Source: an uncultured Chloroflexia bacterium
Lineage (GTDB): Bacteria > Chloroflexota > Limnocylindria > QHBO01
Direction of reading: 5' to 3'
Assembly (NCBI GenBank): GCA_963814375.1
Contig: CAWFCQ010000008.1
Coordinates: 64,001-128,000, forward strand
Length of the DNA: 64,000 nucleotides
Shown here: positions 1-64,000 of the stretch, piece after piece
Layout: every line of letters begins with the position of its first letter
Numbering within the stretch: the stretch's first letter is position 1
Made by a program: the position numbers and the translations under genes
The notes under the pieces: model-generated
What the model saw: only the letters and a program-made list of their open reading frames with translations
Databases searched by the model: none
What the model was told of the DNA's origin: nothing

Positions 1-458
1 CCCGGCACACCGATGCCGACGCCCCACAGCGGCCCGGGTGCCGCGGCCAGCATCTCCGCGAAGTGCGCCTCGACAAGGCCGAGGATCGGCTCCGGCCCGT
101 CGGCGATCTCTGCCGGCTCTGCCCGATGAGCGAGGATCGTTCCGGCCAGATCGGTGAGCGCAACGTCAACGCTCGTGGCCCCCAGGTCGGCAACCAAGAG
201 GCGACCGGCCGATGCATTGAGGACGAGGCGTCGGGGAGGCCGCCCGCCACCGCTCGGAGCGGTGACGTCGTCGGTGATCAGGCCACGCTCCACGAGCTCA
301 CCGACGCGCTGCGCGACGACCGCGCGACCCAGGCCGGTGCGATGGGCGACCTCGGTGCGCGACAGGCCGTCGGAGTGCCTGACGGCGTCGAGCACCGCGA
401 TGAGGGCATCGAGTGCCTCATCCGGAAGAGTCACCGGCCGATCGGGCGGGTTTGCCAC
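1..458 (-). CDS. ROK family transcriptional regulator (runs off window edge)
   Basis: Manual translation gives an N-terminal HTH (LSRTEVAHRTGLGRAVVAQRVGELVERGLI), GGRPP, LVADLGATS and WGVGIGVPG; GTG start at 458. Confidence 0.85.
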   Translation of the reverse strand, partial: MANPPDRPVTLPDEALDALIAVLDAVRHSDGLSRTEVAHRTGLGRAVVAQRVGELVERGLITDDVTAPSGGGRPPRRLVLNASAGRLLVADLGATSVDVALTDLAGTILAHRAEPAEIADGPEPILGLVEAHFAEMLAAAPGPLWGVGIGVP

Positions 459-591
459 GCGCCGAGCATACTTCGGACTGTCAAGGGCCAAAGTGAGCGG
501 TTGAGCGGTCAATCATTCTCTTCTGCAACTCCGAGGCATCCGGATGCGTCGTAGTGGTCGTACCGATAGCGACCGGGGGAGGAGCAGACTC

Positions 592-723
592 ATGGCAAAG
601 CTCAATCATCAGAAACGGCACCGGCCACGGCCGGTCGCGACACGACGCCGTCGCGCGACGGTGCAGCGCACGCAGGAGCAGCGCAGCCGACGCGACCTGG
701 AGCGCTGGCGCAAGTCCTCCTGA
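592..723 (+). CDS. 43-aa Arg-rich small protein (below ORF-track cutoff)
   Basis: GGAGGAG RBS, ATG at 592, MAKLNHQKRHRPRPVATRRRRATVQRTQEQRSRRDLERWRKSS*, followed by a terminator. Confidence 0.55.
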   Translation: MAKLNHQKRHRPRPVATRRRRATVQRTQEQRSRRDLERWRKSS

Positions 724-750
724 CGTCCACCCACAACAACCACCGATCAC

Positions 751-783
751 CGACCCGGCCCTTGGGGCCGGGTCGTTTGCTTT
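751..783 (+). terminator. Rho-independent terminator
   Basis: CGACCCGGCCC-TTG-GGGCCGGGTCG stem followed by TTTGCTTT. Confidence 0.75.
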
Positions 784-800
784 GGTAGACTCGCGCCCCG

Positions 801-1952
801 ATGGACTTTGCCCTCTCGCCGCAGCATGAAGAGATCCGCCGCACCGTGCGCGAGTTCGCCGAACGGCGCATCGCACCGGTCGCGGACGAGCTCGAGCGGA
901 AGGGCGAGTTCCCGATGGAGATCATCCGCGAGGCGGCCGCGCTCGGGCTGCTCGGGGTGCCGTATCCGGAGGAGATCGGCGGAACCGGCCTGGACTCGCT
1001 CGCCTATGCCATCACCGTCGAGGAGCTCAGCCGCGTCAGCGGATCGGTCGGGATCATCGTCAGCGCGCACACCAGCCTGGGCTGCAACCCGATCTGGCTC
1101 GCCGGGACCGATGAGCAGAAGGAGCGCTACCTCCGCCCCATGGCGTCCGGCGAGGTCATCGGCGCGTACGGCTTGACGGAACCCGATGCCGGCAGCGACT
1201 CGCGCGGCACCCGGACGCGAGCCCGCCGCGACGGCGACTCATGGGTCCTCGACGGCAGCAAGCGCTTCATCACCAACGCGGGCGTGGCGGGAACCTACGT
1301 CGTGACGGCGGTGACCGACCGCGAGCAGGAGAGCGGCAAGATCAGCGCCTTCATCGTCGAGGCCGACACGCCCGGGTTCAGCATCGGCCGCATGGAGGAG
1401 AAGATGGGCCTCCATGCCAGCAACACCGGTGAGCTGCTCTTCGATGGCTGCCGGATCCCGGCCGACAACCTGCTCGGCGCCGAAGGGGAGGGGGACAAGC
1501 TCTTCCTCAAGACGCTCGACGGCGGTCGCATCGGCATCGCGTCGATGGCACTCGGGCTGGCGCAGGCCGCGTACGAGGCGGCATCGGCCTACGCGAAGGA
1601 GCGCAAGCAATTCGGGCGGCCGATCGGCTCATTCCAGGGCGTGGCCTTCATGGTGGCCGACATGGCCATGACCATCGATGCGGCGCGGCTGCTCACCTAC
1701 CGCGCGGCGTGGCTCAAGGACTGCGGCAAGCCGTATGGCACCGAGGCGGCGATGGCCAAGCTCTTCGCCAGCGAGGTCGCGCGCGACGTCACCAACGACG
1801 CGATCCAGGTGCACGGCGGCTATGGCTACATCACCGAGTACAAGGTCGAGCGCTACCTGCGCGACGCGAAGCTCACCGAGATCGGGGAGGGCACGAGCCA
1901 GATCCAGCGCCTGGTGATCGCGCGAGACCTTCTGGGCATCCGCGCGATGTAA
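801..1952 (+). CDS. Acyl-CoA dehydrogenase
   Basis: YGLTEPDAGSD, GSKRFITN, AIQVHGGYGY, EIGEGTSQIQR. Confidence 0.95.
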   Translation: MDFALSPQHEEIRRTVREFAERRIAPVADELERKGEFPMEIIREAAALGLLGVPYPEEIGGTGLDSLAYAITVEELSRVSGSVGIIVSAHTSLGCNPIWLAGTDEQKERYLRPMASGEVIGAYGLTEPDAGSDSRGTRTRARRDGDSWVLDGSKRFITNAGVAGTYVVTAVTDREQESGKISAFIVEADTPGFSIGRMEEKMGLHASNTGELLFDGCRIPADNLLGAEGEGDKLFLKTLDGGRIGIASMALGLAQAAYEAASAYAKERKQFGRPIGSFQGVAFMVADMAMTIDAARLLTYRAAWLKDCGKPYGTEAAMAKLFASEVARDVTNDAIQVHGGYGYITEYKVERYLRDAKLTEIGEGTSQIQRLVIARDLLGIRAM

Positions 1953-2009
1953 GGGAGTCGTTCCTGCTAGGCTCCGCCTTCAGCACGACCCCACGAGGAC
2001 AGCCCTTCC

Positions 2010-2601
2010 ATGAGCAGCCGCATCGACGAGCTGGACGCCATCGTCCGCCAGTTCGACCTCAACGAGCATCCCTTCTACACCGAGTGGCGCGCCGGCACGC
2101 TGCCAGTCGAGCGCCTCGCCGACTACGCGGACGAATGGGCGCCGTTCATCGGCGCGGTCGACGCAGGCTGGGAGCGCATCGGCTATCCGGACTACGCCGC
2201 CGAGGAGCGCGAGCACGACTCGTCTCTGGGCGCGCTTCCGAGCGGCGCTCGGCGCGACCTCCGAGATGCGCCGGCCGCAGTCGAGGACGCTGCTCGCTGT
2301 GGGTGACAACGCATTCGCATCGGTGCCGGAGGCGCTCGGGGCGCTCTACAGCTTCGAGGTCCAGCAGCCGAAGACGGCGACATCCAAGCTCGACGGCCTG
2401 CGGGAGCACTATGCCGGCACGGTCGACGCCGATGCCCAGCAGTACTTCGTGGAGCACGCGGTCGAGACCGATGAGCCGGCGATGCTGGCGGCCATGATCG
2501 ACACGCTCTCGGACGGCGAGTTCGCGCGAGCGAAGACGGCCTGCGCCATCTTCAGTGCCGCGGCGTGGGGCGCCCTCGACGGGGTCTACTACACCGACTG
2601 A
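2010..2601 (+). CDS. Heme-oxygenase-like diiron enzyme, CADD/PqqC/TenA family (frameshift near 2220-2270)
   Basis: ORFs 2010-2306 and 2266-2601 join: HPFY, EEREH, ALYSFEVQQP, SKLDGLREHY, YFVEH. Confidence 0.7.
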
Positions 2602-2607
2602 CGCGGC

Positions 2608-2997
2608 CTAGCCGCGGCGGTTGCTGAACTCGACCGACCAGCGCCAGGCGGAGCCGTCCTCCTCGTTCCACCATGCGGTGAGGATGCCCGCCTCGCCGCC
2701 GGGCAGGATGACGACCGTGCCAAGGTCGGCCTCGGTCGGCCATCGGTCCTCGCGCTTGACCGCGTCGCCCTCGAGCGCAAGCCGGGTCATCGGGAGGTAG
2801 CCGCCCGACCGCGAGAGGGCCTCGCCTCGGGCGATGACCTGATCGTCACCCTGGCGAACCGTTACCGAGACACGCCGTGGCAGTGCATGGGCCCAGACGA
2901 CCTCGGCCGGATCGATGCGGGCGCGGGCGATGGGCAGGCCGGTGGCACCCGCGCTCGGGTACCACAGCTCCCAGGTATGGACGTGATCGAATGCCAT
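2608..2997 (-). CDS. Hypothetical protein
   Basis: 129-aa ORF with protein-like composition; TAACCT 6 nt before ATG. Confidence 0.65.
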   Translation of the reverse strand: MAFDHVHTWELWYPSAGATGLPIARARIDPAEVVWAHALPRRVSVTVRQGDDQVIARGEALSRSGGYLPMTRLALEGDAVKREDRWPTEADLGTVVILPGGEAGILTAWWNEEDGSAWRWSVEFSNRRG

Positions 2998-3001
2998 CGC
3001 T

Positions 3002-4980
3002 TCAGGTTACTCGCGCGTTGTCGGTGTGGCGCCGACGTGCGAGCTCGACGAACGCGTCCAGCGAGGTCGGATCGGCGAGCGCGCCCTGCGCTGCCGCGAC
3101 CTCGGCTGACGTGCCGGTGAGGATCCGCTTCACGGGGATCTCGAGCTTCTTGCCGGTCAGGGTGCGCGGGATGACAGGGACGGCGATGACCTCGTCCGGC
3201 ACGTGGCGCGGCGAGAGTGTCGTGCGCAGCTCGCTGACGAGGCGCTTGCGCAGGTCATCGGTCAGCTCGGTGCCCTCGCGCAGCGCGAGGAAGAGCAGCA
3301 AGTCGGTCATCGGCGTCCAGGTGGACGACCAGTGAGTCCGCCACCTCGGGCAGCCCTTCGACGACCGCGTAGAACTCGGCGGTCCCGATGCGGACGCCGC
3401 CGCGGTTGAGGGTCGCATCGGAGCGCCCGCTGATGACGCACGAGCCTCGGTCGCTGAAGGTGATCCAGTCACCGTGGCGCCATACGCCGGGCCATTCGTC
3501 GAAGTACGCCTCGCGGTAGCGCGCGCCATCGGGGTCGTTCCAGAAGCCGACCGGCATGGACGGCATCGGTCGCGTCACCACCAGCTCTCCCTGCTCGCCG
3601 ACGAGCGCCTCGCCAGTCGGGGAGTAGGCCTCGACGGCGCAGCCGAGGTGGCGGCAGCTGATCTCGCCCTCCCAGACCGGCACGAGTGGCGAGGCGCCGA
3701 CGAAGGCGGTGCACACATCGGTGCCGCCGGAGACGGATTGGAGATGGACCGATGGGCTGATCGCCTCGTAGACGTATCGAAACCCCTCGGCCGGGAGCGG
3801 CGCGCCGGTGCTGCCGATGCCCCGGATGGTCGACAGGTCCGCGATGTCGCCCGGTCGGAGCCCTTCCTTGCGGCACGCCATCAGGTACGGCGCGGATGTG
3901 CCGAAGTAGGTGACACCCTCATCCGCTGAGAGGCGCCACAGTGCCGAGAGGTCCGGGTGGGCCGGCGATCCGTCGTACAGCACGATGGTGGAGTCGACGA
4001 GCAGGCCACCGACGAGGTAGTTCCACATCATCCAGCCGGTGGTGCTGAACCAGAAGAACCGGTCCGCGGTGCCGAGATCATGGTGCAGGGCGTGGATTTT
4101 GAGGTGCTCGAGCAGGATGCCGCCGTGCCCATGGATGATCGGCTTCGGGAGGCCCGTCGTCCCGGAGCTGTACAGCACGAACAGCGGGTGGTCGAACGCG
4201 ACCTGGTCGAACGACCAGGTCGGCGCGCTCGGCGCGCAGGTCGCTCCAGGTGAGCGAGTCCGGAATTCGCTCGGGATCCGGCCGCAGGTAGGGGAGCACG
4301 ACGGTCGCGGCCAGGGTCGGCAGCGCTTCGCGGATCGCGGCGATCTCCTCGGCTCGATCTACCTCGCGCTCCCCGTAGCGATAGCCGTCGATGGTGAGCA
4401 GCACCCTTGGCTCGATCTGGCTCCAGCGATCGACGACGGAGCGAGTGCCAAACTCGGGAGCGCAGCTCGACCAGATCGCCCCGAGCGAAGCCGTCGCGAG
4501 GAGGCCGATGGCGGCCTCCGGCACATTGGGCAGGTACGCGGCTACGCGATCACCGCGGCCGACACCGAGCCGCACCAGGCCGGCCCGGACGCGCGCGACC
4601 TCGTCACGCAGCTCGGCCGCCGTCAGCGACACCGGCTCGCGCGTCTGCGACCGCGCGACGATCACCGTCTCGTCGTCGGCGCGCTGCGCGAGGCGCAGGC
4701 AGTGCTCCGCCCAGTTGAGCCTGGCGTCCGGGAACCAGCGCGCGCCCGGCATGCGTGGGTCGGCCATCGCCGGCCCCGGTTCGGTCCTGGAGCGCACGTC
4801 GAAGTGGTCCCAGATCGATTGCCAGAACGCGCCGACGTCGGTGATCGACCAGCGGTGAAGGGCCTCGTAGTCATCGAAGCGCAGCCCGCGCTCGTCGGAG
4901 AGCCAGCGGAGGTAGGCGCCGATGCGGGTTCGCTCGCGGACATCGGGCGACGGCGACCACAGCACGGGCGGCGGGGGCAT
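3002..4980 (-). CDS. Acetoacetate--CoA ligase (frameshifts near 4210 and 3310)
   Basis: Three overlapping ORFs give WFPDARLNWAE, YSSGTTGLPK, SGGTDVCTAF, GRSDATLNRGGVRIG, TGKKLEIPVK. Confidence 0.9.
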
Positions 4981-5023
4981 GGCGGCGATGATGCCAGAGT
5001 CCGGCGCTACCATGGCCGCCCCG

Positions 5024-7111
5024 ATGCTCGCCGCCGTGCTCGCGCTCCTCATCGCCACCAGTCCGACGGCGGCGCCGCCCGCCCCGGAGGCGGTCGCGGC
5101 CGTGCCCGACGAGCCGGGCGCCTTCTTCCTGCCCGAGGCGCCGACCTACCAGGCGGTTGCCGCCGACCTGGATGGGGACGGCGCCCGAGACCTCATCCGC
5201 CTCGTCCGCGCGCCGCGCGGGGCGATCCTGGCCGAGGCCTGGACGGAGGCCGACTCCGACTGGGCCCTGCTCGACACTGTGCTGGCCGTCCCGGAGATGC
5301 CATCCGGTGGCGTGGCCGAGGTGCTCTATGCCGGCGCGCCGGTGCGCCTCATCGTTCGGCGCGTCGGAGACCGGGAACGAGTGTCGCTCGTACGGCAGCC
5401 GCGCTTCCAGGAGCCCGGGTTCGACACCGGATGCTGTCTCCTCATCCACGACATGGCATTGGAACGAGGTGAGCTCCTCCTCCGCACGGCCGCGGACGCG
5501 GTCGACAGCGCCACCGACCTGGTGGCCATCGACCTCGACGGGGACGGCACCGACGAGATCGTGACATCGCGCCCGATTCCGCCGCTCGACGACATCGAGA
5601 TCTCGGTCGAGATGAGCGTCATGCGCTGGCTCGGCGATCGGTTCGGGCCGCCCGTGGCGACGCGGTTGCCGCTTCCGCCGAGCCTTGGCCTCTTCTCCCT
5701 CGGGGACAGCGATGGAGCGCCGGGGGACGAGATCGGCCTGCTGGGCGAAACGCTGGTGCGCGTCGCCAGCGGGGTCGGCGACAGCCTCCGTGCCGAGGAT
5801 TCGGGGCTGTCGGCGTCCGAGGCCATCGCCGTGCCGCTGGGCGGAGGACGTGGCATCGCGCTGATAGCTGCTGGCGTCACGGTCCACGTCTGGCCCCCGC
5901 GCGAGCCTCCGGGCGCGGCAATCGGCGTGGCGTCGATCCGGAGCGCGCGCCTGCTTGGCCTCGTCGCCGAGGAAGGGGCGACCTACCTGCTGGTGCACCA
6001 GTCGCCCACGCTGGCGCTGCATCGGCTCCGCCTACCCGACCTGTCGCCGCTCGGTGGCGTGTCAGTCGTGCGCAGCGAGGCGGCTGCGGCGCTGGATGGC
6101 GGACCGATCGAGGCCTATGTCGGTGCGCTGCCGGGAGCGCCCGAGCCCGAAGCCGGCGCTCTCTTCGCCGGACGGCTCGTGCCATCGGCCGATGCTTCTC
6201 CGCCCGGCATGCCGCAGTCGCCGGCAGAGGTCGCGACCCTCGCGGCGACGCGCCCGATCGGCCTCGTCGGCACGGGCGGCCGGTGGCTGGCGCTGATGCA
6301 TGGACCCTTTGGTTTCGGGACCGTCGGACCCCACGGCGGGCCGCTCGACGCGCCGAGCGTGCAGCCGGGCTCCGGGGTCAGCCTGGCGCCGATGGCTGCC
6401 TGGCTCGAGCCGGAGGCGGATGCCGCCGCCTTCGAGCCGCCGATTTCGGCGACTCATCAGCTCGATGAGCTCGGAACCATCGCCGTCGACAGCCGCGGCC
6501 TCGTGGCGCGCATCAGCGCGCCGCCCGGTTCGCGCGTGTACGTGGCCGATGCCGATCCATCGGTACCGCGATCCGTTCGCCTGGTGCCGTCGACGGGCGT
6601 CGTCGACGTGGCGATGGTGCCGCCGGACGACGCGGCCGGCAGCGGCAGGGCGCGGATGCGGCTGGCCGTCGTGACCGCCGCCGGGCATGCCTATTCGGCC
6701 GGGTGGGGCGTGCGCGTCCTCGCGGGGCCGCCAGCACTCGAGGCCTCCGTCGCCACGGCCATCGGATCACCCGATGTCATCGTTTCCGGGACGACCGTGC
6801 CGTACGCCGCCGTCAACGTCGCGGGGCGGCCCGTGGCGGTCGACGACCACGGACGCTTCGAGGCGCGCGTGCCGCTGCCGCCATGGCCGACGGACGTCCA
6901 CGTCGCAGCCGTCGATCCGGTGGGCAACCAGGCGACGGTGGCGCTGAGCGGGGTCGGCATCCTCGACTATCGCGGCCTGCCGTGGATCCCACTGGCGGTG
7001 CTGATGGTGGGACTGGCCGCCGCTGTGCTCGTCATTCGCGTGCCCCACCTGCGGGCCGAGCCACAGCGGGTGTCCGACGACGCGATCCTGGAGGAGCTCG
7101 AACCCGACTGA
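5024..7111 (+). CDS. Secreted, C-terminally anchored protein with FG-GAP-like DxDGDG repeats and an Ig-like domain
   Basis: Signal peptide, ADLDGDGARDL and IDLDGDGTDEI motifs, C-terminal TM; start uncertain. Confidence 0.7.
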   Translation: MLAAVLALLIATSPTAAPPAPEAVAAVPDEPGAFFLPEAPTYQAVAADLDGDGARDLIRLVRAPRGAILAEAWTEADSDWALLDTVLAVPEMPSGGVAEVLYAGAPVRLIVRRVGDRERVSLVRQPRFQEPGFDTGCCLLIHDMALERGELLLRTAADAVDSATDLVAIDLDGDGTDEIVTSRPIPPLDDIEISVEMSVMRWLGDRFGPPVATRLPLPPSLGLFSLGDSDGAPGDEIGLLGETLVRVASGVGDSLRAEDSGLSASEAIAVPLGGGRGIALIAAGVTVHVWPPREPPGAAIGVASIRSARLLGLVAEEGATYLLVHQSPTLALHRLRLPDLSPLGGVSVVRSEAAAALDGGPIEAYVGALPGAPEPEAGALFAGRLVPSADASPPGMPQSPAEVATLAATRPIGLVGTGGRWLALMHGPFGFGTVGPHGGPLDAPSVQPGSGVSLAPMAAWLEPEADAAAFEPPISATHQLDELGTIAVDSRGLVARISAPPGSRVYVADADPSVPRSVRLVPSTGVVDVAMVPPDDAAGSGRARMRLAVVTAAGHAYSAGWGVRVLAGPPALEASVATAIGSPDVIVSGTTVPYAAVNVAGRPVAVDDHGRFEARVPLPPWPTDVHVAAVDPVGNQATVALSGVGILDYRGLPWIPLAVLMVGLAAAVLVIRVPHLRAEPQRVSDDAILEELEPD

Positions 7112-7116
7112 GACCG

Positions 7117-10041
7117 TCAGCCGCCTCGGCGACGACGCGCGAGCCTCTCGGCAAGGGTCTCGCTGGAAGGCGCCGGCTCCGGCACCGCCGGGGCAGCCGG
7201 CTGGATGGCAGTCGCCGACCGAGGTGCAGGAGCGGCGCGTCGCGCAGCGCCATCGTCTCGTGGCTCCGTTGCCTGGTCGCTGACGGGTGCGCGCTCGGCC
7301 CGGCGCGCGCTGCGTGCCTTCGCCGCACGCAGCTCTGCCAGTCCCGCGACCGCCTCCGGCTCGCCGCGGCCGAGGCCGAGGCGACCTGCGGCCCAGGAGC
7401 GTGCCCGCCCGAGGTCGGCCCGAGCGAGGGCAACGCGGCGCACGCCGACATCCAGCGGCACGAGAACGATCGCGAGCAGCAGGAGCCATGGCCAGATCGG
7501 CGTCGGGAAGGCGTCGGCGGCGATGTCGTGACGCCACACGGCCGTGGTGGCTTCCTCGCCCGCAAGAGGCAGAACCTGGCCGCCGCCGGCGCCGGCCCAG
7601 CTGGACAGTGCATCGGCGTCGACACCGAGACGCCGGAACTCCTCGGCGGCGGGGGAGACGATGCCAAGCGTGCGGCTCGCCGCATCGGTGCCGCTCTCGT
7701 CCTCGAACGTCTGCGCCACCCTCACGAGGTAGGCACCCGGATCGTCGGCCCGCACGGTTCCTGCATAGCGGCCGGGACCGACCTGCTCGAGGACGGTCTG
7801 CGTCGGCTCGAGATCCGGCGAGACGAGGCGCAGCAGGCTGCGGTAGAAGTTCCGTGGCGCGCCGTCGTCGTCGAACGAGCTGACCTCGACGTCCAGCTCC
7901 CCGCCCTCGGCCGGCGTGAACCGCACGTCGATGCCCTCGCTGTCGGCGGGCGGCAGCGTCCACGCCACGAGCTGCGCGGTCAACGTGCCGAACTCGGGCG
8001 TTCCGATCCACGGCGTGGCCCACTGCTGGCGAGCATCGGAGGTCCAGGCCACGGCGCGGCCCAGCCCGTACTGCCACTGAGCGAGGAGCGGATCCTCGCG
8101 ACCGGTGAGCAGGGCCACGGTGGCCGAGCCCTTGGCGGTGGTCGCGTTGTAGCCGAAGAGGTCGGGAAGGCGACCGGCATCGAGCCCGTCGAGGATCTCC
8201 GAGGACGCCGACGGGATCGGCTGAAACGTCTCCTCCACGACCTGCTCCCCGGCGGTTCGGATCGTCTCGCGCAGGAAGATGTCCGGGATCGTGGTGGCGT
8301 CCGCGGCGTCGTAGTAGCGGCCGCCGGACTGCTCCGCCAGGCGGCGCAGGATGCCCGCCGACCCGCCGCCGGTGCCGATGGTCGAGAGGGTGATGCCAGC
8401 GGCCCGCATGTCGTCGAGCAGCTCGTCATACGCGCCGTGCGTCGACCAGCCATCGGTGATGAGGATGATGTGGCGCAGGGTGGCCGGGTTGTTCACCAGG
8501 TCGTCGTAGGCGGCCTTGAGGCCGGCGAAGATGTTCGTGTTGCCGTCGGCGGCAAAGCCGAGGCCGTTGCCGAGCGCCCCGAAGTCGATCGGCGCGGTGC
8601 GGACCGCCCAGTGCGCACCCTGGTCAAATGCCACCACGCCGAGCTGATCGGTGGGCGCCAGCGCCTCGGCCGCCCGAAGGATCGCCTCCTTCGCGATGTC
8701 GACCTTCTCGAACCCGCGCTGCCCCGACGGGTTGGCGGTGTCGCGCGAATCTCCGGTGCAGTGGCAGTCGGCCATGCTCCCCGACTTGTCGACCACGGCC
8801 ACCATCGCCACGTCCGGGGAGCGCTCTCGGTCGCGCACCGTCATGTAGACCGGCAGAGTCTCCTCGAGCGGCGTGTCGAGGTAGCCACCGGCGCCGTAGC
8901 TCTCGCGGCCGCCGAGCATGACGAGCCCCTTGCCGAGGTCGCGGACGTACACCTGGAGGGCGGCCATGGTCGTCGCCCCCAATGCGTCCGCGGCGACGTT
9001 GTCCAGCACGACGCTGTCGTAGCCCGCCAGCGTGGCGAGCGACGACGGCACGCCACCGGAGGCGACGACGGTGACCTCCAGGTCGCCCTCACCCAACGAC
9101 GCGATGAGGTCCGCCGCCCGCGCGGCGTCGTCCGTCGCGACGAGCACCTGGGGCGGGCCGGTCACGAGGACGTACGCATCGGCGGCGTTGTTCTCGCTGA
9201 AGCGATCGTCGTCCGGCTCGATCACCGCGCGGAAGACGTGGAAGCCGGCCGCATCCGCGGTCACCGACAGCGGGATGGTCGTGATGCCGGGCTCGAGCTC
9301 GAGCCCGCGCGTGGCGACCGTCTCGCCATCGGCCAGCAGCCGCAGCGTTGCACTGGTCGTGATCGTCGAGCGCAGACGGACGAGCAGGTCGACCGTCTCG
9401 CCCACACGGGCCCCGGGCGGCGCATCGATCCCGTCGACGAGCACCTCGGCAGCCGATTCGTCCGCAGGGGAGACGACGTCGAGCCGGATTCCACGTGCCG
9501 CGGCGGCGGCGATGGCATCCTCCGCCTCGCCGCCCGTGTCGTTTCCGTCCGACAGAAGGACCATGCGCTGCTGAGCTCCGGCCGGGAAGATTGCGGCCGC
9601 CAGCCGCACCGCGGCGGCGACATCGGTCGCGCCGGCCACCGGCACCGATGCCGGCTCGGCCAGCTCGCCCAGCTCGGACGGCAGCCGATCGACCAGCGCG
9701 TTGCCGCCGAAGACGACGACGCCCGCTGTATCGCCCTCGGGCTTCTCCCGCACGGCCGCCTGCGCCCAGTCGACGAGCTCCTCACTGCTGGCGTCGAGCA
9801 TCGAGGCCGATGCGTCGAGCAGGAAGACGACGCTCAGCCGATCCGATGGCAATGCCAGGCGCATCCCCGCCAGCGAGAGGATCAGGCAGGCGGCGAGGAC
9901 GAGGCGGATGACGAGCGAGGCGATCCGACGCCCCAACGGCAGGGTCCGCGAGGCCGCCATCCATCCGACGACCACGATCAAAGCCACCGGCAGCGTCAGC
10001 CACAGCCAGACCGGATCGGCGAAGCCGAACGGAAACGTCAT
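7117..10041 (-). CDS. Membrane protein with two VWA domains and a glutamine-amidotransferase-like domain
   Basis: DASAS and DKSGS MIDAS motifs, LLSDGNDT, GLVMLGG..SYGAGGY, WQYGLGRAVAWTSD. Confidence 0.85.
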   Translation of the reverse strand: MTFPFGFADPVWLWLTLPVALIVVVGWMAASRTLPLGRRIASLVIRLVLAACLILSLAGMRLALPSDRLSVVFLLDASASMLDASSEELVDWAQAAVREKPEGDTAGVVVFGGNALVDRLPSELGELAEPASVPVAGATDVAAAVRLAAAIFPAGAQQRMVLLSDGNDTGGEAEDAIAAAAARGIRLDVVSPADESAAEVLVDGIDAPPGARVGETVDLLVRLRSTITTSATLRLLADGETVATRGLELEPGITTIPLSVTADAAGFHVFRAVIEPDDDRFSENNAADAYVLVTGPPQVLVATDDAARAADLIASLGEGDLEVTVVASGGVPSSLATLAGYDSVVLDNVAADALGATTMAALQVYVRDLGKGLVMLGGRESYGAGGYLDTPLEETLPVYMTVRDRERSPDVAMVAVVDKSGSMADCHCTGDSRDTANPSGQRGFEKVDIAKEAILRAAEALAPTDQLGVVAFDQGAHWAVRTAPIDFGALGNGLGFAADGNTNIFAGLKAAYDDLVNNPATLRHIILITDGWSTHGAYDELLDDMRAAGITLSTIGTGGGSAGILRRLAEQSGGRYYDAADATTIPDIFLRETIRTAGEQVVEETFQPIPSASSEILDGLDAGRLPDLFGYNATTAKGSATVALLTGREDPLLAQWQYGLGRAVAWTSDARQQWATPWIGTPEFGTLTAQLVAWTLPPADSEGIDVRFTPAEGGELDVEVSSFDDDGAPRNFYRSLLRLVSPDLEPTQTVLEQVGPGRYAGTVRADDPGAYLVRVAQTFEDESGTDAASRTLGIVSPAAEEFRRLGVDADALSSWAGAGGGQVLPLAGEEATTAVWRHDIAADAFPTPIWPWLLLLAIVLVPLDVGVRRVALARADLGRARSWAAGRLGLGRGEPEAVAGLAELRAAKARSARRAERAPVSDQATEPRDDGAARRAAPAPRSATAIQPAAPAVPEPAPSSETLAERLARRRRGG

Positions 10042-12002
10042 CGCGCACGTCCGCCGAGCGGCTGGGGCCGACGACCGAGAGCTCGGGCCAGGGTTCGGCG
10101 CGTTGGTCGATGGAAGAGCAGCCACTCGACCGCAAGCAGCACGAGGACGGCGAGCGCGATCGGCCACCACCACTCGGCGCGCGACGGCTGCGCCGGCCCC
10201 TCCGCGGCACCGCCGACGCGGCCCATCTCGATGATGCGCTGCGGATCGCCGGGCGCGACATCGGACTCATCGGCACTGAACAGGTTGACCGCCGTCGCGC
10301 CGAGGTCCGCGGCCTGGAGCTCCGGATCGTCGCTGACCGCGTGGACGGATCGGAAGCCGATGAACTCGGCGCCGGGCAGTGTCAGGACACCGCCCACCAC
10401 CGGCAGCTCGATGCCGACGCTCGACGACCCGGGAAGGTCGGTGGAGCCGGTCGTCACGACCAGCGCCCGCTCGATCCGCGGATCGACGTTGATCCGGAGT
10501 GACTGTCCGAGCCGCATCGACGAGGGCAGGAGCCCTTCGCCGGCCGGGAGCAGGTAGTCGACCAGGTTGCTCATGAGCAGCGGGAAGGCGACCTGGAGGG
10601 GCAGGTCGGACTCGCCGAGGTCGAACCCGATGAGGGCATGGCGCCTCCCGTCCGCCTCGCCGACCCCGACGAGCGGATTGCCCGCCGGCGTGCCCACGAC
10701 GCTGCGCAGCCCGGCCGCCGGCTCGATCTCGCGGGCGCGGCCGATGTGCACGGTCGTCAGATCGACGAAACGAAGCAGCGGCTCCTCCGGATCGACCCGG
10801 TCGATGAGCGGGCCGTTGATGCGACCGGTGACCGCCCCGAACGGCCCGTCCTCGCCCGGGTCGATGTAGAGGGCCGGTCCCGGCGGCGGCTCGGCCGAAA
10901 CGACGCCGTCGAAGATGAAGAGGCCATAGGGAGCGCCTTCCTCCTCGGCCCCCTGGAGTGCATCGGCGTATCCGGCTTCGTCCACGGCGTACAGCTCGAG
11001 GCGCGGGAGCAGGGCAAGGGCGTTCTCGAGATAGGCGCTGCCGTCGCCGACCAGCAGCGCGCGAGTCGTCTCCTCGGCCGGGACGATGGCGAAGGCGCGG
11101 TCGTCCGTCGCGAGTGCGTCGGATCCGGCGAGGCGCGCCTCTACACGCAGGGCGCCCGGCGGGACCGTGGTGATGAGAGCCTCCGAACGCTGGCCGGCCG
11201 GGACGTCGAGCTCGCGCGCGTCGACCAGCGCCCCGTCGGCATAGATCTCGAGGCGGCGCGTCGCATCGGCCGCAGACGGGTTGGCGACCGCGACGAAGAG
11301 GTCGAGCTGCGCGCCGCCCGCCCGGCGCAGCGCCGATAGCGCCGCGATCGCCTGGTTCGCATCGCTCGCGCCGACCTGCTCGACCACGACGCGAGTGCCG
11401 ATCCCCACCTCGGGCAGCTCGTCGCCGGCCGCATCGGTGACGACCACGACGGTGGAGTCGGTGTCACGCGCCGCCAGGGCCGATGCGAGCGCGAACGCAT
11501 CGGTCAGGTCGCCGGGCACCTGGCTGGGGAGGATGCCCTCGATCGCCTCGAGGGCCGCATCGCGGTCGTCCGTCTCGCTGACCAGGACATTGGCGCTGCC
11601 CGCGGCCGCCACCACCGTCACGCGTCCGCCGTCGGGGAGCCGCCCGACCACATCCGCCGCTCGCTCACGGGCGAGCGCCATGCGATCCTCGTCCTCGATG
11701 GCGGTCGCCATCCCGGCGCTCGTGTCGACGATGAGCACGACGTTCGCCGCCAGATCGGAGACCGTGGCCGTGAACGGCCGGACCGCGGCTGCGACCACGA
11801 GCGCCGCGATGAGGAGCTGCACCAGCAGCAGCCAGCTGAAGCGCAGCCTCTGCCACGGCGCGTTGGCCTCCACGTCGCGCACGAGCTGCTGCCACAGGAA
11901 GGTCGAGCCGACCGGGTAGTCGCGGCGGCGGAGCCGCAGCATGTAGAAGGCGACGATGATCGGCAGGCCGATGAGGCCGATCAGGGCCAGCGGGGCGATC
12001 AC
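10038..12002 (-). CDS. BatA-domain/VWA membrane protein
   Basis: PIIVAFYMLRLRR...STFLW, ANAPWQRLR, VLIVDTSAGM; C-terminal TM. Confidence 0.85.
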   Translation of the reverse strand: MIAPLALIGLIGLPIIVAFYMLRLRRRDYPVGSTFLWQQLVRDVEANAPWQRLRFSWLLLVQLLIAALVVAAAVRPFTATVSDLAANVVLIVDTSAGMATAIEDEDRMALARERAADVVGRLPDGGRVTVVAAAGSANVLVSETDDRDAALEAIEGILPSQVPGDLTDAFALASALAARDTDSTVVVVTDAAGDELPEVGIGTRVVVEQVGASDANQAIAALSALRRAGGAQLDLFVAVANPSAADATRRLEIYADGALVDARELDVPAGQRSEALITTVPPGALRVEARLAGSDALATDDRAFAIVPAEETTRALLVGDGSAYLENALALLPRLELYAVDEAGYADALQGAEEEGAPYGLFIFDGVVSAEPPPGPALYIDPGEDGPFGAVTGRINGPLIDRVDPEEPLLRFVDLTTVHIGRAREIEPAAGLRSVVGTPAGNPLVGVGEADGRRHALIGFDLGESDLPLQVAFPLLMSNLVDYLLPAGEGLLPSSMRLGQSLRINVDPRIERALVVTTGSTDLPGSSSVGIELPVVGGVLTLPGAEFIGFRSVHAVSDDPELQAADLGATAVNLFSADESDVAPGDPQRIIEMGRVGGAAEGPAQPSRAEWWWPIALAVLVLLAVEWLLFHRPTRRTLARALGRRPQPLGGRAR

Positions 12003-12891
12003 TCGACCACCCGTCTCCGTCTCAGAACGTCGAAGAGAAGATCTGCCAGGTCGAGGTCGGTGGGGACGGTGACGTAGGCGCCGCCGCGGCGCGAGACGAA
12101 GGCGGCGATCTCGGCCTGCCACTCTGCCAGGCGGTTGCGATAGCGGTCGACGAGGTCGTCGTCGCCGCTCACCTCGACTGCCTGCCCGGTCTCGCTGTCG
12201 ACCAGGCGCGCGTCGGGCGGGACCTCGGGGTCGAGCTCGTCGGGGGCCAGGATGTGCAGCACCGACAGCTGGCACCGCGTTCCCGCCAGGACGCGGAGCG
12301 CGTCGAGGTAGCCCGGATCCATCAGGTCGCTGATCAGCAGAAGAGGGCCCGGTCCCGCGCATCCGTGCGGCGTAGGTCCGCGCCGCCTGGGCGAGACCGG
12401 TCATGCGTTCGCCGCGGGGCTCCGAGAGGAACCGGAAGAGCTCGAGCGCTCGCCGCTTGCCGCGCATCGGGCGCATCGCGCTGGCCGAGCCGTCACCCAG
12501 GAACGCGACGCTGACGCGGTCCATGCTCGCCAGCCCGAGGTAGCCGAGGGCGGCGGCGGCTCGACGGGCCGCATCCAGCTTGTTCGGCTGGCCGTAGTCC
12601 ATGCTGCGGGACGCATCGACGAGGACGTGGACCGTGCACGTCCTCCTCCTCGACGAAGAGCTTGACGAAGAGCCGTTCGAGGCGGGCGTAGGCATTCCAG
12701 TCGAGCTGGCGCAGGTCGTCGCCCGGGGCGTAGTTCCGGTAGTCGGCGAACTCGACGCTCTGCCCGCGGCGGACGCTGCGGCGCTCGCCCTTCATGCGGC
12801 CGGCGGTCAGCCGCCGCGAGGCGAGCTCGATCTGCTCGAGGCGGCGCAGGAAGGCCTCGTCGAAGAGCGGGGCGCGCTCGGTTGCCGTCAC
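11999..12891 (-). CDS. DUF58 family protein (frameshifts near 12640 and 12340)
   Basis: GQSVEFADYRNYAPGDDLRQLDWN, VLVDASRSM, HILAPDELDP across three frames. Confidence 0.85.
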
Positions 12892-13044
12892 GGGCCGCTC
12901 CTCCGCGCGCACGTCCGAGGTGTCAGCGGTCCGGCGTGAGATCGTGACGTCGTCCACCGTGCAGCACGTTGTCACGCGGACCCGTGACGGTTGCGACTGG
13001 CCGCCCGAGCCGCAGTCCAGCCTTCGCCAGGACGCCATGGCCCC

Positions 13045-14075
<1,031 letters not shown>

Positions 14076-14079
<4 letters not shown>

Positions 14080-15917
14080 TCCGTTGGCTCGAGTCGTGAG
14101 AAGTAGTCGCGCACGAAGTCCTTGAGCGTGATCGGCACCTGCTGCCGGTCGAGTGCCGACTGTGCGTAGTCGTTGAAGAGATCGAAGACGGACCGATACG
14201 GGACGACGCTGTCGTTGTCGAAGCCCACCCCGGATCCGGATCCGGTCTGATCGTTGCCGCCGTTGCCGCCGCCTCCGGCGATGAAGTCCGGCTCGCCCGG
14301 CCGGCCGAAGCGGTCGAAGTCGGTCAGGACGCTGCCGTCATCGTCCGTCTCGAATCCCTGGTTGCCCTGGCTCGGTCCGTCGAAGCCGCCGGTGCGGAGG
14401 CCGCCGCCCGGGATTCGCCGCACGGTCGTGCCGCCGCCACCGCCCGGCTGCTGACCAGCCGGCGCCGGGCTGGTTGCCCGGTTGATTGCCGGGCTGGTTC
14501 CCCGGTTGATTTCCAGGCTGGTTGCCGGGCTGGTTCCCCGGTTGGTTCCCGGGCTGGTTCCCGGCTGGTTCCCCGGCTGACCCGACGCGCCCGGCTGACC
14601 CGACGCGCCCGGCTGACCCGACGCGCCCGGCTGACCCGATCCGCCCGGCTGACCCGACCCAGCGGGCTGACCCGACCCAGCGGGCTGACCTGACGCGCCG
14701 GGCTGACCCGTGCTCGAGCCCGTCGGCTGGCCCGCGCGAGCGACCTGGCGCGCTCCATCCTGGAGGGCGGACTGAGCGCCGGCGACGTCGCGCTGGAGCT
14801 GGCGATCACGCTCTGCCTCGCGCACGGCATCGGCGGCTCGATCGAGGGCCTCGGCTGCGGCCTGGCGGTCCTCCTCCGATCCGGAACGCGCGGCCGCATC
14901 GAGCGCATCGGCGGCTTCGGCAAGGGCGCGAGCGGCCTGCGGCTGCGAGGCTGCGCCGGCCTGGGCCGCCCGGCGCAGCTCGTCCGCTCGGGCCGACGCC
15001 TGCTCCTGGCTCATCGAGCCGGCCTGCTCGGCGAGCTCCTCGAGGTCACGCGCCGTCTCCTCCGGATCGCCTTCGGGGTTGGCCTCCTCGTCGTCGGTCG
15101 CGGCCCGCGACGCGGAGCGGGCGAGCTGGCTCAAGCCTGCATCGCGCTCGGCAGCCCGGGGATCGGTCATGCGCGAAAGCTCCTCCTGCACCGATCCGAT
15201 GCGCGCCAGCGTCGCCTCCCGGTCGGCGCCCTGCTCGCGCAGCTGGCGGGCGAGCTCGCGCAGCTGGCGCTCGAGCTCCTCGCGCCGTGGATCGGGGTTG
15301 TCGACATTCTCCTCGCCGACCTCGTCGGCGACATCCTCGACGCGCTCTGCCACGCGCTCGGCTGCTTCACGCGCCGCCCGCCGCTGGGCCACCACGTCGT
15401 CCTGCGGATTCGGCCACGCGACGAGTAGCAGCGTCATCGCCAGCCCGGCGCCGATGACTGCCATCGGGCGCCGCTGGAGGGCGGGGCGGAAGGCCCGGCG
15501 CAGGTCGACGGCGTTGAGGCGCGCGCGCGCATCGGCGAGCTGGCGGGCTTCGAGCGGGTCGTCGGAGTCGTGCGCCGCCAGCTCCAGTGCCGTTCCCAGC
15601 CGCTGGCGAAGCGAAAGCTCCTCATCTGCTCGACGCGCCGCCTCGACGAGGCTCGGCCGGCGGCGGGCCGTGTCCAGCACCCAGCCGACGATCGCAACGC
15701 CGACAATGCCGAGCTGGATGAGCGGCGCGATCTCCATCGGGAAGGCCCTCGCCAACAGCTGCACCAGCGCGACCGCGAGCACCGCTGCCGCGCCAACGAT
15801 CAGCGCCGAGCGGACGGCGCGACGCCACCAGAGGCGGCGCCGCAGGCTGCGGAGGCGCGCGAGGGCATCCGGTCCGATCCTCTCGGCGACCGCGGCGGCG
15901 ACGAGGCGATCGCTCAT
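14076..15917 (-). CDS. Membrane-anchored coiled-coil protein with G/Q/P-rich linker (DUF4175-like)
   Basis: N-terminal TMs, LRQRLGTALE, coiled coil, C-terminal VPITLKDFVRDYFSRL. Confidence 0.75.
14466..14710. repeat. Coding tandem repeats: 12-bp (GNQP) and 18-bp (GASGQP) units
   Basis: Arrays of gggctggttccc-type and ccggctgacccgacgcgc units. Confidence 0.85.
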
Positions 15918-16957
15918 TGACGGCCCCTGGGTCGTCGGAACGCCCAGCGCATGCCGGCCGGGACGACGAGGCGCATCGCGCCCAGGGTCAGGATCGCCGC
16001 GACGAGGACGAACGTGATCGTGACCCGGGGCCACCAGTAGCCCGATCCGGTCTCGATCGGCACCTGTTGGCAGACGTCACCCTCGCAGATCACCTCACCC
16101 TCACCTGCCGGGTTGCCCCGCAGCTGAGCGAGCATGTCGTTGAGCCCGCCGAAGCCACCGGGCTCCGTCCGGGCCACGACGTCGAGCATGCCGATCACGG
16201 GATTGACGTACAACAGCTGCTCCGGAGCCCGGTCCGGCGGGCCGACCCCGAAGCCTCCCTCGTCGCGGCTGGCGACGACGGTCCAGAAGGTGAAGAGCAT
16301 CGCCGTCCCGAGGGTCAGCGCCAGGACGGTGATGTAGGTGAGCACGGTCGCGGCCTGGGTCCGCTTCAGGAGGGCGGAGTAGAAGAGGCCGATGGCGCCG
16401 AGCACCAGGGCGGTGGCGACGAGCACGATCTGCTGGCGGACGATGTCGCCGATCGTCGCACCGCCGTACATCAGCACGATCGCGGTGATCGGCACGGCCG
16501 CCACGATCATGAGGACCACAAACGCCAGGGCCGCGGTGAGCTTTCCGATGACGATGCCACTGGGACGCATCGGCGTGCTGACGAGCAGGTCGAGCGTCTG
16601 CTTCTCTCGCTCCAGGCTGATCTGCCCCGCGGTGAAGGCCGGGGCGATGAAGCACACCAGGATGAGCTGGAAGATCGAAAGCAACGTGAAGATCGCCTGG
16701 CCGATGAGCGCGGAGGCGCTTGCCTCGCGAATGATCCCGCCACCCCCGAGGGCGTCGCGCGCAGTGGGCGCCACGACGACATACACGCCGTACGTGATGA
16801 GCGCGAGGATGGCGAGGTAGACGGTCAGGACGATGAAGGCGCGCCGGCCGCGCATCCGCGAGCGGAGCTCCTTGACCAGGATGGTGGCGACCGACGAGCC
16901 GAACTCGCGCAGGTTCGAGCGGCGCGCCGGACCCAGGGTCGCGCCGGTCGCGGTCAT
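15914..16957 (-). CDS. ABC transporter permease
   Basis: KELRSRMRG, ISLEREKQTLDLL..TP, IVIGKL; several TMs. Confidence 0.9.
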   Translation of the reverse strand: MTATGATLGPARRSNLREFGSSVATILVKELRSRMRGRRAFIVLTVYLAILALITYGVYVVVAPTARDALGGGGIIREASASALIGQAIFTLLSIFQLILVCFIAPAFTAGQISLEREKQTLDLLVSTPMRPSGIVIGKLTAALAFVVLMIVAAVPITAIVLMYGGATIGDIVRQQIVLVATALVLGAIGLFYSALLKRTQAATVLTYITVLALTLGTAMLFTFWTVVASRDEGGFGVGPPDRAPEQLLYVNPVIGMLDVVARTEPGGFGGLNDMLAQLRGNPAGEGEVICEGDVCQQVPIETGSGYWWPRVTITFVLVAAILTLGAMRLVVPAGMRWAFRRPRGRQ

Positions 16958-17934
16958 GCCGCGGTCTCCTGTTCGAGCTGCCCCGTCACCTTCAGGAAGA
17001 TCTCCTCGAGATCGCTCGTTGCCTGGCTGAACCCGACGACCCGGTGGCCGGCCTCGATCATCGCCCGCAGGAGCTCGGCCTGTGCCTCCGGCGAGCCGTC
17101 GAACGAGGCCTCGATGCGCACCGCGCCATCGGCATTGACGCTGGCCTCAAGGACGTCGGTGACCCGCGCATCGGTTCCGAGCCAAACCTGCGCAGCGGCG
17201 ACGGCTGCCTCGTCGCCGAGGAGATCGATTCGGAGCAGGGCGGTCGCCCGCAGCGAGCGCTCGATCTCGCCGATGCTGCCGGACCGCAGAAGCCGGCCGT
17301 GGTCGATGATGGCGACCCCGGTGCACATCTCACCGAGCTCGGGGAGGATGTGGCTGCTGACCAGGATCGTCTTGCCCATGGCGCGCAGCTCCCGAAGGAT
17401 CTCGCGCATCTCGACCCGCGCCCGCGGGTCAAGGCCCGATGCAGGCTCGTCGAGAATGAGGAGCGCGGGGTCGTGGACGAGGGTGTGCGCCAGGCACAGC
17501 CGCTGACGCATGCCGCGCGACAGGGCTTCGACGTAGGCCTCGCGCTTCTCGGTCAGGCTGACGATCTCGAGCAGCTCCCCGATCATGGTCGCCCGTCGGT
17601 TGGCCGGCACGCCATAGCAGCGCGCGAAGAAGTCGAGGTACTCCCAGACGCGCATGTCGTCGTAGACGCCATAGAAGTCCGGCATGTAGCCGATGCGGCG
17701 GCGTACCTCGAGCGGGTCCGCATCGACGGGGATGCCCGTCACGAACGCCCCACCCGCCGTCGGCGCCAGGAGCGTGGCGAGGATCTTCATGATCGTCGTC
17801 TTGCCGGCCCCGTTCGGCCCGACCAGGCCGTAGATCTCGCCCGCGCCCACGAGCAGGTCGACGCCGGCGACGGCAGTCTCGTCGCCGTAGCGCTTGACCA
17901 GGCCCCGCGTCTCGACGATGGGCGGGCTCGTCAT
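16954..17934 (-). CDS. ABC transporter ATP-binding protein
   Basis: GPNGAGKT, LSRGMRQ, LILDEP, SSH. Confidence 0.95.
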   Translation of the reverse strand: MTSPPIVETRGLVKRYGDETAVAGVDLLVGAGEIYGLVGPNGAGKTTIMKILATLLAPTAGGAFVTGIPVDADPLEVRRRIGYMPDFYGVYDDMRVWEYLDFFARCYGVPANRRATMIGELLEIVSLTEKREAYVEALSRGMRQRLCLAHTLVHDPALLILDEPASGLDPRARVEMREILRELRAMGKTILVSSHILPELGEMCTGVAIIDHGRLLRSGSIGEIERSLRATALLRIDLLGDEAAVAAAQVWLGTDARVTDVLEASVNADGAVRIEASFDGSPEAQAELLRAMIEAGHRVVGFSQATSDLEEIFLKVTGQLEQETAA

Positions 17935-20336
17935 CGGTCGATCACCCCCGACACCTCGGCGGTCACGAAGACGCCCTGCTGCCCGAAGTTCGGGTCGACC
18001 TCCACGCCGGTGATGCGCACCTCGATGCGTCCGGTCGGCCCGAGGGCCGATGGGTCATCGAGCGTGAACCGGTTCTGCCGCCCGAGATCTCCGATCGTGG
18101 TCCAACCGCCGCCGTCGGCATCGCGGACCTCGACGGTCATGCCCTCGGGCCAGAATCCGACGAGCTGTCCGGGATCGGAGAGGACCATCGAGGGATCGGG
18201 ACCGACGATGATCTCCACTTCGTCGGCGGCCAGGCCGACCGCCTCGAGCGGGAGCGAGATGCCGAAAGTCGCGGATCCGTCGCCGATGGAGACCATGCCC
18301 GGACCGTTCAGGGCGGCCGCCCCCGTCGTCTCGAGGATGGCCGTGCCCATCTGGTGGGGAAGGATCGTCACCTCGCCATCGCCGACGATGGGTCGCACGG
18401 CCAGCACCTCGACTTCGTCGACGTGGCGCTGGGCGGTGATGCCGTCCACGATGATGGGCATCGGACCTTCCGCCTCGCGCCAGCCGATGACATATGGCCC
18501 GCGCCCGCCGGATACGCCGAGGTCGACACCCCCGAGCTGGTTCTGCCCGACGAGCGCGTTGATGACCTGCCGGCGCAGCGCGATCCGGCGCTGATCGTCC
18601 GAGCCGCTGTCCAGGCCACCGAACCCGTAGACCTGGTCGGAGGCCGCGGACCCGTTGAAGTTCGTGGAGGGAACGGTGAACTCGGCGCTCGCCCCCGGCT
18701 CGAGATCCCCGATGCGCTCGCCGCCGGAGGCGCTGATGTAGGCCACGTCCGTCAGCGTGGCGTCGGAGATGTTCGTCACCGTGCCGGTCACCTCGCCATC
18801 CTGCCCCACCCAGCTGACCTCCAGCGCCTGCTGCTGCTCGAGGATCGCGCTGGCGTGGACCCCCTCGAAGTCGAAGACGTTGATGGCGAGATCGCGCAGG
18901 TGCGCCGGCTCGCCCTGCTCGACGACGACACTTCCGCTCGCCGTCGGATCGGACGGGGTCAGCATGCGGCCGAGGAGTGCATCGGCCTCGACAGTGAAAT
19001 CGTAGGTGGCGCGGTCGGGCGAGAAAACGCCAGCGTAGGTGTCGACCGTGGCGGCGCTGCCGACCGGCGTCGTTCGCGTCACGGTGATCTGGTTGACCAC
19101 GACGTCGCTGCCCTTCAGCGAGCGGCCGATGCCGTAGGAGCAGGCGCTGAAGAGGACGATCAGGATCGGCGCCGTGACCCAGGCGAGCTCGCGGCGGTCA
19201 ACCCGGCGCAGCACGAGGTAGCTGATCGGGCCGATGAGCAGGATGTAACCGACGATCACGACGAGCAGCAGCTCTGCCGGCGGAACCTCGAGCGCCGGCA
19301 GCGTCTCGAGCGCCCCGGTCATCGCCGATGTGATCTCGTCCTGGCGGGGGACGCCGGCACCCCAGAACTGCTCGAGGAGGGCATCCGTCGGGAGGATGCG
19401 CGCCCAGAAGCCGGGCGCTCCATCCCAGGCGCGGTAGGCGGGGGTGGCCATGTCGCCGCCGATGAGGACGACGCGGCCGCCCCCCAACGGACGCATCGAG
19501 GCGAGGACAGTGCCGTCGTCCGCCGTGATCAGCGCGCGGGCCTCCGCACCGAGCGTCCCGGACGAGACCGTTTCCGCCTCGACCGCTCCGTCGCCGGCGC
19601 CGGCCCATTCGGCCACCGGGTCCCCGGAGACGTCATCGACGCTGGCCAGCGTGCTCATCGGCAGCAGGTCGGTGAAGGCGGCCGTCCGCGCCTGCCAGTC
19701 CGGCCCGCCCATCACGACCAGCCGTCCACCGTCCGTCACCCAGCGCTCGATGCTGCGGCGCTGCGCCTCGGTCAACGCCGAGCTGTCGCCGGCCCAGATG
19801 ATGGTGGCAAGCCCGCCCAGCGGTTCGGGTCGCTCCGGAATGTCAGCCGGGCCCAGAATGATCGGCTCGGGGGCATCGAGGCCCGTCGAGCTGGCCAGCT
19901 GGGGGCGCAGGGTGCCGGTGGCGTCTCCGACGACAGCGACCTGGTCGTTCGACTGCTCGAGCACGCTGATGGCGACGGTGCTGCTGACCTGACCGTTCGG
20001 CTCGTCGTAGGCGATCGTCAGCTCACGCTGGAAGGCCTCGGGCTGCACGTAGAGCGGCACCACCTTGCGGGCGCCGGACGGAAGGTCGACGAAGCGTCGG
20101 ACTGTTCCGATGCTGGTCGTCGTCGACAGGTAGCCTTCCGTCGGCGCACCCTCGTTGACGAGGGTCACCGACACTGCCATCCAGCCGCTGACCTCGTACC
20201 GTCCGCCAACAAGGGCGCGCGTCTCGATCTGCACGGAGCTGGCGGCGTGGGCAGGCGTCGCGCCGACCAGGAGCGCGATCACGGCGGCGAGCACGGCGGC
20301 GTGCACGATGCGGTGGGGAGCGGCCAGCTTCGTCAT
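17931..20336 (-). CDS. Large membrane/secreted protein, first gene of the MoxR-ABC operon
   Basis: Signal peptide, WVTDGGRLVVMGG, central TM pair YILLIGPISYLVL/AWVTAP. Confidence 0.75.
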   Translation of the reverse strand: MTKLAAPHRIVHAAVLAAVIALLVGATPAHAASSVQIETRALVGGRYEVSGWMAVSVTLVNEGAPTEGYLSTTTSIGTVRRFVDLPSGARKVVPLYVQPEAFQRELTIAYDEPNGQVSSTVAISVLEQSNDQVAVVGDATGTLRPQLASSTGLDAPEPIILGPADIPERPEPLGGLATIIWAGDSSALTEAQRRSIERWVTDGGRLVVMGGPDWQARTAAFTDLLPMSTLASVDDVSGDPVAEWAGAGDGAVEAETVSSGTLGAEARALITADDGTVLASMRPLGGGRVVLIGGDMATPAYRAWDGAPGFWARILPTDALLEQFWGAGVPRQDEITSAMTGALETLPALEVPPAELLLVVIVGYILLIGPISYLVLRRVDRRELAWVTAPILIVLFSACSYGIGRSLKGSDVVVNQITVTRTTPVGSAATVDTYAGVFSPDRATYDFTVEADALLGRMLTPSDPTASGSVVVEQGEPAHLRDLAINVFDFEGVHASAILEQQQALEVSWVGQDGEVTGTVTNISDATLTDVAYISASGGERIGDLEPGASAEFTVPSTNFNGSAASDQVYGFGGLDSGSDDQRRIALRRQVINALVGQNQLGGVDLGVSGGRGPYVIGWREAEGPMPIIVDGITAQRHVDEVEVLAVRPIVGDGEVTILPHQMGTAILETTGAAALNGPGMVSIGDGSATFGISLPLEAVGLAADEVEIIVGPDPSMVLSDPGQLVGFWPEGMTVEVRDADGGGWTTIGDLGRQNRFTLDDPSALGPTGRIEVRITGVEVDPNFGQQGVFVTAEVSGVIDR

Positions 20337-20452
20337 CCTCCCTGCTCTGATCGTGCCGTGCGGTCCGCGGTCCAACGGTAGACGCGGCTGATGGCGGCGG
20401 AGTTGCATGCCGGATCGTTGGCCGCGCACGAGTGTAGAGTGCATCGCGCCCG

Positions 20453-22351
20453 ATGGAAGCCTTGTCGGACGGACGTCACGAGCTCGAGCGGCACTTCGAG
20501 CGCCAGATGCGTGCCCAGGAGCGGCAGCTCGCCTGGGTCCGGCTCGGCCTCGTCGCGCTCGGCGTCGCCGTCATCCTGATCGTCCCCGACGTGGCGGGAG
20601 CGGCGGTTCTCCTCGGCGTTCTCGGCATGGTCGCCGCGTGGAGCCTCGCGGTGCCGTGGCTGCTGCGGCGGTTCCCCGCCCGGGAAGTCGGCATCGTCAG
20701 CACCGGTGTCGAGATGGCCGCGGTCACCATCGCGGTCTACGTCGCGACCGATGCGCCCGACCTCTATCTCCTCTACGGGCTCGTCATCCTCGGCGCCGCC
20801 CTTCGGTTCGGGCTCGGCGCATCGGTCTGGTCGTCGCTGGTCATGAGCGCCATGTACCTGGCGGTCGTGATCCTGCCCGGCGGTGTGCAGGCGTCTGAAG
20901 TCGAGTCGCTTCCCATCCAGGTCGGCTACCTCGTTGGCTTCGGCGTCGTCGCGGGGCTGTTCAGCCGCATCGTCATCGGTCGGGCGACCGAGAATGCCCA
21001 GCTCCAGGCCCGGCTGGACGAGGAGGAGCGCGAGCTCGAGCGCACACGCGAGCGAGAGCTCCTGAGCCGCCTCGGCCGGGACTTCAACGAGTCGCTCGAG
21101 CGTGGCGCCGTGCTCGAGGCGGTCGCCAACGGCGCAGGCCCGCTGCTGGGTGGCGCGACGATGGTGTTCACCGTCACCGATACCGATCGGCGGCTGTTCG
21201 CCGCCGCCGGGTCCGGCCCGGATCCGCAGCTGGTCGACTCGTGGCTCGCCTTCGTGCGCGGCCGGCCGCCACGTCTCGGCGAAGGGTTGGTCGGGTCGGT
21301 GGCGGCGACCGCGGCCGGGCGGCAGGCCCACGCGGCCGAGATCGAAACCGGCGACCCGGACGGGATGCGCGCGCTCGGGATGGATTGGCTGATCGCCGTC
21401 CCGATCCTCGCGGGTGGGCGGCTGCACGGCGTCCTCGCCACGAGCGGCGGGCAGGACCGGCCGCTGGCGGATGGGACGCGGCGCATGGCGGAAGCCGTGG
21501 CGGACCGCGCCGGGCCCGCGCTCCAGAACGCGCAGCTGTGGTCCGACCTCCAGGAGCGGATGGCGCGTGAGCAGGCGGCGCAGCGCATCAAGGACGACTT
21601 CCTCTCGATCGTGAGCCACGAGCTGCGAACCCCGCTCACCAGCATCCAGGGCTACTCGCAGCTGCTCGAGGGCCGGCTGCGCGGCGAGCACCACGGTGAG
21701 AGCAAGGAGATGGCGCACCTTCGCGTGATCCGTTCGCAGGTCGGCAGGATGCGACGCCTCGTCGACGACCTGCTCGACGTCAGCCGTATCGACCGGCGCG
21801 GCGCGGTCAGCATCGAGCCGGTCGACTTCGATCTGGCCGAGGAGGTGCGCGGGGCGGCCGTCCGGATCGGGCGCGAGCACAGCGATCGGCTCATCGCCGT
21901 CGTCGCCGACTCCTCGATACCCGTTCACGCCGATCGCGACCGCATCGACCAGGTACTCACCAACCTGCTAGAGAACGCGGTGAAGTACTCGCCGGATGGC
22001 GGGCCGATCCGCGTCAGCGCCGAGCGTCGTGGCGGCGAGGTCGAAGTGCGGGTCGCCGATACCGGGGTCGGCATCCCGCCCGATCGACGCGAAAACGTCT
22101 TCGAGCGCTTCTACCAGGCCGATGGCGACGCCGGCCGGCGTCGCTTCGGCGGGCTCGGACTGGGGCTCTACATCAGCCGCGCCATCATCGACGCCCACGG
22201 CGGGCGGATCTGGGCGACGGAGAACACCGAGGCCGAGAGCGGCTCGGTCTTCGGGTTCCGAATACCGCGCGTGGCCATGCCGCTGGCCCCGGCCGGGATC
22301 GCCCCGACCGGTGAGCCGCCCCCGTTCGTCATGCGCAGCCGCGACGGCTGA
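20453..22351 (+). CDS. Membrane sensor histidine kinase with GAF domain
   Basis: SHELRTPL H-box, NLLENAVKYS, DTGVGI, GLGLGL. Confidence 0.95.
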   Translation: MEALSDGRHELERHFERQMRAQERQLAWVRLGLVALGVAVILIVPDVAGAAVLLGVLGMVAAWSLAVPWLLRRFPAREVGIVSTGVEMAAVTIAVYVATDAPDLYLLYGLVILGAALRFGLGASVWSSLVMSAMYLAVVILPGGVQASEVESLPIQVGYLVGFGVVAGLFSRIVIGRATENAQLQARLDEEERELERTRERELLSRLGRDFNESLERGAVLEAVANGAGPLLGGATMVFTVTDTDRRLFAAAGSGPDPQLVDSWLAFVRGRPPRLGEGLVGSVAATAAGRQAHAAEIETGDPDGMRALGMDWLIAVPILAGGRLHGVLATSGGQDRPLADGTRRMAEAVADRAGPALQNAQLWSDLQERMAREQAAQRIKDDFLSIVSHELRTPLTSIQGYSQLLEGRLRGEHHGESKEMAHLRVIRSQVGRMRRLVDDLLDVSRIDRRGAVSIEPVDFDLAEEVRGAAVRIGREHSDRLIAVVADSSIPVHADRDRIDQVLTNLLENAVKYSPDGGPIRVSAERRGGEVEVRVADTGVGIPPDRRENVFERFYQADGDAGRRRFGGLGLGLYISRAIIDAHGGRIWATENTEAESGSVFGFRIPRVAMPLAPAGIAPTGEPPPFVMRSRDG

Positions 22352-23412
22352 TGCGCGCCCGGCTCGCGGAGATCGCCGCTCGCCGAGGCCTTGAGCTGGT
22401 GGGCGTCACATCGGCGGCACCGATGCCGGAGGACCGGGCACGGATCGAGGCGAGCGTCGCCGCCGGACGCATGGGCCGCATGGGCTGGATGGGTGGGGAG
22501 CGTGGCGCCCGGTCGACCGACCCGCGCGCGCACGATCCCGCGGCGCGCTCGGTGGTCGTGGTGGCGGCGCCGTATGTCGGGGAGGACCGCGCCGCCTGGG
22601 ACCCGGATCCCGGCGCGCTTCGATCGGCATTGGCGCCGGTGCTGTCCTCGTCGCCCTCGCAGCCGGCCGGCAAGATCGCACGCTACGCGGTCGGCACCGA
22701 CTATCACGCGGCACTTCGCTCCAGGCTGGAGGGCCTCGCCGCCGACCTGCGCGAGGCCGGGCTGCCCGCCGGCGACGTCGCCTATGTCGACGATCGGCCG
22801 CTCGCGGAGCGCGCGCTGGCCGCCCGGGCCGGGCTGGGCTGGCTCGGCAAGAACACGAACCTGCTCACTCACCATCGTGCCGGGTCGTGGGTCTTCCTGG
22901 GCGCCATCCTCAGCTCGGCCGAGCTGCCGGCGGACGAGCCGGTGCGGTCGAGCTGTGGCTCGTGCACCCGGTGCCTCGGCGGCTGCCCGACCGGCGCCCT
23001 GGTCGCGCCGCGGACGATCGATGCCCGGCGATGCATCAGCTACCTCACGATCGAGCATCCCGGCCCGTTCGAGGCGTGGGAGGCGACGGCGCTGGGGGAC
23101 TGGATCTTCGGCTGCGACGTCTGCCAGGAGGTCTGTCCTGTCAATGCAGACGCCGACGACACGGGACCTCTGCTGGTTCCCCTCGTGCCGCTGATCGAGT
23201 GGCTCTTGCCGATGAGCGGGCGCGCCTTCCAACGCCAGCTCGGGGCGACCGCGCTGACGCGGGCAGGTCGGCATCGGCTGCTGCGCAATGCGCTGGCGGC
23301 GCTGGGGAATGCGCCGGTATCTGCTTCCGTGCGGCCGACGCTCGAGCTGGCGGCACAGGATCGCCGCCCCGAGGTCCGCGCCGAGGCTGGGAGGCTGCTG
23401 GGGCGCGGATAA
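22351..23412 (+). CDS. queG: tRNA epoxyqueuosine(34) reductase
   Basis: ARYAVGTDYH, GLGWLGKN, CGSCTRCLGGCP, CISYLTIE, GCDVCQEVCP. Confidence 0.92.
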   Translation: MRARLAEIAARRGLELVGVTSAAPMPEDRARIEASVAAGRMGRMGWMGGERGARSTDPRAHDPAARSVVVVAAPYVGEDRAAWDPDPGALRSALAPVLSSSPSQPAGKIARYAVGTDYHAALRSRLEGLAADLREAGLPAGDVAYVDDRPLAERALAARAGLGWLGKNTNLLTHHRAGSWVFLGAILSSAELPADEPVRSSCGSCTRCLGGCPTGALVAPRTIDARRCISYLTIEHPGPFEAWEATALGDWIFGCDVCQEVCPVNADADDTGPLLVPLVPLIEWLLPMSGRAFQRQLGATALTRAGRHRLLRNALAALGNAPVSASVRPTLELAAQDRRPEVRAEAGRLLGRG

Positions 23413-23650
23413 GGCGCGCGGCGCCCGATCTGTCGACCGTTCTTCACCGGACCGCTCCTTCGCGCGCTGTCTGCGCATTCTGGCGACCACCGGCACGCAC
23501 GAGCGGCGCACGGCGGGGCAGCTCACGCTCGTCTGCACCCGATCTACCGAGCATCCGCCGCCCGCCATGTCCTTCGCGCGCGATCTGGTCGATGTGTCGA
23601 GCGCCGCGCCCCGATCCGCCGCCTAGCCAGCGCCACTATCCTGAGCGCCG

Positions 23651-24994
23651 ATGCCCCGCGTCGCGCCGTTCGCCGGCCTGCACTACTCCCTCGACCGCTT
23701 CGGCAGTTCGACCGTGCCCGACCGCGTGCGCCTTGCCGACGACGCCGATGCCCCGCCGACCCGGGTCGCCGACCTGACCGATCTCGCCTGTCCGCCATAC
23801 GACGTCATCGACGACGAGCAGCGGGCCGCGCTCCTGGCGCGCGACGAGCGGAACGCCGTGCGCCTCGAGTTCAGCCCCGAGCCTGATCCCCATGCCGCTG
23901 CGGCCCGAACGCTGGACGACTGGCTTGCGGACGGGACGCTGGCGCGCCGCGACGAGCCTGCGGCGTACTACTACCGGCACGCGACGGTCGCCGATCCCGA
24001 TGTGCCCACCGTCGAGGGGATCGTGATGCGCGTGCTGCTCGAGCCGTGGGGTGCCGGCGTGCGGCCTCACGAGCACACGATGCCGGGGCCAAAGGCGGAT
24101 CGGCTTGCACTGCTCCATGCGACTCGGACCCAGCTCAGCCCGATCCTTGCCGTCTACTTCGACCGATCCGAGCGCTACCAGCACGTGATGAGCCGCGCCT
24201 GGACCGACGAGTGGCGCGCTCGCGACGGGGATGGGCTGCTCCACCAGCTGGCAGCCACGGAGTCCGATGAGCGGATGGTCAACTACCTCGCGCGCCAGAC
24301 GCTGTTCGTGGCCGACGGTCACCATCGCTACGAGACGGCCCTGGCATACCAGGCGGAGGTTCGGGCTGACCCGCGGATGGCCGATGCGGGCCGCGGGGAG
24401 CTGGCCGCCGACTGGATCATGATGCTGCTCGTCAACGCCGAGCTTGAGGAGCTCGAGATCCGGCCCACCCATCGGCTCCTGCTGGACGCCGACACTGAGG
24501 CGCTGAAGGCGCTGGTCGCCGGCGACGACCCCTTGTGGCAGGCGATCCCGATCGCGCCCGGCGAGCTCGGAGGCGCCCTGGAGGCGCGGCGACACGAGGA
24601 CACGCCGTCGTTCGGCATCCTCCTGGCGGGCGACGAAGGTTTTCTCCTGGTCGGCGATCCCGACGGGCTGGCGGATCGGCTGCGGCGATCCTCGATGGGT
24701 CGCGCGGTGCGCTCGCTCGACCTTGCTGCGCTGCATGTCGCCGTGCTGGAGGATCGGCTCGGGATCGGCCCTGACGAGATCGCCGCCGGCGAGCGGCTGG
24801 CCTACACTAGGAGCGACGTCGACGCGCGCGAGCGCGTCGCCCGTGGCGAGGTCGCTGCCGCGATCCTCGTCCGGCCCACCCGCATGGATCAGCTGGCCGA
24901 GGTGGCCAGCGCCGGCGATGTGATGCCGCAGAAGTCGACCTATTTCTATCCAAAGCTGCTGACCGGCATGGTCTTCAACCCCCTGGAGGACTGA
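23651..24994 (+). CDS. DUF1015 family protein
   Basis: PPYDVI, PHEHT, ADGHHRYET, MPQKSTYFYPKL. Confidence 0.92.
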   Translation: MPRVAPFAGLHYSLDRFGSSTVPDRVRLADDADAPPTRVADLTDLACPPYDVIDDEQRAALLARDERNAVRLEFSPEPDPHAAAARTLDDWLADGTLARRDEPAAYYYRHATVADPDVPTVEGIVMRVLLEPWGAGVRPHEHTMPGPKADRLALLHATRTQLSPILAVYFDRSERYQHVMSRAWTDEWRARDGDGLLHQLAATESDERMVNYLARQTLFVADGHHRYETALAYQAEVRADPRMADAGRGELAADWIMMLLVNAELEELEIRPTHRLLLDADTEALKALVAGDDPLWQAIPIAPGELGGALEARRHEDTPSFGILLAGDEGFLLVGDPDGLADRLRRSSMGRAVRSLDLAALHVAVLEDRLGIGPDEIAAGERLAYTRSDVDARERVARGEVAAAILVRPTRMDQLAEVASAGDVMPQKSTYFYPKLLTGMVFNPLED

Positions 24995-25003
24995 CGCACA
25001 CCG

Positions 25004-25870
25004 ATGGTGCAGGCGATCAAGCGCGACGAGGTCTTCATCGAGCCCGAGGGCATCCACGTCGAGACCCACCAGCCCGAGCGTCGATCGCGCAAGCCTCCGC
25101 TCCTCCTCGTCCATGGCGCGCTGACCGGGTCGTGGCTGTGGACCGAGTTCGCGGCCTACCTGGCCGAGCGCGGCTGGGAGGCCCATGCCATGAACCTGCG
25201 CGGCCACTTCACCAGCGCGCCCGCTGAGCTGGACGAGACGACGATGCGCGACTACGCCGATGACGTCGGGGTCGCGATGCGGCAGCTCGGGCGTCCGGCG
25301 GTGGTCATCGGCTGGGGCATCGGTGCGCTGGCGGCCCTCATGCACGCCGAGCGCTCACCGGTGCTGGGCCTCGTGCTGCTGGCACCATCGCCACCGGCCG
25401 CGGCCCTGCCGCGGCGCCCCGACGATCACGAGATGCGCACCGTGCCGGAGGTGTACGACGCCGCCTGGTGGGGCTGGACCGGCACGCCGGACGAGCTGCG
25501 CGACCGGATGCCGGACATGGACGAGCACGACATCGAGAAGATGAGCGAGCTGATGGACGGCGCGCGTGAGTCCGGGCCCGCCCGCCGCGAGCGGATGCGG
25601 GGCGTGGCGGTCGACACCTCCGGCCTGCGCGACACGCCCAGCCTCGTCATCGGCGCCGGCCTCGACGACGTGATCCACCCCAACGAGGCGCGCCAGACCG
25701 CGGACCTGCTCGGCGCGACCTACGAGTACTTCCCGTCGGCCTCGCACTTCGGGCTGGTGATGGGGGAGCACACCTGGCCCGAGGTTGCGGCCAGCGTCCT
25801 CGGCTGGCTCGAGGAGCGGCGCCACGCGATGGCCGCCGGCGGTCCGGTGGCAGTCGGAGCGCGCCGCTAG
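25004..25870 (+). CDS. Alpha/beta hydrolase fold protein (nucleophile Ser replaced by Gly)
   Basis: LLVHG, NLRGH, GWGIG elbow, C-terminal Asp and His. Confidence 0.8.
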   Translation: MVQAIKRDEVFIEPEGIHVETHQPERRSRKPPLLLVHGALTGSWLWTEFAAYLAERGWEAHAMNLRGHFTSAPAELDETTMRDYADDVGVAMRQLGRPAVVIGWGIGALAALMHAERSPVLGLVLLAPSPPAAALPRRPDDHEMRTVPEVYDAAWWGWTGTPDELRDRMPDMDEHDIEKMSELMDGARESGPARRERMRGVAVDTSGLRDTPSLVIGAGLDDVIHPNEARQTADLLGATYEYFPSASHFGLVMGEHTWPEVAASVLGWLEERRHAMAAGGPVAVGARR

Positions 25871-25925
25871 CGGGTTTGCAGACCCTCGACCGGCCTTGCT
25901 ATCCTCAGGCCCGACCTCGACGCGT

Positions 25926-26002
25926 GCCGCATTCGTCTAGAGGCCTAGGACACCGCCCTCTCAAGGCGGAGATCACCGGTTCGAATCCGGTATGCGGTAC
26001 CA
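25926..26002 (+). tRNA. tRNA-Glu (CTC)
   Basis: GCCGCAT/ATGCGGT acceptor stem, CCGCC-CTCTCAA-GGCGG anticodon arm, GGTTCGAATCC, CCA end. Confidence 0.97.
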
Positions 26003-26013
26003 GACCTTTCCTT

Positions 26014-26050
26014 CAGGCCCGATCCACGGCCGGATCGGGCCGTTTCGCTG
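26014..26050 (+). terminator. Terminator hairpin after tRNA-Glu
   Basis: GGCCCGATCC...GGATCGGGCC followed by GTTT. Confidence 0.75.
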
Positions 26051-26119
26051 CCTGCGATCGCACGTCTGACCCCTTATGGCGTTGGACCGTGACAACGGTG
26101 GATAGTCGCGCGGCCAGCC

Positions 26120-27139
26120 TCACGCTGGCATCCCTCCCGATGGCGCAGCGCGGCCAATGGCACGTTCGGTCCGGCCGCCCATCCAGTCTGCAACGAGCTC
26201 GACGTACGTCTGAGGCGCCTCCACCGGCAGCAGATGACCGATGCCGTGCACGGTGCGGAACTCCCAGGCCGGATGTAGCTCCATGAGCCCGTCGACGAGG
26301 CGGCGGGGGATGATGCGATCCTGATCGCCCCACACGACAAGCGTCGGGGCCTCGATCCGCTCCAGCTGCGCACGTACCATCCCTTCGTCGACCGTCAGGG
26401 CCGCGAGTACCGAGACGGCGGCCTGGATGGCGCCGTCGATCCGCCACGGCACGCGGTAGCGCTCGATCTCCTCGCCGATGAGGCTCAGCAGGGCCGGCGA
26501 GATGCGGGACGCATCGGCGCCCATGCGGGCCATGGTTTGGGTCAGCCGCGGATCGGTCGGGTCATCGCGCCAGCGGCGCCACATGTCTGTCTTGAGGCGG
26601 ATGCCGGCGCGCATCGGGATCCGCGCCAGCCGCGGCGCCAGGCTCAGCGCGACGCGCCAGGCCCACGCGAAGCTCGGCGGATCCGGGAGCCCGGGAAGCG
26701 CCGGACCGGTCAGTACCAGGCGCGCCACCCGCCCGGGATGCCGTGCCGCGAAGAGCGCGCTCACCAGCGCGCCCATCGAGTGGCCGTGGAGCACCACTTG
26801 CTCCAGATCGAGGGCCTGGCACAGGTCGGCGAGGAAGCGGGCGCCGTGCTCGGCGCGCCCGGCGCGCGGATCGACCGGCCGGGTGCGGCCGGCGCCGGGC
26901 AGGTCCGGCGCGATCACCGCGCCGTGGGCCGCGAGCGGTCGCATGACGTCCATCCACGACCACGAGCCGGCGCCCAGCGGATGCACCAGGAGATGCGGCG
27001 GCGCGTCACGGGAAGCGCCTGCCGCAGCGGTCCGCAGGTAGTGGACCCGGATTCCGCCGATGTCGGCGACCTGGCTGATCACTCCTGCCCAGCGCTCGGA
27101 ACGCTCGCTCCAGTCATACCCGGGCCTGACCCTAGACAT
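26120..27139 (-). CDS. Alpha/beta hydrolase
   Basis: PDLPGAG, GHSMG, VWGDQDRII, GIGH. Confidence 0.9.
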   Translation of the reverse strand: MSRVRPGYDWSERSERWAGVISQVADIGGIRVHYLRTAAAGASRDAPPHLLVHPLGAGSWSWMDVMRPLAAHGAVIAPDLPGAGRTRPVDPRAGRAEHGARFLADLCQALDLEQVVLHGHSMGALVSALFAARHPGRVARLVLTGPALPGLPDPPSFAWAWRVALSLAPRLARIPMRAGIRLKTDMWRRWRDDPTDPRLTQTMARMGADASRISPALLSLIGEEIERYRVPWRIDGAIQAAVSVLAALTVDEGMVRAQLERIEAPTLVVWGDQDRIIPRRLVDGLMELHPAWEFRTVHGIGHLLPVEAPQTYVELVADWMGGRTERAIGRAAPSGGMPA

Positions 27140-27239
27140 GGCAGCCACGATAGCCGCAGATGCTCGCGGCTCGCCGAGCGGAAGCGAAGCGCTCGAGCAC
27201 AGTCTGGCCTCCACAGGGCGAGCAGGTAGGCTTCGACGC

Positions 27240-28415
27240 ATGGAGCACATAGCCGATGTCCTGTTCCAGCTCTTCTGGCTGCTCCTCGCGGCGAAGCTGG
27301 GGGACGAAGTCTTCAAACGGATCGGTCAGCCGCCGATCATCGGCGAGATCCTCGGAGGCATCGTCGTCGGCCCGGCGGTGCTCGGCCTGTACCAGGTGAA
27401 CGCTGAGACGCTCCTGTTCGCCGAGATCGGAGTCGTCTTGCTCCTTTTCCAGGTCGGTGTCGAGACGCGGCTGCACGACCTGGTTCGCGTCGGTGGCACG
27501 GCGGCCGCCGTCGGCGGTCTCGGCGTCGCGCTGCCCTTTGTCGCCGGCATCGGTCTTGGCTTTGTGCTCGGCTATCCGATCGAGGTTGGCGTTTTCCTCG
27601 CGGCAGCGCTCGTCGCGACATCGGTCGGCATCACATCGGGGGTCCTTGGATCGCTCGGAGCCCTGGGGACGATGTCGGGTAGGGTGATTCTTGGCGCAGC
27701 CGTCATCGACGACGTGCTGGCGATGTTGATCCTGGCGGTGGCGACGGGACTGGCCGCGGGTGCCGTAAGCCCGGACCGCATTGCGATTCTGATCGGCCTG
27801 GCGCTCGCCTTCATCGGCATCGTGGTCGTTGGCGGCACGCGACTCCTACGCCGCCGGCGCTCCCTGCTCACCGACCCGGTGTTCGCGCAGACTCCATTTC
27901 TGCCCGGAATGATCATCATGCTCGGACTCGCCGCGCTGGCGGCCGCGATTGGGCTTGCCGCGATCATCGGTGCATTCCTTGCCGGCATGGTGGTCGGTGA
28001 GTCGAGCGAGAAGCACGCGCTCGAGGAAGAGGTCGCCCCGGTTGCCGCCTTCTTCACGCCCTTCTTCTTCGGGTCGATCGGCGCACAGATCGACCTCGCG
28101 GGCCTCGCCGACTGGGCCGTCCTCGGGACTCTGATATTGGTGGTCGCTGTCGCGATCACAACGAAGTTCGCCGGTGCGCTCCTAGGGGCGGTTCGGCTTG
28201 GGCGCGATCGCGCGGTGCTGATCGCAGCGGGGATGGTGCCTCGCGGCGAGGTCGGCATCGTGGTGGCAGGTCTCGGCCTGCAGCTCGGCGCGATCCAATC
28301 ATCGACGTACAGCGTCGTCGTCGGCATGGCCATCATCACGACGCTGCTCATCCCGCCGTTCCTCCCAGGCCTCGTGCGTCGGGCGGAAGGGATTCCCCCT
28401 CCGGGTGAACCCTGA
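27240..28415 (+). CDS. Cation:proton antiporter (CPA2)
   Basis: GEILGGIVVGP, ATSVGIT, AAVIDDV, GMVPRGEVG. Confidence 0.92.
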   Translation: MEHIADVLFQLFWLLLAAKLGDEVFKRIGQPPIIGEILGGIVVGPAVLGLYQVNAETLLFAEIGVVLLLFQVGVETRLHDLVRVGGTAAAVGGLGVALPFVAGIGLGFVLGYPIEVGVFLAAALVATSVGITSGVLGSLGALGTMSGRVILGAAVIDDVLAMLILAVATGLAAGAVSPDRIAILIGLALAFIGIVVVGGTRLLRRRRSLLTDPVFAQTPFLPGMIIMLGLAALAAAIGLAAIIGAFLAGMVVGESSEKHALEEEVAPVAAFFTPFFFGSIGAQIDLAGLADWAVLGTLILVVAVAITTKFAGALLGAVRLGRDRAVLIAAGMVPRGEVGIVVAGLGLQLGAIQSSTYSVVVGMAIITTLLIPPFLPGLVRRAEGIPPPGEP

Positions 28416-28567
28416 CTCCCGAATCGTTGGACGTTGTCGGCCTTCACCCGATCGCCGAGGAGCCTGAGCACGTCGTCTGGTGCGAGGAGCCCTTATCGAT
28501 CCTGTCTCATGCGTCTCTTGCGATGTACTCCGTGTACGCGGCTGAGACACATCAGACATTTCGCCAG

Positions 28568-28637
28568 GAATCCGGTATGCGGTACCAAATTCGCCATTCG
28601 CAGGCCCGATCCACGCTCGGATCGGGCCCTTTCGCTG
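28568..28637 (+). repeat. att-like copy of the tRNA-Glu 3' end plus duplicated terminator
   Basis: 20/20 match to 25983-26002; 28601-28637 matches 26014-26050 at 34/37. Confidence 0.9.
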
Positions 28638-28827
28638 TCAGCTGACCGCGGAGTGGTCCCTGTCCGGTTCCAACGGCCCAGGCGAACGCCGCGTCTCTTC
28701 CTGATCGAGCCACAGCATCGGGAATTCGATGCCGCACGTGCGGCGGGATCGAGCGTCTCGGGCGCCGCGTAGCCGAGGATCGCGTCGGAGCCGGCCCATT
28801 GCCCCGACCTGCGTCGTCGGCGTTGCA

Positions 28828-28867
28828 TAGAGGGGAGATAGAGCCGGCGTCGACGCCGCGTCGATCG
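28828..28867 (+). promoter_or_regulatory. Putative SARP-type binding array (four boxes, 11-bp period)
   Basis: TAGAG at 28828, TAGAG at 28839, TCGAC at 28850, TCGAT at 28861. Confidence 0.5.
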
Positions 28868-28938
28868 CCCTCCTGGATGGTTCCCCTGCCAGCGCGCCGC
28901 AGACGCGGCAGCGAGAGGCCAGATCAAGGAGCAAGATC

Positions 28939-29250
28939 GTGGCAACGCAGGTCACAGCAACCACCCCTCTCACCCGGCCCGCACCCCGTCTCGGCGCCTT
29001 CGAGGGCGCAATTCTCGCCGTCATTGCGGTGGCGGTCATCGGCGTAGGCGTTTGGAGCCAGGCGGGTTCCATCCGTGACGCGACCACCGACAGCCCCGCG
29101 TACGGCGTGGGCTACCCGCTTCACGGCGGCCTAGCTGGACCGAGCCGCGTCGGTCAGCTGTCGACGGTCGACCTGGCCGCTCCCTACGGGGCCGGCTACC
29201 CGCTCCACGGCGGTCTCGCCGGTCCGAGCCGCGTCGACAGCGGGGACTGA
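28939..29250 (+). CDS. Small TM/secreted protein with two copies of GYPLHGGLAGPSRV
   Basis: AAGGAG RBS, GTG start, hydrophobic segment; the repeats differ only at synonymous sites. Confidence 0.8.
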   Translation: MATQVTATTPLTRPAPRLGAFEGAILAVIAVAVIGVGVWSQAGSIRDATTDSPAYGVGYPLHGGLAGPSRVGQLSTVDLAAPYGAGYPLHGGLAGPSRVDSGD

Positions 29251-29346
29251 GCTCCGGCACGCCTCCGACGAGCCACTCGACGGCGGCCGATGTGGCCGCC
29301 GTCAATCCTTGACCCATCCTTGGGGCCTGCGGCATCGTGGGGCGGA

Positions 29347-31191
29347 ATGGAGGAGAACTTGCAGTTCAGGATCCTTGGCTCGCTATCCGTCGTCGGCAAC
29401 GGGAAAGTCGCTGCGCTCGGCCCACCAAAGCAGCGCGCGCTCCTCGCAATCCTGCTGACCCGCATCGGCGAGGCCGTGCCAGTGGAGCGGCTCATCGAGC
29501 TGCTGTGGGGCGCTGCCGCTCCACGCACCGCGGACCACTCGATCCAGATCTACGTATCGGACCTCCGCCGCGCGTTCGAGCCGTTGGGCGGATCGGACCT
29601 GCTCGTGACGCGGCAGCCCGGGTATGTCCTCGACGTGGACCCGGACTCGGTCGACGCGTGGAGGTTCGAACGCCTCGTGAAGGAAGGGACGCGGCTCCTC
29701 GAGGACGGCGACCAAGATGCAGGCCGCTCGATGATTCGCGAGGCGCTCGGCCTGTGGAGCGGTCCGCCACTGTCGGACTTTCCGTACGAGGAGTTCGCCC
29801 AGCCTGTCGCCCGGCGGCTGACCGAGGAACGCCTGACCGCCGTGGAGGCGTACGCGGCGGCCAGCCTCGAGGCCGGAAGGGTCACGGAAGCACTGGACCT
29901 GCTGACGGCGGCGGCACAGGACGATCCCCTCAGAGAGCGAGCACGGGAGCTGCTGATGCTTGCGCTCTACCGATCCGGCCGTCACGCGGATGCCCTGCGG
30001 TCCTTCCACGCCCTGCGGACGCAGCTTACCGATGAGTTCGGAGTCGATCCGTCGCCGAGCATCCGGGCGTTGTACGACCGGATCCTTGCGCACGACCCGT
30101 CGCTCGGGAAGGGCTCGGGCGCCACAGCCAGCGTTCGCGTGACGTTGGCATGCGAGGGCGCGGGGGTCGGGGGGGACCGCCTCGGAGTTGAGCGGGGCTT
30201 CGACCGGGCAGTGAGCGACTTCTCGCTGGTGCCCAGAAAAGAGAACGTGGAACTCTCAGCTTCGTACCGAGATTGGTCGGTCGTCCTCCGAGACCTGTCC
30301 CAACAGCCGCCGGCACTCATCGTCTCCCTCAACTTCCTCACGATCGATGCCCTTGCCCGCGAGCACCCTGGCACGCACTACCTGGTCTTCGACCACGTCG
30401 GCGCGGCGTCGAACGTGTCCTATGTCCACTTCCACGAGCACGAGGCCTCATTCCTGGCGGGCGCGGCGGCGGCGCTCACGTCGCAGACCGGGATCGTTGG
30501 ATTCATCGGCGGCTGGGATGCGATTCCGATCTGGGGATTCCTGGCCGGGTACGAGGCGGGCGTGCGTGCCACGAATGCTGGCGCCCGCATCCTCACGGGG
30601 TACGCCGGCGAGTGGCCCGACCCCCAGGGATTCGTCGACCTGGATCGGAATGAGGAGCTCGCACGGCAGATGTTCGCGGACGGTGCCGACGTCATCGTCG
30701 CGGCATCGGGCCCTGCGGGCATGGGGGTCGTCAGCGCAGCGGCCGCCCTGTCGGGCTCGATGGACCGCCGACTTTGGGTCATCGGTGTCGACACGGACTG
30801 GTACGAGGATCTCAGCCACAACCTGGGGATCATCAGCCCGCGCGTTTGGCGTTCGCACGTCCTGACCTCAGTCCGCAAGCGGTTCGACCTGGCCGTCTAC
30901 GAAGCCCTGCAGACCGTGGCTTCGGGCGACCGGCTTCCGCCCGTCAAGGCTTACGACCTGCGGTCGGGCTTCGTGGACATCTCGTATGAGGGTGGCTTCC
31001 TCGACGACGTCCGTCCGCTCATCGAGGATCAACGGCGGCGCATCGTCAGCGGGCAGCTGCGAGTCCCGTGCCTCCCAACCGATCATGTAGAGGTCGCCCG
31101 CTCCCGCCTCGAACAGATCGGGGTAACGATGGACGACTGGCTCGAACAGGGATGCCCGCCCTGGCGGATATCGACCGGTGACCTGCTCTAG
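29347..31191 (+). CDS. SARP/AfsR-type regulator (wHTH-BTAD) fused to a BMP-family binding domain
   Basis: FRILGSL..GPPKQRALLAIL, DPLRERARELLMLALYRSGR; then HEASFLAGAAAA, GADVI, WVIGVDTD, TSVRKRFD. Confidence 0.9.
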   Translation: MEENLQFRILGSLSVVGNGKVAALGPPKQRALLAILLTRIGEAVPVERLIELLWGAAAPRTADHSIQIYVSDLRRAFEPLGGSDLLVTRQPGYVLDVDPDSVDAWRFERLVKEGTRLLEDGDQDAGRSMIREALGLWSGPPLSDFPYEEFAQPVARRLTEERLTAVEAYAAASLEAGRVTEALDLLTAAAQDDPLRERARELLMLALYRSGRHADALRSFHALRTQLTDEFGVDPSPSIRALYDRILAHDPSLGKGSGATASVRVTLACEGAGVGGDRLGVERGFDRAVSDFSLVPRKENVELSASYRDWSVVLRDLSQQPPALIVSLNFLTIDALAREHPGTHYLVFDHVGAASNVSYVHFHEHEASFLAGAAAALTSQTGIVGFIGGWDAIPIWGFLAGYEAGVRATNAGARILTGYAGEWPDPQGFVDLDRNEELARQMFADGADVIVAASGPAGMGVVSAAAALSGSMDRRLWVIGVDTDWYEDLSHNLGIISPRVWRSHVLTSVRKRFDLAVYEALQTVASGDRLPPVKAYDLRSGFVDISYEGGFLDDVRPLIEDQRRRIVSGQLRVPCLPTDHVEVARSRLEQIGVTMDDWLEQGCPPWRISTGDLL

Positions 31192-31335
31192 CAGGCTGGG
31201 TAGCGATCCCTTCGAGTTCCTCGAACCAAGTTATGGAGCCCCTCATCAGGGCCGTCTCGGTGATATGCGGGACGCCCGTGTTCGAGCCCTTACGCCGGCG
31301 CCCGACACTGAAGCGTGACCACGTTCAGGGTTGGG

Positions 31336-34300
31336 TTATCGGCCATGTCGCGACGCGCCACGGCTCCGCTGTCGACGGGCGATGGTCACGCCGGTGGCAC
31401 CGATCGTGATCATGGCCGTGAGCAGCACCGCAACCCACAGGATTGGCGGATCGCCGGACGGTGAAGACCCTTGTGCCCCGCTCTCAGCGGCGGTATCCGG
31501 TAGGGCGCCACCAGCACCGCCACCAGCACCGCCACCGGCAGCGCCACCGCCCGTGATGAATTCGATGGTCTCCGGGTCGTTGTCGCAGCCTGGCGGTGCC
31601 GGCTCAGCCGACAGGATCACGGCCGTGACCACGTCCCCGGCAGGCAGGGTCGCGCATGCGGTCATGGTGTTCACATGCGGCGGGAACACCTGTTCGGGAT
31701 CGCCGTTCGGGGCTACGTCACTCGCGACGAAGAAGGTCTCCTCGAACATGCACGAGCTGCCCGGCGGGAGGACCGTGCCCACTTGGCAGTCGGCATTGCC
31801 GGAGAGCGCGCCAAAGACGTCGTCCTCCAGCGAAGTGATCTCGACCGGCACCTCCGACGTGTTGGTCACCGTGAACGTGAAGGTCACGTCCTGACCCGCG
31901 GGCGGGATGAGCTGATCGTCCGCGACCTTGACGACCTCAAGGCTGATGAACACGTTCACGATCGTGCACGTGAGATCTTCAGCCGGTCCCACAGTGACGG
32001 ACCCGTCAGGCGCGCAGTCGCCGCCCCAAGCTTCCGCCTCATATCCGGGGATATCGAAGATCTCCGAGGCCACATGGTCGCCGGGTGTCACCTCGTTTGT
32101 CACCCCCCATTCGACGTCGACGCCATCGATCTGTGGCTGGAAGTCGTCCGCGGTAGCGGTGCCGCCGACGACCGTCTTCAGCAGGGTCAGTGTCGGTGCG
32201 ATGTCGTCGTTGGTGATCGAGCAGGTCACCGGCTCGTCGCCGGCGGCGACGGTCACCGAGCCGGCGTCGAAGGCGCCGCCGTCACCGTTGCTGCAGGTCC
32301 AGGCGCTGGGCTCGTAGCCGAGGACGGCCAGCTCGGCCAGGGTGTAGGTGCCGGGCGCGACCTCCAGCGTGGCGGCGGTGTAGGTGAAGGTGTCGGTCGG
32401 GTCCTCGACCGCGGCGCCGAAGGTGAGCGCGCCGGCGCTGGTGGTGATGCCGAAGTCGTCGACCACCGCCGTGCCGCCGTCGTCGTTGACGACGACCTTC
32501 TCGATGATCAGCTCGATGGGCTGGTCGTCGTTGGTGATCGAGCAGGTCACCGGCTCGTCGCCGGCGGCGACGGTCACCGAGCCGGCGTCGAAGGCGCCGC
32601 CGTCACCGTTGCTGCAGGTCCAGGCGCTGGGCTCGTAGCCGAGGACGGCCAGCTCGGCCAGGGTGTAGGTGCCGGGCGCGACCTCCAGCGTGGCGGCGGT
32701 GTAGGTGAAGGTGTCGGTCGGGTCCTCGACCGCGGCGCCGAAGGTGAGCGCGCCGGCGCTGGTGGTGATGCCGAAGTCGTCGACCACCGCCGTGCCGCCG
32801 TCGTCGTTGACGACGACCTTCTCGATGATCAGCTCGATGGGCTGGTCGTCGTTGGTGATCGAGCAGGTCACCGGCTCGTCGCCGGCGGCGACGGTCACCG
32901 AGCCGGCGTCGAAGGCGCCGCCGTCACCGTTGCTGCAGGTCCAGGCGCTGGGCTCGTAGCCGAGGACGGCCAGCTCGGCCAGGGTGTAGGTGCCGGGCGC
33001 GACCTCCAGCGTGGCGGCGGTGTAGGTGAAGGTGTCGGTCGGGTCCTCGACCGCGGCGCCGAAGGTGAGCGCGCCGGCGCTGGTGGTGATGCCGAAGTCG
33101 TCGACCACCGCCGTGCCGCCGTCGTCGTTGACGACGACCTTCTCGATGATCAGCTCGATCGGCTGGTCGTGTTGGTGATCGAGCAGGTCACCGGTCGTCG
33201 CCGGCGTCGATGGTGACCGAGATCGACGTCACCGGCGTCGAAGCCGTCGCCGCCGCCGTTGCTGCACGTCCAGGCGGCACGATGCGGCCGATGACTGGCT
33301 CGCGGCGCCGGTGCAGGCGATGCCGTGAGCGTCCAGCCGGCAGGCACGTTCTCAGTCACGATCTTCCCGTCGAACTGGCCTGGGCCGAAGGTGATGGGGT
33401 TGCCCGCGAGGGCCGGCGCCCCCGTGGTGGTGATGCCGAAGTCGTCGACACCGCCGTGCCGCCGTCGTCGTTGACGACGGTCTTCTCGATGATGAGCTCG
33501 ACCAGTTGGGTGTTCGTGTAGGTGCAGGTCGAGCCGCGTCACCGGGCAGCAGGGCGATGCTGGCCAAGCCGGTGGCGAGGGTGGTCGTGCCCTTCGAGCA
33601 GACCAGGCTGGCGAGCGGTCCAGCCGAGGACCGGCGAGGTCTCCTGGATGGTCGTGTTGGTGCCGGTCGCGTCGGCGCCGGTGAAGGTGAAGGTGACGGT
33701 GTTCGCTGTGCCCGAGGCGGCGTCGTCGTCGAGGCAGAAGGTGCCGCGCCTGGAAGAGCGTCCCGCCGCCGGTGCCGGTCGTCGCGTAGGTGAAGAACTG
33801 GGCGGCATCGGGCACGGCGTCCTTGGTGACCGAGACGTGGCATCCGCGGTGTTGGTGAACGTGCAGGTCGGGGCATCCCCGCCCGTGATGACCGCGCGCA
33901 CGGTGGTGTCGCCCGGATCGAAGCCGAGGGTGGCGCCCGGGGCGAAGGTGGCGCCGATGCCGGTGCCGATGGTGATCTCGGCGCCGACGGCGGAGCACAC
34001 GATGTTCGTGAGCGTCCAGCCGGCCTCAGGCAGCTCCTGGACGTCCTTGGTCCCGAGCTGGAGGCCGCTGAAGGGGAAGGGCGCGCTGGTCGTGGGGTTG
34101 GCGACCGCGGTGTTGCGGGTGAAGGGCGCGAGGCCCGTGCCATCGACCGCGTAGTCGAAGGTCGCCGTGCCGCCCACGGTCGTCTTCTCGATGTCGAGCG
34201 AGGCGTTCTGGGTGTTGGTGTAGGTGCAGGTCACCGCGTCACCGGGCAGCAGGGCGATGCTGGCGAGGCCGGTGGCCGGATTGGTCGTGCCCTTCGAGCA

Positions 34301-37300
34301 GACCAGGCTGGTGAGGGTCCAACCGGGGACCGGCAGGATCTCCCGGATCGTCTTGGGGCCGGTCGCGTCGGCGCCCGTGAAGGTGAAGGTGCAAGGTGTT
34401 CGCGGTGCCCGAGGCGGGATCGTCGTCGAGGAAGAAGCTCCCGCCCTGGAAGAGGGTCCCGCCGCCGGTGCCGGTCGTTGCGAACTGGAAGAGCTGGTCT
34501 GCGTTGGGCACGGCGTCCTTGGTGACCGTGATGGTGGCATCCGCGGTGTTGGTGAACGTGCAGGTCGGGGCATCCCCGCCCGTGATGACCGCGCGCACGG
34601 TGGTGTCGCCCGGATCGAAGCCGAGGGTGGCGCCCGGGGCGAAGGTGGCGCCGATGCCGGTGCCGATGGTGATCTCGGCGCCGACGGCGGAGCACACGAT
34701 GTTCGTGAGCGTCCAGCCGGCCTCAGGCAGCTCCTGGACGTCCTTGGTCCCGAGCTGGAGGCCGCTGAAGGGGAAGGGCGCGCTGGTCGTGGGGTTGGCG
34801 ACCGCGGTGTTGCGGGTGAAGGGCGCGAGGCCCGTGCCATCGACCGCGTAGTCGAAGGTCGCCGTGCCGCCCACGGTCGTCTTCTCGATGTCGAGCGAGG
34901 CGTTCTGGGTGTTGGTGTAGGTGCAGGAGACGTTGTTGCCCGCCTCGATGGCCACGCTCACGGTGGTGTCACCCGGATCGAAGCCGTCGCTGCCACCGGT
35001 CTGGAAGACGCCGCTCACAAAGCGGCCGATGATCAGGCCGGCGGGGTTGCCGGTGCAGACGATGTTCGTGAGCGTCCAGCCGGGCTCGGGCGTCTCGGTG
35101 ACCATCTTGGTGCCGAACTGGGTGGCGGTGAAGGCGAAGGGCGCACTGGTCGTGGGGTTGGCGACCGCGGTGTTGCGGGTGAAGGCGGTCGGGACGTTCA
35201 GGCCGGAGCCGGTGAAGTCAAAGGTCGCGGTGCCGCCGCCCACGCTCTGCTTCTCGATGTCGAGCGAGGCGTTCTGAGTGTTGGTGAACGTGCAGGTCGG
35301 GGCGTCATCGTCCCCGAGGTCAGCCCGCACGGTGGTGTCGCCGGGTTGAAGTCGGCAGCCGCCCGGCGAGGCGAAGCCTAAGCCGATGCCGGTGCCGATG
35401 GTGATCTCGGCGCCGTTGGCGGTGCACACGATGTTCGTGAGCGTCCAGCCGGGCTCCGGCGACTCCTGGACGTACTTGACTCCGAACTGGGGGGCGGTGA
35501 ATTCGAAGGGCGCGCTGGTCGTGGGGTTGGCGACCGCGGTGTTGCGGGTGAAGGGCGTGAGGCCCGTGCCGTTGACCGTGTAGTCGAAGGTCGCGGTGCC
35601 GCCCACGCTCGTCTTCTCGATGTCGAGCGAGGCCGAGCAGAGGGCGAGCGCGAGCGCGCGGAGGGCGTCACCGAGCTCGTCGGCCGTCCCGACGAGGTAG
35701 TCGTTTGCGAGGACGTTGGCTTGGTTCGTCACCGGGCCCGCGACGCCCCAGAAGTTCTCCTGCGAGATCGTGCCGGCCCTACCGGCCCCGATCGCGAAGA
35801 CGCGCGACTCAGGCTGCGGGCCAGCGCCGTCACCGCTCTTCAGCCGGTTGGCCGACGTCACGGCCTCCGTGTAGTCGTCCCAGTTGACCTCGCCGGTGCT
35901 TGTGGCGCCGCCCGGCAGGTTGTTGGCGGTCGGGTTGCCGTCCGTGATGAAGACCACGAGGTGCGGGTTCGGGTCAAACGATGTTGCCGAGAGCTGCAGC
36001 CCGCCATCCCAGTTCGTGCCGCCGCCCAGGTTGTCGTAGATGGCTGCGATCACAGTGTCGAGGGTGCCGTTGCTGGCCTGGACGTTCTGGTAGGGGGAGC
36101 CCAGGGGCGAGGCCGCCGACGCCGTAGCCGCGAACGACACGATGCCGATCTCGGTGTTGGTGCCCACGAGGTCATTGACGAAGGCGAGCGCCGCCGTCTC
36201 GTAGTTGGCGGACCCGTTGTCGTTGATGGAACCCGACCGGTCGAGCACGAGCACGACGCGGAGGAGGTCCGCACACTGCAGGGCAGGGAGCGGCGGGTTC
36301 ACCCGGCTGTTGGCGAACCAGTCAGTCACCTTATGGCTGTTCAGGCCGTTGTTGGCGTTGCCGTCGACGACGAGAGGATAACCATCGAAATTGGGGCTCC
36401 GGTCGGCCGCGGGATCACCGTAGCGGTGGGCCGCGTACGGCAGCGGGGGGTTGTCGATGATGAACGAGCCGGGGGCCCAAGTAGTGATGGTGTTGAAGGC
36501 GGGATTCGAGACGGAAATCTCCTGGACCCAGTAGCCGCCAGCCGCGAGGTTCACGAACACGCATTGCCCGGCCGCCGCGCCCCCGGCGCCAGTCACGCAG
36601 CTGGTGACGAACACGTCACCGGTGCCCGGCTCGAACTCGCCGTCGCCGTCGTCTCTCCAGAGGCCCATCGTCGCGCCGTTCAGTGGCTGGTTGGTGCCAT
36701 CGGCTGCGCGATCCCCCCACTTGCGCGCCGTGATCGTGCTCAGGGCGTTGGCCCGCGGATCGGAGAGGCGGAAGTGGGCGACGCTGCAGACTGCCCAACC
36801 GGGGTCAGTCACGCCTTCCGCCGTCGTCTCGTTGAGGCGTGCGGCGATCGAGTTGTCCTCCTCCCCGAACAACGTGGCGCCAACCGAATCGCACTCGAAG
36901 CCCGTCAGCTCCCATCCAGGCGGTGGCTCGCCGGTGTCGTCTCCCGGCTCGGTGGGGCCGGGTGGCACCGTGACGAGAGGTCCGACCTCGATGACACGGT
37001 AGTGGCGGTCGGGATCGAGTTGGTCCCACGTGAAGGATTCTCCGTGGCTCAGAGTCACAGGCTGCGGATTGGTGATGGTGGGACCGAACTCCTCCGGATT
37101 CACCCACAGGCGCGTTGGCTGCGGCGTGCACGCCGTGGTGCTTCCGGTCTCGCTGCATTCCTCGAGGAAGAAGTTGAATTCAGCGGCGGGATCGACACTG
37201 GCGCTGACCGTGACCGTGAACGTCCAGGGGTCCCGGGGGACACCTAGCCCGCCCGGGTCATCGATGGTGCCGTCGGCGCGGAGGTCCTCGTCGCCGGCCC

Positions 37301-38009
37301 CGCCGTCGACGAGTGTCACCGTGACCTCGTCCGTGGCGTGGTCGGCGTCGGCGCGGGCTGTCAGGTCCGACCAGCGCCCGTTCTGGAGGACCCAGAACTC
37401 GGTATCGACTTCATGCCTGATCGTGCCATCCGGGAGATGGAACGTGACGGCGGCTGCATCGCCTGGCTCCGCGACCACGACTTCGTATTCGAACAGGCCG
37501 GCGGGGAAGAAGATGCCGGGTGGCGGCGGGGGATCCGTGGGGACCGATACGGCGCGGACGTTCTGGAGGATCGTCCCTGGCGGCGACTCGACGGTCACCA
37601 GGTCGTCGAACGCACCGTTACGGTCGATGTCGGCGGCAGCGACCAATGTGACACGGTTGCGTTCAGTGCTCGCGCGCGAGTCTGCTGGTGCAGATGCCGA
37701 TGTCCCGGGCGCCGGCGATGCCAATTCATCGGCACTCGACGATGGCGGCGCGGATTCGACTGGTGGGCTCGCCTCGGGCAATAGAGCCGGGTCCGAGCTG
37801 GGTTCAGCCGACGAGCTCGCCTCGGGCGACGCCGACGGCTCGGGTTCGGGCTCTACGGACGGCTCGCCCTCCTGCTGCGATCCCGGAGCAGGCGGATCTT
37901 GGGCGATGACCGGGGCAGGGACCGTGATGACGCTGGCCAGCAGCAGTGCGGCCTGCAGCAGAACGATGCCCCTGAAGGAGGCTCGCACGCGGTGAGGAGG
38001 CTGCGTCAC
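31336..38009 (-). CDS. Giant cell-surface adhesin with VWA domain, repeated SpaA/CnaB-like modules and LPDTA-TM tail (frameshifts at about 33160-34400)
   Basis: Signal peptide after GTG 38009, VLDRSGS MIDAS, repeated IEK...C..TN modules, LPDTA + TM + basic tail. Confidence 0.8.
32203..33159. repeat. Three apparently identical 321-bp tandem repeats (107 aa)
   Basis: Units start at 32203, 32524 and 32845; degenerate fourth from about 33166. Confidence 0.95.
33506..34927. repeat. Tandem duplication with ~697-bp period
   Basis: 33837-34230 matches 34534-34927; the rest of the unit is similar with indels. Confidence 0.85.
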
Positions 38010-38061
38010 TCGTATCCCTCGAGTCGGACGCTCGGGACCGAAGGGTGGCACATCGATCGTG

Positions 38062-38097
38062 GGAATACAATGCGTATGCTGGAATACATTGCGGATG
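38062..38097. promoter_or_regulatory. 17-bp direct repeat pair upstream of the adhesin
   Basis: GGAATACAATGCGTATG and GGAATACATTGCGGATG, 19-bp period. Confidence 0.45.
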
Positions 38098-38132
38098 GGC
38101 AGGCCTGACCACGCGGATCCACTTTTCATAAG

Positions 38133-38152
38133 GAATCCGGTATGCGGTTCCA
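38133..38152 (+). repeat. Third att-like copy of the tRNA-Glu 3' end
   Basis: GAATCCGGTATGCGGTTCCA, 19/20 match. Confidence 0.85.
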
Positions 38153-38317
38153 GGTTCTCCGTCGTCCCGATTCGGAGGGTGCATAGGGCTCCAACCGTGG
38201 ACGCGCAATCCGCCTTACCTCAAGGCGGTGGTCGGTCCGGGTCGGCCGCGCGCAGTCGGTACAGGTCAGGCGCGGGCGAAGGTCGTCGTCACGGTCACAT
38301 GACCGCGAGACTGCTGG

Positions 38318-38785
38318 CTACGGGTCCGGTGCTGTGAGGAGCCAGAGCGCAAGCGCGACCTCGGCGACACCGCCGAAGAGGACGACCGCGAGCGTGGCCC
38401 AGGTCGGGACCCCGGGCACGATGGCGATCAGCCACGCCAGCCCTGCGAGAGCAATGAGCACGCCAAGGGCGACCGGCGCGAACGTCGACTGCGCGATGAG
38501 GTATCCCAGCACCAAGAGGTAGGCCGCGAACGGGAGCAGCGCGAGACGAAGCATTCCGGCGTCGGCCCGCACTTGCCCGACACCCTGGATCGCGTAATGG
38601 ATGAACGCCAGCGGCAGCAGCGCCAGGGCAATCTGCGGGTCGGCAGGCGCGAACAGCCGATACAGCAACACCGCGAGCACAAAGCCGGTGGCACTCCCGA
38701 CGAGCTGAAGCGGCAGGTTCCGGAGCGTCATGCCTGCCAGCGAAAGCAGCAGGAACGCAACGTACACGAGGCCAACGATCCTCAC
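38318..38785 (-). CDS. Small multi-TM membrane protein (DUF4386-like)
   Basis: AVLLYRLF, GYLIAQSTFAP..LG, EVALALWLL. Confidence 0.6.
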   Translation of the reverse strand: MRIVGLVYVAFLLLSLAGMTLRNLPLQLVGSATGFVLAVLLYRLFAPADPQIALALLPLAFIHYAIQGVGQVRADAGMLRLALLPFAAYLLVLGYLIAQSTFAPVALGVLIALAGLAWLIAIVPGVPTWATLAVVLFGGVAEVALALWLLTAPDP

Positions 38786-38892
38786 GGCTCCACCAGCTGA
38801 ACGAGCTCGCGCACTCCGTCACCCTACCGTCCGGCTGTGGGTGCCGCACCTGAGTCCGAGCTGACCGTCGGTGGACGGCCCGTCCAGCGTGG

Positions 38893-39378
38893 CTACCGGG
38901 GCTCTCGTTTCTTCCCCCCGAAACCCGGGATAGCGGTGGCCTGTTTCATCCACGACGCGAGTTGGCGTTCGTCGATGTCGTCCACTGATTCGAGGTCCAC
39001 GCCTCGAGAGTCCTTGCCCATCCCGATCGGCGCCACCGGCGGTACGGGCGTGAGTGCCGTGCCGCGCCCGAACGTGAGCTTGACGTGGCCGGCGAAGCCG
39101 CCGCACGAGAAGCACCAGCCGTCGCCGACGCCATACCACGCCATGCCCCACTTCACAGAGCGATGCAGGGCTGGCAGCGTCTTGGCCGCCAGGGCATCGA
39201 CGCGTTCGGCGATGGAGCGTTGCGGCTGCGGCAAGCTGCTGATGTAGGCAAAGACCGGCTTGTCGCCGACCGCGGCCTTCGCGGGGCTTGCCCTGCCAGT
39301 CATGGCGGCTGGCAGCGTCGTGAGGACGTTGCCTTGCGCGGCCGGGCGCTCTGGCTGCTTTCCGTTGTCAGCCGACAT
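38893..39378 (-). CDS. DUF1801 (YdhG-like) protein
   Basis: VFAYISSLPQPQR, VKWGMAWYG, HVKLTFGRG. Confidence 0.85.
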   Translation of the reverse strand: MSADNGKQPERPAAQGNVLTTLPAAMTGRASPAKAAVGDKPVFAYISSLPQPQRSIAERVDALAAKTLPALHRSVKWGMAWYGVGDGWCFSCGGFAGHVKLTFGRGTALTPVPPVAPIGMGKDSRGVDLESVDDIDERQLASWMKQATAIPGFGGKKREPR

Positions 39379-39526
39379 CACACACTCCTCACGAACAGCT
39401 CGACACAACGATCTGTCGCACGCGGTACACCTCCGATCGGTCTCGATGCTCGAATTGACTCATCGAGCCGCCGAAACTCATCGTGCGAAGTGCCCCATCG
39501 GATCCATGCCGCAGGCTCGCGGCGTC

Positions 39527-40303
39527 TCAGGCGGCCGACTGGAGCGTGATGGTCCAGGTTCGATTCCGTCCGATGGGCGGATCGACCTCGAGAGACCAGC
39601 GTGTGGCCAGAAGGTCGGCGATGTCGAGGGGATCCTCCGGTACCGCCACCGACGAGAGGAGGTGGCTTGCTGCCTCGCCGCGAATGCGTTTCGCGATAAC
39701 GTCGCCGATGCGAGCCGGGCCTCCCGGCCGCGGTCTGATCCGCAACCTCGCGCTCTGGTCATCGAGACCGGTGGGGCGACCGACTGCCTGGTAGGCCGGC
39801 GAGCGCAGATCGACGACCGGCCCGCGCCTCTCGGCCGCATCGGCGAGGATGGGAGGCAGGAGGGTGCGCCAGCCCGGCTCCAAGCGGTCCATGCCGGCCA
39901 GCCGCGCGCAGACGTGGAGGCGGTACGGCGGGATGCGATCCGCGGGGCGCACCGCGCCCCACAGCGCTGACACGATGACCAGTTGCCTTGCGGCACGTTT
40001 CTCAGCGTCGGCCGACCATGATCCGACGTCGAGTCCCTCGTAGAGCGGCCCGGCATACGTGTCGACGGCACGCCTCGTCGGGAGGTCGCGCAGGTACTCG
40101 TTGCGTGCGACCTCGCCGGCGAGCGACGGCCCGACCATCAGGCGCCGAAGCGCATCGGGGCGTTGGCTGGTCGCGACGAGCGCGTCCATGACGCGCTCGC
40201 GCATCGCGGACAGTGACGGGAATGACAGCTGGCCGAGATCGAGTGGCGACCCGCCCTCAGGTGGCGGCAGCTTCGTCTCCGACGGCGGGAGGACGATCAG
40301 CAC
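39527..40303 (-). CDS. yaaA: Peroxide stress protein YaaA (DUF328)
   Basis: MLIVLPPSETK, YAGPLYEGL, SALWG...IPPYRL, DLRS..Y, KRIRG. Confidence 0.8.
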   Translation of the reverse strand: MLIVLPPSETKLPPPEGGSPLDLGQLSFPSLSAMRERVMDALVATSQRPDALRRLMVGPSLAGEVARNEYLRDLPTRRAVDTYAGPLYEGLDVGSWSADAEKRAARQLVIVSALWGAVRPADRIPPYRLHVCARLAGMDRLEPGWRTLLPPILADAAERRGPVVDLRSPAYQAVGRPTGLDDQSARLRIRPRPGGPARIGDVIAKRIRGEAASHLLSSVAVPEDPLDIADLLATRWSLEVDPPIGRNRTWTITLQSAA

Positions 40304-40319
40304 GACCGCATCCTAGGGG

Positions 40320-41819
40320 CTACGTCGCAGTGGGTGGTCCAAACCACGCGGTGAGCGCATCTGCCAGGCCCGCCTGCGTTCCGTCTCCCACCCAGGCCAC
40401 ATATCCATCCGGCCGAATCACCACGGCGGTGGGGGCAGCGACCGCCCCGAGTGCCGGAAGCTCCCACGTACCGTGATATGTGGCGTCGATTGACTGAACG
40501 CGATCCGCCCATGGAGTGATGTCGAGGTCTCCGGGCTCACCGAGGTTGAGCAGCGCGGGCCGGGCCTGGTGCAGCAGGGTGAAGACCCGTAGCGGGCCGT
40601 CGGCGGTGACCAGGTCGAGGTCGGGCATGCGGCGTCCGAGGAGCGGGTGACCCTCGCCGAGGTCGTATCGGATGTCGAGACCGGACATTCTCGCGGCGAA
40701 TCGCTTGCGCGGCTCGTCCATGCTCAGTAGCTCGGACACGGAGTCGCGCAACGCCTCGATGCGATCATCGGCACGCATCAGCGCGACCTGTGCCATCGTG
40801 TCGCGCAGCACGCGGGCGGCGACCGGGTGGCGCTCCGCTTCGTAGCTGTCCAGCAGGCTGTCCGATGAGATGCCGTTCACGACCTGGCCCAGCTTCCACC
40901 CCAGGTTCACCGCATCCTGCACACCGATGTTGAGGCCCTGCCCACCGACCGGGGAGTGCACGTGCGCCGCGTCGCCGGCCAGCAGGACCCGGCCCTCTCG
41001 GTAGGCCGCGGCCTGCCGCGTCATGTCGGTGAACCTGGAGACGAAGGTGGGACTGTGGACCCCGTAGTCGGTCCCGTAGACCGCGATGAGCCGCTCGCGG
41101 AGATCGTCGAGGGTCGGTTCGGCCGCCGCGCCGACGTGTTCCTCGGTCAGCATCACCCCCACCCGTCCGCCCTCCTGATAGACGATCTGACCTTCGCGAA
41201 CCTCGTACTCGACCTTGCCCAGTGCATGGGTGCCGCTGGCGTCGCGGCGAATGCCCAGCTCCGGCTCATCCGCCATTTCGACCTGGGCGATCATGCTGCT
41301 CGTCGTCGCGTCCCAGCCGGGGAAGTCGATGCCGGCGGCCTTCCGGATCAGGCTGCGTCCTCCGTCACACCCGACCAGATACTCGGCCCGCAGCGACCGG
41401 CTGTCGGACAGCTCAACGTCGACTCCGGTGTCGTCCTGCGCGAAGCCGATGACCTCGATGCCGTAATGGATCGGGACCCCAAGCTCGCCGACCCAGCCGG
41501 CCAGGATGCGCTCGATGTGGTTCTGCCACAGCCCAAGCCCGTAGGGGTGCCTGGTGGGAAAGTCGCTGATGTCCAGACGGACGCTGGCGAAGCCCGCGAC
41601 CTGAGCCACCTGCCCCTCCGCGAGGAACCGATCCGCGATGCCACGTTGATCGAGCACCTCAATGGTGCGTGACTGCAGGCCGCCCGCGCGCGATCCGGCG
41701 AGCTCCTGGTTCGGGCGCCGCTCGACGATCGCGACATCGACGCCCGCCAACGCCAACTCGCCCGCCAGCATCAGCCCCGTCGGCCCTCCACCGACGATCA
41801 CCACCGCGTGCTCGATCAA
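40320..41819 (-). CDS. FAD-dependent aromatic monooxygenase
   Basis: GGGPTG, GCDGGRS, LAGDAAHVHSPVGGQGLN, RPDGYVAW; GGAGGT RBS before TTG. Confidence 0.92.
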   Translation of the reverse strand: MIEHAVVIVGGGPTGLMLAGELALAGVDVAIVERRPNQELAGSRAGGLQSRTIEVLDQRGIADRFLAEGQVAQVAGFASVRLDISDFPTRHPYGLGLWQNHIERILAGWVGELGVPIHYGIEVIGFAQDDTGVDVELSDSRSLRAEYLVGCDGGRSLIRKAAGIDFPGWDATTSSMIAQVEMADEPELGIRRDASGTHALGKVEYEVREGQIVYQEGGRVGVMLTEEHVGAAAEPTLDDLRERLIAVYGTDYGVHSPTFVSRFTDMTRQAAAYREGRVLLAGDAAHVHSPVGGQGLNIGVQDAVNLGWKLGQVVNGISSDSLLDSYEAERHPVAARVLRDTMAQVALMRADDRIEALRDSVSELLSMDEPRKRFAARMSGLDIRYDLGEGHPLLGRRMPDLDLVTADGPLRVFTLLHQARPALLNLGEPGDLDITPWADRVQSIDATYHGTWELPALGAVAAPTAVVIRPDGYVAWVGDGTQAGLADALTAWFGPPTAT

Positions 41820-41855
41820 CCCACCTCCAGTCGGTATCACCGGGGCGGCGATGAA

Positions 41856-42371
41856 TCAGAACCGCCAGCGGGTCTGGCTGAACGTTTCCCCCTTGGCGAA
41901 CCCGAAGGCCTTGCGCGCCCGCACGTCGTATACGAGGACGGCGCCAATAGCGCCCGGCGCCGTGAACTTGCCGTCGACGAGGCGGAAGCCGAACCAGTCG
42001 TCGTACTTGTGCCGCCATGCGTCGACCAGGCGGCCGAGGCGATCGGGATCGGTCACATCAACCGCGTCGCCCTCGAGGATCACGTCCATGCCGTCCCAGC
42101 CCGAATTGCCTGCGGTGACGATGACGTGGTCGTTGCCCGCCTCCAGGTTGTGCGCCTTCTGCTCGCCGCTGCTGGTCGTGAACGAGAAGACCTCGTCTAC
42201 CCAGACGCCGCCGATCGTCGTCTGGTGCGGCCGCCCGTCAGGCCGGACGGTGGTTAGCTGGTAGGTCTTCGCGCCGCGCAGCTGATCAAGGGCGGTCGCC
42301 CAGTCCGTCGGCGTCGCGTCCTCGCTGCTGAATCGCGGGTCGAGGGTGGTCTCGGTGGTCATGGTCGGCAT
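41856..42371 (-). CDS. Pyridoxamine 5'-phosphate oxidase-like split-barrel protein
   Basis: LTTVRPDGRPH, QKAHNL, DVILEGDA. Confidence 0.85.
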   Translation of the reverse strand: MPTMTTETTLDPRFSSEDATPTDWATALDQLRGAKTYQLTTVRPDGRPHQTTIGGVWVDEVFSFTTSSGEQKAHNLEAGNDHVIVTAGNSGWDGMDVILEGDAVDVTDPDRLGRLVDAWRHKYDDWFGFRLVDGKFTAPGAIGAVLVYDVRARKAFGFAKGETFSQTRWRF

Positions 42372-42459
42372 CGGTCTTTCCTCAGGCGTGCGTCGAGGGC
42401 GTGCATCCAGGGCCCGCAAGTTGTCGGCCAGAAGAGGTGCGGCGTGGCGACGACTGAAC

Positions 42460-43686
42460 CTACCCCAGCTGGTCGCGGCGGCGGGTCAGGTAGGCGGTCT
42501 CGGCGGTGTTGCCCGCCAGTGCGATGGCTTTGTCATAGGCCGCGCGCGACTCCTGACTGCGGCTCAGCCGGCGCAGCAGGTCGGCGCGGGTGGCGTGGTA
42601 GGCGTGATAGCGAGCCAGCCTATCCTCGAGGGGGCCTATGGCCGATAGTGCCACCTCTGGGCCGTCAAGCTCGGCTACCGCCACGGCCCGGTTGAGGGCG
42701 ACGATCGGGGAGGGGTCGAGGCGGACGAGCTGGTCGTAGAGAGCGACGACCTCGGCCCAGTCGGTGTCGCGCGCGTCGCGGGCTGAGGTGTGGACGGCGT
42801 TGATCGCCGCGAGGACTTGGTAGCGACCCGGAGCCACCCCGGCGGCAAGGCGCTCGCGCACCAGCCGATGACCCTCGGCGACCATGGCCGCGTCCCAGGC
42901 GCCACGGTCCTGCTCGTCCAGGGTGACGAGCTCGCCGCTCGCCGAGACCCGGGCGGCGCGGCGGGCCTCGGTGAGGAGCATCAGCGCCAGCAGCCCGGCC
43001 ACCTCACCGTCCTCGGGCAACAGGGCACGGATGAGGCGAGTGAGCCGGATGGCCTCGGCGGTCAGGTCGTGACGTACGGGATCGGCGTCGGGGCCTGACG
43101 CCAGGTAGCCCTCGTTGAAGACGAGGAAGAGGACGGCGAGCACGCCCGAGACGCGCGCCGGGAGATCCTCCGCGGACGGCACCCGATAGGGGATGCGAGC
43201 CGCCTTGATCTTGGCCTTCGCGCGGGTGATCCGCTGCCCCATGGCGGCCTCCTGCACCAGGAAGGCACGGGCGATCTCGGGGACGGTCAGACCGCCGACC
43301 ATGCGGAGCGTCAGAGCCACGCGCGCCTCAATCGCGAGCGCCGGGTGACAACAGGTGAAGATCAGCCGGAGCCGGTCGTCGTCGATGGCACCGAGAGGCT
43401 CGGGCGAGGCGTCGTCGTGCAACGTCCGAGCCTCCCTCTGCTTGTCGCCGCGCTTGTTCTCGCGCCGGATCCGATCGATAGCCTTGTGATTGGCCGTGGT
43501 GGTCAGCCAGGCGCCGGGGTTGGGAGGTACACCATCGGAGGGCCATCGCTTGACGGCCGTCGCAAATGCCTCGGCCGCCGCCTCCTCGGCGATGTCGAGG
43601 TCACCGAAACGCCTGGTCAGGGCGGCGACCACCCGCGCCCAATCGTCGTGGTGGGCCTGGGTGATCGCCTCCCGGACCTCGATCAC
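42460..43686 (-). CDS. ECF sigma factor with TPR extension (ECF42 type)
   Basis: AEEAAAEAF, DDRLRLIFTCCHPAL, QRITRAK, FNEGY, QDRGAWD, LNRAVA. Confidence 0.92.
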   Translation of the reverse strand: MIEVREAITQAHHDDWARVVAALTRRFGDLDIAEEAAAEAFATAVKRWPSDGVPPNPGAWLTTTANHKAIDRIRRENKRGDKQREARTLHDDASPEPLGAIDDDRLRLIFTCCHPALAIEARVALTLRMVGGLTVPEIARAFLVQEAAMGQRITRAKAKIKAARIPYRVPSAEDLPARVSGVLAVLFLVFNEGYLASGPDADPVRHDLTAEAIRLTRLIRALLPEDGEVAGLLALMLLTEARRAARVSASGELVTLDEQDRGAWDAAMVAEGHRLVRERLAAGVAPGRYQVLAAINAVHTSARDARDTDWAEVVALYDQLVRLDPSPIVALNRAVAVAELDGPEVALSAIGPLEDRLARYHAYHATRADLLRRLSRSQESRAAYDKAIALAGNTAETAYLTRRRDQLG

Positions 43687-43703
43687 GCTTGCGTGTTTCT
43701 CAC

Positions 43704-44045
43704 TCAGGTCGGCGGGTCGGGGAGCAGCTCGCGGACCTCCTGCGTGCACCGACAGGCGGCGGCCATCTTGGCGGCCCAGTGCATGGCCTCCTCGCGCGAG
43801 GCCACGTCGACGACGGTGAACCCGCCGAGGAACTCCTTGCTCTCCGGGTACGGGCCGTCGCTGACCGTCCCGTCGGCAGCGACGACGCTCACCTCCTCGT
43901 GGCCGTTCAGCCCGCCGCCGAAGACCCACGCGCCCGCTTCCGTGGCCTCCCTCTCCACGGCCTGGGCTGCCCTGGCTACCTCGGGCAGGTCCTCCTCGGG
44001 CGCCGTCCAAGCGGTCGCGTCGAAGCTGATCAGGTATTTCGCCAT
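43704..44045 (-). CDS. YCII/DGPF-family protein
   Basis: SDGPYPESKEFLGGF; directly upstream of the ECF gene. Confidence 0.9.
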   Translation of the reverse strand: MAKYLISFDATAWTAPEEDLPEVARAAQAVEREATEAGAWVFGGGLNGHEEVSVVAADGTVSDGPYPESKEFLGGFTVVDVASREEAMHWAAKMAAACRCTQEVRELLPDPPT

Positions 44046-44088
44046 CTCGATCGTCTCCTCATGATTGGGTGCCGCCTCTCACCATTGC

Positions 44089-44115
44089 TACGAACGACAC
44101 TCGCCCGATCCGACA
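44089..44115 (-). promoter_or_regulatory. Putative ECF42 autoregulated promoter
   Basis: Minus strand TGTCGG-atcgggcgagtgtcgtt-CGTA resembles the TGTCGA/CGTC-type ECF42 motif. Confidence 0.55.
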
Positions 44116-44147
44116 CCGGCGTCCGCCATCTGGCCAACGGCGAGTCG

Positions 44148-44375
44148 ACATTCAAGCCTGAAGCTCAGAAGGGACCGGCCAGCGGTCTGCTGGTGGTGTT
44201 CGTGGTCAGCGACGTCGACGCCGACCACCGGCGCCTCATGGAGCGCGGCGTCGAGATCACCACCCCGCTGCAGACCGAGCCGTGGGGCGAGCGATTTCTC
44301 CAGGTGACCGACCCAAATGGGATCGTGATCCAGCTCGTGCAATGGGTGACGAGCCCAGCCGACCAGCCCGCCTGA
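44148..44375 (+). pseudogene. 5'-truncated VOC/glyoxalase family gene
   Basis: LLVVFVVSDVDA...TEPWGERFLQVTDPNG present; N-terminal half and start codon absent. Confidence 0.7.
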
Positions 44376-44444
44376 CCTTACCGCTCGCCATTCACCGGCT
44401 CTCCTCGGGCACAACGATGTCTATGGCGCGATGACCCCAGCGGA

Positions 44445-44873
44445 TCAGTCGGGTGAGAGCCGGAACGCCGCTCCGCGACCATACCGCGCATCGCCGACAT
44501 ACCGCTTCCGAATGCGTCGGATCGCGCCTTCGCGCTCGGTACCGCTCAACTGGCGTGCCACGTAGCGACGGGCCTTCCCCCGCACGGCGAACTCGCACCG
44601 CGGATGACTGCCGAGGTTTGCGGCCCACGCGCTCTTCGGCCCCTGGGCTGCGACGAGGATGGTGCCGTCGCCATCGCGTACGAAGCCGACCGTCACGTTG
44701 TGCGCGCGCCCGCTACGTATACCGGTCGTGGTGAGGTCGCCAACGTAACCGACGCGCCGCTCGAGGGCGACCACGACGCGCTCAAGTCGTTGGAAGGTGC
44801 CCATCGGCGCATCTCTCTCAACGGCTCGGCTGGGTTGTCCTTGCGGTGTGGGCATCGGTTGTGGGCTGATCAA
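44445..44873 (-). CDS. Deazaflavin (F420)-dependent nitroreductase family protein
   Basis: LTTTGIRSGRAH, SAWAANLGSHP. Confidence 0.7.
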   Translation of the reverse strand: MISPQPMPTPQGQPSRAVERDAPMGTFQRLERVVVALERRVGYVGDLTTTGIRSGRAHNVTVGFVRDGDGTILVAAQGPKSAWAANLGSHPRCEFAVRGKARRYVARQLSGTEREGAIRRIRKRYVGDARYGRGAAFRLSPD

Positions 44874-45610
44874 CCGGCAGCGCCGACGGCGTGCTTCGGC
44901 TCGCGCAGCGAAGGGCTTGCTTGTGCGTCCTCACCTTGCACAACCGGCAGGAACCAGCTCGGGAGCTGGGCGACGAGGCGCGGATCCCCGAAGAGGCGCA
45001 CCGCGCCATCGGCGACCGCATCGGTCCAGGAGCGGACGCCGCGGGCAATGGGATGCAGGGCGGCCGCATCGGCCTCGACGTACACGTAACGATCCTCACC
45101 GATCATCGGATCCTCTTGACAGAGCTCCGGTTCGACGCCGGCCGCCAGCAGGAGCCATTGGCGCCCGGATTCGTCGAGCGGAAGCGCGAATTCGATCGCG
45201 ACCTGCCGCTCGGGAAGGGCCCTGGCCTCGGTTCGATGGCGCAGCCACCACAGGAGCAGTGTTGGATCGCGCTGCGCAGCCGCGGGATCCTCCGGGATCC
45301 AGTGCTCCGCCCAACCCCAGAGCGACTTGAGAGTCGGCATGAGCTGCTCTCCGGCAGGCGTTAGACAATACGGTGCCGACCGTCGGGTGACAGACGGATC
45401 GCGAGCGACGATGCCGATCTCTTCGAGCTTGTGGAGCTTATCGGTGAGCACCGACCGCGAGATGTGGCCGGGCAAGCCGGTGGCCAGCGTGTTGAATCCC
45501 TGCCGCCCGAACAGCGCAAGCTCGCGGACGATCAGCAGGCTCCATCGGTCGCCGAGGTGCTCCACCGCCTTGGTGAAGGCGCAGTACTCGGTCTTCTCAC
45601 TCGAGCCCAT
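44870..45610 (-). CDS. HxlR family regulator with C-terminal extension
   Basis: CAFTKAVEHLGDRWSLLIVREL, ISRSVLTDKL, YCLTPAG. Confidence 0.9.
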   Translation of the reverse strand: MGSSEKTEYCAFTKAVEHLGDRWSLLIVRELALFGRQGFNTLATGLPGHISRSVLTDKLHKLEEIGIVARDPSVTRRSAPYCLTPAGEQLMPTLKSLWGWAEHWIPEDPAAAQRDPTLLLWWLRHRTEARALPERQVAIEFALPLDESGRQWLLLAAGVEPELCQEDPMIGEDRYVYVEADAAALHPIARGVRSWTDAVADGAVRLFGDPRLVAQLPSWFLPVVQGEDAQASPSLREPKHAVGAAG

Positions 45611-45643
45611 GCGCCCATTGTCCCATCGGCGCCAACGCCGACC

Positions 45644-45660
45644 AGTTCGGAGTCCGAACT
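45644..45660. promoter_or_regulatory. Palindromic operator between hxlR-like and flavoprotein genes
   Basis: AGTTCGGA-G-TCCGAACT perfect inverted repeat. Confidence 0.7.
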
Positions 45661-45729
45661 AGGCGCTCCACGGCACTGCCCGCATCGTGGGACCAGGGTA
45701 CGTGACAAGCTCCTGCGGAGGCTAGACCG

Positions 45730-46881
45730 ATGAAGACTCCATCTCCTGAGTATCACGAGGCCGTCGTCGTTGGCGGCGGGCAGGCGGGCCTGGCGGCCGG
45801 ATACCACCTGGCGCAACGCGGTATCGACTTCGTCGTCCTCGAGGCAAGTGCCCGCGTCGGCAACGTCTGGCGCGAGCGCTACGAGACGTTGCTCCTGTAC
45901 TCGCCGGCAAAGTACAACGCGCTGCCGGGGCTGCCGTTTCCGCTGGCAGCCGACGCCTTCCCGACAGGTCGCCAGATGGCCGACTACCTCGAGTCCTACG
46001 CCGACCACCACCGCTTGCCGATCGAGACCGGCGTCCGAGCCGATCGCCTGCGAGCGTCGAGTGAGGCGGACAGCGCGGGAGGCTACGCGATCTGGGCCGG
46101 CGATCGCCGCTACGGGGCGAGCCAGGTAATCGTCGCTACCGGCGCGTTCCAGCGGCCGTACGTCCCCGAGATTGCCAGCCGCCTCGATCCCGGGATCCGG
46201 CAGCTGCACTCGGCCGACTATCGTGGGCCGCACCAGCTCGACGACGGGCCGGTACTGGTCGTGGGCCTCAGTCACTCCGGTGCCGATATCGCGCACGAGC
46301 TGGCGAAAGCCGGTCATCCCACGATCGTGTCGGGCAAGTCGCATGGTCAGCTGCCGTTTTCCGTCGATAGCCGGCGCGCGCGGCTCGCCTGGCCGGTGAT
46401 GCGGTTCGTGGCGTGGAATGTCCTGACGTTGAACACGCCGATCGGGCGAAAAATGGCGCCGAAGGTTCGCGCCGGCGGTGGGCCGCTGCTCCGCGTTCGC
46501 CGGGGCGATCTCGAGGCGGCCGGTGTCACGCTGCACGACGCGCGGACGATCGACGTCGACGGGCGACGCCAGCCGGTGCTGTCCGACGGGACCGCGCTGG
46601 ATGTGGCGAATGTCGTGTGGTGCACCGGGTTCCGACCCGACTATGGCTGGATCGAGCTGCCGGTGACCGGCGAGGACGGCTGGCCACGGCAGCACCGCGG
46701 CGTGGTCGACGACAGCCCGGGCCTCTACTTTCTGGGCATCCCGTTCCTCTATGCCTTCACCTCGATGCTCGTCCTCGGCGCCGGCCGCGATGCCGCCTAT
46801 GTGGCCGATCGACTGGCGGCTCGCGCCGCCGGGCGAGCGCAAAGGATCGGTGGGCCGGAGACGAGTTCGAGAGCCGCATGA
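45730..46881 (+). CDS. Flavin-containing monooxygenase-like oxidoreductase
   Basis: GGGQAG, WRERYETL, QLHSADY, WCTGFRPD. Confidence 0.9.
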   Translation: MKTPSPEYHEAVVVGGGQAGLAAGYHLAQRGIDFVVLEASARVGNVWRERYETLLLYSPAKYNALPGLPFPLAADAFPTGRQMADYLESYADHHRLPIETGVRADRLRASSEADSAGGYAIWAGDRRYGASQVIVATGAFQRPYVPEIASRLDPGIRQLHSADYRGPHQLDDGPVLVVGLSHSGADIAHELAKAGHPTIVSGKSHGQLPFSVDSRRARLAWPVMRFVAWNVLTLNTPIGRKMAPKVRAGGGPLLRVRRGDLEAAGVTLHDARTIDVDGRRQPVLSDGTALDVANVVWCTGFRPDYGWIELPVTGEDGWPRQHRGVVDDSPGLYFLGIPFLYAFTSMLVLGAGRDAAYVADRLAARAAGRAQRIGGPETSSRAA

Positions 46882-46899
46882 CGCAGGGCGGGGCGGCGC

Positions 46900-49800
46900 T
46901 CAGTCGAACACCCGGCCGCTCAGAGACGGCCCGTCCTCCGGCGTCAAGGTCGCCGTCAGGCTTTCGAGCAGCGCGCGTGCGCGGGCCGCGCCCGGGATGA
47001 CCTCCTTCGCCTCGTAACGTCGAAGCGCGTCGCCGGCCGCCGTGGCCGCCTCCTGGTAGCGCCCGCTTACCCGGAGGACCTCGGCCAGGTCCATCAGCGC
47101 CTCCGTCTGGGTGTCGACGCGATCAGTCCGCAGCGCAAGCTCGACGGCGTCTCGTGCGAGCTGCTCCGCCGCGGTCGCCTCGCCCCGGTGGGCGAGCAGC
47201 AGCGCCCGCGCACCCCGCCAGGACACCTGGGCGGCCACCCAGCTCTTCGCGCTCGCCTGTTCGGCGGCCGTTGCGAGCTCATCGGCCTCGTCGAATCGGT
47301 CCAGTGCGTAGAGACAATGCGACAGCCATCCGGCGGTGAGGGCGAGGTAGCTCTTGTCGCCCATCGACGATAGCCCGTCGTATGCCTGCCGCAGCTCTCG
47401 CTCGGCCGCCTGCCAATCGCCGCGGACCATCTCGACGAAGTAGCCGAGGCCCTCGCCCCGACTCATCGCAGCACCGGGAAGGTCGCCGAGAACCTGCCGA
47501 TCCGCGACGCCCTTGAGGATCATCTCGCGAGCCGCGTCGCGCTCACCGAGCATGCCGCGCAGCTGGCCGAGGAAGCACAGGGCATAGGCCTCCGCACCGC
47601 GGTGACCGCGCACCCGCTCCAGGACCTCCGAGCCCTCCACGAGTGCCCGCGACGCGGGCGTCGGTCCGAACGAGAGCGCGACGATGATGCCGACAAGGTC
47701 GTCGTGCGGGTAGTGCGGGTCCTTGGCCCGCAGGTCGAACTCGTACGCGCGCTCGGCGGGCTCGCGCATGCCCTCGAGCTGGCAGAGCCCGTACCGCGCC
47801 CAGCTCACGAGACGCCATGCGCGAGCCGCACTGAAGTCGTCGCCATTCGCCTCGCATCGCGCCGCCAACGCCAGCCCTTCGGCCTCGAGCTCGGCATAGT
47901 CCACGTCCGGGTCGACCTGGAATCGGAGGCGCAGCTCCGAGAGATGCGATCGGACTCGCGTGCGCTCGTCACCCGCCCGTTCGGCCAGCTCGATCGCCTC
48001 GGCCAGGGCCTCGTGTGCCTCGTCGAATCGCCCTGCCCACAGCAGTGCGTCGCCGAGGTCACCGAGCAGCTGCGGGCGTCGGCCGTCGTCCGGCGACATC
48101 AGGGCCAGCGCGCGAGATCGGAGCTTGATCCCCGCCGAGGTGTCGCCACGCGACGAGGCGGTCCACCCTGCCCCGGCCAGGCGGTCGGCCGCGCGTCGCG
48201 CCAGGTCGGCACCCCTGTCGTCGATCGGACCCAGCTCGGCGAGATACCGATAGCCCCGTTCGAGATGCCAACCCGCGATCTCCGCGTACTCGGCCAGCCG
48301 ATCGCCGGCAGTCGCCTCGAGCCAATCGGCGAAGCGCGCGTGCAGGTCCGCCCGGGACTCCTTGGTGACCCCGTCGTAGGCGGCGTCCCGGATGAGCAGG
48401 TGGCGGAACTCGAACGCCTCCTCGTCGCGGAACTCGGATCGAGTGGGACGGATGAGTTCCTTCCGCACGAGCTCGAGCAGCATCGACGGGATCCGGGGTG
48501 CAAGCTCCGGAGGCGACAGCTCGGCAACGGCGCCGACGTAGAACGTCTGCCCCATCACGGCGGCGCGGCCGAGCAGGGAGCGCTCGTCGCTGCCCAGGAG
48601 CTCCAGTCGTGCCGCGAGCAGCGCATGGATTCCCGGCGGGATGGTGATGTTGTCGAGATCGCCCACCGCGACCCAGCGACCGTCCACGCGCTCGAGCCGC
48701 CCGTCGTCGATGAGCATCGAGATCATCTGCTCGATGAAGAGCGGGTTGCCCTCGGCCCTGGCCGCGACGTGATCCCTGACCTCCGCGGAGCCCTGCGGCT
48801 CGCCGAGCAGCTCGGCGATCAGCCGATCGCAGGCCGCGTCGTCCAGTGGCTCCAGCCTCACGATCGTGCTCGGGGCCGCGCCGGCGGTGTGGCCCCACTC
48901 CGGACGTCGATCGAGCAGCTCCGGCCGGCTGGTGCACAGCAGGACGATCGGCACCGATTCGGTATGACGGGCAAGGTTCTCGACGAGCTCGAGAAGCGTG
49001 TCCTCGGCCCAATGTGCATCGTCGAGAGCCACGATCAGTGGGCGCTCGGCCGCGATGGTCGCGAAGAGCTTTCGGACCGCCCAGGCGCCCTCGGCCACCA
49101 CGGCGGTCGTCTCTCTGAGGCCGGTGAGGTGGGCAATGGTCTCGGCAATCGACCGGGCATCGCCATCGGGCTCGAGCAATGCCTGGATTCGAGCCACGCT
49201 CGCGTCCGGTCCGTCGCTCTCGTGAATGCCCGCAGCCTGCCTGACCATCTGGGCGAGCGGCCAGAACGTGATCCCCTCGCCGTACGGAAGACAGCGTCCG
49301 CTGAGCACGGTCGCGTCTCCGTCAACGGAGGCGACGAAGTCCTGGACGAGGCGCGACTTGCCGATGCCCGGTGCTCCGACCACGGTGACGAGCCGGCAGC
49401 TCCGCTCGGCGATTGCCCGCTCCATGGCCCATTCAAGCTGAGCGACGGAGTCGCGGCGGCCAACGAGGGATGCGTCCGGTCGGTACGCACCGGCGGGGTG
49501 CTCACCGATGCCGATGAGACGATAGGCCGCGACTTTGCCCTGCTTTCCCCTGAGGGCCAGCGGCGCCAACGGCTCGGCTTCGGCCGAGTCGCGAACGAGC
49601 TTGAAGGTCGACTCGGCCATCAGGATCTCGCCGGGCTCAGCGTGCTGCTGGAGACGAGCCGCCGCGTTCGCCGCATCACCTGCAACGAAGTTGCGGTCGG
49701 GGACGATGCCTCGCCCGGCCACCGTGCCGGTGTTGATGCCCGTCCGCGTCGCGAGCGCAATCGCCGTAACGCGGCATGAACAGGTCGCCGTTCATCCGCG

Positions 49801-50152
49801 TCAGGGTCTCGCGCATTTCGACGGCGGCGCGGACCGCGCGCAGCGCATCGTCTTCGTGCAGCTCGGTCAGCCCGAAGACCGCCATCACCGCGTCCCCGAT
49901 GAACTTCGCGAGCTTCCCGCCGTGGCGCTCGACGACGGGACGGATCCCCTCGACGTAGTCGGTCAGGACCTGGTCGAGGGTCTCGGGATCGAGCCGCTCG
50001 CCGAGCCCGGTCGAGTCGACAACGTCCGAGAAGAGGATCGTCACCACTCGGCGGAACCGCTCCGAGGGCTCCTGCGCGAGCTGCTCGCCGCAGGCGAGAC
50101 AGAACCGGGCGTGCTCCGGGTTCTCCTCGCCGCAGTTTCCGCACCTGGGCAT
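46900..50152 (-). CDS. Zinc-ribbon/class III nucleotide cyclase/AAA ATPase/TPR protein (frameshift near 49770)
   Basis: CGNC..CLAC, ILFSDVVDST, KFIGDA, GDAANAAARL, GAPGIGKS, LDDAHWA, GNPLF. Confidence 0.9.
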
Positions 50153-50220
50153 CGATGGAGTGTACGGCCGCCGTGCCGTCGTCGGGGTCACCCGGCGCTT
50201 GGGGTATGTTTCAGCGGCTC

Positions 50221-50685
50221 ATGGCCGAATCCTCGCCGTTGCAGCCGCATGCTTCAGTTGGACTGGTGGACCGCGTGGCCGCGCTCCACCGCGTCGACCT
50301 TTTCGCCGCGGTCCCCGGCCGGGTGCTCGCCGCGGTAGCCGAGGTCGCAACGGAGGTGCGGACGGAGGTCGGCGGCGTGCTCATCGACGAGGGGGCCGTC
50401 GAGGCGAGCCTGTATGCCATCGTCGAGGGCCGCGTCCGTGTCCATCGCGGCGACGAGACGCTCGTGGAGCTTGGTCCCGGAGTCACCGTGGGTGAGTTGG
50501 CCGCCCTCGTGCCCGAGCCGCGCAGCGCGTCGGTGACCGCGCTGGAGCCGACACTCGCGTTGCGCATCGACAAGGCGGTGCTGGATGAGCTTCTCGCCGA
50601 GTGGCCCGAGCTCGGCCACGGTGTGATCGCGGCGCTCGTTTCACGCCTTCGCGCAATCGCCCTCCGAGCCGACAGAGAGCGGTGA
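50221..50685 (+). CDS. Stand-alone cyclic-nucleotide-binding domain protein
   Basis: LYAIVEGRVRV, GELAALVPEPRSASV. Confidence 0.9.
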   Translation: MAESSPLQPHASVGLVDRVAALHRVDLFAAVPGRVLAAVAEVATEVRTEVGGVLIDEGAVEASLYAIVEGRVRVHRGDETLVELGPGVTVGELAALVPEPRSASVTALEPTLALRIDKAVLDELLAEWPELGHGVIAALVSRLRAIALRADRER

Positions 50686-52997
50686 GCAGCGCGCCGCCCC
50701 GCGGCGTCATCGGCCTCCTGACCGCGGAGGCGCTGGCCTTCGGGGTGACGCTGGCGCTGCTCATCATTCCGGCCAACGCGCTGTTCCTTGACACGTACGG
50801 GTCCGAGTGGCTCCCGGCCACGTACATCGCGATTGCGGTCTTCGGCACGGCCATCTCGGCGCTCATCGCTCGCGCCGCGCGGCGCACCCGCCTCGTTCGC
50901 GTCGCGACCGCCAGCCTGGGAGGCTTCGCCGCGCTCTTTGCTGCCTCGTGGGTCGTGCTCCTTGCGGGTGGCATCTGGGTATCGGCGGTGCTGCTCGTCC
51001 TCTTCCCGATCGCGCTCCAGGTGGGCTTCGTGCTCATCGGTGGCCAGGCTGGACGCCTCCTCGACGTCCGCCAGATGAAGGAGCATTTCCCCCGGATCGT
51101 CTCCGGCTTCGCCGTGGGGTTCTTCCTGGGCGGCCTCCTGGGAATCCCGCTCCTGGCCCTGCTCGGGTCGACCGAGCACATGCTGGTCGCCACCACCGTC
51201 GCCCAGCTCGCATTCCTGGCGTTGCTGATCGTGACCGAGCGGCGCTTTCCCGAAGCCGGCAAGGCGCCCGCAGGCGACGCGCCGGTCGTGGCGCGTCCGC
51301 CGCTCCGCACCCTCTTCACTTCTGGCCTCGTTCTCCTGCTGCTCGTCTACCAGGTCCTCTCGGCGATGGGGTCGCAGGTTGTCGATTTCCTCCTTTTCGA
51401 CCGGGCGGCGGCGCACTACAGCGGCGACGACCTGACGCGCTTCCTCGCCGGATACACGGCGGCCCTCAATCTCGTCGACATCGTCTTCCTCGCCGTCGTG
51501 GCCGGTCCGCTCATGCGACGCTTCGGCCTGCGCTTCGGCCTCGTATTCAACCCAGCCCTCGTAGCCGCGATCCTCGCCGTCATGGCGGTGGTCGTGATGG
51601 GCACGGGCGCCGCCGCGTTCAGCGTGCTCGTCCTGGCGGGAGTGCTTCGCATAGCCGACATCGCCGCGACCGATGGCACGACCAGGACGTCGATCAATGC
51701 CGCCTACCAGGTCGTCCCCATCGGCGAACGCCTGGCGGTGCAGGCCGTCGTGGAGGGCATCGGCGTACCGGTGGCGATGGGCGCCACCGGCGTCATGCTG
51801 CTGGCCCTCAATCTCCTGGGTCTCGGGACCGAGGCGGTGATCGTGTTCGGCCTGGTCCTGGGGCTGGTCTGGGCCGGGATAGCCGTCGCCGTCTATCGCT
51901 CATACACCGGCTCGCTGGCCGATGAGATGCGCCGGCGCGTGCTGGGCACGACGGATCTCGTGACCGACGCGGACGGCCTCGCTATCCGAGCGCTCCTCGG
52001 CTCCGAGGACCCACGGGACGTGCGTCTTGGCCTCGACCTGCTGAGCCCGGTCGTCGCCGACACCGCGACCCTCGAGCTGCGCCAGCTGTCGGCCCACGCC
52101 GATCTCGAGGTCCGGGTGCGAGCCCTCGGCCAGCTCGCCGCCGCCGGCGATGGGTCCGCCTCGTTGGAGATCGCGGCGCTGCTCCCGGCACTGCTCGACG
52201 ACCCCGACGTCAGGGTCCGAAACGCGGCGCTCGATGCCGTCGACGCTGACGACGCCCGCGATTCGGCCATCGTGGGGCGCGTCATCGCGGCGATCGGAAT
52301 GCCGCGCACGATGGGAAGCGCCACCGCCGCGCTGCGACGCCTCGGGGAACCCGCGGTCCCCGCGCTCGTGGAGGCGCTCGCCGCCGGAGGGCGAGATCGT
52401 CGGTCCTCCCTCGTGCGTGCCGCAGCCTCGGAAGCAGCGACGCACGGAGCGGCGCTCATCGAGCCCTTGGTCCGTGACCCGGATCGCTCGGTGGTGCTGG
52501 CCGCGCTGGAGGCGCTCGAGGCATCCGGAGGTCGTAACGTCCTGGCTGGCGGCACCCTCGACGGCGTGCTGCGCGACGCCGCGGCGCTCGCGACGCGCGC
52601 CGAGCAGGCACGGGCAACCCTCGGCACCCACGACGATTCGTTACGGCGTGCCCTCGACGACGAGGTCGAGCTCGCTCGCCGGCTTGCGATTGCGGCGCTC
52701 GCGGTTCGGCACGGCCAAGCTGTCAGGGCCGCGGTCCGGGTCGTGGATCACGCAGACCGGCAGCGGAGCGCGCTCGGCATCGAGTCGCTCGATGTCATCC
52801 TCTCCCGCGAGGAGGGAGCCATCGCGCTCCCGCTGATTCGCCGCGAGGCTTCGAAGAGCATCGCCGATGCGGTGCCCATGGGGCGGGAGGAATGGATCGC
52901 GGACCTCGCGAGCGATCCAGTCGGGTTCTGGCGATCGTCGTGGCTCGCCGCTTGTGCCCGCCATGTGATGGGGAGAGCGCCTCGCCCTCCGGCTTGA
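50682..52997 (+). CDS. MFS/Npt1-like membrane protein with HEAT repeats
   Basis: About 12 TMs (ANALFL..YG..WLP, LDVRQMKEHFP) followed by LLDDPDVRVRNAA repeats. Confidence 0.8.
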   Translation: MSSAPPRGVIGLLTAEALAFGVTLALLIIPANALFLDTYGSEWLPATYIAIAVFGTAISALIARAARRTRLVRVATASLGGFAALFAASWVVLLAGGIWVSAVLLVLFPIALQVGFVLIGGQAGRLLDVRQMKEHFPRIVSGFAVGFFLGGLLGIPLLALLGSTEHMLVATTVAQLAFLALLIVTERRFPEAGKAPAGDAPVVARPPLRTLFTSGLVLLLLVYQVLSAMGSQVVDFLLFDRAAAHYSGDDLTRFLAGYTAALNLVDIVFLAVVAGPLMRRFGLRFGLVFNPALVAAILAVMAVVVMGTGAAAFSVLVLAGVLRIADIAATDGTTRTSINAAYQVVPIGERLAVQAVVEGIGVPVAMGATGVMLLALNLLGLGTEAVIVFGLVLGLVWAGIAVAVYRSYTGSLADEMRRRVLGTTDLVTDADGLAIRALLGSEDPRDVRLGLDLLSPVVADTATLELRQLSAHADLEVRVRALGQLAAAGDGSASLEIAALLPALLDDPDVRVRNAALDAVDADDARDSAIVGRVIAAIGMPRTMGSATAALRRLGEPAVPALVEALAAGGRDRRSSLVRAAASEAATHGAALIEPLVRDPDRSVVLAALEALEASGGRNVLAGGTLDGVLRDAAALATRAEQARATLGTHDDSLRRALDDEVELARRLAIAALAVRHGQAVRAAVRVVDHADRQRSALGIESLDVILSREEGAIALPLIRREASKSIADAVPMGREEWIADLASDPVGFWRSSWLAACARHVMGRAPRPPA

Positions 52998-53018
52998 GCT
53001 CGACATCCCACGGTGTGG

Positions 53019-54089
53019 TCAGTTGCAGCCCGCGACGCAGCGCCAGGCCCCGTCCCACTCCCACGTGTCGGCGAGCGACGCGCCGGACGCCTCGAAGCCA
53101 CCGTAGAGCACCATCACGTCACGCTCCTGGTCGTAGCCGAGGGCGGGCATCCCGCGGGCCGATGGCGCGTCACCCTCGAGCTGGGTCCAGGCCTCGTCGG
53201 CCAGGATCCATGTCTCGTCGGTCAGCGAGCCGAAGGTCGAGACGCTCGTCGCGCCGCCGAACAGGAGCGCGCCGTCCCGACCGACCGCCATCCCGGCATG
53301 CGACCGCGCACTCGGTCCGGCGATGTCGAGCTCCCTCCAGGCGCTCCCGTCCCACGCCCAGAAGTCGTCATGGACGCGCGAGCCGTCGTAGCCGCCCCAC
53401 AGCAGGACGCGCTCGCTGGCGGCATCGTCGACGAGCTCGAAATGCGCGCGGAACGGTGGTCCGTCATCGGCCACCCGCTGCCACGTGCCGCCGTCCCAGG
53501 CCCAGGTTGACGTCTGCTCGGTTCGATCGGCGTCCTGGCCACCGAAGAGGAGGGTCCGTGCACGCGTCGAGTCATGGACGAGCTTCATGTGGTCGCAGGC
53601 CGGCGGCGGCTCCGCCTCGATGCGCTGCCATGTGTCGCCGTCCCACTCCCATGTCTCGGCGACGCAGGCGTTGCTCCCGTACGGCAGCCCGCCGTAGCGG
53701 ACGATGACTCCGCGCCGGACATCGCGCGCGGCGCCGGCTACCACGGTCGCGTCCGGGCCGCTGTCACCGACGAGGTGCCACGCCAGACCGTCCCAGCTCC
53801 AGATCCGCTCGACGGCGTCGGGATCCTCCTGGTCGACGCAGCTTGCAAGCAGCATCGTCCCAAGGTCGGCGTCGAAGAAGAGTTCGGCATCGAGGCATGC
53901 CGGCGGCGCCTCGGCCGATGGCACGGACGGCTCGGCTTCGCTGGCCGATGGGCTCGCCGCGACACCACTCGCCGAGAAGGACGGCGCATCAGAGTCCGCT
54001 GAGCGGTCCGCTGTCGCGCTGCAACCCGACAGCCCAAGCGCCAGCGACGCCATCACCACGAACCGATTGCGCGGCTTCACACCACTCAC
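53019..54089 (-). CDS. Kelch-like beta-propeller lipoprotein
   Basis: Lipobox LSGC; repeated LFGG...TWxWDG units. Confidence 0.8.
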   Translation of the reverse strand: MSGVKPRNRFVVMASLALGLSGCSATADRSADSDAPSFSASGVAASPSASEAEPSVPSAEAPPACLDAELFFDADLGTMLLASCVDQEDPDAVERIWSWDGLAWHLVGDSGPDATVVAGAARDVRRGVIVRYGGLPYGSNACVAETWEWDGDTWQRIEAEPPPACDHMKLVHDSTRARTLLFGGQDADRTEQTSTWAWDGGTWQRVADDGPPFRAHFELVDDAASERVLLWGGYDGSRVHDDFWAWDGSAWRELDIAGPSARSHAGMAVGRDGALLFGGATSVSTFGSLTDETWILADEAWTQLEGDAPSARGMPALGYDQERDVMVLYGGFEASGASLADTWEWDGAWRCVAGCN

Positions 54090-54198
54090 TACGTGGCCGC
54101 CCGGCCCATTGGTTCACCGAAACCAGGCCGCCGGTGCCGGGCGCCCGGTGGAGCCAGCGTGCTGCGATGCGCGCTACCCCACCGTAGACTCACCGCGC

Positions 54199-55335
54199 AT
54201 GGCAGCGCGTGCCCACGACGTCATCGTCATCGGCCTGGGCGGGATGGGGTCGGCCGCGGCGTACCACCTGGCGCGGCGCGGCAGCCGCGTGCTCGGGCTG
54301 GAGCAGTTTCAGCCGCTTCACGAGCGGGGCTCATCCCATGGGCTGACCCGGATCATCCGCCTCGCCTATCACGAGGACCCGTCGTACGTCCCGCTTCTGC
54401 GTCGGGCGTACGAGCTCTGGCACGACCTCGAGACCGATGCCGGCGAGAAGCTTCTCGTCACCACCGGATCGCTTGAGGGCGGCCCGGAGGACGGCGCGAC
54501 CTTCCGCGGCGCCGTCGCCGCGGCCGAGCTCCACGACATCCCGCACGAGGTCCTCGATGCTGCGGAGCTTCGCCGCCGATTTCCGGCCTACGCCGGGTTC
54601 GATGCTTCCACACGCGTCGTCCTCCAGCCCGACGGCGGCTTTCTCCTGGCCGAGCCGACGATTTCGGCCCACCTCGACGGCGCGCGGCGTGCCGGCGCCG
54701 ACCTCCGCTTCGATGTGCCCGTTGGCGGCTGGGAGCCAATGGGCGATGGCGTTCGCGTCGTGACCGATGCCGGTACGTTCGAGGCCGACCGGCTGGTGAT
54801 CTGTGCCGGCGCGTGGGCACGGAAGCTCGTGCCATCACTCGCCCGGATGGCGGTGCCCGAGCGACAGGTCCTCGCCTGGCTCGCCCCGATGCGGCCCGAT
54901 CTCTTCGACATCGATCGGTTCCCGGTCTTTCTCATCGACGTGGAGGAGGGCAGCTTCTACGGCTTGCCGGTCCACGACGGCCACGGGTTCAAGTTCGGCA
55001 AGTACCACCATCTCTTCGAGCCGATGGACCCGGATGATCCTGACCGGTCGGTCCAGCCGACCGACGAGGCGGTCCTTCGCGCCTTCGCCGAGCGCTATTT
55101 CCCCGATGGCGCCGGGCCGACCGAGATGCTCAAGGCATGCATCTTCACGAACTCACCGGATGAGCATTTCATCCTCGACTCGCTGCCCGATGCGCCGCAG
55201 GTCAGCCTCTTCGCAGGCGAGTCGGGCCACGGCTACAAGTTCTGCAGCGTCGTTGGCGAGATCCTGGCGGACCTCGCCACCGATGGCGCGACCCGCCACG
55301 ACATCGGCCTCTTCCGGCTCGACCGGTTCGGTTGA
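54199..55335 (+). CDS. solA: N-methyl-L-tryptophan oxidase / monomeric sarcosine oxidase
   Basis: GLGGMGS, GSSHGLTRIIRLAY, SGHGYKF. Confidence 0.88.
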   Translation: MAARAHDVIVIGLGGMGSAAAYHLARRGSRVLGLEQFQPLHERGSSHGLTRIIRLAYHEDPSYVPLLRRAYELWHDLETDAGEKLLVTTGSLEGGPEDGATFRGAVAAAELHDIPHEVLDAAELRRRFPAYAGFDASTRVVLQPDGGFLLAEPTISAHLDGARRAGADLRFDVPVGGWEPMGDGVRVVTDAGTFEADRLVICAGAWARKLVPSLARMAVPERQVLAWLAPMRPDLFDIDRFPVFLIDVEEGSFYGLPVHDGHGFKFGKYHHLFEPMDPDDPDRSVQPTDEAVLRAFAERYFPDGAGPTEMLKACIFTNSPDEHFILDSLPDAPQVSLFAGESGHGYKFCSVVGEILADLATDGATRHDIGLFRLDRFG

Positions 55336-55345
55336 CGCCTGCGGA

Positions 55346-58300
55346 TCAGCGTCCCGTTCGGCGCCGGCCCGGCGCAAGCGCCTGTCGCCCCCGTGTGCCC
55401 GGCCGTACCGGCGACCGCTCCATGCCGCCGACCGCGAGGGCGGCGCAGATCATCGAGACCGCGACGATCCATGGAAGCAGTGAGACGAGCGGCGGCAGCG
55501 GCATGGCGGTGTCGGGCAGCTCGCCCGATCCTGGCTCCGCACTTGGGGAGGGGGACGCGGCCGGCGGATCGCTCGGGTCGGGAGTCGGCGTCGGAGTCGG
55601 CGTCGGGCTCGGCGGGCCAGCGGCCACCGCGATCGTGAACGTCGCGGCGTTCGAGACGGCTGTCACGGTCGGGACGGCGGTGCCGTCGTTGGCGGAGAAG
55701 GTGAAGCTGTCGGTGCCGTTGAAAGCGGGTCCGGCGTCGTAGGTGAACGTGCCGTCAGGGTTGAAGGTCAGCGTGCCGTTGGCCGGGTCCGTGTCAGATG
55801 CATAAGTCAGCGTGTCACCGTCGACATCGGTGCAGGTGACCGAGCCGGCCAGGGATGTGTCCTCGTTCGTGGACGCCGCGTCGTCGGCGCACACCGGCGC
55901 GTCGTTGACGGCGGTGACCGTGATGGTGAAGGTCGCCGTGTTCGAGGTGTCGCTGCCGTCGCCGGCGGAGAACGTGAAGCTGTCTGTGCCGTTGAAGTCG
56001 GGGTTTGGGGTGTAGGTGAAGTTGCCGTCGGCGTTGAGCACCAAGGTGCCGTCGGACGGACCACTGACCTCGGCGTAGGTCAGCGTGTCACCGTCGACAT
56101 CGGTGCAGGCCAGGCTGTCGCCCAGCGGTGTGTCCTCGTCGGTGGTGGCCGCGTCATCGGCGCACACCGGCGCGTCGTTGGCGGTTGTCACCGTGATGGT
56201 GAACGTCGCGGTGTTGGATGTATCGGTGCCGTCATTGGCCGTGAAGGTGAAGCTGTCGGTGCCGATGAAGTCGGCATCCGGGGTATAGGTGAACGTGCCG
56301 TCCGCAGCCATCACCAGCATGCCGTTGGCCGGGTCCGTGCCCGATGCGTAGGTCAGCGTGTCACCGTCGACATCGGTGCAGGTGACCGAGCCGACCAGGG
56401 GTGTGTCCTCGTCGGTGGATGCCGAGTCGTCGGCGCACACCGGCGCGTCGTTGACGGCGGTGACGGTGATGGTGAAGGTCGCGGTGTTCGAGGAGTCGGT
56501 GCCGTCGTCGGCGGAGAACGTGAAGCTGTCGATGCCGTTGAAATTGGCATCAGGGGTATACGTGAATGTCCCGTCGGGAGCCAGCACGAGCGCCCCGTTG
56601 GTCGGGCCGCTGACCTCGGCATAGGCCAGAGCCATCGCCCTCGACGTCGGCGCAGACGAGGCTGCCGCCCAGGGGTGTGTCCTCGTCGGTGGTGGCCGCA
56701 TCGTCGGCACAGACCGGCGCGTCGTTGGCGGCCGCGACCGTGATGGTGAAGGTCGCTGTGTTCGAGCCGTCGGCGCCATCGTTGGCGGAGAAGGTGAAGC
56801 TGTCGGTGCCGGTGAAGTCCGGATCGGGCGTGTAGGTGAAGGTGCCATCGGGATTGAGGGTCAGGCTGCCGTTAGCCGGGTCCGTGCCCGATGCGTAGGT
56901 CAGCGCATCACCGTCGACATCGGTGCAGGTGACCGAGCCAGCGAGGGGCGTGTCCTCGTCGGTGTTGTCCGCATCGTCGGCGCACACCGGCGCGTCGTTG
57001 ACGGCCGTGACCGTGATGGTGAAGGTCGCCGTGTTCGAGGACTCGGTGCCGTCGTCGGCAGAGAAGGTGAAGCTGTCGCTGCCGTTGAAGTCGGCATCGG
57101 GGGTGTAGGTGAAGCTGCCGTCCGTGTTGACCGCGAGCGTGCCATTCGATGGGCCGGTGACCTCGGCGTAGGTCAGCGTGTCACCGTCGACATCGGTGCA
57201 CGAGACGAAGCCGGCCAGCGGGGCGTCCTCGTCTGGTCGTGGCCGTGTCATCGCCGCACACCGGCGCGTCGTTGACGGCCGGGACCGTGATCGTGAAGGT
57301 CGCCACGTTCGAGACGGCGGAGTCGTCATCGGCGGTGAAGGTGAAGCTGTCGCTGCCGTTGAAGTCCGGATCGGGCGTGTAGGTGAATGTGCCGCCGGGG
57401 TTGAGCAGCAGTGTCCCGTCGGAGGGACCGGCGACCTCGGCATAGGTCAGCGTGTCGCCCTCGACATCGGTGCACGCCAGGCTGTCGTTCAGCGGCGTGT
57501 CTTCGTCGGTGGACGCCGCGTCATCGGCGCAGGCCGGCGCGTCGTTGACGGCGCCGACGGACACGACGAACGACTGCGCTGCGCTCGTGTCGATCCCGCC
57601 GTTCGCGGTCCCGCCGTTGTCGGCGATGACCAGTGAGATCGTCGAAGTCCCGTTCGCGTTGGCGGCCGGCGTGAAGGTCAGGGTCCCGGTCGGACTGACC
57701 GTCGGGCCGGCCGAGAAGAGGGCGGCGTTCGAATTGCCGGTGATCGCGAAGGCGAGGGTCTGGCCGGACTCATTCGCCGGACCGCGGCTGAGGCTGGTCG
57801 CCCAGCCGGCCACGGACTGTGCACCGGCGTCCTCGGCAACGACCTGATCGCCACCCTTCGTGAAGCTCGGCACGTCGTTCACCGACAGCACGGTGATGGC
57901 CGCCGTGTCCGTCGCCGAGCTGAATGCGGTCGTGCCGCCGCTGGTGGTCGTATTGGCGAGCCCGCCGTTCGTCCCGGTTGTCTGATCCCACGCCCGCAGG
58001 GTGACGGTGGAACTTCCGAAGTAGTTTGCGTTCGGGACGAACCGCAGGCGGTTGGCTGGTGCCGACGCCAGCAGCCGAGCATTGGCAACGGCGACGGCCC
58101 CGATTGCTGTCCATGCGCCGCCACTGTTCGTGGAGTACTGCCACGTGCCGTTCGTGGTGTCCGCGGCGACGATGGCGATCCCGCGCAGCGCACCCGCATC
58201 GGCATCGGTGATGTAGCCGGCGCCGCCTGCGGCGATGAGAGTCGGGATGTCATCGCCGTCATCGGCTGCCGGGTCTTCCAGGATGGTGCCGAGCGTCGGA

Positions 58301-58873
58301 TTGCCTGCCGGGGCGAGCACGGGAGCCGAGTTCGGCGGCGGCGAGACCGTCACGGCAGGGTTCGAGCCGGACTGGGCGAACAGCTGACCAGCGCAGTTGT
58401 TCTGGCCGAAGGCCGTCGTCGTGAACGTCAGGCTGCCCGCGGACGCGGCGGTCCCGGTGAAGGTCACCTGGACCCGTCCATTGGTGTCGATGTCGTTCGC
58501 AGCCACACCGCTTCGGACCGTCTGTCAATGCCCCCAACACAACGGTCGGCGCACTCCAGGTTCGGGCGGTCCCGGGTGGAATTGGCGGGTCCTGGGCGAG
58601 GACGGTCGGGGTCCCGCTCAGCGTGAATCCAGCTGGCATCGTCACGCGCACACAGCCCATCAGCGTCTGTCCCGGGCTGACGCTGACATTGTTGAACGTC
58701 ACTGTGAAGGTTGTCGGCGTGCCTGCCACTGCTGTCGTGGGACTGATCGTGGCGGTATTGATCTGGACTGCCGCGACCGGCATCGGGCCGGCGAGCGCCG
58801 CAACCAGCGCGCCGACTTGGACGGCGACGAGGGCCAGCCGTCGCGCTGACGTGCCGGATCGACGATGGTGCAT
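55346..58873 (-). CDS. Surface protein with tandem ~91-aa Ig/cadherin-like repeats and LPDTA-TM tail (3 frameshifts)
   Basis: Signal peptide; repeated VNDAPVCADD..TDEDT..DVDGD..FTYTP..FNGTDSFTF; PT linker, LPDTA, TM. Confidence 0.85.
55650..57550. repeat. About seven diverged 273-bp tandem repeats
   Basis: gtcagcgtgtcaccgtcgacatcggtgca recurs near 55806, 56079, 56352 and 57172, with variants near 56899 and 57446. Confidence 0.85.
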
Positions 58874-59025
58874 TTCCTGATGACAACCTCGGCAAGAGCG
58901 TGGATGGGCACGCCACGCCGGCGAGCGACGGGAGCCTAGCAACGACCGGCACCAACTCCACCGGTACGGATGGCTGGCCGCCAACGGGCATCCGGGTCAT
59001 GGCGCCACGACCGACATCACGAAGA

Positions 59026-59047
59026 TGTGGACAACTTTGGTGGACAG
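59026..59047. promoter_or_regulatory. DnaA-box-like pair
   Basis: TGTGGACAA (reverse complement TTGTCCACA) followed by GGTGGACAG. Confidence 0.4.
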
Positions 59048-59159
59048 ACCCCTTCCGGTTGGCGGGCAAGCGAGCCTACGATCCGGGCCGGCCGTGCAGC
59101 CCCGCCAGGGCTCGCGGACCAAGCAATCATCTCGATCCTGCATCGGAGGGTGCCATCGA

Positions 59160-59504
59160 ATGAACCAGCGGTCGTCGGTGTCCGCCGCCGCCCCGCGGAC
59201 GGACCCGCCGGAGGAGCAACCGCCTCCTGATGTCGAAGCCTTCATCCGCTTTTGCCACGCTCGACGAGGCGCCAGTTGGCCGGAGCTCTATGACGAGATG
59301 TGCGGCGTCGCCGCCCGTCGCGAGTTCAACGGCTGGGACCATGAGCAGCTGGCATCGCGCGGACTGACCTTCTCACTGCTGGAGATGCCGCGGCTGGCCG
59401 CATGGGCGCGAGCCGTCCTGGCCGGCCTGGCCGAGCAGCGGGAGGCCGATGGACACCGAGGATCCGCGACACCCAGGCTCGAGGCGCAGGTCGCCGTCGT
59501 CTGA
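59160..59504 (+). CDS. Hypothetical protein
   Basis: GGAGG RBS; FIRFCHARRGASWPELYDEMC core; terminator downstream. Confidence 0.7.
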   Translation: MNQRSSVSAAAPRTDPPEEQPPPDVEAFIRFCHARRGASWPELYDEMCGVAARREFNGWDHEQLASRGLTFSLLEMPRLAAWARAVLAGLAEQREADGHRGSATPRLEAQVAVV

Positions 59505-59532
59505 GAGCGACGACGCCTGCGCCGTTCAAGCG

Positions 59533-59569
59533 CGGCCCCGGTCCTTTCGAGGATCGGGGCCGTTGTTTT
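59533..59569. terminator. Terminator between convergent genes
   Basis: CGGCCCCGGTCCT-TTCG-AGGATCGGGGCCG followed by TTGTTTT. Confidence 0.8.
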
Positions 59570-59867
59570 AGTAGGAGTGCCGCCGGGCCATCTCGCGCTC
59601 GATCATGCGCTCCATGACCATGTACTTCTCGATCCTCCGTCGAAGCTCGTTCGCCTCGGGCGTGTAGAGGTGGACGAACTGCTGCAGCTCCAGGCTGAGC
59701 TTGCGGCTCGTGATGCGGGCGTGATCGAGGTTGCGCCGCAGCAGCACCTGGTCCATGCGGCGCAGGTGCTCCTCGTTGAGGAGATCCTCGTCGCGCAGGA
59801 GCTCGCGATCGATATCGAGCTGGGTCCGTTGCAGCTGGACCGGGGCGATGATCGGATCGTCGGCCAT
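59568..59867 (-). CDS. Hypothetical helical protein (99 aa)
   Basis: GC3-rich codons; TAGACT 7 nt before ATG. Confidence 0.7.
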   Translation of the reverse strand: MADDPIIAPVQLQRTQLDIDRELLRDEDLLNEEHLRRMDQVLLRRNLDHARITSRKLSLELQQFVHLYTPEANELRRRIEKYMVMERMIEREMARRHSY

Positions 59868-59877
59868 CGGCGCCAGT

Positions 59878-60285
59878 CTAGCCCGCGGCGCGAAGTGGCT
59901 GCCCGACCAGGCTTCCGACCAGATCCGTGACCTCGTCGATCCCGAACGGCTTGGCCAGGACATGGACGTTGCCGATCGCCTCGAGCTCGCCGATCCGATC
60001 GCGCAGCGCCGTCACATCGGCCGAGCACACGACGATCGGGATGTGCGCCAGGCGGGCATCGGCACGGCACAGAGTGACGATCTCCCAGCCCGAGGCGCCG
60101 CCCAGCAGGAGGTCGATGATGATGAGGTCGGGGTCTGACGCCGACAGCTCGGCGACGCTCGTCTCCTGGCCGTTGAAGAGGCTGACGTTGTAGCCGGCGT
60201 CCTCGTCGAGGATGGCAGCCATGAGCTCGAGGAATTCCGGGTTGTCGTTGAGCACGCTGATCCGCGGGCTCCGGTCATCGGTCAT
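59878..60285 (-). CDS. Single-domain response regulator
   Basis: VLNDN, PDLIIID, IPIVVCSA, KPF; GGAGGT RBS. Confidence 0.9.
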   Translation of the reverse strand: MTDDRSPRISVLNDNPEFLELMAAILDEDAGYNVSLFNGQETSVAELSASDPDLIIIDLLLGGASGWEIVTLCRADARLAHIPIVVCSADVTALRDRIGELEAIGNVHVLAKPFGIDEVTDLVGSLVGQPLRAAG

Positions 60286-60355
60286 GGGCCACCTCCGGGG
60301 CGCGCCGAGTATAGGCTCGGGTGGCCGGCTGTGCCCAAGTTATGCTTTCGAGCGG

Positions 60356-60432
60356 GTCCCCGTAGCTCAGTGGACCAGAGCAGCCGCCTTCTAAGCGGCC
60401 GGTCGCAGGTTCGAATCCTGCCGGGGACGCCA
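60356..60432 (+). tRNA. tRNA-Arg (TCT)
   Basis: GTCCCCG/CGGGGAC acceptor stem, GCCGC-CTTCTAA-GCGGC anticodon arm, GGTTCGAATCC, CCA end. Confidence 0.97.
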
Positions 60433-60435
60433 AAG

Positions 60436-61653
60436 TCACAGCGTGGCAGCGGCCTCGATGGCGGCGATCGAGGCGCCGAGCCCATCCTCGACGCTGATGC
60501 GGCGGGCAAGGGCGCCCGCGCGGTCGCGCAGCACCGGGTCCCCGGCGGCCGCCAGCGCGGCCTCGGCCAGTCGGTCAGCGCGGAGGCCACTCACCGGCTG
60601 TGGCGCCGGCGCGACACCGAGCTTGAAGAGCCGATCACCCCAGTAACGCTGGTCGCCCACGTGCGGGACCACCACCGACGGGACACCCGCGGCGCACGCT
60701 GCGTGAGTCGTTCCCGCGCCACCGTGGTGGACCACGACGCCGGCGCGGGGGAAGAAGGTGCGGTGATCCAGGGCGCCGATCCGCAGCAGGCTGGGCGACG
60801 CGACCGAGGCTGCTTCCGGCCCCTGGACGATCACGCGTCTTCCGGCCTCCAGCATCGATTCGACGGCCGCGTGCAGCGCCACGTCGGATGCGCCGGCCAT
60901 CGACCCGAAGGCGATCACGATCGGGGCTCCGCCATCGGCGAGGAAGCGGTCGACCTCGTCGGGAAGCGCAGGGGCAGGCGACGGGTCGAACCAGGCGCCG
61001 GTCACGCGAGTTCCCGAGGGCAGATCGTGAGGCACGGTGATGATCGACGGCGAGCAGGCGACGATGTGGAGCAGCGGCGAGCGGGCGCGAAAGAGCGGGA
61101 GCCCGCGCTGCGCCGATCCAGCGTGCTGAAGGAGCTCGTCGAGCGGTCGCCCGGTGCGCGCGAGGACGCGATCCAGGATCGACCACGCAAGCCGATTGAG
61201 CGGGCCGAGGCTCGGCATGCCTGGCGGTGGTGCGCTGGCGGTCGGCAGCAGAACGGGGTCGAAGACCACGGTCGCCCAGCGCAGCCCGGCGTCGAGGACC
61301 GCCGCATGCGCCAGCGTGTGGATGCCGTGCAGCAGCACGAGGTCGTGGCCGGGCAGGAGCGAGCGCAGGCGCCGGTAGTGCGCCTCGCCATCGGCCAGGT
61401 GGAAGTCACGCAGGACGGCGACCTGGTCCATCGGCCCGCGGCTGGCCGCCTCGGCCGCAACGGCCGCGATGCGAGCCGGATCGGCATGCGGCCCGGCGAC
61501 CTCGACGTGCACGCCAGGCTGTGAGAGGGCGGCGCGGTGCACCGGCCAGGTGATGGCGGTGACCTCGTGGCCGCGCGCCACGAGGGTCCGGGCAAGGAGC
61601 GCGAAGGGAGCCACGTCACCGGTGGTCCCGACGGTGGCCAGGGCGATCCGCAT
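60436..61653 (-). CDS. GT1 family glycosyltransferase
   Basis: GTTGDVAP, FGSM, HHGGAGTT, VPHVGDQ. Confidence 0.92.
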   Translation of the reverse strand: MRIALATVGTTGDVAPFALLARTLVARGHEVTAITWPVHRAALSQPGVHVEVAGPHADPARIAAVAAEAASRGPMDQVAVLRDFHLADGEAHYRRLRSLLPGHDLVLLHGIHTLAHAAVLDAGLRWATVVFDPVLLPTASAPPPGMPSLGPLNRLAWSILDRVLARTGRPLDELLQHAGSAQRGLPLFRARSPLLHIVACSPSIITVPHDLPSGTRVTGAWFDPSPAPALPDEVDRFLADGGAPIVIAFGSMAGASDVALHAAVESMLEAGRRVIVQGPEAASVASPSLLRIGALDHRTFFPRAGVVVHHGGAGTTHAACAAGVPSVVVPHVGDQRYWGDRLFKLGVAPAPQPVSGLRADRLAEAALAAAGDPVLRDRAGALARRISVEDGLGASIAAIEAAATL

Positions 61654-61655
61654 CC

Positions 61656-62549
61656 TCAGATGGCGGCGATGCTGCGAGGAGCCATTCGCGGCCCGTAGCG
61701 CGGCGCCACGACGCGGCCCACCTCGAGCAGTCGTTGGACACGGCCGCGTTGGCCCCGATACGGCTCGAGCAGCTCGAGCATTCGCTCGTCGCTTCCCCGC
61801 GGCTCGCCGGCCAGGGCCCAGGCAACAGTGTGTGGGATGTGGTAGTCCCCGATGCTGACAGCGTCGGGATCGCCGAAGGCGACTCTCACCACCTCGGCAG
61901 CCGTCCACGCACCGATGCCCGGCAGCGCCCGAAGCCGGCGATCGCCCTCGGCCGAGGTGCGTGAGCCTTCGAGCCAGGCGGCGCGCCCCGCGGCCCGGCG
62001 TACGACGTCGGCTCGGCGGCGTTCAACGCCCAACGGATGGAACGAGTGGTAGGGGAGTCCGGCCAGGGTCGCGGGATCCGGTGGAAGAATGAGGTCAGCG
62101 GGACCCGGCGCGGGCTGGCCGTGGCGCCGGAGAAGGCCCGCGTACGAGCGAAACGCCTCCGTTCCGGTCACCTTCTGCTCGAGGATGGTCGGCACCAGCG
62201 CATGGACAATCCGATGCGTGCGGGGCATGCGCAGGCCGGGATGCCGCCGCTGGAGGTCTCGGACGATCGGATGGTGGGCCACGAGCGCCTGCGGCTCATC
62301 GGCCTCGCCGATGAGGTCCGGGGTGGCATCGAGCGCCTTCTCCGCCGCCTCGCCCCACGCCGTGGCGATCACGTGTGCCGTGCCATCGAGGACGATCCTG
62401 AGGCTGGCCGGACCGTCCGGCATCCGGAACGCGAGCCATGCCTCCGAGCGGCCGATGCGGATGGTGCGATCGCCGCGCCCGTGCGCCAGCGGCCCGAGTG
62501 TCGTAGGCAGATCCAGCGGACCGGCAAGCTCGATCCGGCGCGAGATCAC
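61656..62549 (-). CDS. HhH-GPD DNA-3-methyladenine glycosylase II family protein
   Basis: ILEQKV, LPGIGAWTA, GDYH. Confidence 0.88.
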   Translation of the reverse strand: MISRRIELAGPLDLPTTLGPLAHGRGDRTIRIGRSEAWLAFRMPDGPASLRIVLDGTAHVIATAWGEAAEKALDATPDLIGEADEPQALVAHHPIVRDLQRRHPGLRMPRTHRIVHALVPTILEQKVTGTEAFRSYAGLLRRHGQPAPGPADLILPPDPATLAGLPYHSFHPLGVERRRADVVRRAAGRAAWLEGSRTSAEGDRRLRALPGIGAWTAAEVVRVAFGDPDAVSIGDYHIPHTVAWALAGEPRGSDERMLELLEPYRGQRGRVQRLLEVGRVVAPRYGPRMAPRSIAAI

Positions 62550-63550
62550 CGCCGCATCGAGAGGAGAATCGGCGACGCGCCGGCCTGCGCGGCCTCGAAC
62601 TCGGCGCGGCTGCGGATCCCGCGATATCCCTCCGCGACGATGTTCTGCGCGCAGGCGGCCCCCAGCGAGGCACCAGGACCGGGGAGGAGGACGACGTCGG
62701 GCGCGTACTCCCGCAGTGCGACCCGCAGGCCGGTGGCGAAGTCGTAGGCGCGCGTCGCCTGCCCGCGCAACGTGTGCTCCGCCAGCTCGGCCGGATCGGT
62801 CGACCACGGCGTGAACCGGATGCCACGACCGTCGATCAGGGTCACGTTCGGTCGATCCCAGCTGAGCTCGCCGATGCGGTCGACTGCGGTGGCCGCGGCG
62901 CCGGCCCGCAGCGGGGTGTGCCACGCATCGGCGCCCACGAGCCTCAGCGGGAACGCGCGGTCGCCGATGGTCACCTGTGGGAGACGATCGGCGAGGGCGC
63001 CGATGCCGGCGGCACTGCCGGCCAGGACGGCAAACGCACCGAGGTCCAGCGAGAGCGCGACGTCGTCATCGGCCTGGTCGAGCGCGTCGCGCAGCTCGCC
63101 GATGCGACCCGGGTCGGGCTGCCAGGCGTCATCGGTCAGCGGGTAGATGAGCTCAGCCGCGCGGAGCTCTCCGGGCAGCGGCGCGTCGGCGGCGAGAGCC
63201 ATCTCCTGGACGAGGCTGAACGCGCCGTCGAAGCCCAGGACGCCGGATGCGGCGAGCGCGGTGTACCAGCCGGTCGAGCTGGCCACCACCACCACGACCT
63301 CGTGATCGCCCGCGATGCGCTCTGCGTCGAGCAAGCCGCACAGGAAGGTGAGCGGCCACGCGTTCGACGGTCGACCGTGAAGATCCGGATCGAGCCGCGC
63401 CGCGCCATCGAGCTCGGACAGGGCGGGAAGGTCTCGCTCGGCGCGAAGCTCGTCCGCCCGGCGCACCCACGCGTGGGAGACGGGCAGGGATCGCAGGGAG
63501 GCGGCGCCGTACGAGCCACGACCCGGGAAGGCGACGGCCGCCCGGCTCAC
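62546..63550 (-). CDS. FabD-like acyltransferase
   Basis: FPGRGSY, ASSTGWY, AWHTP, IDGRG, GPGASLG. Confidence 0.75.
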   Translation of the reverse strand: MSRAAVAFPGRGSYGAASLRSLPVSHAWVRRADELRAERDLPALSELDGAARLDPDLHGRPSNAWPLTFLCGLLDAERIAGDHEVVVVVASSTGWYTALAASGVLGFDGAFSLVQEMALAADAPLPGELRAAELIYPLTDDAWQPDPGRIGELRDALDQADDDVALSLDLGAFAVLAGSAAGIGALADRLPQVTIGDRAFPLRLVGADAWHTPLRAGAAATAVDRIGELSWDRPNVTLIDGRGIRFTPWSTDPAELAEHTLRGQATRAYDFATGLRVALREYAPDVVLLPGPGASLGAACAQNIVAEGYRGIRSRAEFEAAQAGASPILLSMRR

Positions 63551-64000
63551 GCGTGCGCCGCCGGCTGAGCCTTGCGGCGCTTGGCGGCGGCGACCGAGGC
63601 CGCCACGATCTGGTCGACGCCGACCAGCACCGCGGACGTGGCCGGCCCGAGGGGGACGAACGAGTCCACCGCGCGCACCGAGCCGAGGCGTCGGCCGATG
63701 CGCTGCTCGGCCAGGTCCGCCACGATGGCGTCCGCCACGCCGCCGCCCGTGGCCCGGCACTCGTCCACGACCACGACCGTGCCGACCTCCGCTGCATGCG
63801 CTCGGATGGCCTCCGTCGGCAGCGGATTGAGCCAGCGCAGGTCGAGGACGCGCACCCGAAGGTCATGCTCATCGGCGAGCCGCTTGGCCGCCTGCAGGCT
63901 CAGCCGATAGCCGTTGGCGTAGCTGATCAGCAGCACGTCGGCGTCGCCGTCCGCGCCGGACTGGCCGACCTCGCCGGGCAGCAGGACGTCGGGCGGCGCT
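63547..64000 (-). CDS. 2-oxoacid dehydrogenase E1 beta/transketolase C-terminal domain (partial)
   Basis: ISYANG, VLDLRWLNPLP, VVDECR, DSFVPLG. Confidence 0.85.
   Translation of the reverse strand, partial: APPDVLLPGEVGQSGADGDADVLLISYANGYRLSLQAAKRLADEHDLRVRVLDLRWLNPLPTEAIRAHAAEVGTVVVVDECRATGGGVADAIVADLAEQRIGRRLGSVRAVDSFVPLGPATSAVLVGVDQIVAASVAAAKRRKAQPAAHA

Follow-up and report, generated by a model that had tools for sequence, protein, structure and literature searches.

A small repeat-protein gene and its neighbouring SARP-Bmp regulator in Limnocylindria-type Chloroflexota, and their likeness to the AfsR-AfsS pair

In the 64,000-nucleotide stretch of Chloroflexota DNA analysed here (the window), a small gene whose product carries two copies of one motif lies directly upstream of a gene for a SARP-Bmp regulator, and the locus raises the question of whether the two genes belong together and what the repeated motif may do. 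A sequence-only reading of the window had described the pair as a two-gene sensing or signalling module that it did not recognise, with the small protein as either a multi-core precursor released by proteolysis or the carrier of a His-containing binding motif. The features of the locus are collected in Table 1.

Table 1. Features of the small gene, the regulator and their surroundings (positions in the window)
Feature	Position	Strand	Remarks
tRNA-Glu(CTC)	25926..26002	+	integration hotspot upstream of the gene pair; 20-nt 3' end proper at 25983-26002
2.6-kb insert	26003-28567		alpha/beta hydrolase and Na+/H+ exchanger; right border is the second tRNA-Glu copy
Second tRNA-Glu 3' end copy with flanking hairpin	28568..28642	+	20 nt exact (28568-28587)
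Four direct-repeat boxes, putative SARP-type operator	28828..28865	+	11-bp phase; TAGAG 28828, TAGAG 28839, TCGAC 28850, TCGAT 28861
-10-like hexamer GATGGT	28876..28881	+	8 nt past heptamer TCGATCG (28861-28867); own reading
Shine-Dalgarno AAGGAG	28926-28931	+	7 nt 5' of the GTG start; kept in aligned relatives
Small gene	28939..29250	+	103 aa, GTG start
Motif copy 1, YGVGYPLHGGLAGPSRV	29101..29151	+	core GYPLHGGLAGPSRV at 29110-29151
Motif copy 2, YGAGYPLHGGLAGPSRV	29185..29235	+	same core at 29194-29235
GC-rich hairpin GGCGGCC-gatgt-GGCCGCC	29282..29300	+	no clear U-tract; 6 of 7 aligned loci keep it, L005 has diverged
Candidate regulator promoter	29309..29338	+	TTGACC, 18 nt, CATCGT; conserved in the alignment
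SARP-Bmp regulator	29359..31191	+	listed ORF start 29290; TTG 29359 the likelier start
wHTH domain (Pfam)	~29422-29631	+
BTAD domain (Pfam)	~29650-30087	+
Bmp/PnrA-like domain (Pfam)	~30262-31068	+
Third tRNA-Glu 3' end copy	38133..38152	+	1 mismatch; right of the SpaA/VWA surface-protein block
yaaA	39530-40303

The small gene, its repeat and its family

The open reading frame is a real gene and belongs to an unnamed family. Its start codon is GTG or ATG in relatives, at the same aligned column. No model in Pfam or NCBIfam matches the small protein, and the ESM Atlas returned only clusters of 'hypothetical protein' with scores of 0.81-0.85, below the meaningful level. A word-indexed protein search recovered 300 relatives at E<=0.01, a profile from 59 members recovered 420 cluster representatives at E<=0.001, and an all-length HMMER scan of 1.84 billion representatives (50% clustering) recovered 46 at E<=0.001, in which family members are at most 204 aa long. 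We excluded as unrelated four long matches of the HMMER scan (462-1323 aa, E 1e-5 to 7e-5), whose repeat is another one, of the GYTFGGWY type. Copy number differs among relatives: three copies of the motif occur in 81 of the 164 listed proteins, two in 65, one in 6 and four in 5, and the seven that have no copy are four unrelated long proteins, two truncated or frameshifted sequences and one variant. All 13 loci fetched in one genome-contig scan come from Chloroflexota MAGs labelled Chloroflexia, Limnocylindria or Limnocylindrales, and the family has so far been seen only in Limnocylindria-type Chloroflexota MAGs; as these loci belong to one bacterial class, part of the conservation described below reflects relatedness.

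For the product, three parts can be distinguished, namely a short N-tail with two Arg (residues 1-17), a hydrophobic helix at about residues 18-40, and a disordered tail that is rich in Gly and Pro and holds the two motif copies. The hydrophobic segment pointed out in the sequence-only reading is real: an AlphaFold2 model from a 59-row alignment has a single helix at residues 18-48, with pLDDT up to ~90, and coil with pLDDT ~50 everywhere beyond residue 48, and the charge bias is N-in/C-out in 145 of 153 family members, with ties in 4. On account of this bias the repeats are predicted to lie outside the cell. Across the family the median length of the uncharged span is 23 residues, that of a membrane span, and SQA/GS after the helix agrees with the -3/-1 rule for signal peptidase. 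Judged by these features, the ~23-residue hydrophobic helix would be either a signal anchor or a long signal peptide, and the predicted exported tail may stay anchored or, if SQA/GS is a signal-peptidase site, may be released.

The presence of two identical 14-aa cores with an 84-bp period, as first read, is borne out both by the sequence and by a repeat finder, which reports a pair of 52 nt that is 85% identical (29101-29152 and 29185-29236). The two 14-codon cores differ at five codons, and all of these differences are synonymous (Nei-Gojobori sd=5, nd=0, S=12.2, N=29.8); in a simulation, five random substitutions gave an all-synonymous outcome in 237 of 200000 trials. The motif is moreover conserved family-wide, and the earlier claim that the repeat is under purifying selection is upheld. 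The 406 motif instances give the consensus [H/A]-Y-G-x-G-Y-P-L-H-G-G-L-A-G-P-S-R-[VIL], the 18-mer form of the motif being YGAGYPLHGGLAGPSRVD, so that each core is flanked by Y-G-x upstream and by R and a hydrophobic residue downstream, with an acidic tail beyond the last core. The core residues G, Y, P, G, G, L, A, G, P and S are conserved at 92-100% in these instances, and the motif is near-invariant among relatives that share just 36-50% overall identity. The core His, in contrast, is the least conserved position (H 83%, S 8%) and is replaced by S, N, Q or R in 13% of copies, which weakens the idea of a His-containing binding motif. As the N-tail varies among subfamilies, the motif appears to be the conserved functional element of the protein. 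The spacers had been called unrelated; the first is indeed the linker that follows the helix, but the second (STVDLAAPYG) is of a conserved inter-repeat type in relatives, and the repeated unit is therefore nearer 18-28 aa than the 14-aa core. A literature search with the motif strings HGGLAGPS, GYPLHGG and GLAGPSR found them in no paper.

Linkage to a SARP-Bmp regulator and to an upstream element

For the downstream gene, the assignment as a SARP-Bmp regulator is confirmed by Pfam, with matches to Trans_reg_C (6.5e-09), BTAD (1e-43) and Bmp (118.2 bits versus a cut-off of 24.1); in all 10 regulators the Bmp match starts only at profile position 40-92. The TTG codon is taken as the likelier start because this is where the tblastn match with the L008 regulator sets in, and the N-termini of the L008 and L009 regulators read MDFRLLG. 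When a profile of 58 relatives was compared with solved structures, AfsR was the best match (8K60, 8JKE and 8HVR; E ~3e-62), followed by EmbR, and the C-terminal part of the regulator matches solved PnrA, TmpC, Lbp, BmpA/D and Med. The Med structure, PDB 2HQB, was deposited as 'transcriptional activator of comK gene'. Relatives of the regulator are numerous (1904 at E<=1e-10 among 8000 candidates scored), with short and long architectures both common; one long match is labelled Geodermatophilaceae. A literature search found no paper with both Limnocylindria and SARP, and in a search on SARP, BTAD, Bmp and nSTAND1 the architecture was absent among the matches listed.

The 13 fetched loci used as the linkage sample represent 12 distinct ones, because L012 and L013 are halves of one gene that is broken at contig ends, inside the repeat. 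A SARP-Bmp regulator adjoins the small gene in 10 of the 12, in either gene order. As in the window, the small gene of L001-L006 is directly upstream of a short wHTH-BTAD-Bmp regulator of ~610-630 aa (in L005 the first 79 residues are visible before the contig end), and that of L007-L010 is directly downstream of a long wHTH-BTAD-nSTAND1-Bmp regulator (cut at the 5' end in L007 and split into two frames in L010). The most divergent subfamilies, L011 and L012/L013, are without an adjacent regulator, L011 showing 450 bp downstream only. The other neighbours vary by locus across the 12 and include SnoaL, PNPOx, metallo-beta-lactamase fold, amidohydrolase and YaaA proteins as well as ECF sigma factors, DUF885 and a response regulator-cyclase; no protease, transporter, modifying enzyme or other non-regulator gene is a conserved neighbour among these loci. 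In the window, the neighbours are the Na+/H+ exchanger and alpha/beta hydrolase of the insert and SpaA-like proteins, and no protease, exporter or importer was seen near the small gene. The earlier remark that no modifying enzyme or protease is adjacent thus holds for conserved neighbours in all 12 loci, and the two-gene module with a SARP/BTAD regulator stands: the sequence-only reading had named homologs without any link to SARP regulators as what would refute it, and the link is found in 10 of 12 loci and in both gene orders.

An upstream element of ~115 nt travels with the small gene. When the 300 nt preceding the small gene in the window and in L001-L006 are aligned, the stretch 28825-28945 has 85 invariant positions out of 121, versus 7 out of 185 for 28640-28824, and in L007-L010, whose small proteins are 36-50% identical to that of the window, the element is kept between the regulator stop and the small-gene start. 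The four boxes are followed by the -10-like hexamer (GATCGT in most relatives), a small hairpin and then the Shine-Dalgarno sequence. In the 64-kb window the four-box pattern has a single occurrence, even at <=3 mismatches (0.02 expected by chance), and it is present in 10 of 10 regulator-linked loci, always just upstream of the small gene; 8 of the 13 loci have it exactly and once each, L006 with 1 mismatch and L009 with 3, and it was not found within 3 mismatches in L011 or L013. The SARP-type boxes reported earlier are therefore present, and they are conserved in the alignments of both L001-L006 and L007-L010. According to an excerpt of PMC10936776, SARP targets consist of direct repeats 11 or 22 bp apart with the 3' repeat 8 bp from the -10, and in the afsS promoter a box overlaps a poor -35. 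The box phase and the 8-bp distance to the -10-like hexamer match the rule as given in that excerpt.

A sigma-70 consensus and terminator scan of 28400-29500 called nothing, and the -10-like hexamer, the hairpin between the genes and the candidate regulator promoter are thus our own readings. The lack of a called sigma-70 pair fits an activator-dependent promoter. It is possible that the hairpin is a leaky terminator or attenuator and that the promoter candidate is the regulator's own. An Rfam search of 25000-34000 at E<=1 returned the tRNA and chance miRNA matches inside the SpaA repeats, and no riboswitch or leader. From these sequence comparisons, control of the small gene by a SARP regulator via the boxes appears to be well supported, and the neighbouring regulator, the sole BTAD protein found in the window, would be the one to bind them.

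The pair had also been placed inside an att-bounded cassette. It does have copy 2 of the tRNA-Glu 3' end on its left and copy 3 on its right, and it shares this interval with the SpaA/VWA surface-protein genes, but the description is misleading, as in L005 and L006 the pair comes directly after an intact tRNA-Glu, with 350-450 bp between the tRNA and the small gene. Other loci were compared as well: upstream of the small gene, L001 and L004 retain remnants of the tRNA end, the native tRNA flank of L005 and L006 is similar to the flank on the right side of copy 2, and yaaA directly follows the regulator in L003 and L006. Given the intact tRNA-Glu of L005 and L006 and the yaaA of L003 and L006, the pair looks like a conserved neighbour of tRNA-Glu, and most likely variable DNA was inserted on either side of it. 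The possibility that the pair is cargo of the 2.6-kb tRNA-Glu insert was rejected, since the pair sits right of the insert.

The regulators appear to differ in where their Bmp domain is placed. The highest 19-residue Kyte-Doolittle mean of the window regulator is 1.65, and, being without a membrane span, it would have its Bmp domain in the cytoplasm. In L007, L008 and L010 a clear membrane span separates the NTPase from the Bmp domain (19-residue Kyte-Doolittle means 2.17-2.53), directly preceded by an Arg-rich stretch, and the L009 regulator and all short forms have none; among 40 long homologues, 28 reach 2.0 and 12 are below. By this hydropathy comparison the side of the membrane on which the Bmp domain lies probably varies among relatives, some having it outside the cell and others, the window among them, inside. 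A complex prediction for the Bmp domain of the window regulator (residues 268-614) and the exported tail (residues 44-103), run without controls and with a separate alignment for each partner, gave scores of 0.00 and 0.01 versus a mark of 0.32, an outcome that carries no weight on either side as to binding.

Comparison with known systems

SARP regulators, and the AfsR-AfsS pair among them, gate antibiotic production in actinomycetes, and to our knowledge both are known almost only from these bacteria. The repeat sequence of the motif is presumably unrelated to the AfsS repeat. The likeness lies elsewhere: the regulator described here has an N-terminal wHTH and BTAD (SARP) module whose closest solved match is AfsR, a STAND-type NTPase (nSTAND1) follows the SARP part in the regulators of L007-L010, a small repeat-protein gene adjoins the regulator, and direct repeats in 11-bp phase lie over the -35 region of the small gene, 8 bp from the -10. 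According to an excerpt of PMC10832544, afsS is a direct target of activation by AfsR, next to whose gene it lies; AfsS-like proteins show little conservation, yet each has 2-5 repeats; and AfsS, whose mode of action had been unclear for decades, binds AfsR in a way that requires the repeats and strengthens DNA binding. The family described here has 2-4 repeats. A module of unrecognised type, as the pair had been called, is thus not what the layout indicates, as a SARP regulator, an adjacent small repeat gene and SARP boxes are the arrangement of AfsR and afsS.

There are differences as well. The C-terminal sensor is Bmp/PnrA-like here and TPR in AfsR; the regulators of the window, L001-L004 and L006 have no NTPase; where the afs box has two boxes, four are found here; a membrane helix and predicted export set the small protein apart from AfsS, which is soluble and cytoplasmic; and the host belongs to Chloroflexota instead of Actinomycetota. 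As the repeats are predicted to be exported and the window regulator is soluble, the AfsS mechanism is not simply transferable, and as the window regulator has neither TPR nor NTPase and the partner is not cytoplasmic, the pair is to be seen as a variant and not as a member of the AfsR-AfsS family. By analogy, the best reading is that, as far as gene control is concerned, the pair may work as AfsR-afsS does, its small partner being exported.

Other systems share single traits with the pair. In the RRNPP-type cassettes of Firmicutes, such as Rap-Phr, PlcR-PapR and NprR-NprX, a small gene for an exported pro-peptide lies beside a cytoplasmic regulator with HTH and TPR-like repeats. A small exported-protein gene adjoins a cytoplasmic regulator here as well, but in the regulator an OmpR-type wHTH and BTAD are joined to a PBP-fold domain, a link to Opp was not seen, the motif is near-invariant instead of diversified, and the hydrophobic segment is as long as a membrane span. 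Multi-copy peptide precursors, such as the yeast alpha-factor and the cyanobactin PatE, contain several identical cores in varying copy number, as the small proteins do; however, no processing or modifying enzyme is conserved beside the small gene here. With the nucleoside-binding lipoproteins of the Bmp/PnrA family the regulator shares the C-terminal matches to Pfam Bmp and to the solved proteins named above, but its Bmp domain is fused to a SARP module and is without a lipoprotein signal or ABC operon.

Possible roles of the small protein

The account towards which we lean, with modest confidence, is an AfsR/AfsS-type module in which the regulator switches on an exported small motif protein and this protein binds a conserved partner. 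The small gene would be the dedicated target of the neighbouring SARP-Bmp regulator, and its promoter, with four repeats in 11-bp phase and no usable -35, would have the layout in which SARP dimers recruit RNA polymerase. The Bmp domain, of the PnrA-type periplasmic-binding fold, would bind a small ligand, in the cytoplasm for the short regulator of the window and outside the membrane for the long relatives. The AfsR-like wHTH and BTAD part would then bind the boxes and turn on the small gene, and the product, inserted N-in/C-out, would display or shed a multivalent linear motif on the outside of the membrane, where the motif would bind its conserved partner; both this topology and every role given to the motif are what we infer from the family comparison. 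Against an AfsR/AfsS-type module it may be held that adjacency and box type are circumstantial, that L011 and L012/L013 have the small gene without regulator or boxes, and that the window regulator is without the STAND NTPase and TPR of AfsR.

It is unlikely, in our estimate, that the small protein is a multi-copy precursor, exported and cut into diffusible signal peptides of 13-18 residues that the Bmp domain senses, outside the cell in the relatives with a membrane span and after import for the soluble regulator of the window. Such a role would suit the 2-4 near-identical cores with variable spacers in the exported tail, and the conserved Arg and hydrophobic residue past the cores and the acidic tail could be cut sites. 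The activator-type promoter beside the regulator gene would give positive feedback, as a regulator that induces the precursor gene would close an autoinducing loop, and in L007, L008 and L010 the Bmp domain follows the membrane span, on the same side as the repeats. However, peptide pheromones usually diversify, and here the core is near-invariant at 36-50% overall identity. A protease, exporter or importer is neither a conserved neighbour in the 12 loci nor seen nearby in the window, the Bmp domain of the window regulator is predicted to be cytoplasmic, and at ~23 residues the hydrophobic span is on the long side for a signal peptide that is cleaved. Solved Bmp-family proteins, moreover, bind nucleosides or similar small molecules, by an aromatic sandwich and a ribose-binding Asp/Lys in the nucleoside case, according to an excerpt of PMC13325309. 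The multi-core precursor released by proteolysis that had been put forward from the sequence is thus not supported, given the lack of a conserved processing enzyme, the near-invariant motif and the cytoplasmic Bmp domain of the window. The particular autocrine circuit in which the Bmp domain of a SARP receptor senses peptides cut from a self-induced, membrane-anchored multi-copy precursor seems decidedly improbable.

A direct effect of the small protein on its regulator, as a feedback partner of the AfsS or ToxS kind that physically modulates it, is judged quite unlikely, although the binding of AfsS to AfsR through its repeats (PMC10832544, in the excerpt cited above) is a precedent, the linkage is kept whichever of the two genes comes first, and L007, L008 and L010 have matching topologies. 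External repeats would dock on the external Bmp domain of the long regulators with a membrane span, and the N-tail or the membrane helix would recruit or sequester the short soluble regulators at the membrane. Yet 8 of the 11 regulator-linked cases are without a membrane span (the window, L001-L006 and L009, with L005 grouped by similarity), and such regulators cannot meet external repeats; as for the N-tail, it is not conserved across subfamilies, and the repeats alone are. That the two genes have no functional tie at all, being neighbours by ancestry, with boxes bound by another factor and a motif that is structural or metal-binding in the envelope, we hold to be very improbable. All loci come from one class, two have the small gene without a regulator, and the motif includes His and Tyr, as such a role might have it, but the gene order reverses between groups with the boxes staying beside the small gene, all other neighbours differ among loci, the box layout is specifically SARP-like with the window's only BTAD protein next door, and the His is replaced in more than a tenth of the copies, as given above.

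If an AfsR/AfsS-type module is the right account, the logic of AfsR-AfsS would extend to a soil class of Chloroflexota that has hardly been studied, and would do so with two modifications: a Bmp domain of the PBP fold serves as the sensor and would lie inside or outside the membrane depending on the relative, and the small partner is predicted to be exported. With one promoter, one regulator and an 18-residue motif, the pair offers a compact two-gene system for asking what repeat proteins do, and about 420 unnamed proteins are added to a definable family. Were the autocrine circuit true, it would be a bacterial counterpart of the multi-copy pro-hormones and would provide the first peptide ligand for a Bmp-family domain.

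Module copies and neighbouring genes

The whole module, consisting of the small exported repeat-protein gene and the short SARP-Bmp regulator, is present twice in one MAG, on separate contigs (loci L003 and L006), and in both copies the interval between the regulator and yaaA is free of the SpaA/VWA surface-protein block found to the right of the regulator in the window. Within that block, 32203-33144 holds a tandem array of three 321-bp units that share 100% identity, and additional 300-nt repeat families occupy 33837-35565. A MoxR-VWA cluster also lies in the window (7117-14079, minus strand), encoding a MoxR-type AAA_3 ATPase, a DUF58/BatA-VWA protein and a large VWA protein. One of the two small ORFs upstream of the L003 module weakly resembles the Pfam family Frankia_peptide (24.9 bits, under the cut-off of 48), and neither ORF was seen in the other loci.

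Features in the window and in the related locus L003
Feature	Location	Strand
alpha/beta hydrolase, in 2.6-kb insert	window 26120-27316	-
Na+/H+ exchanger, in 2.6-kb insert	window 27060-28415	+
Large surface-protein genes (SpaA-type prealbumin-fold and VWA domains)	window 31336-38129	-
AAA_16+TPR (MalT-like) protein	window 46903-49722	
Cadherin-like/Big_9 surface proteins	window 55349-58506	
Two small ORFs, 5' of module	L003 958-1474	-

Variant small proteins and long regulators

A single small-protein gene is split inside its repeat over two contig ends (L012 1-237 and L013 5737-6096), with no regulator alongside and no boxes. Its subfamily, which also includes the family proteins P0141, P0148 and P0150, is distinguished by a C-terminal extension of approximately 40 residues ending in ...DNQRF.QVD. 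The relative P0131 has the usual N-tail and helix, but a different repeat, SNMGQYDVDNMGGTPAAGAAV, is present in three copies at its C-terminus, where either a frameshift in the reading or the exchange of a repeat cassette may explain the change.

Among the long regulators, the one in L010 (2576-5831) occupies two overlapping frames, 2576-5128 and 4455-5831, and represents either an assembly frameshift or a pseudogene. The L009 regulator (2821-5745) has no membrane span, and its Bmp domain is missing the first third, with the Pfam match running from profile position 92 onward. This locus also has the most degenerate boxes, which carry 3 mismatches.

The tRNA-Glu flank

The 3' end of tRNA-Glu is present three times in the window, namely in the tRNA itself, in an exact copy (both within 25926-28642) and in a copy with one mismatch at 38133-38152, and the interval between the first two constitutes a 2.6-kb insert. 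No integrase was seen with these copies and the insert. At the tRNA flank of related loci, L011 carries a GntR-PBP gene and L001 a SnoaL gene between two tRNA remnants. The flank of tRNA-Glu is a hotspot.
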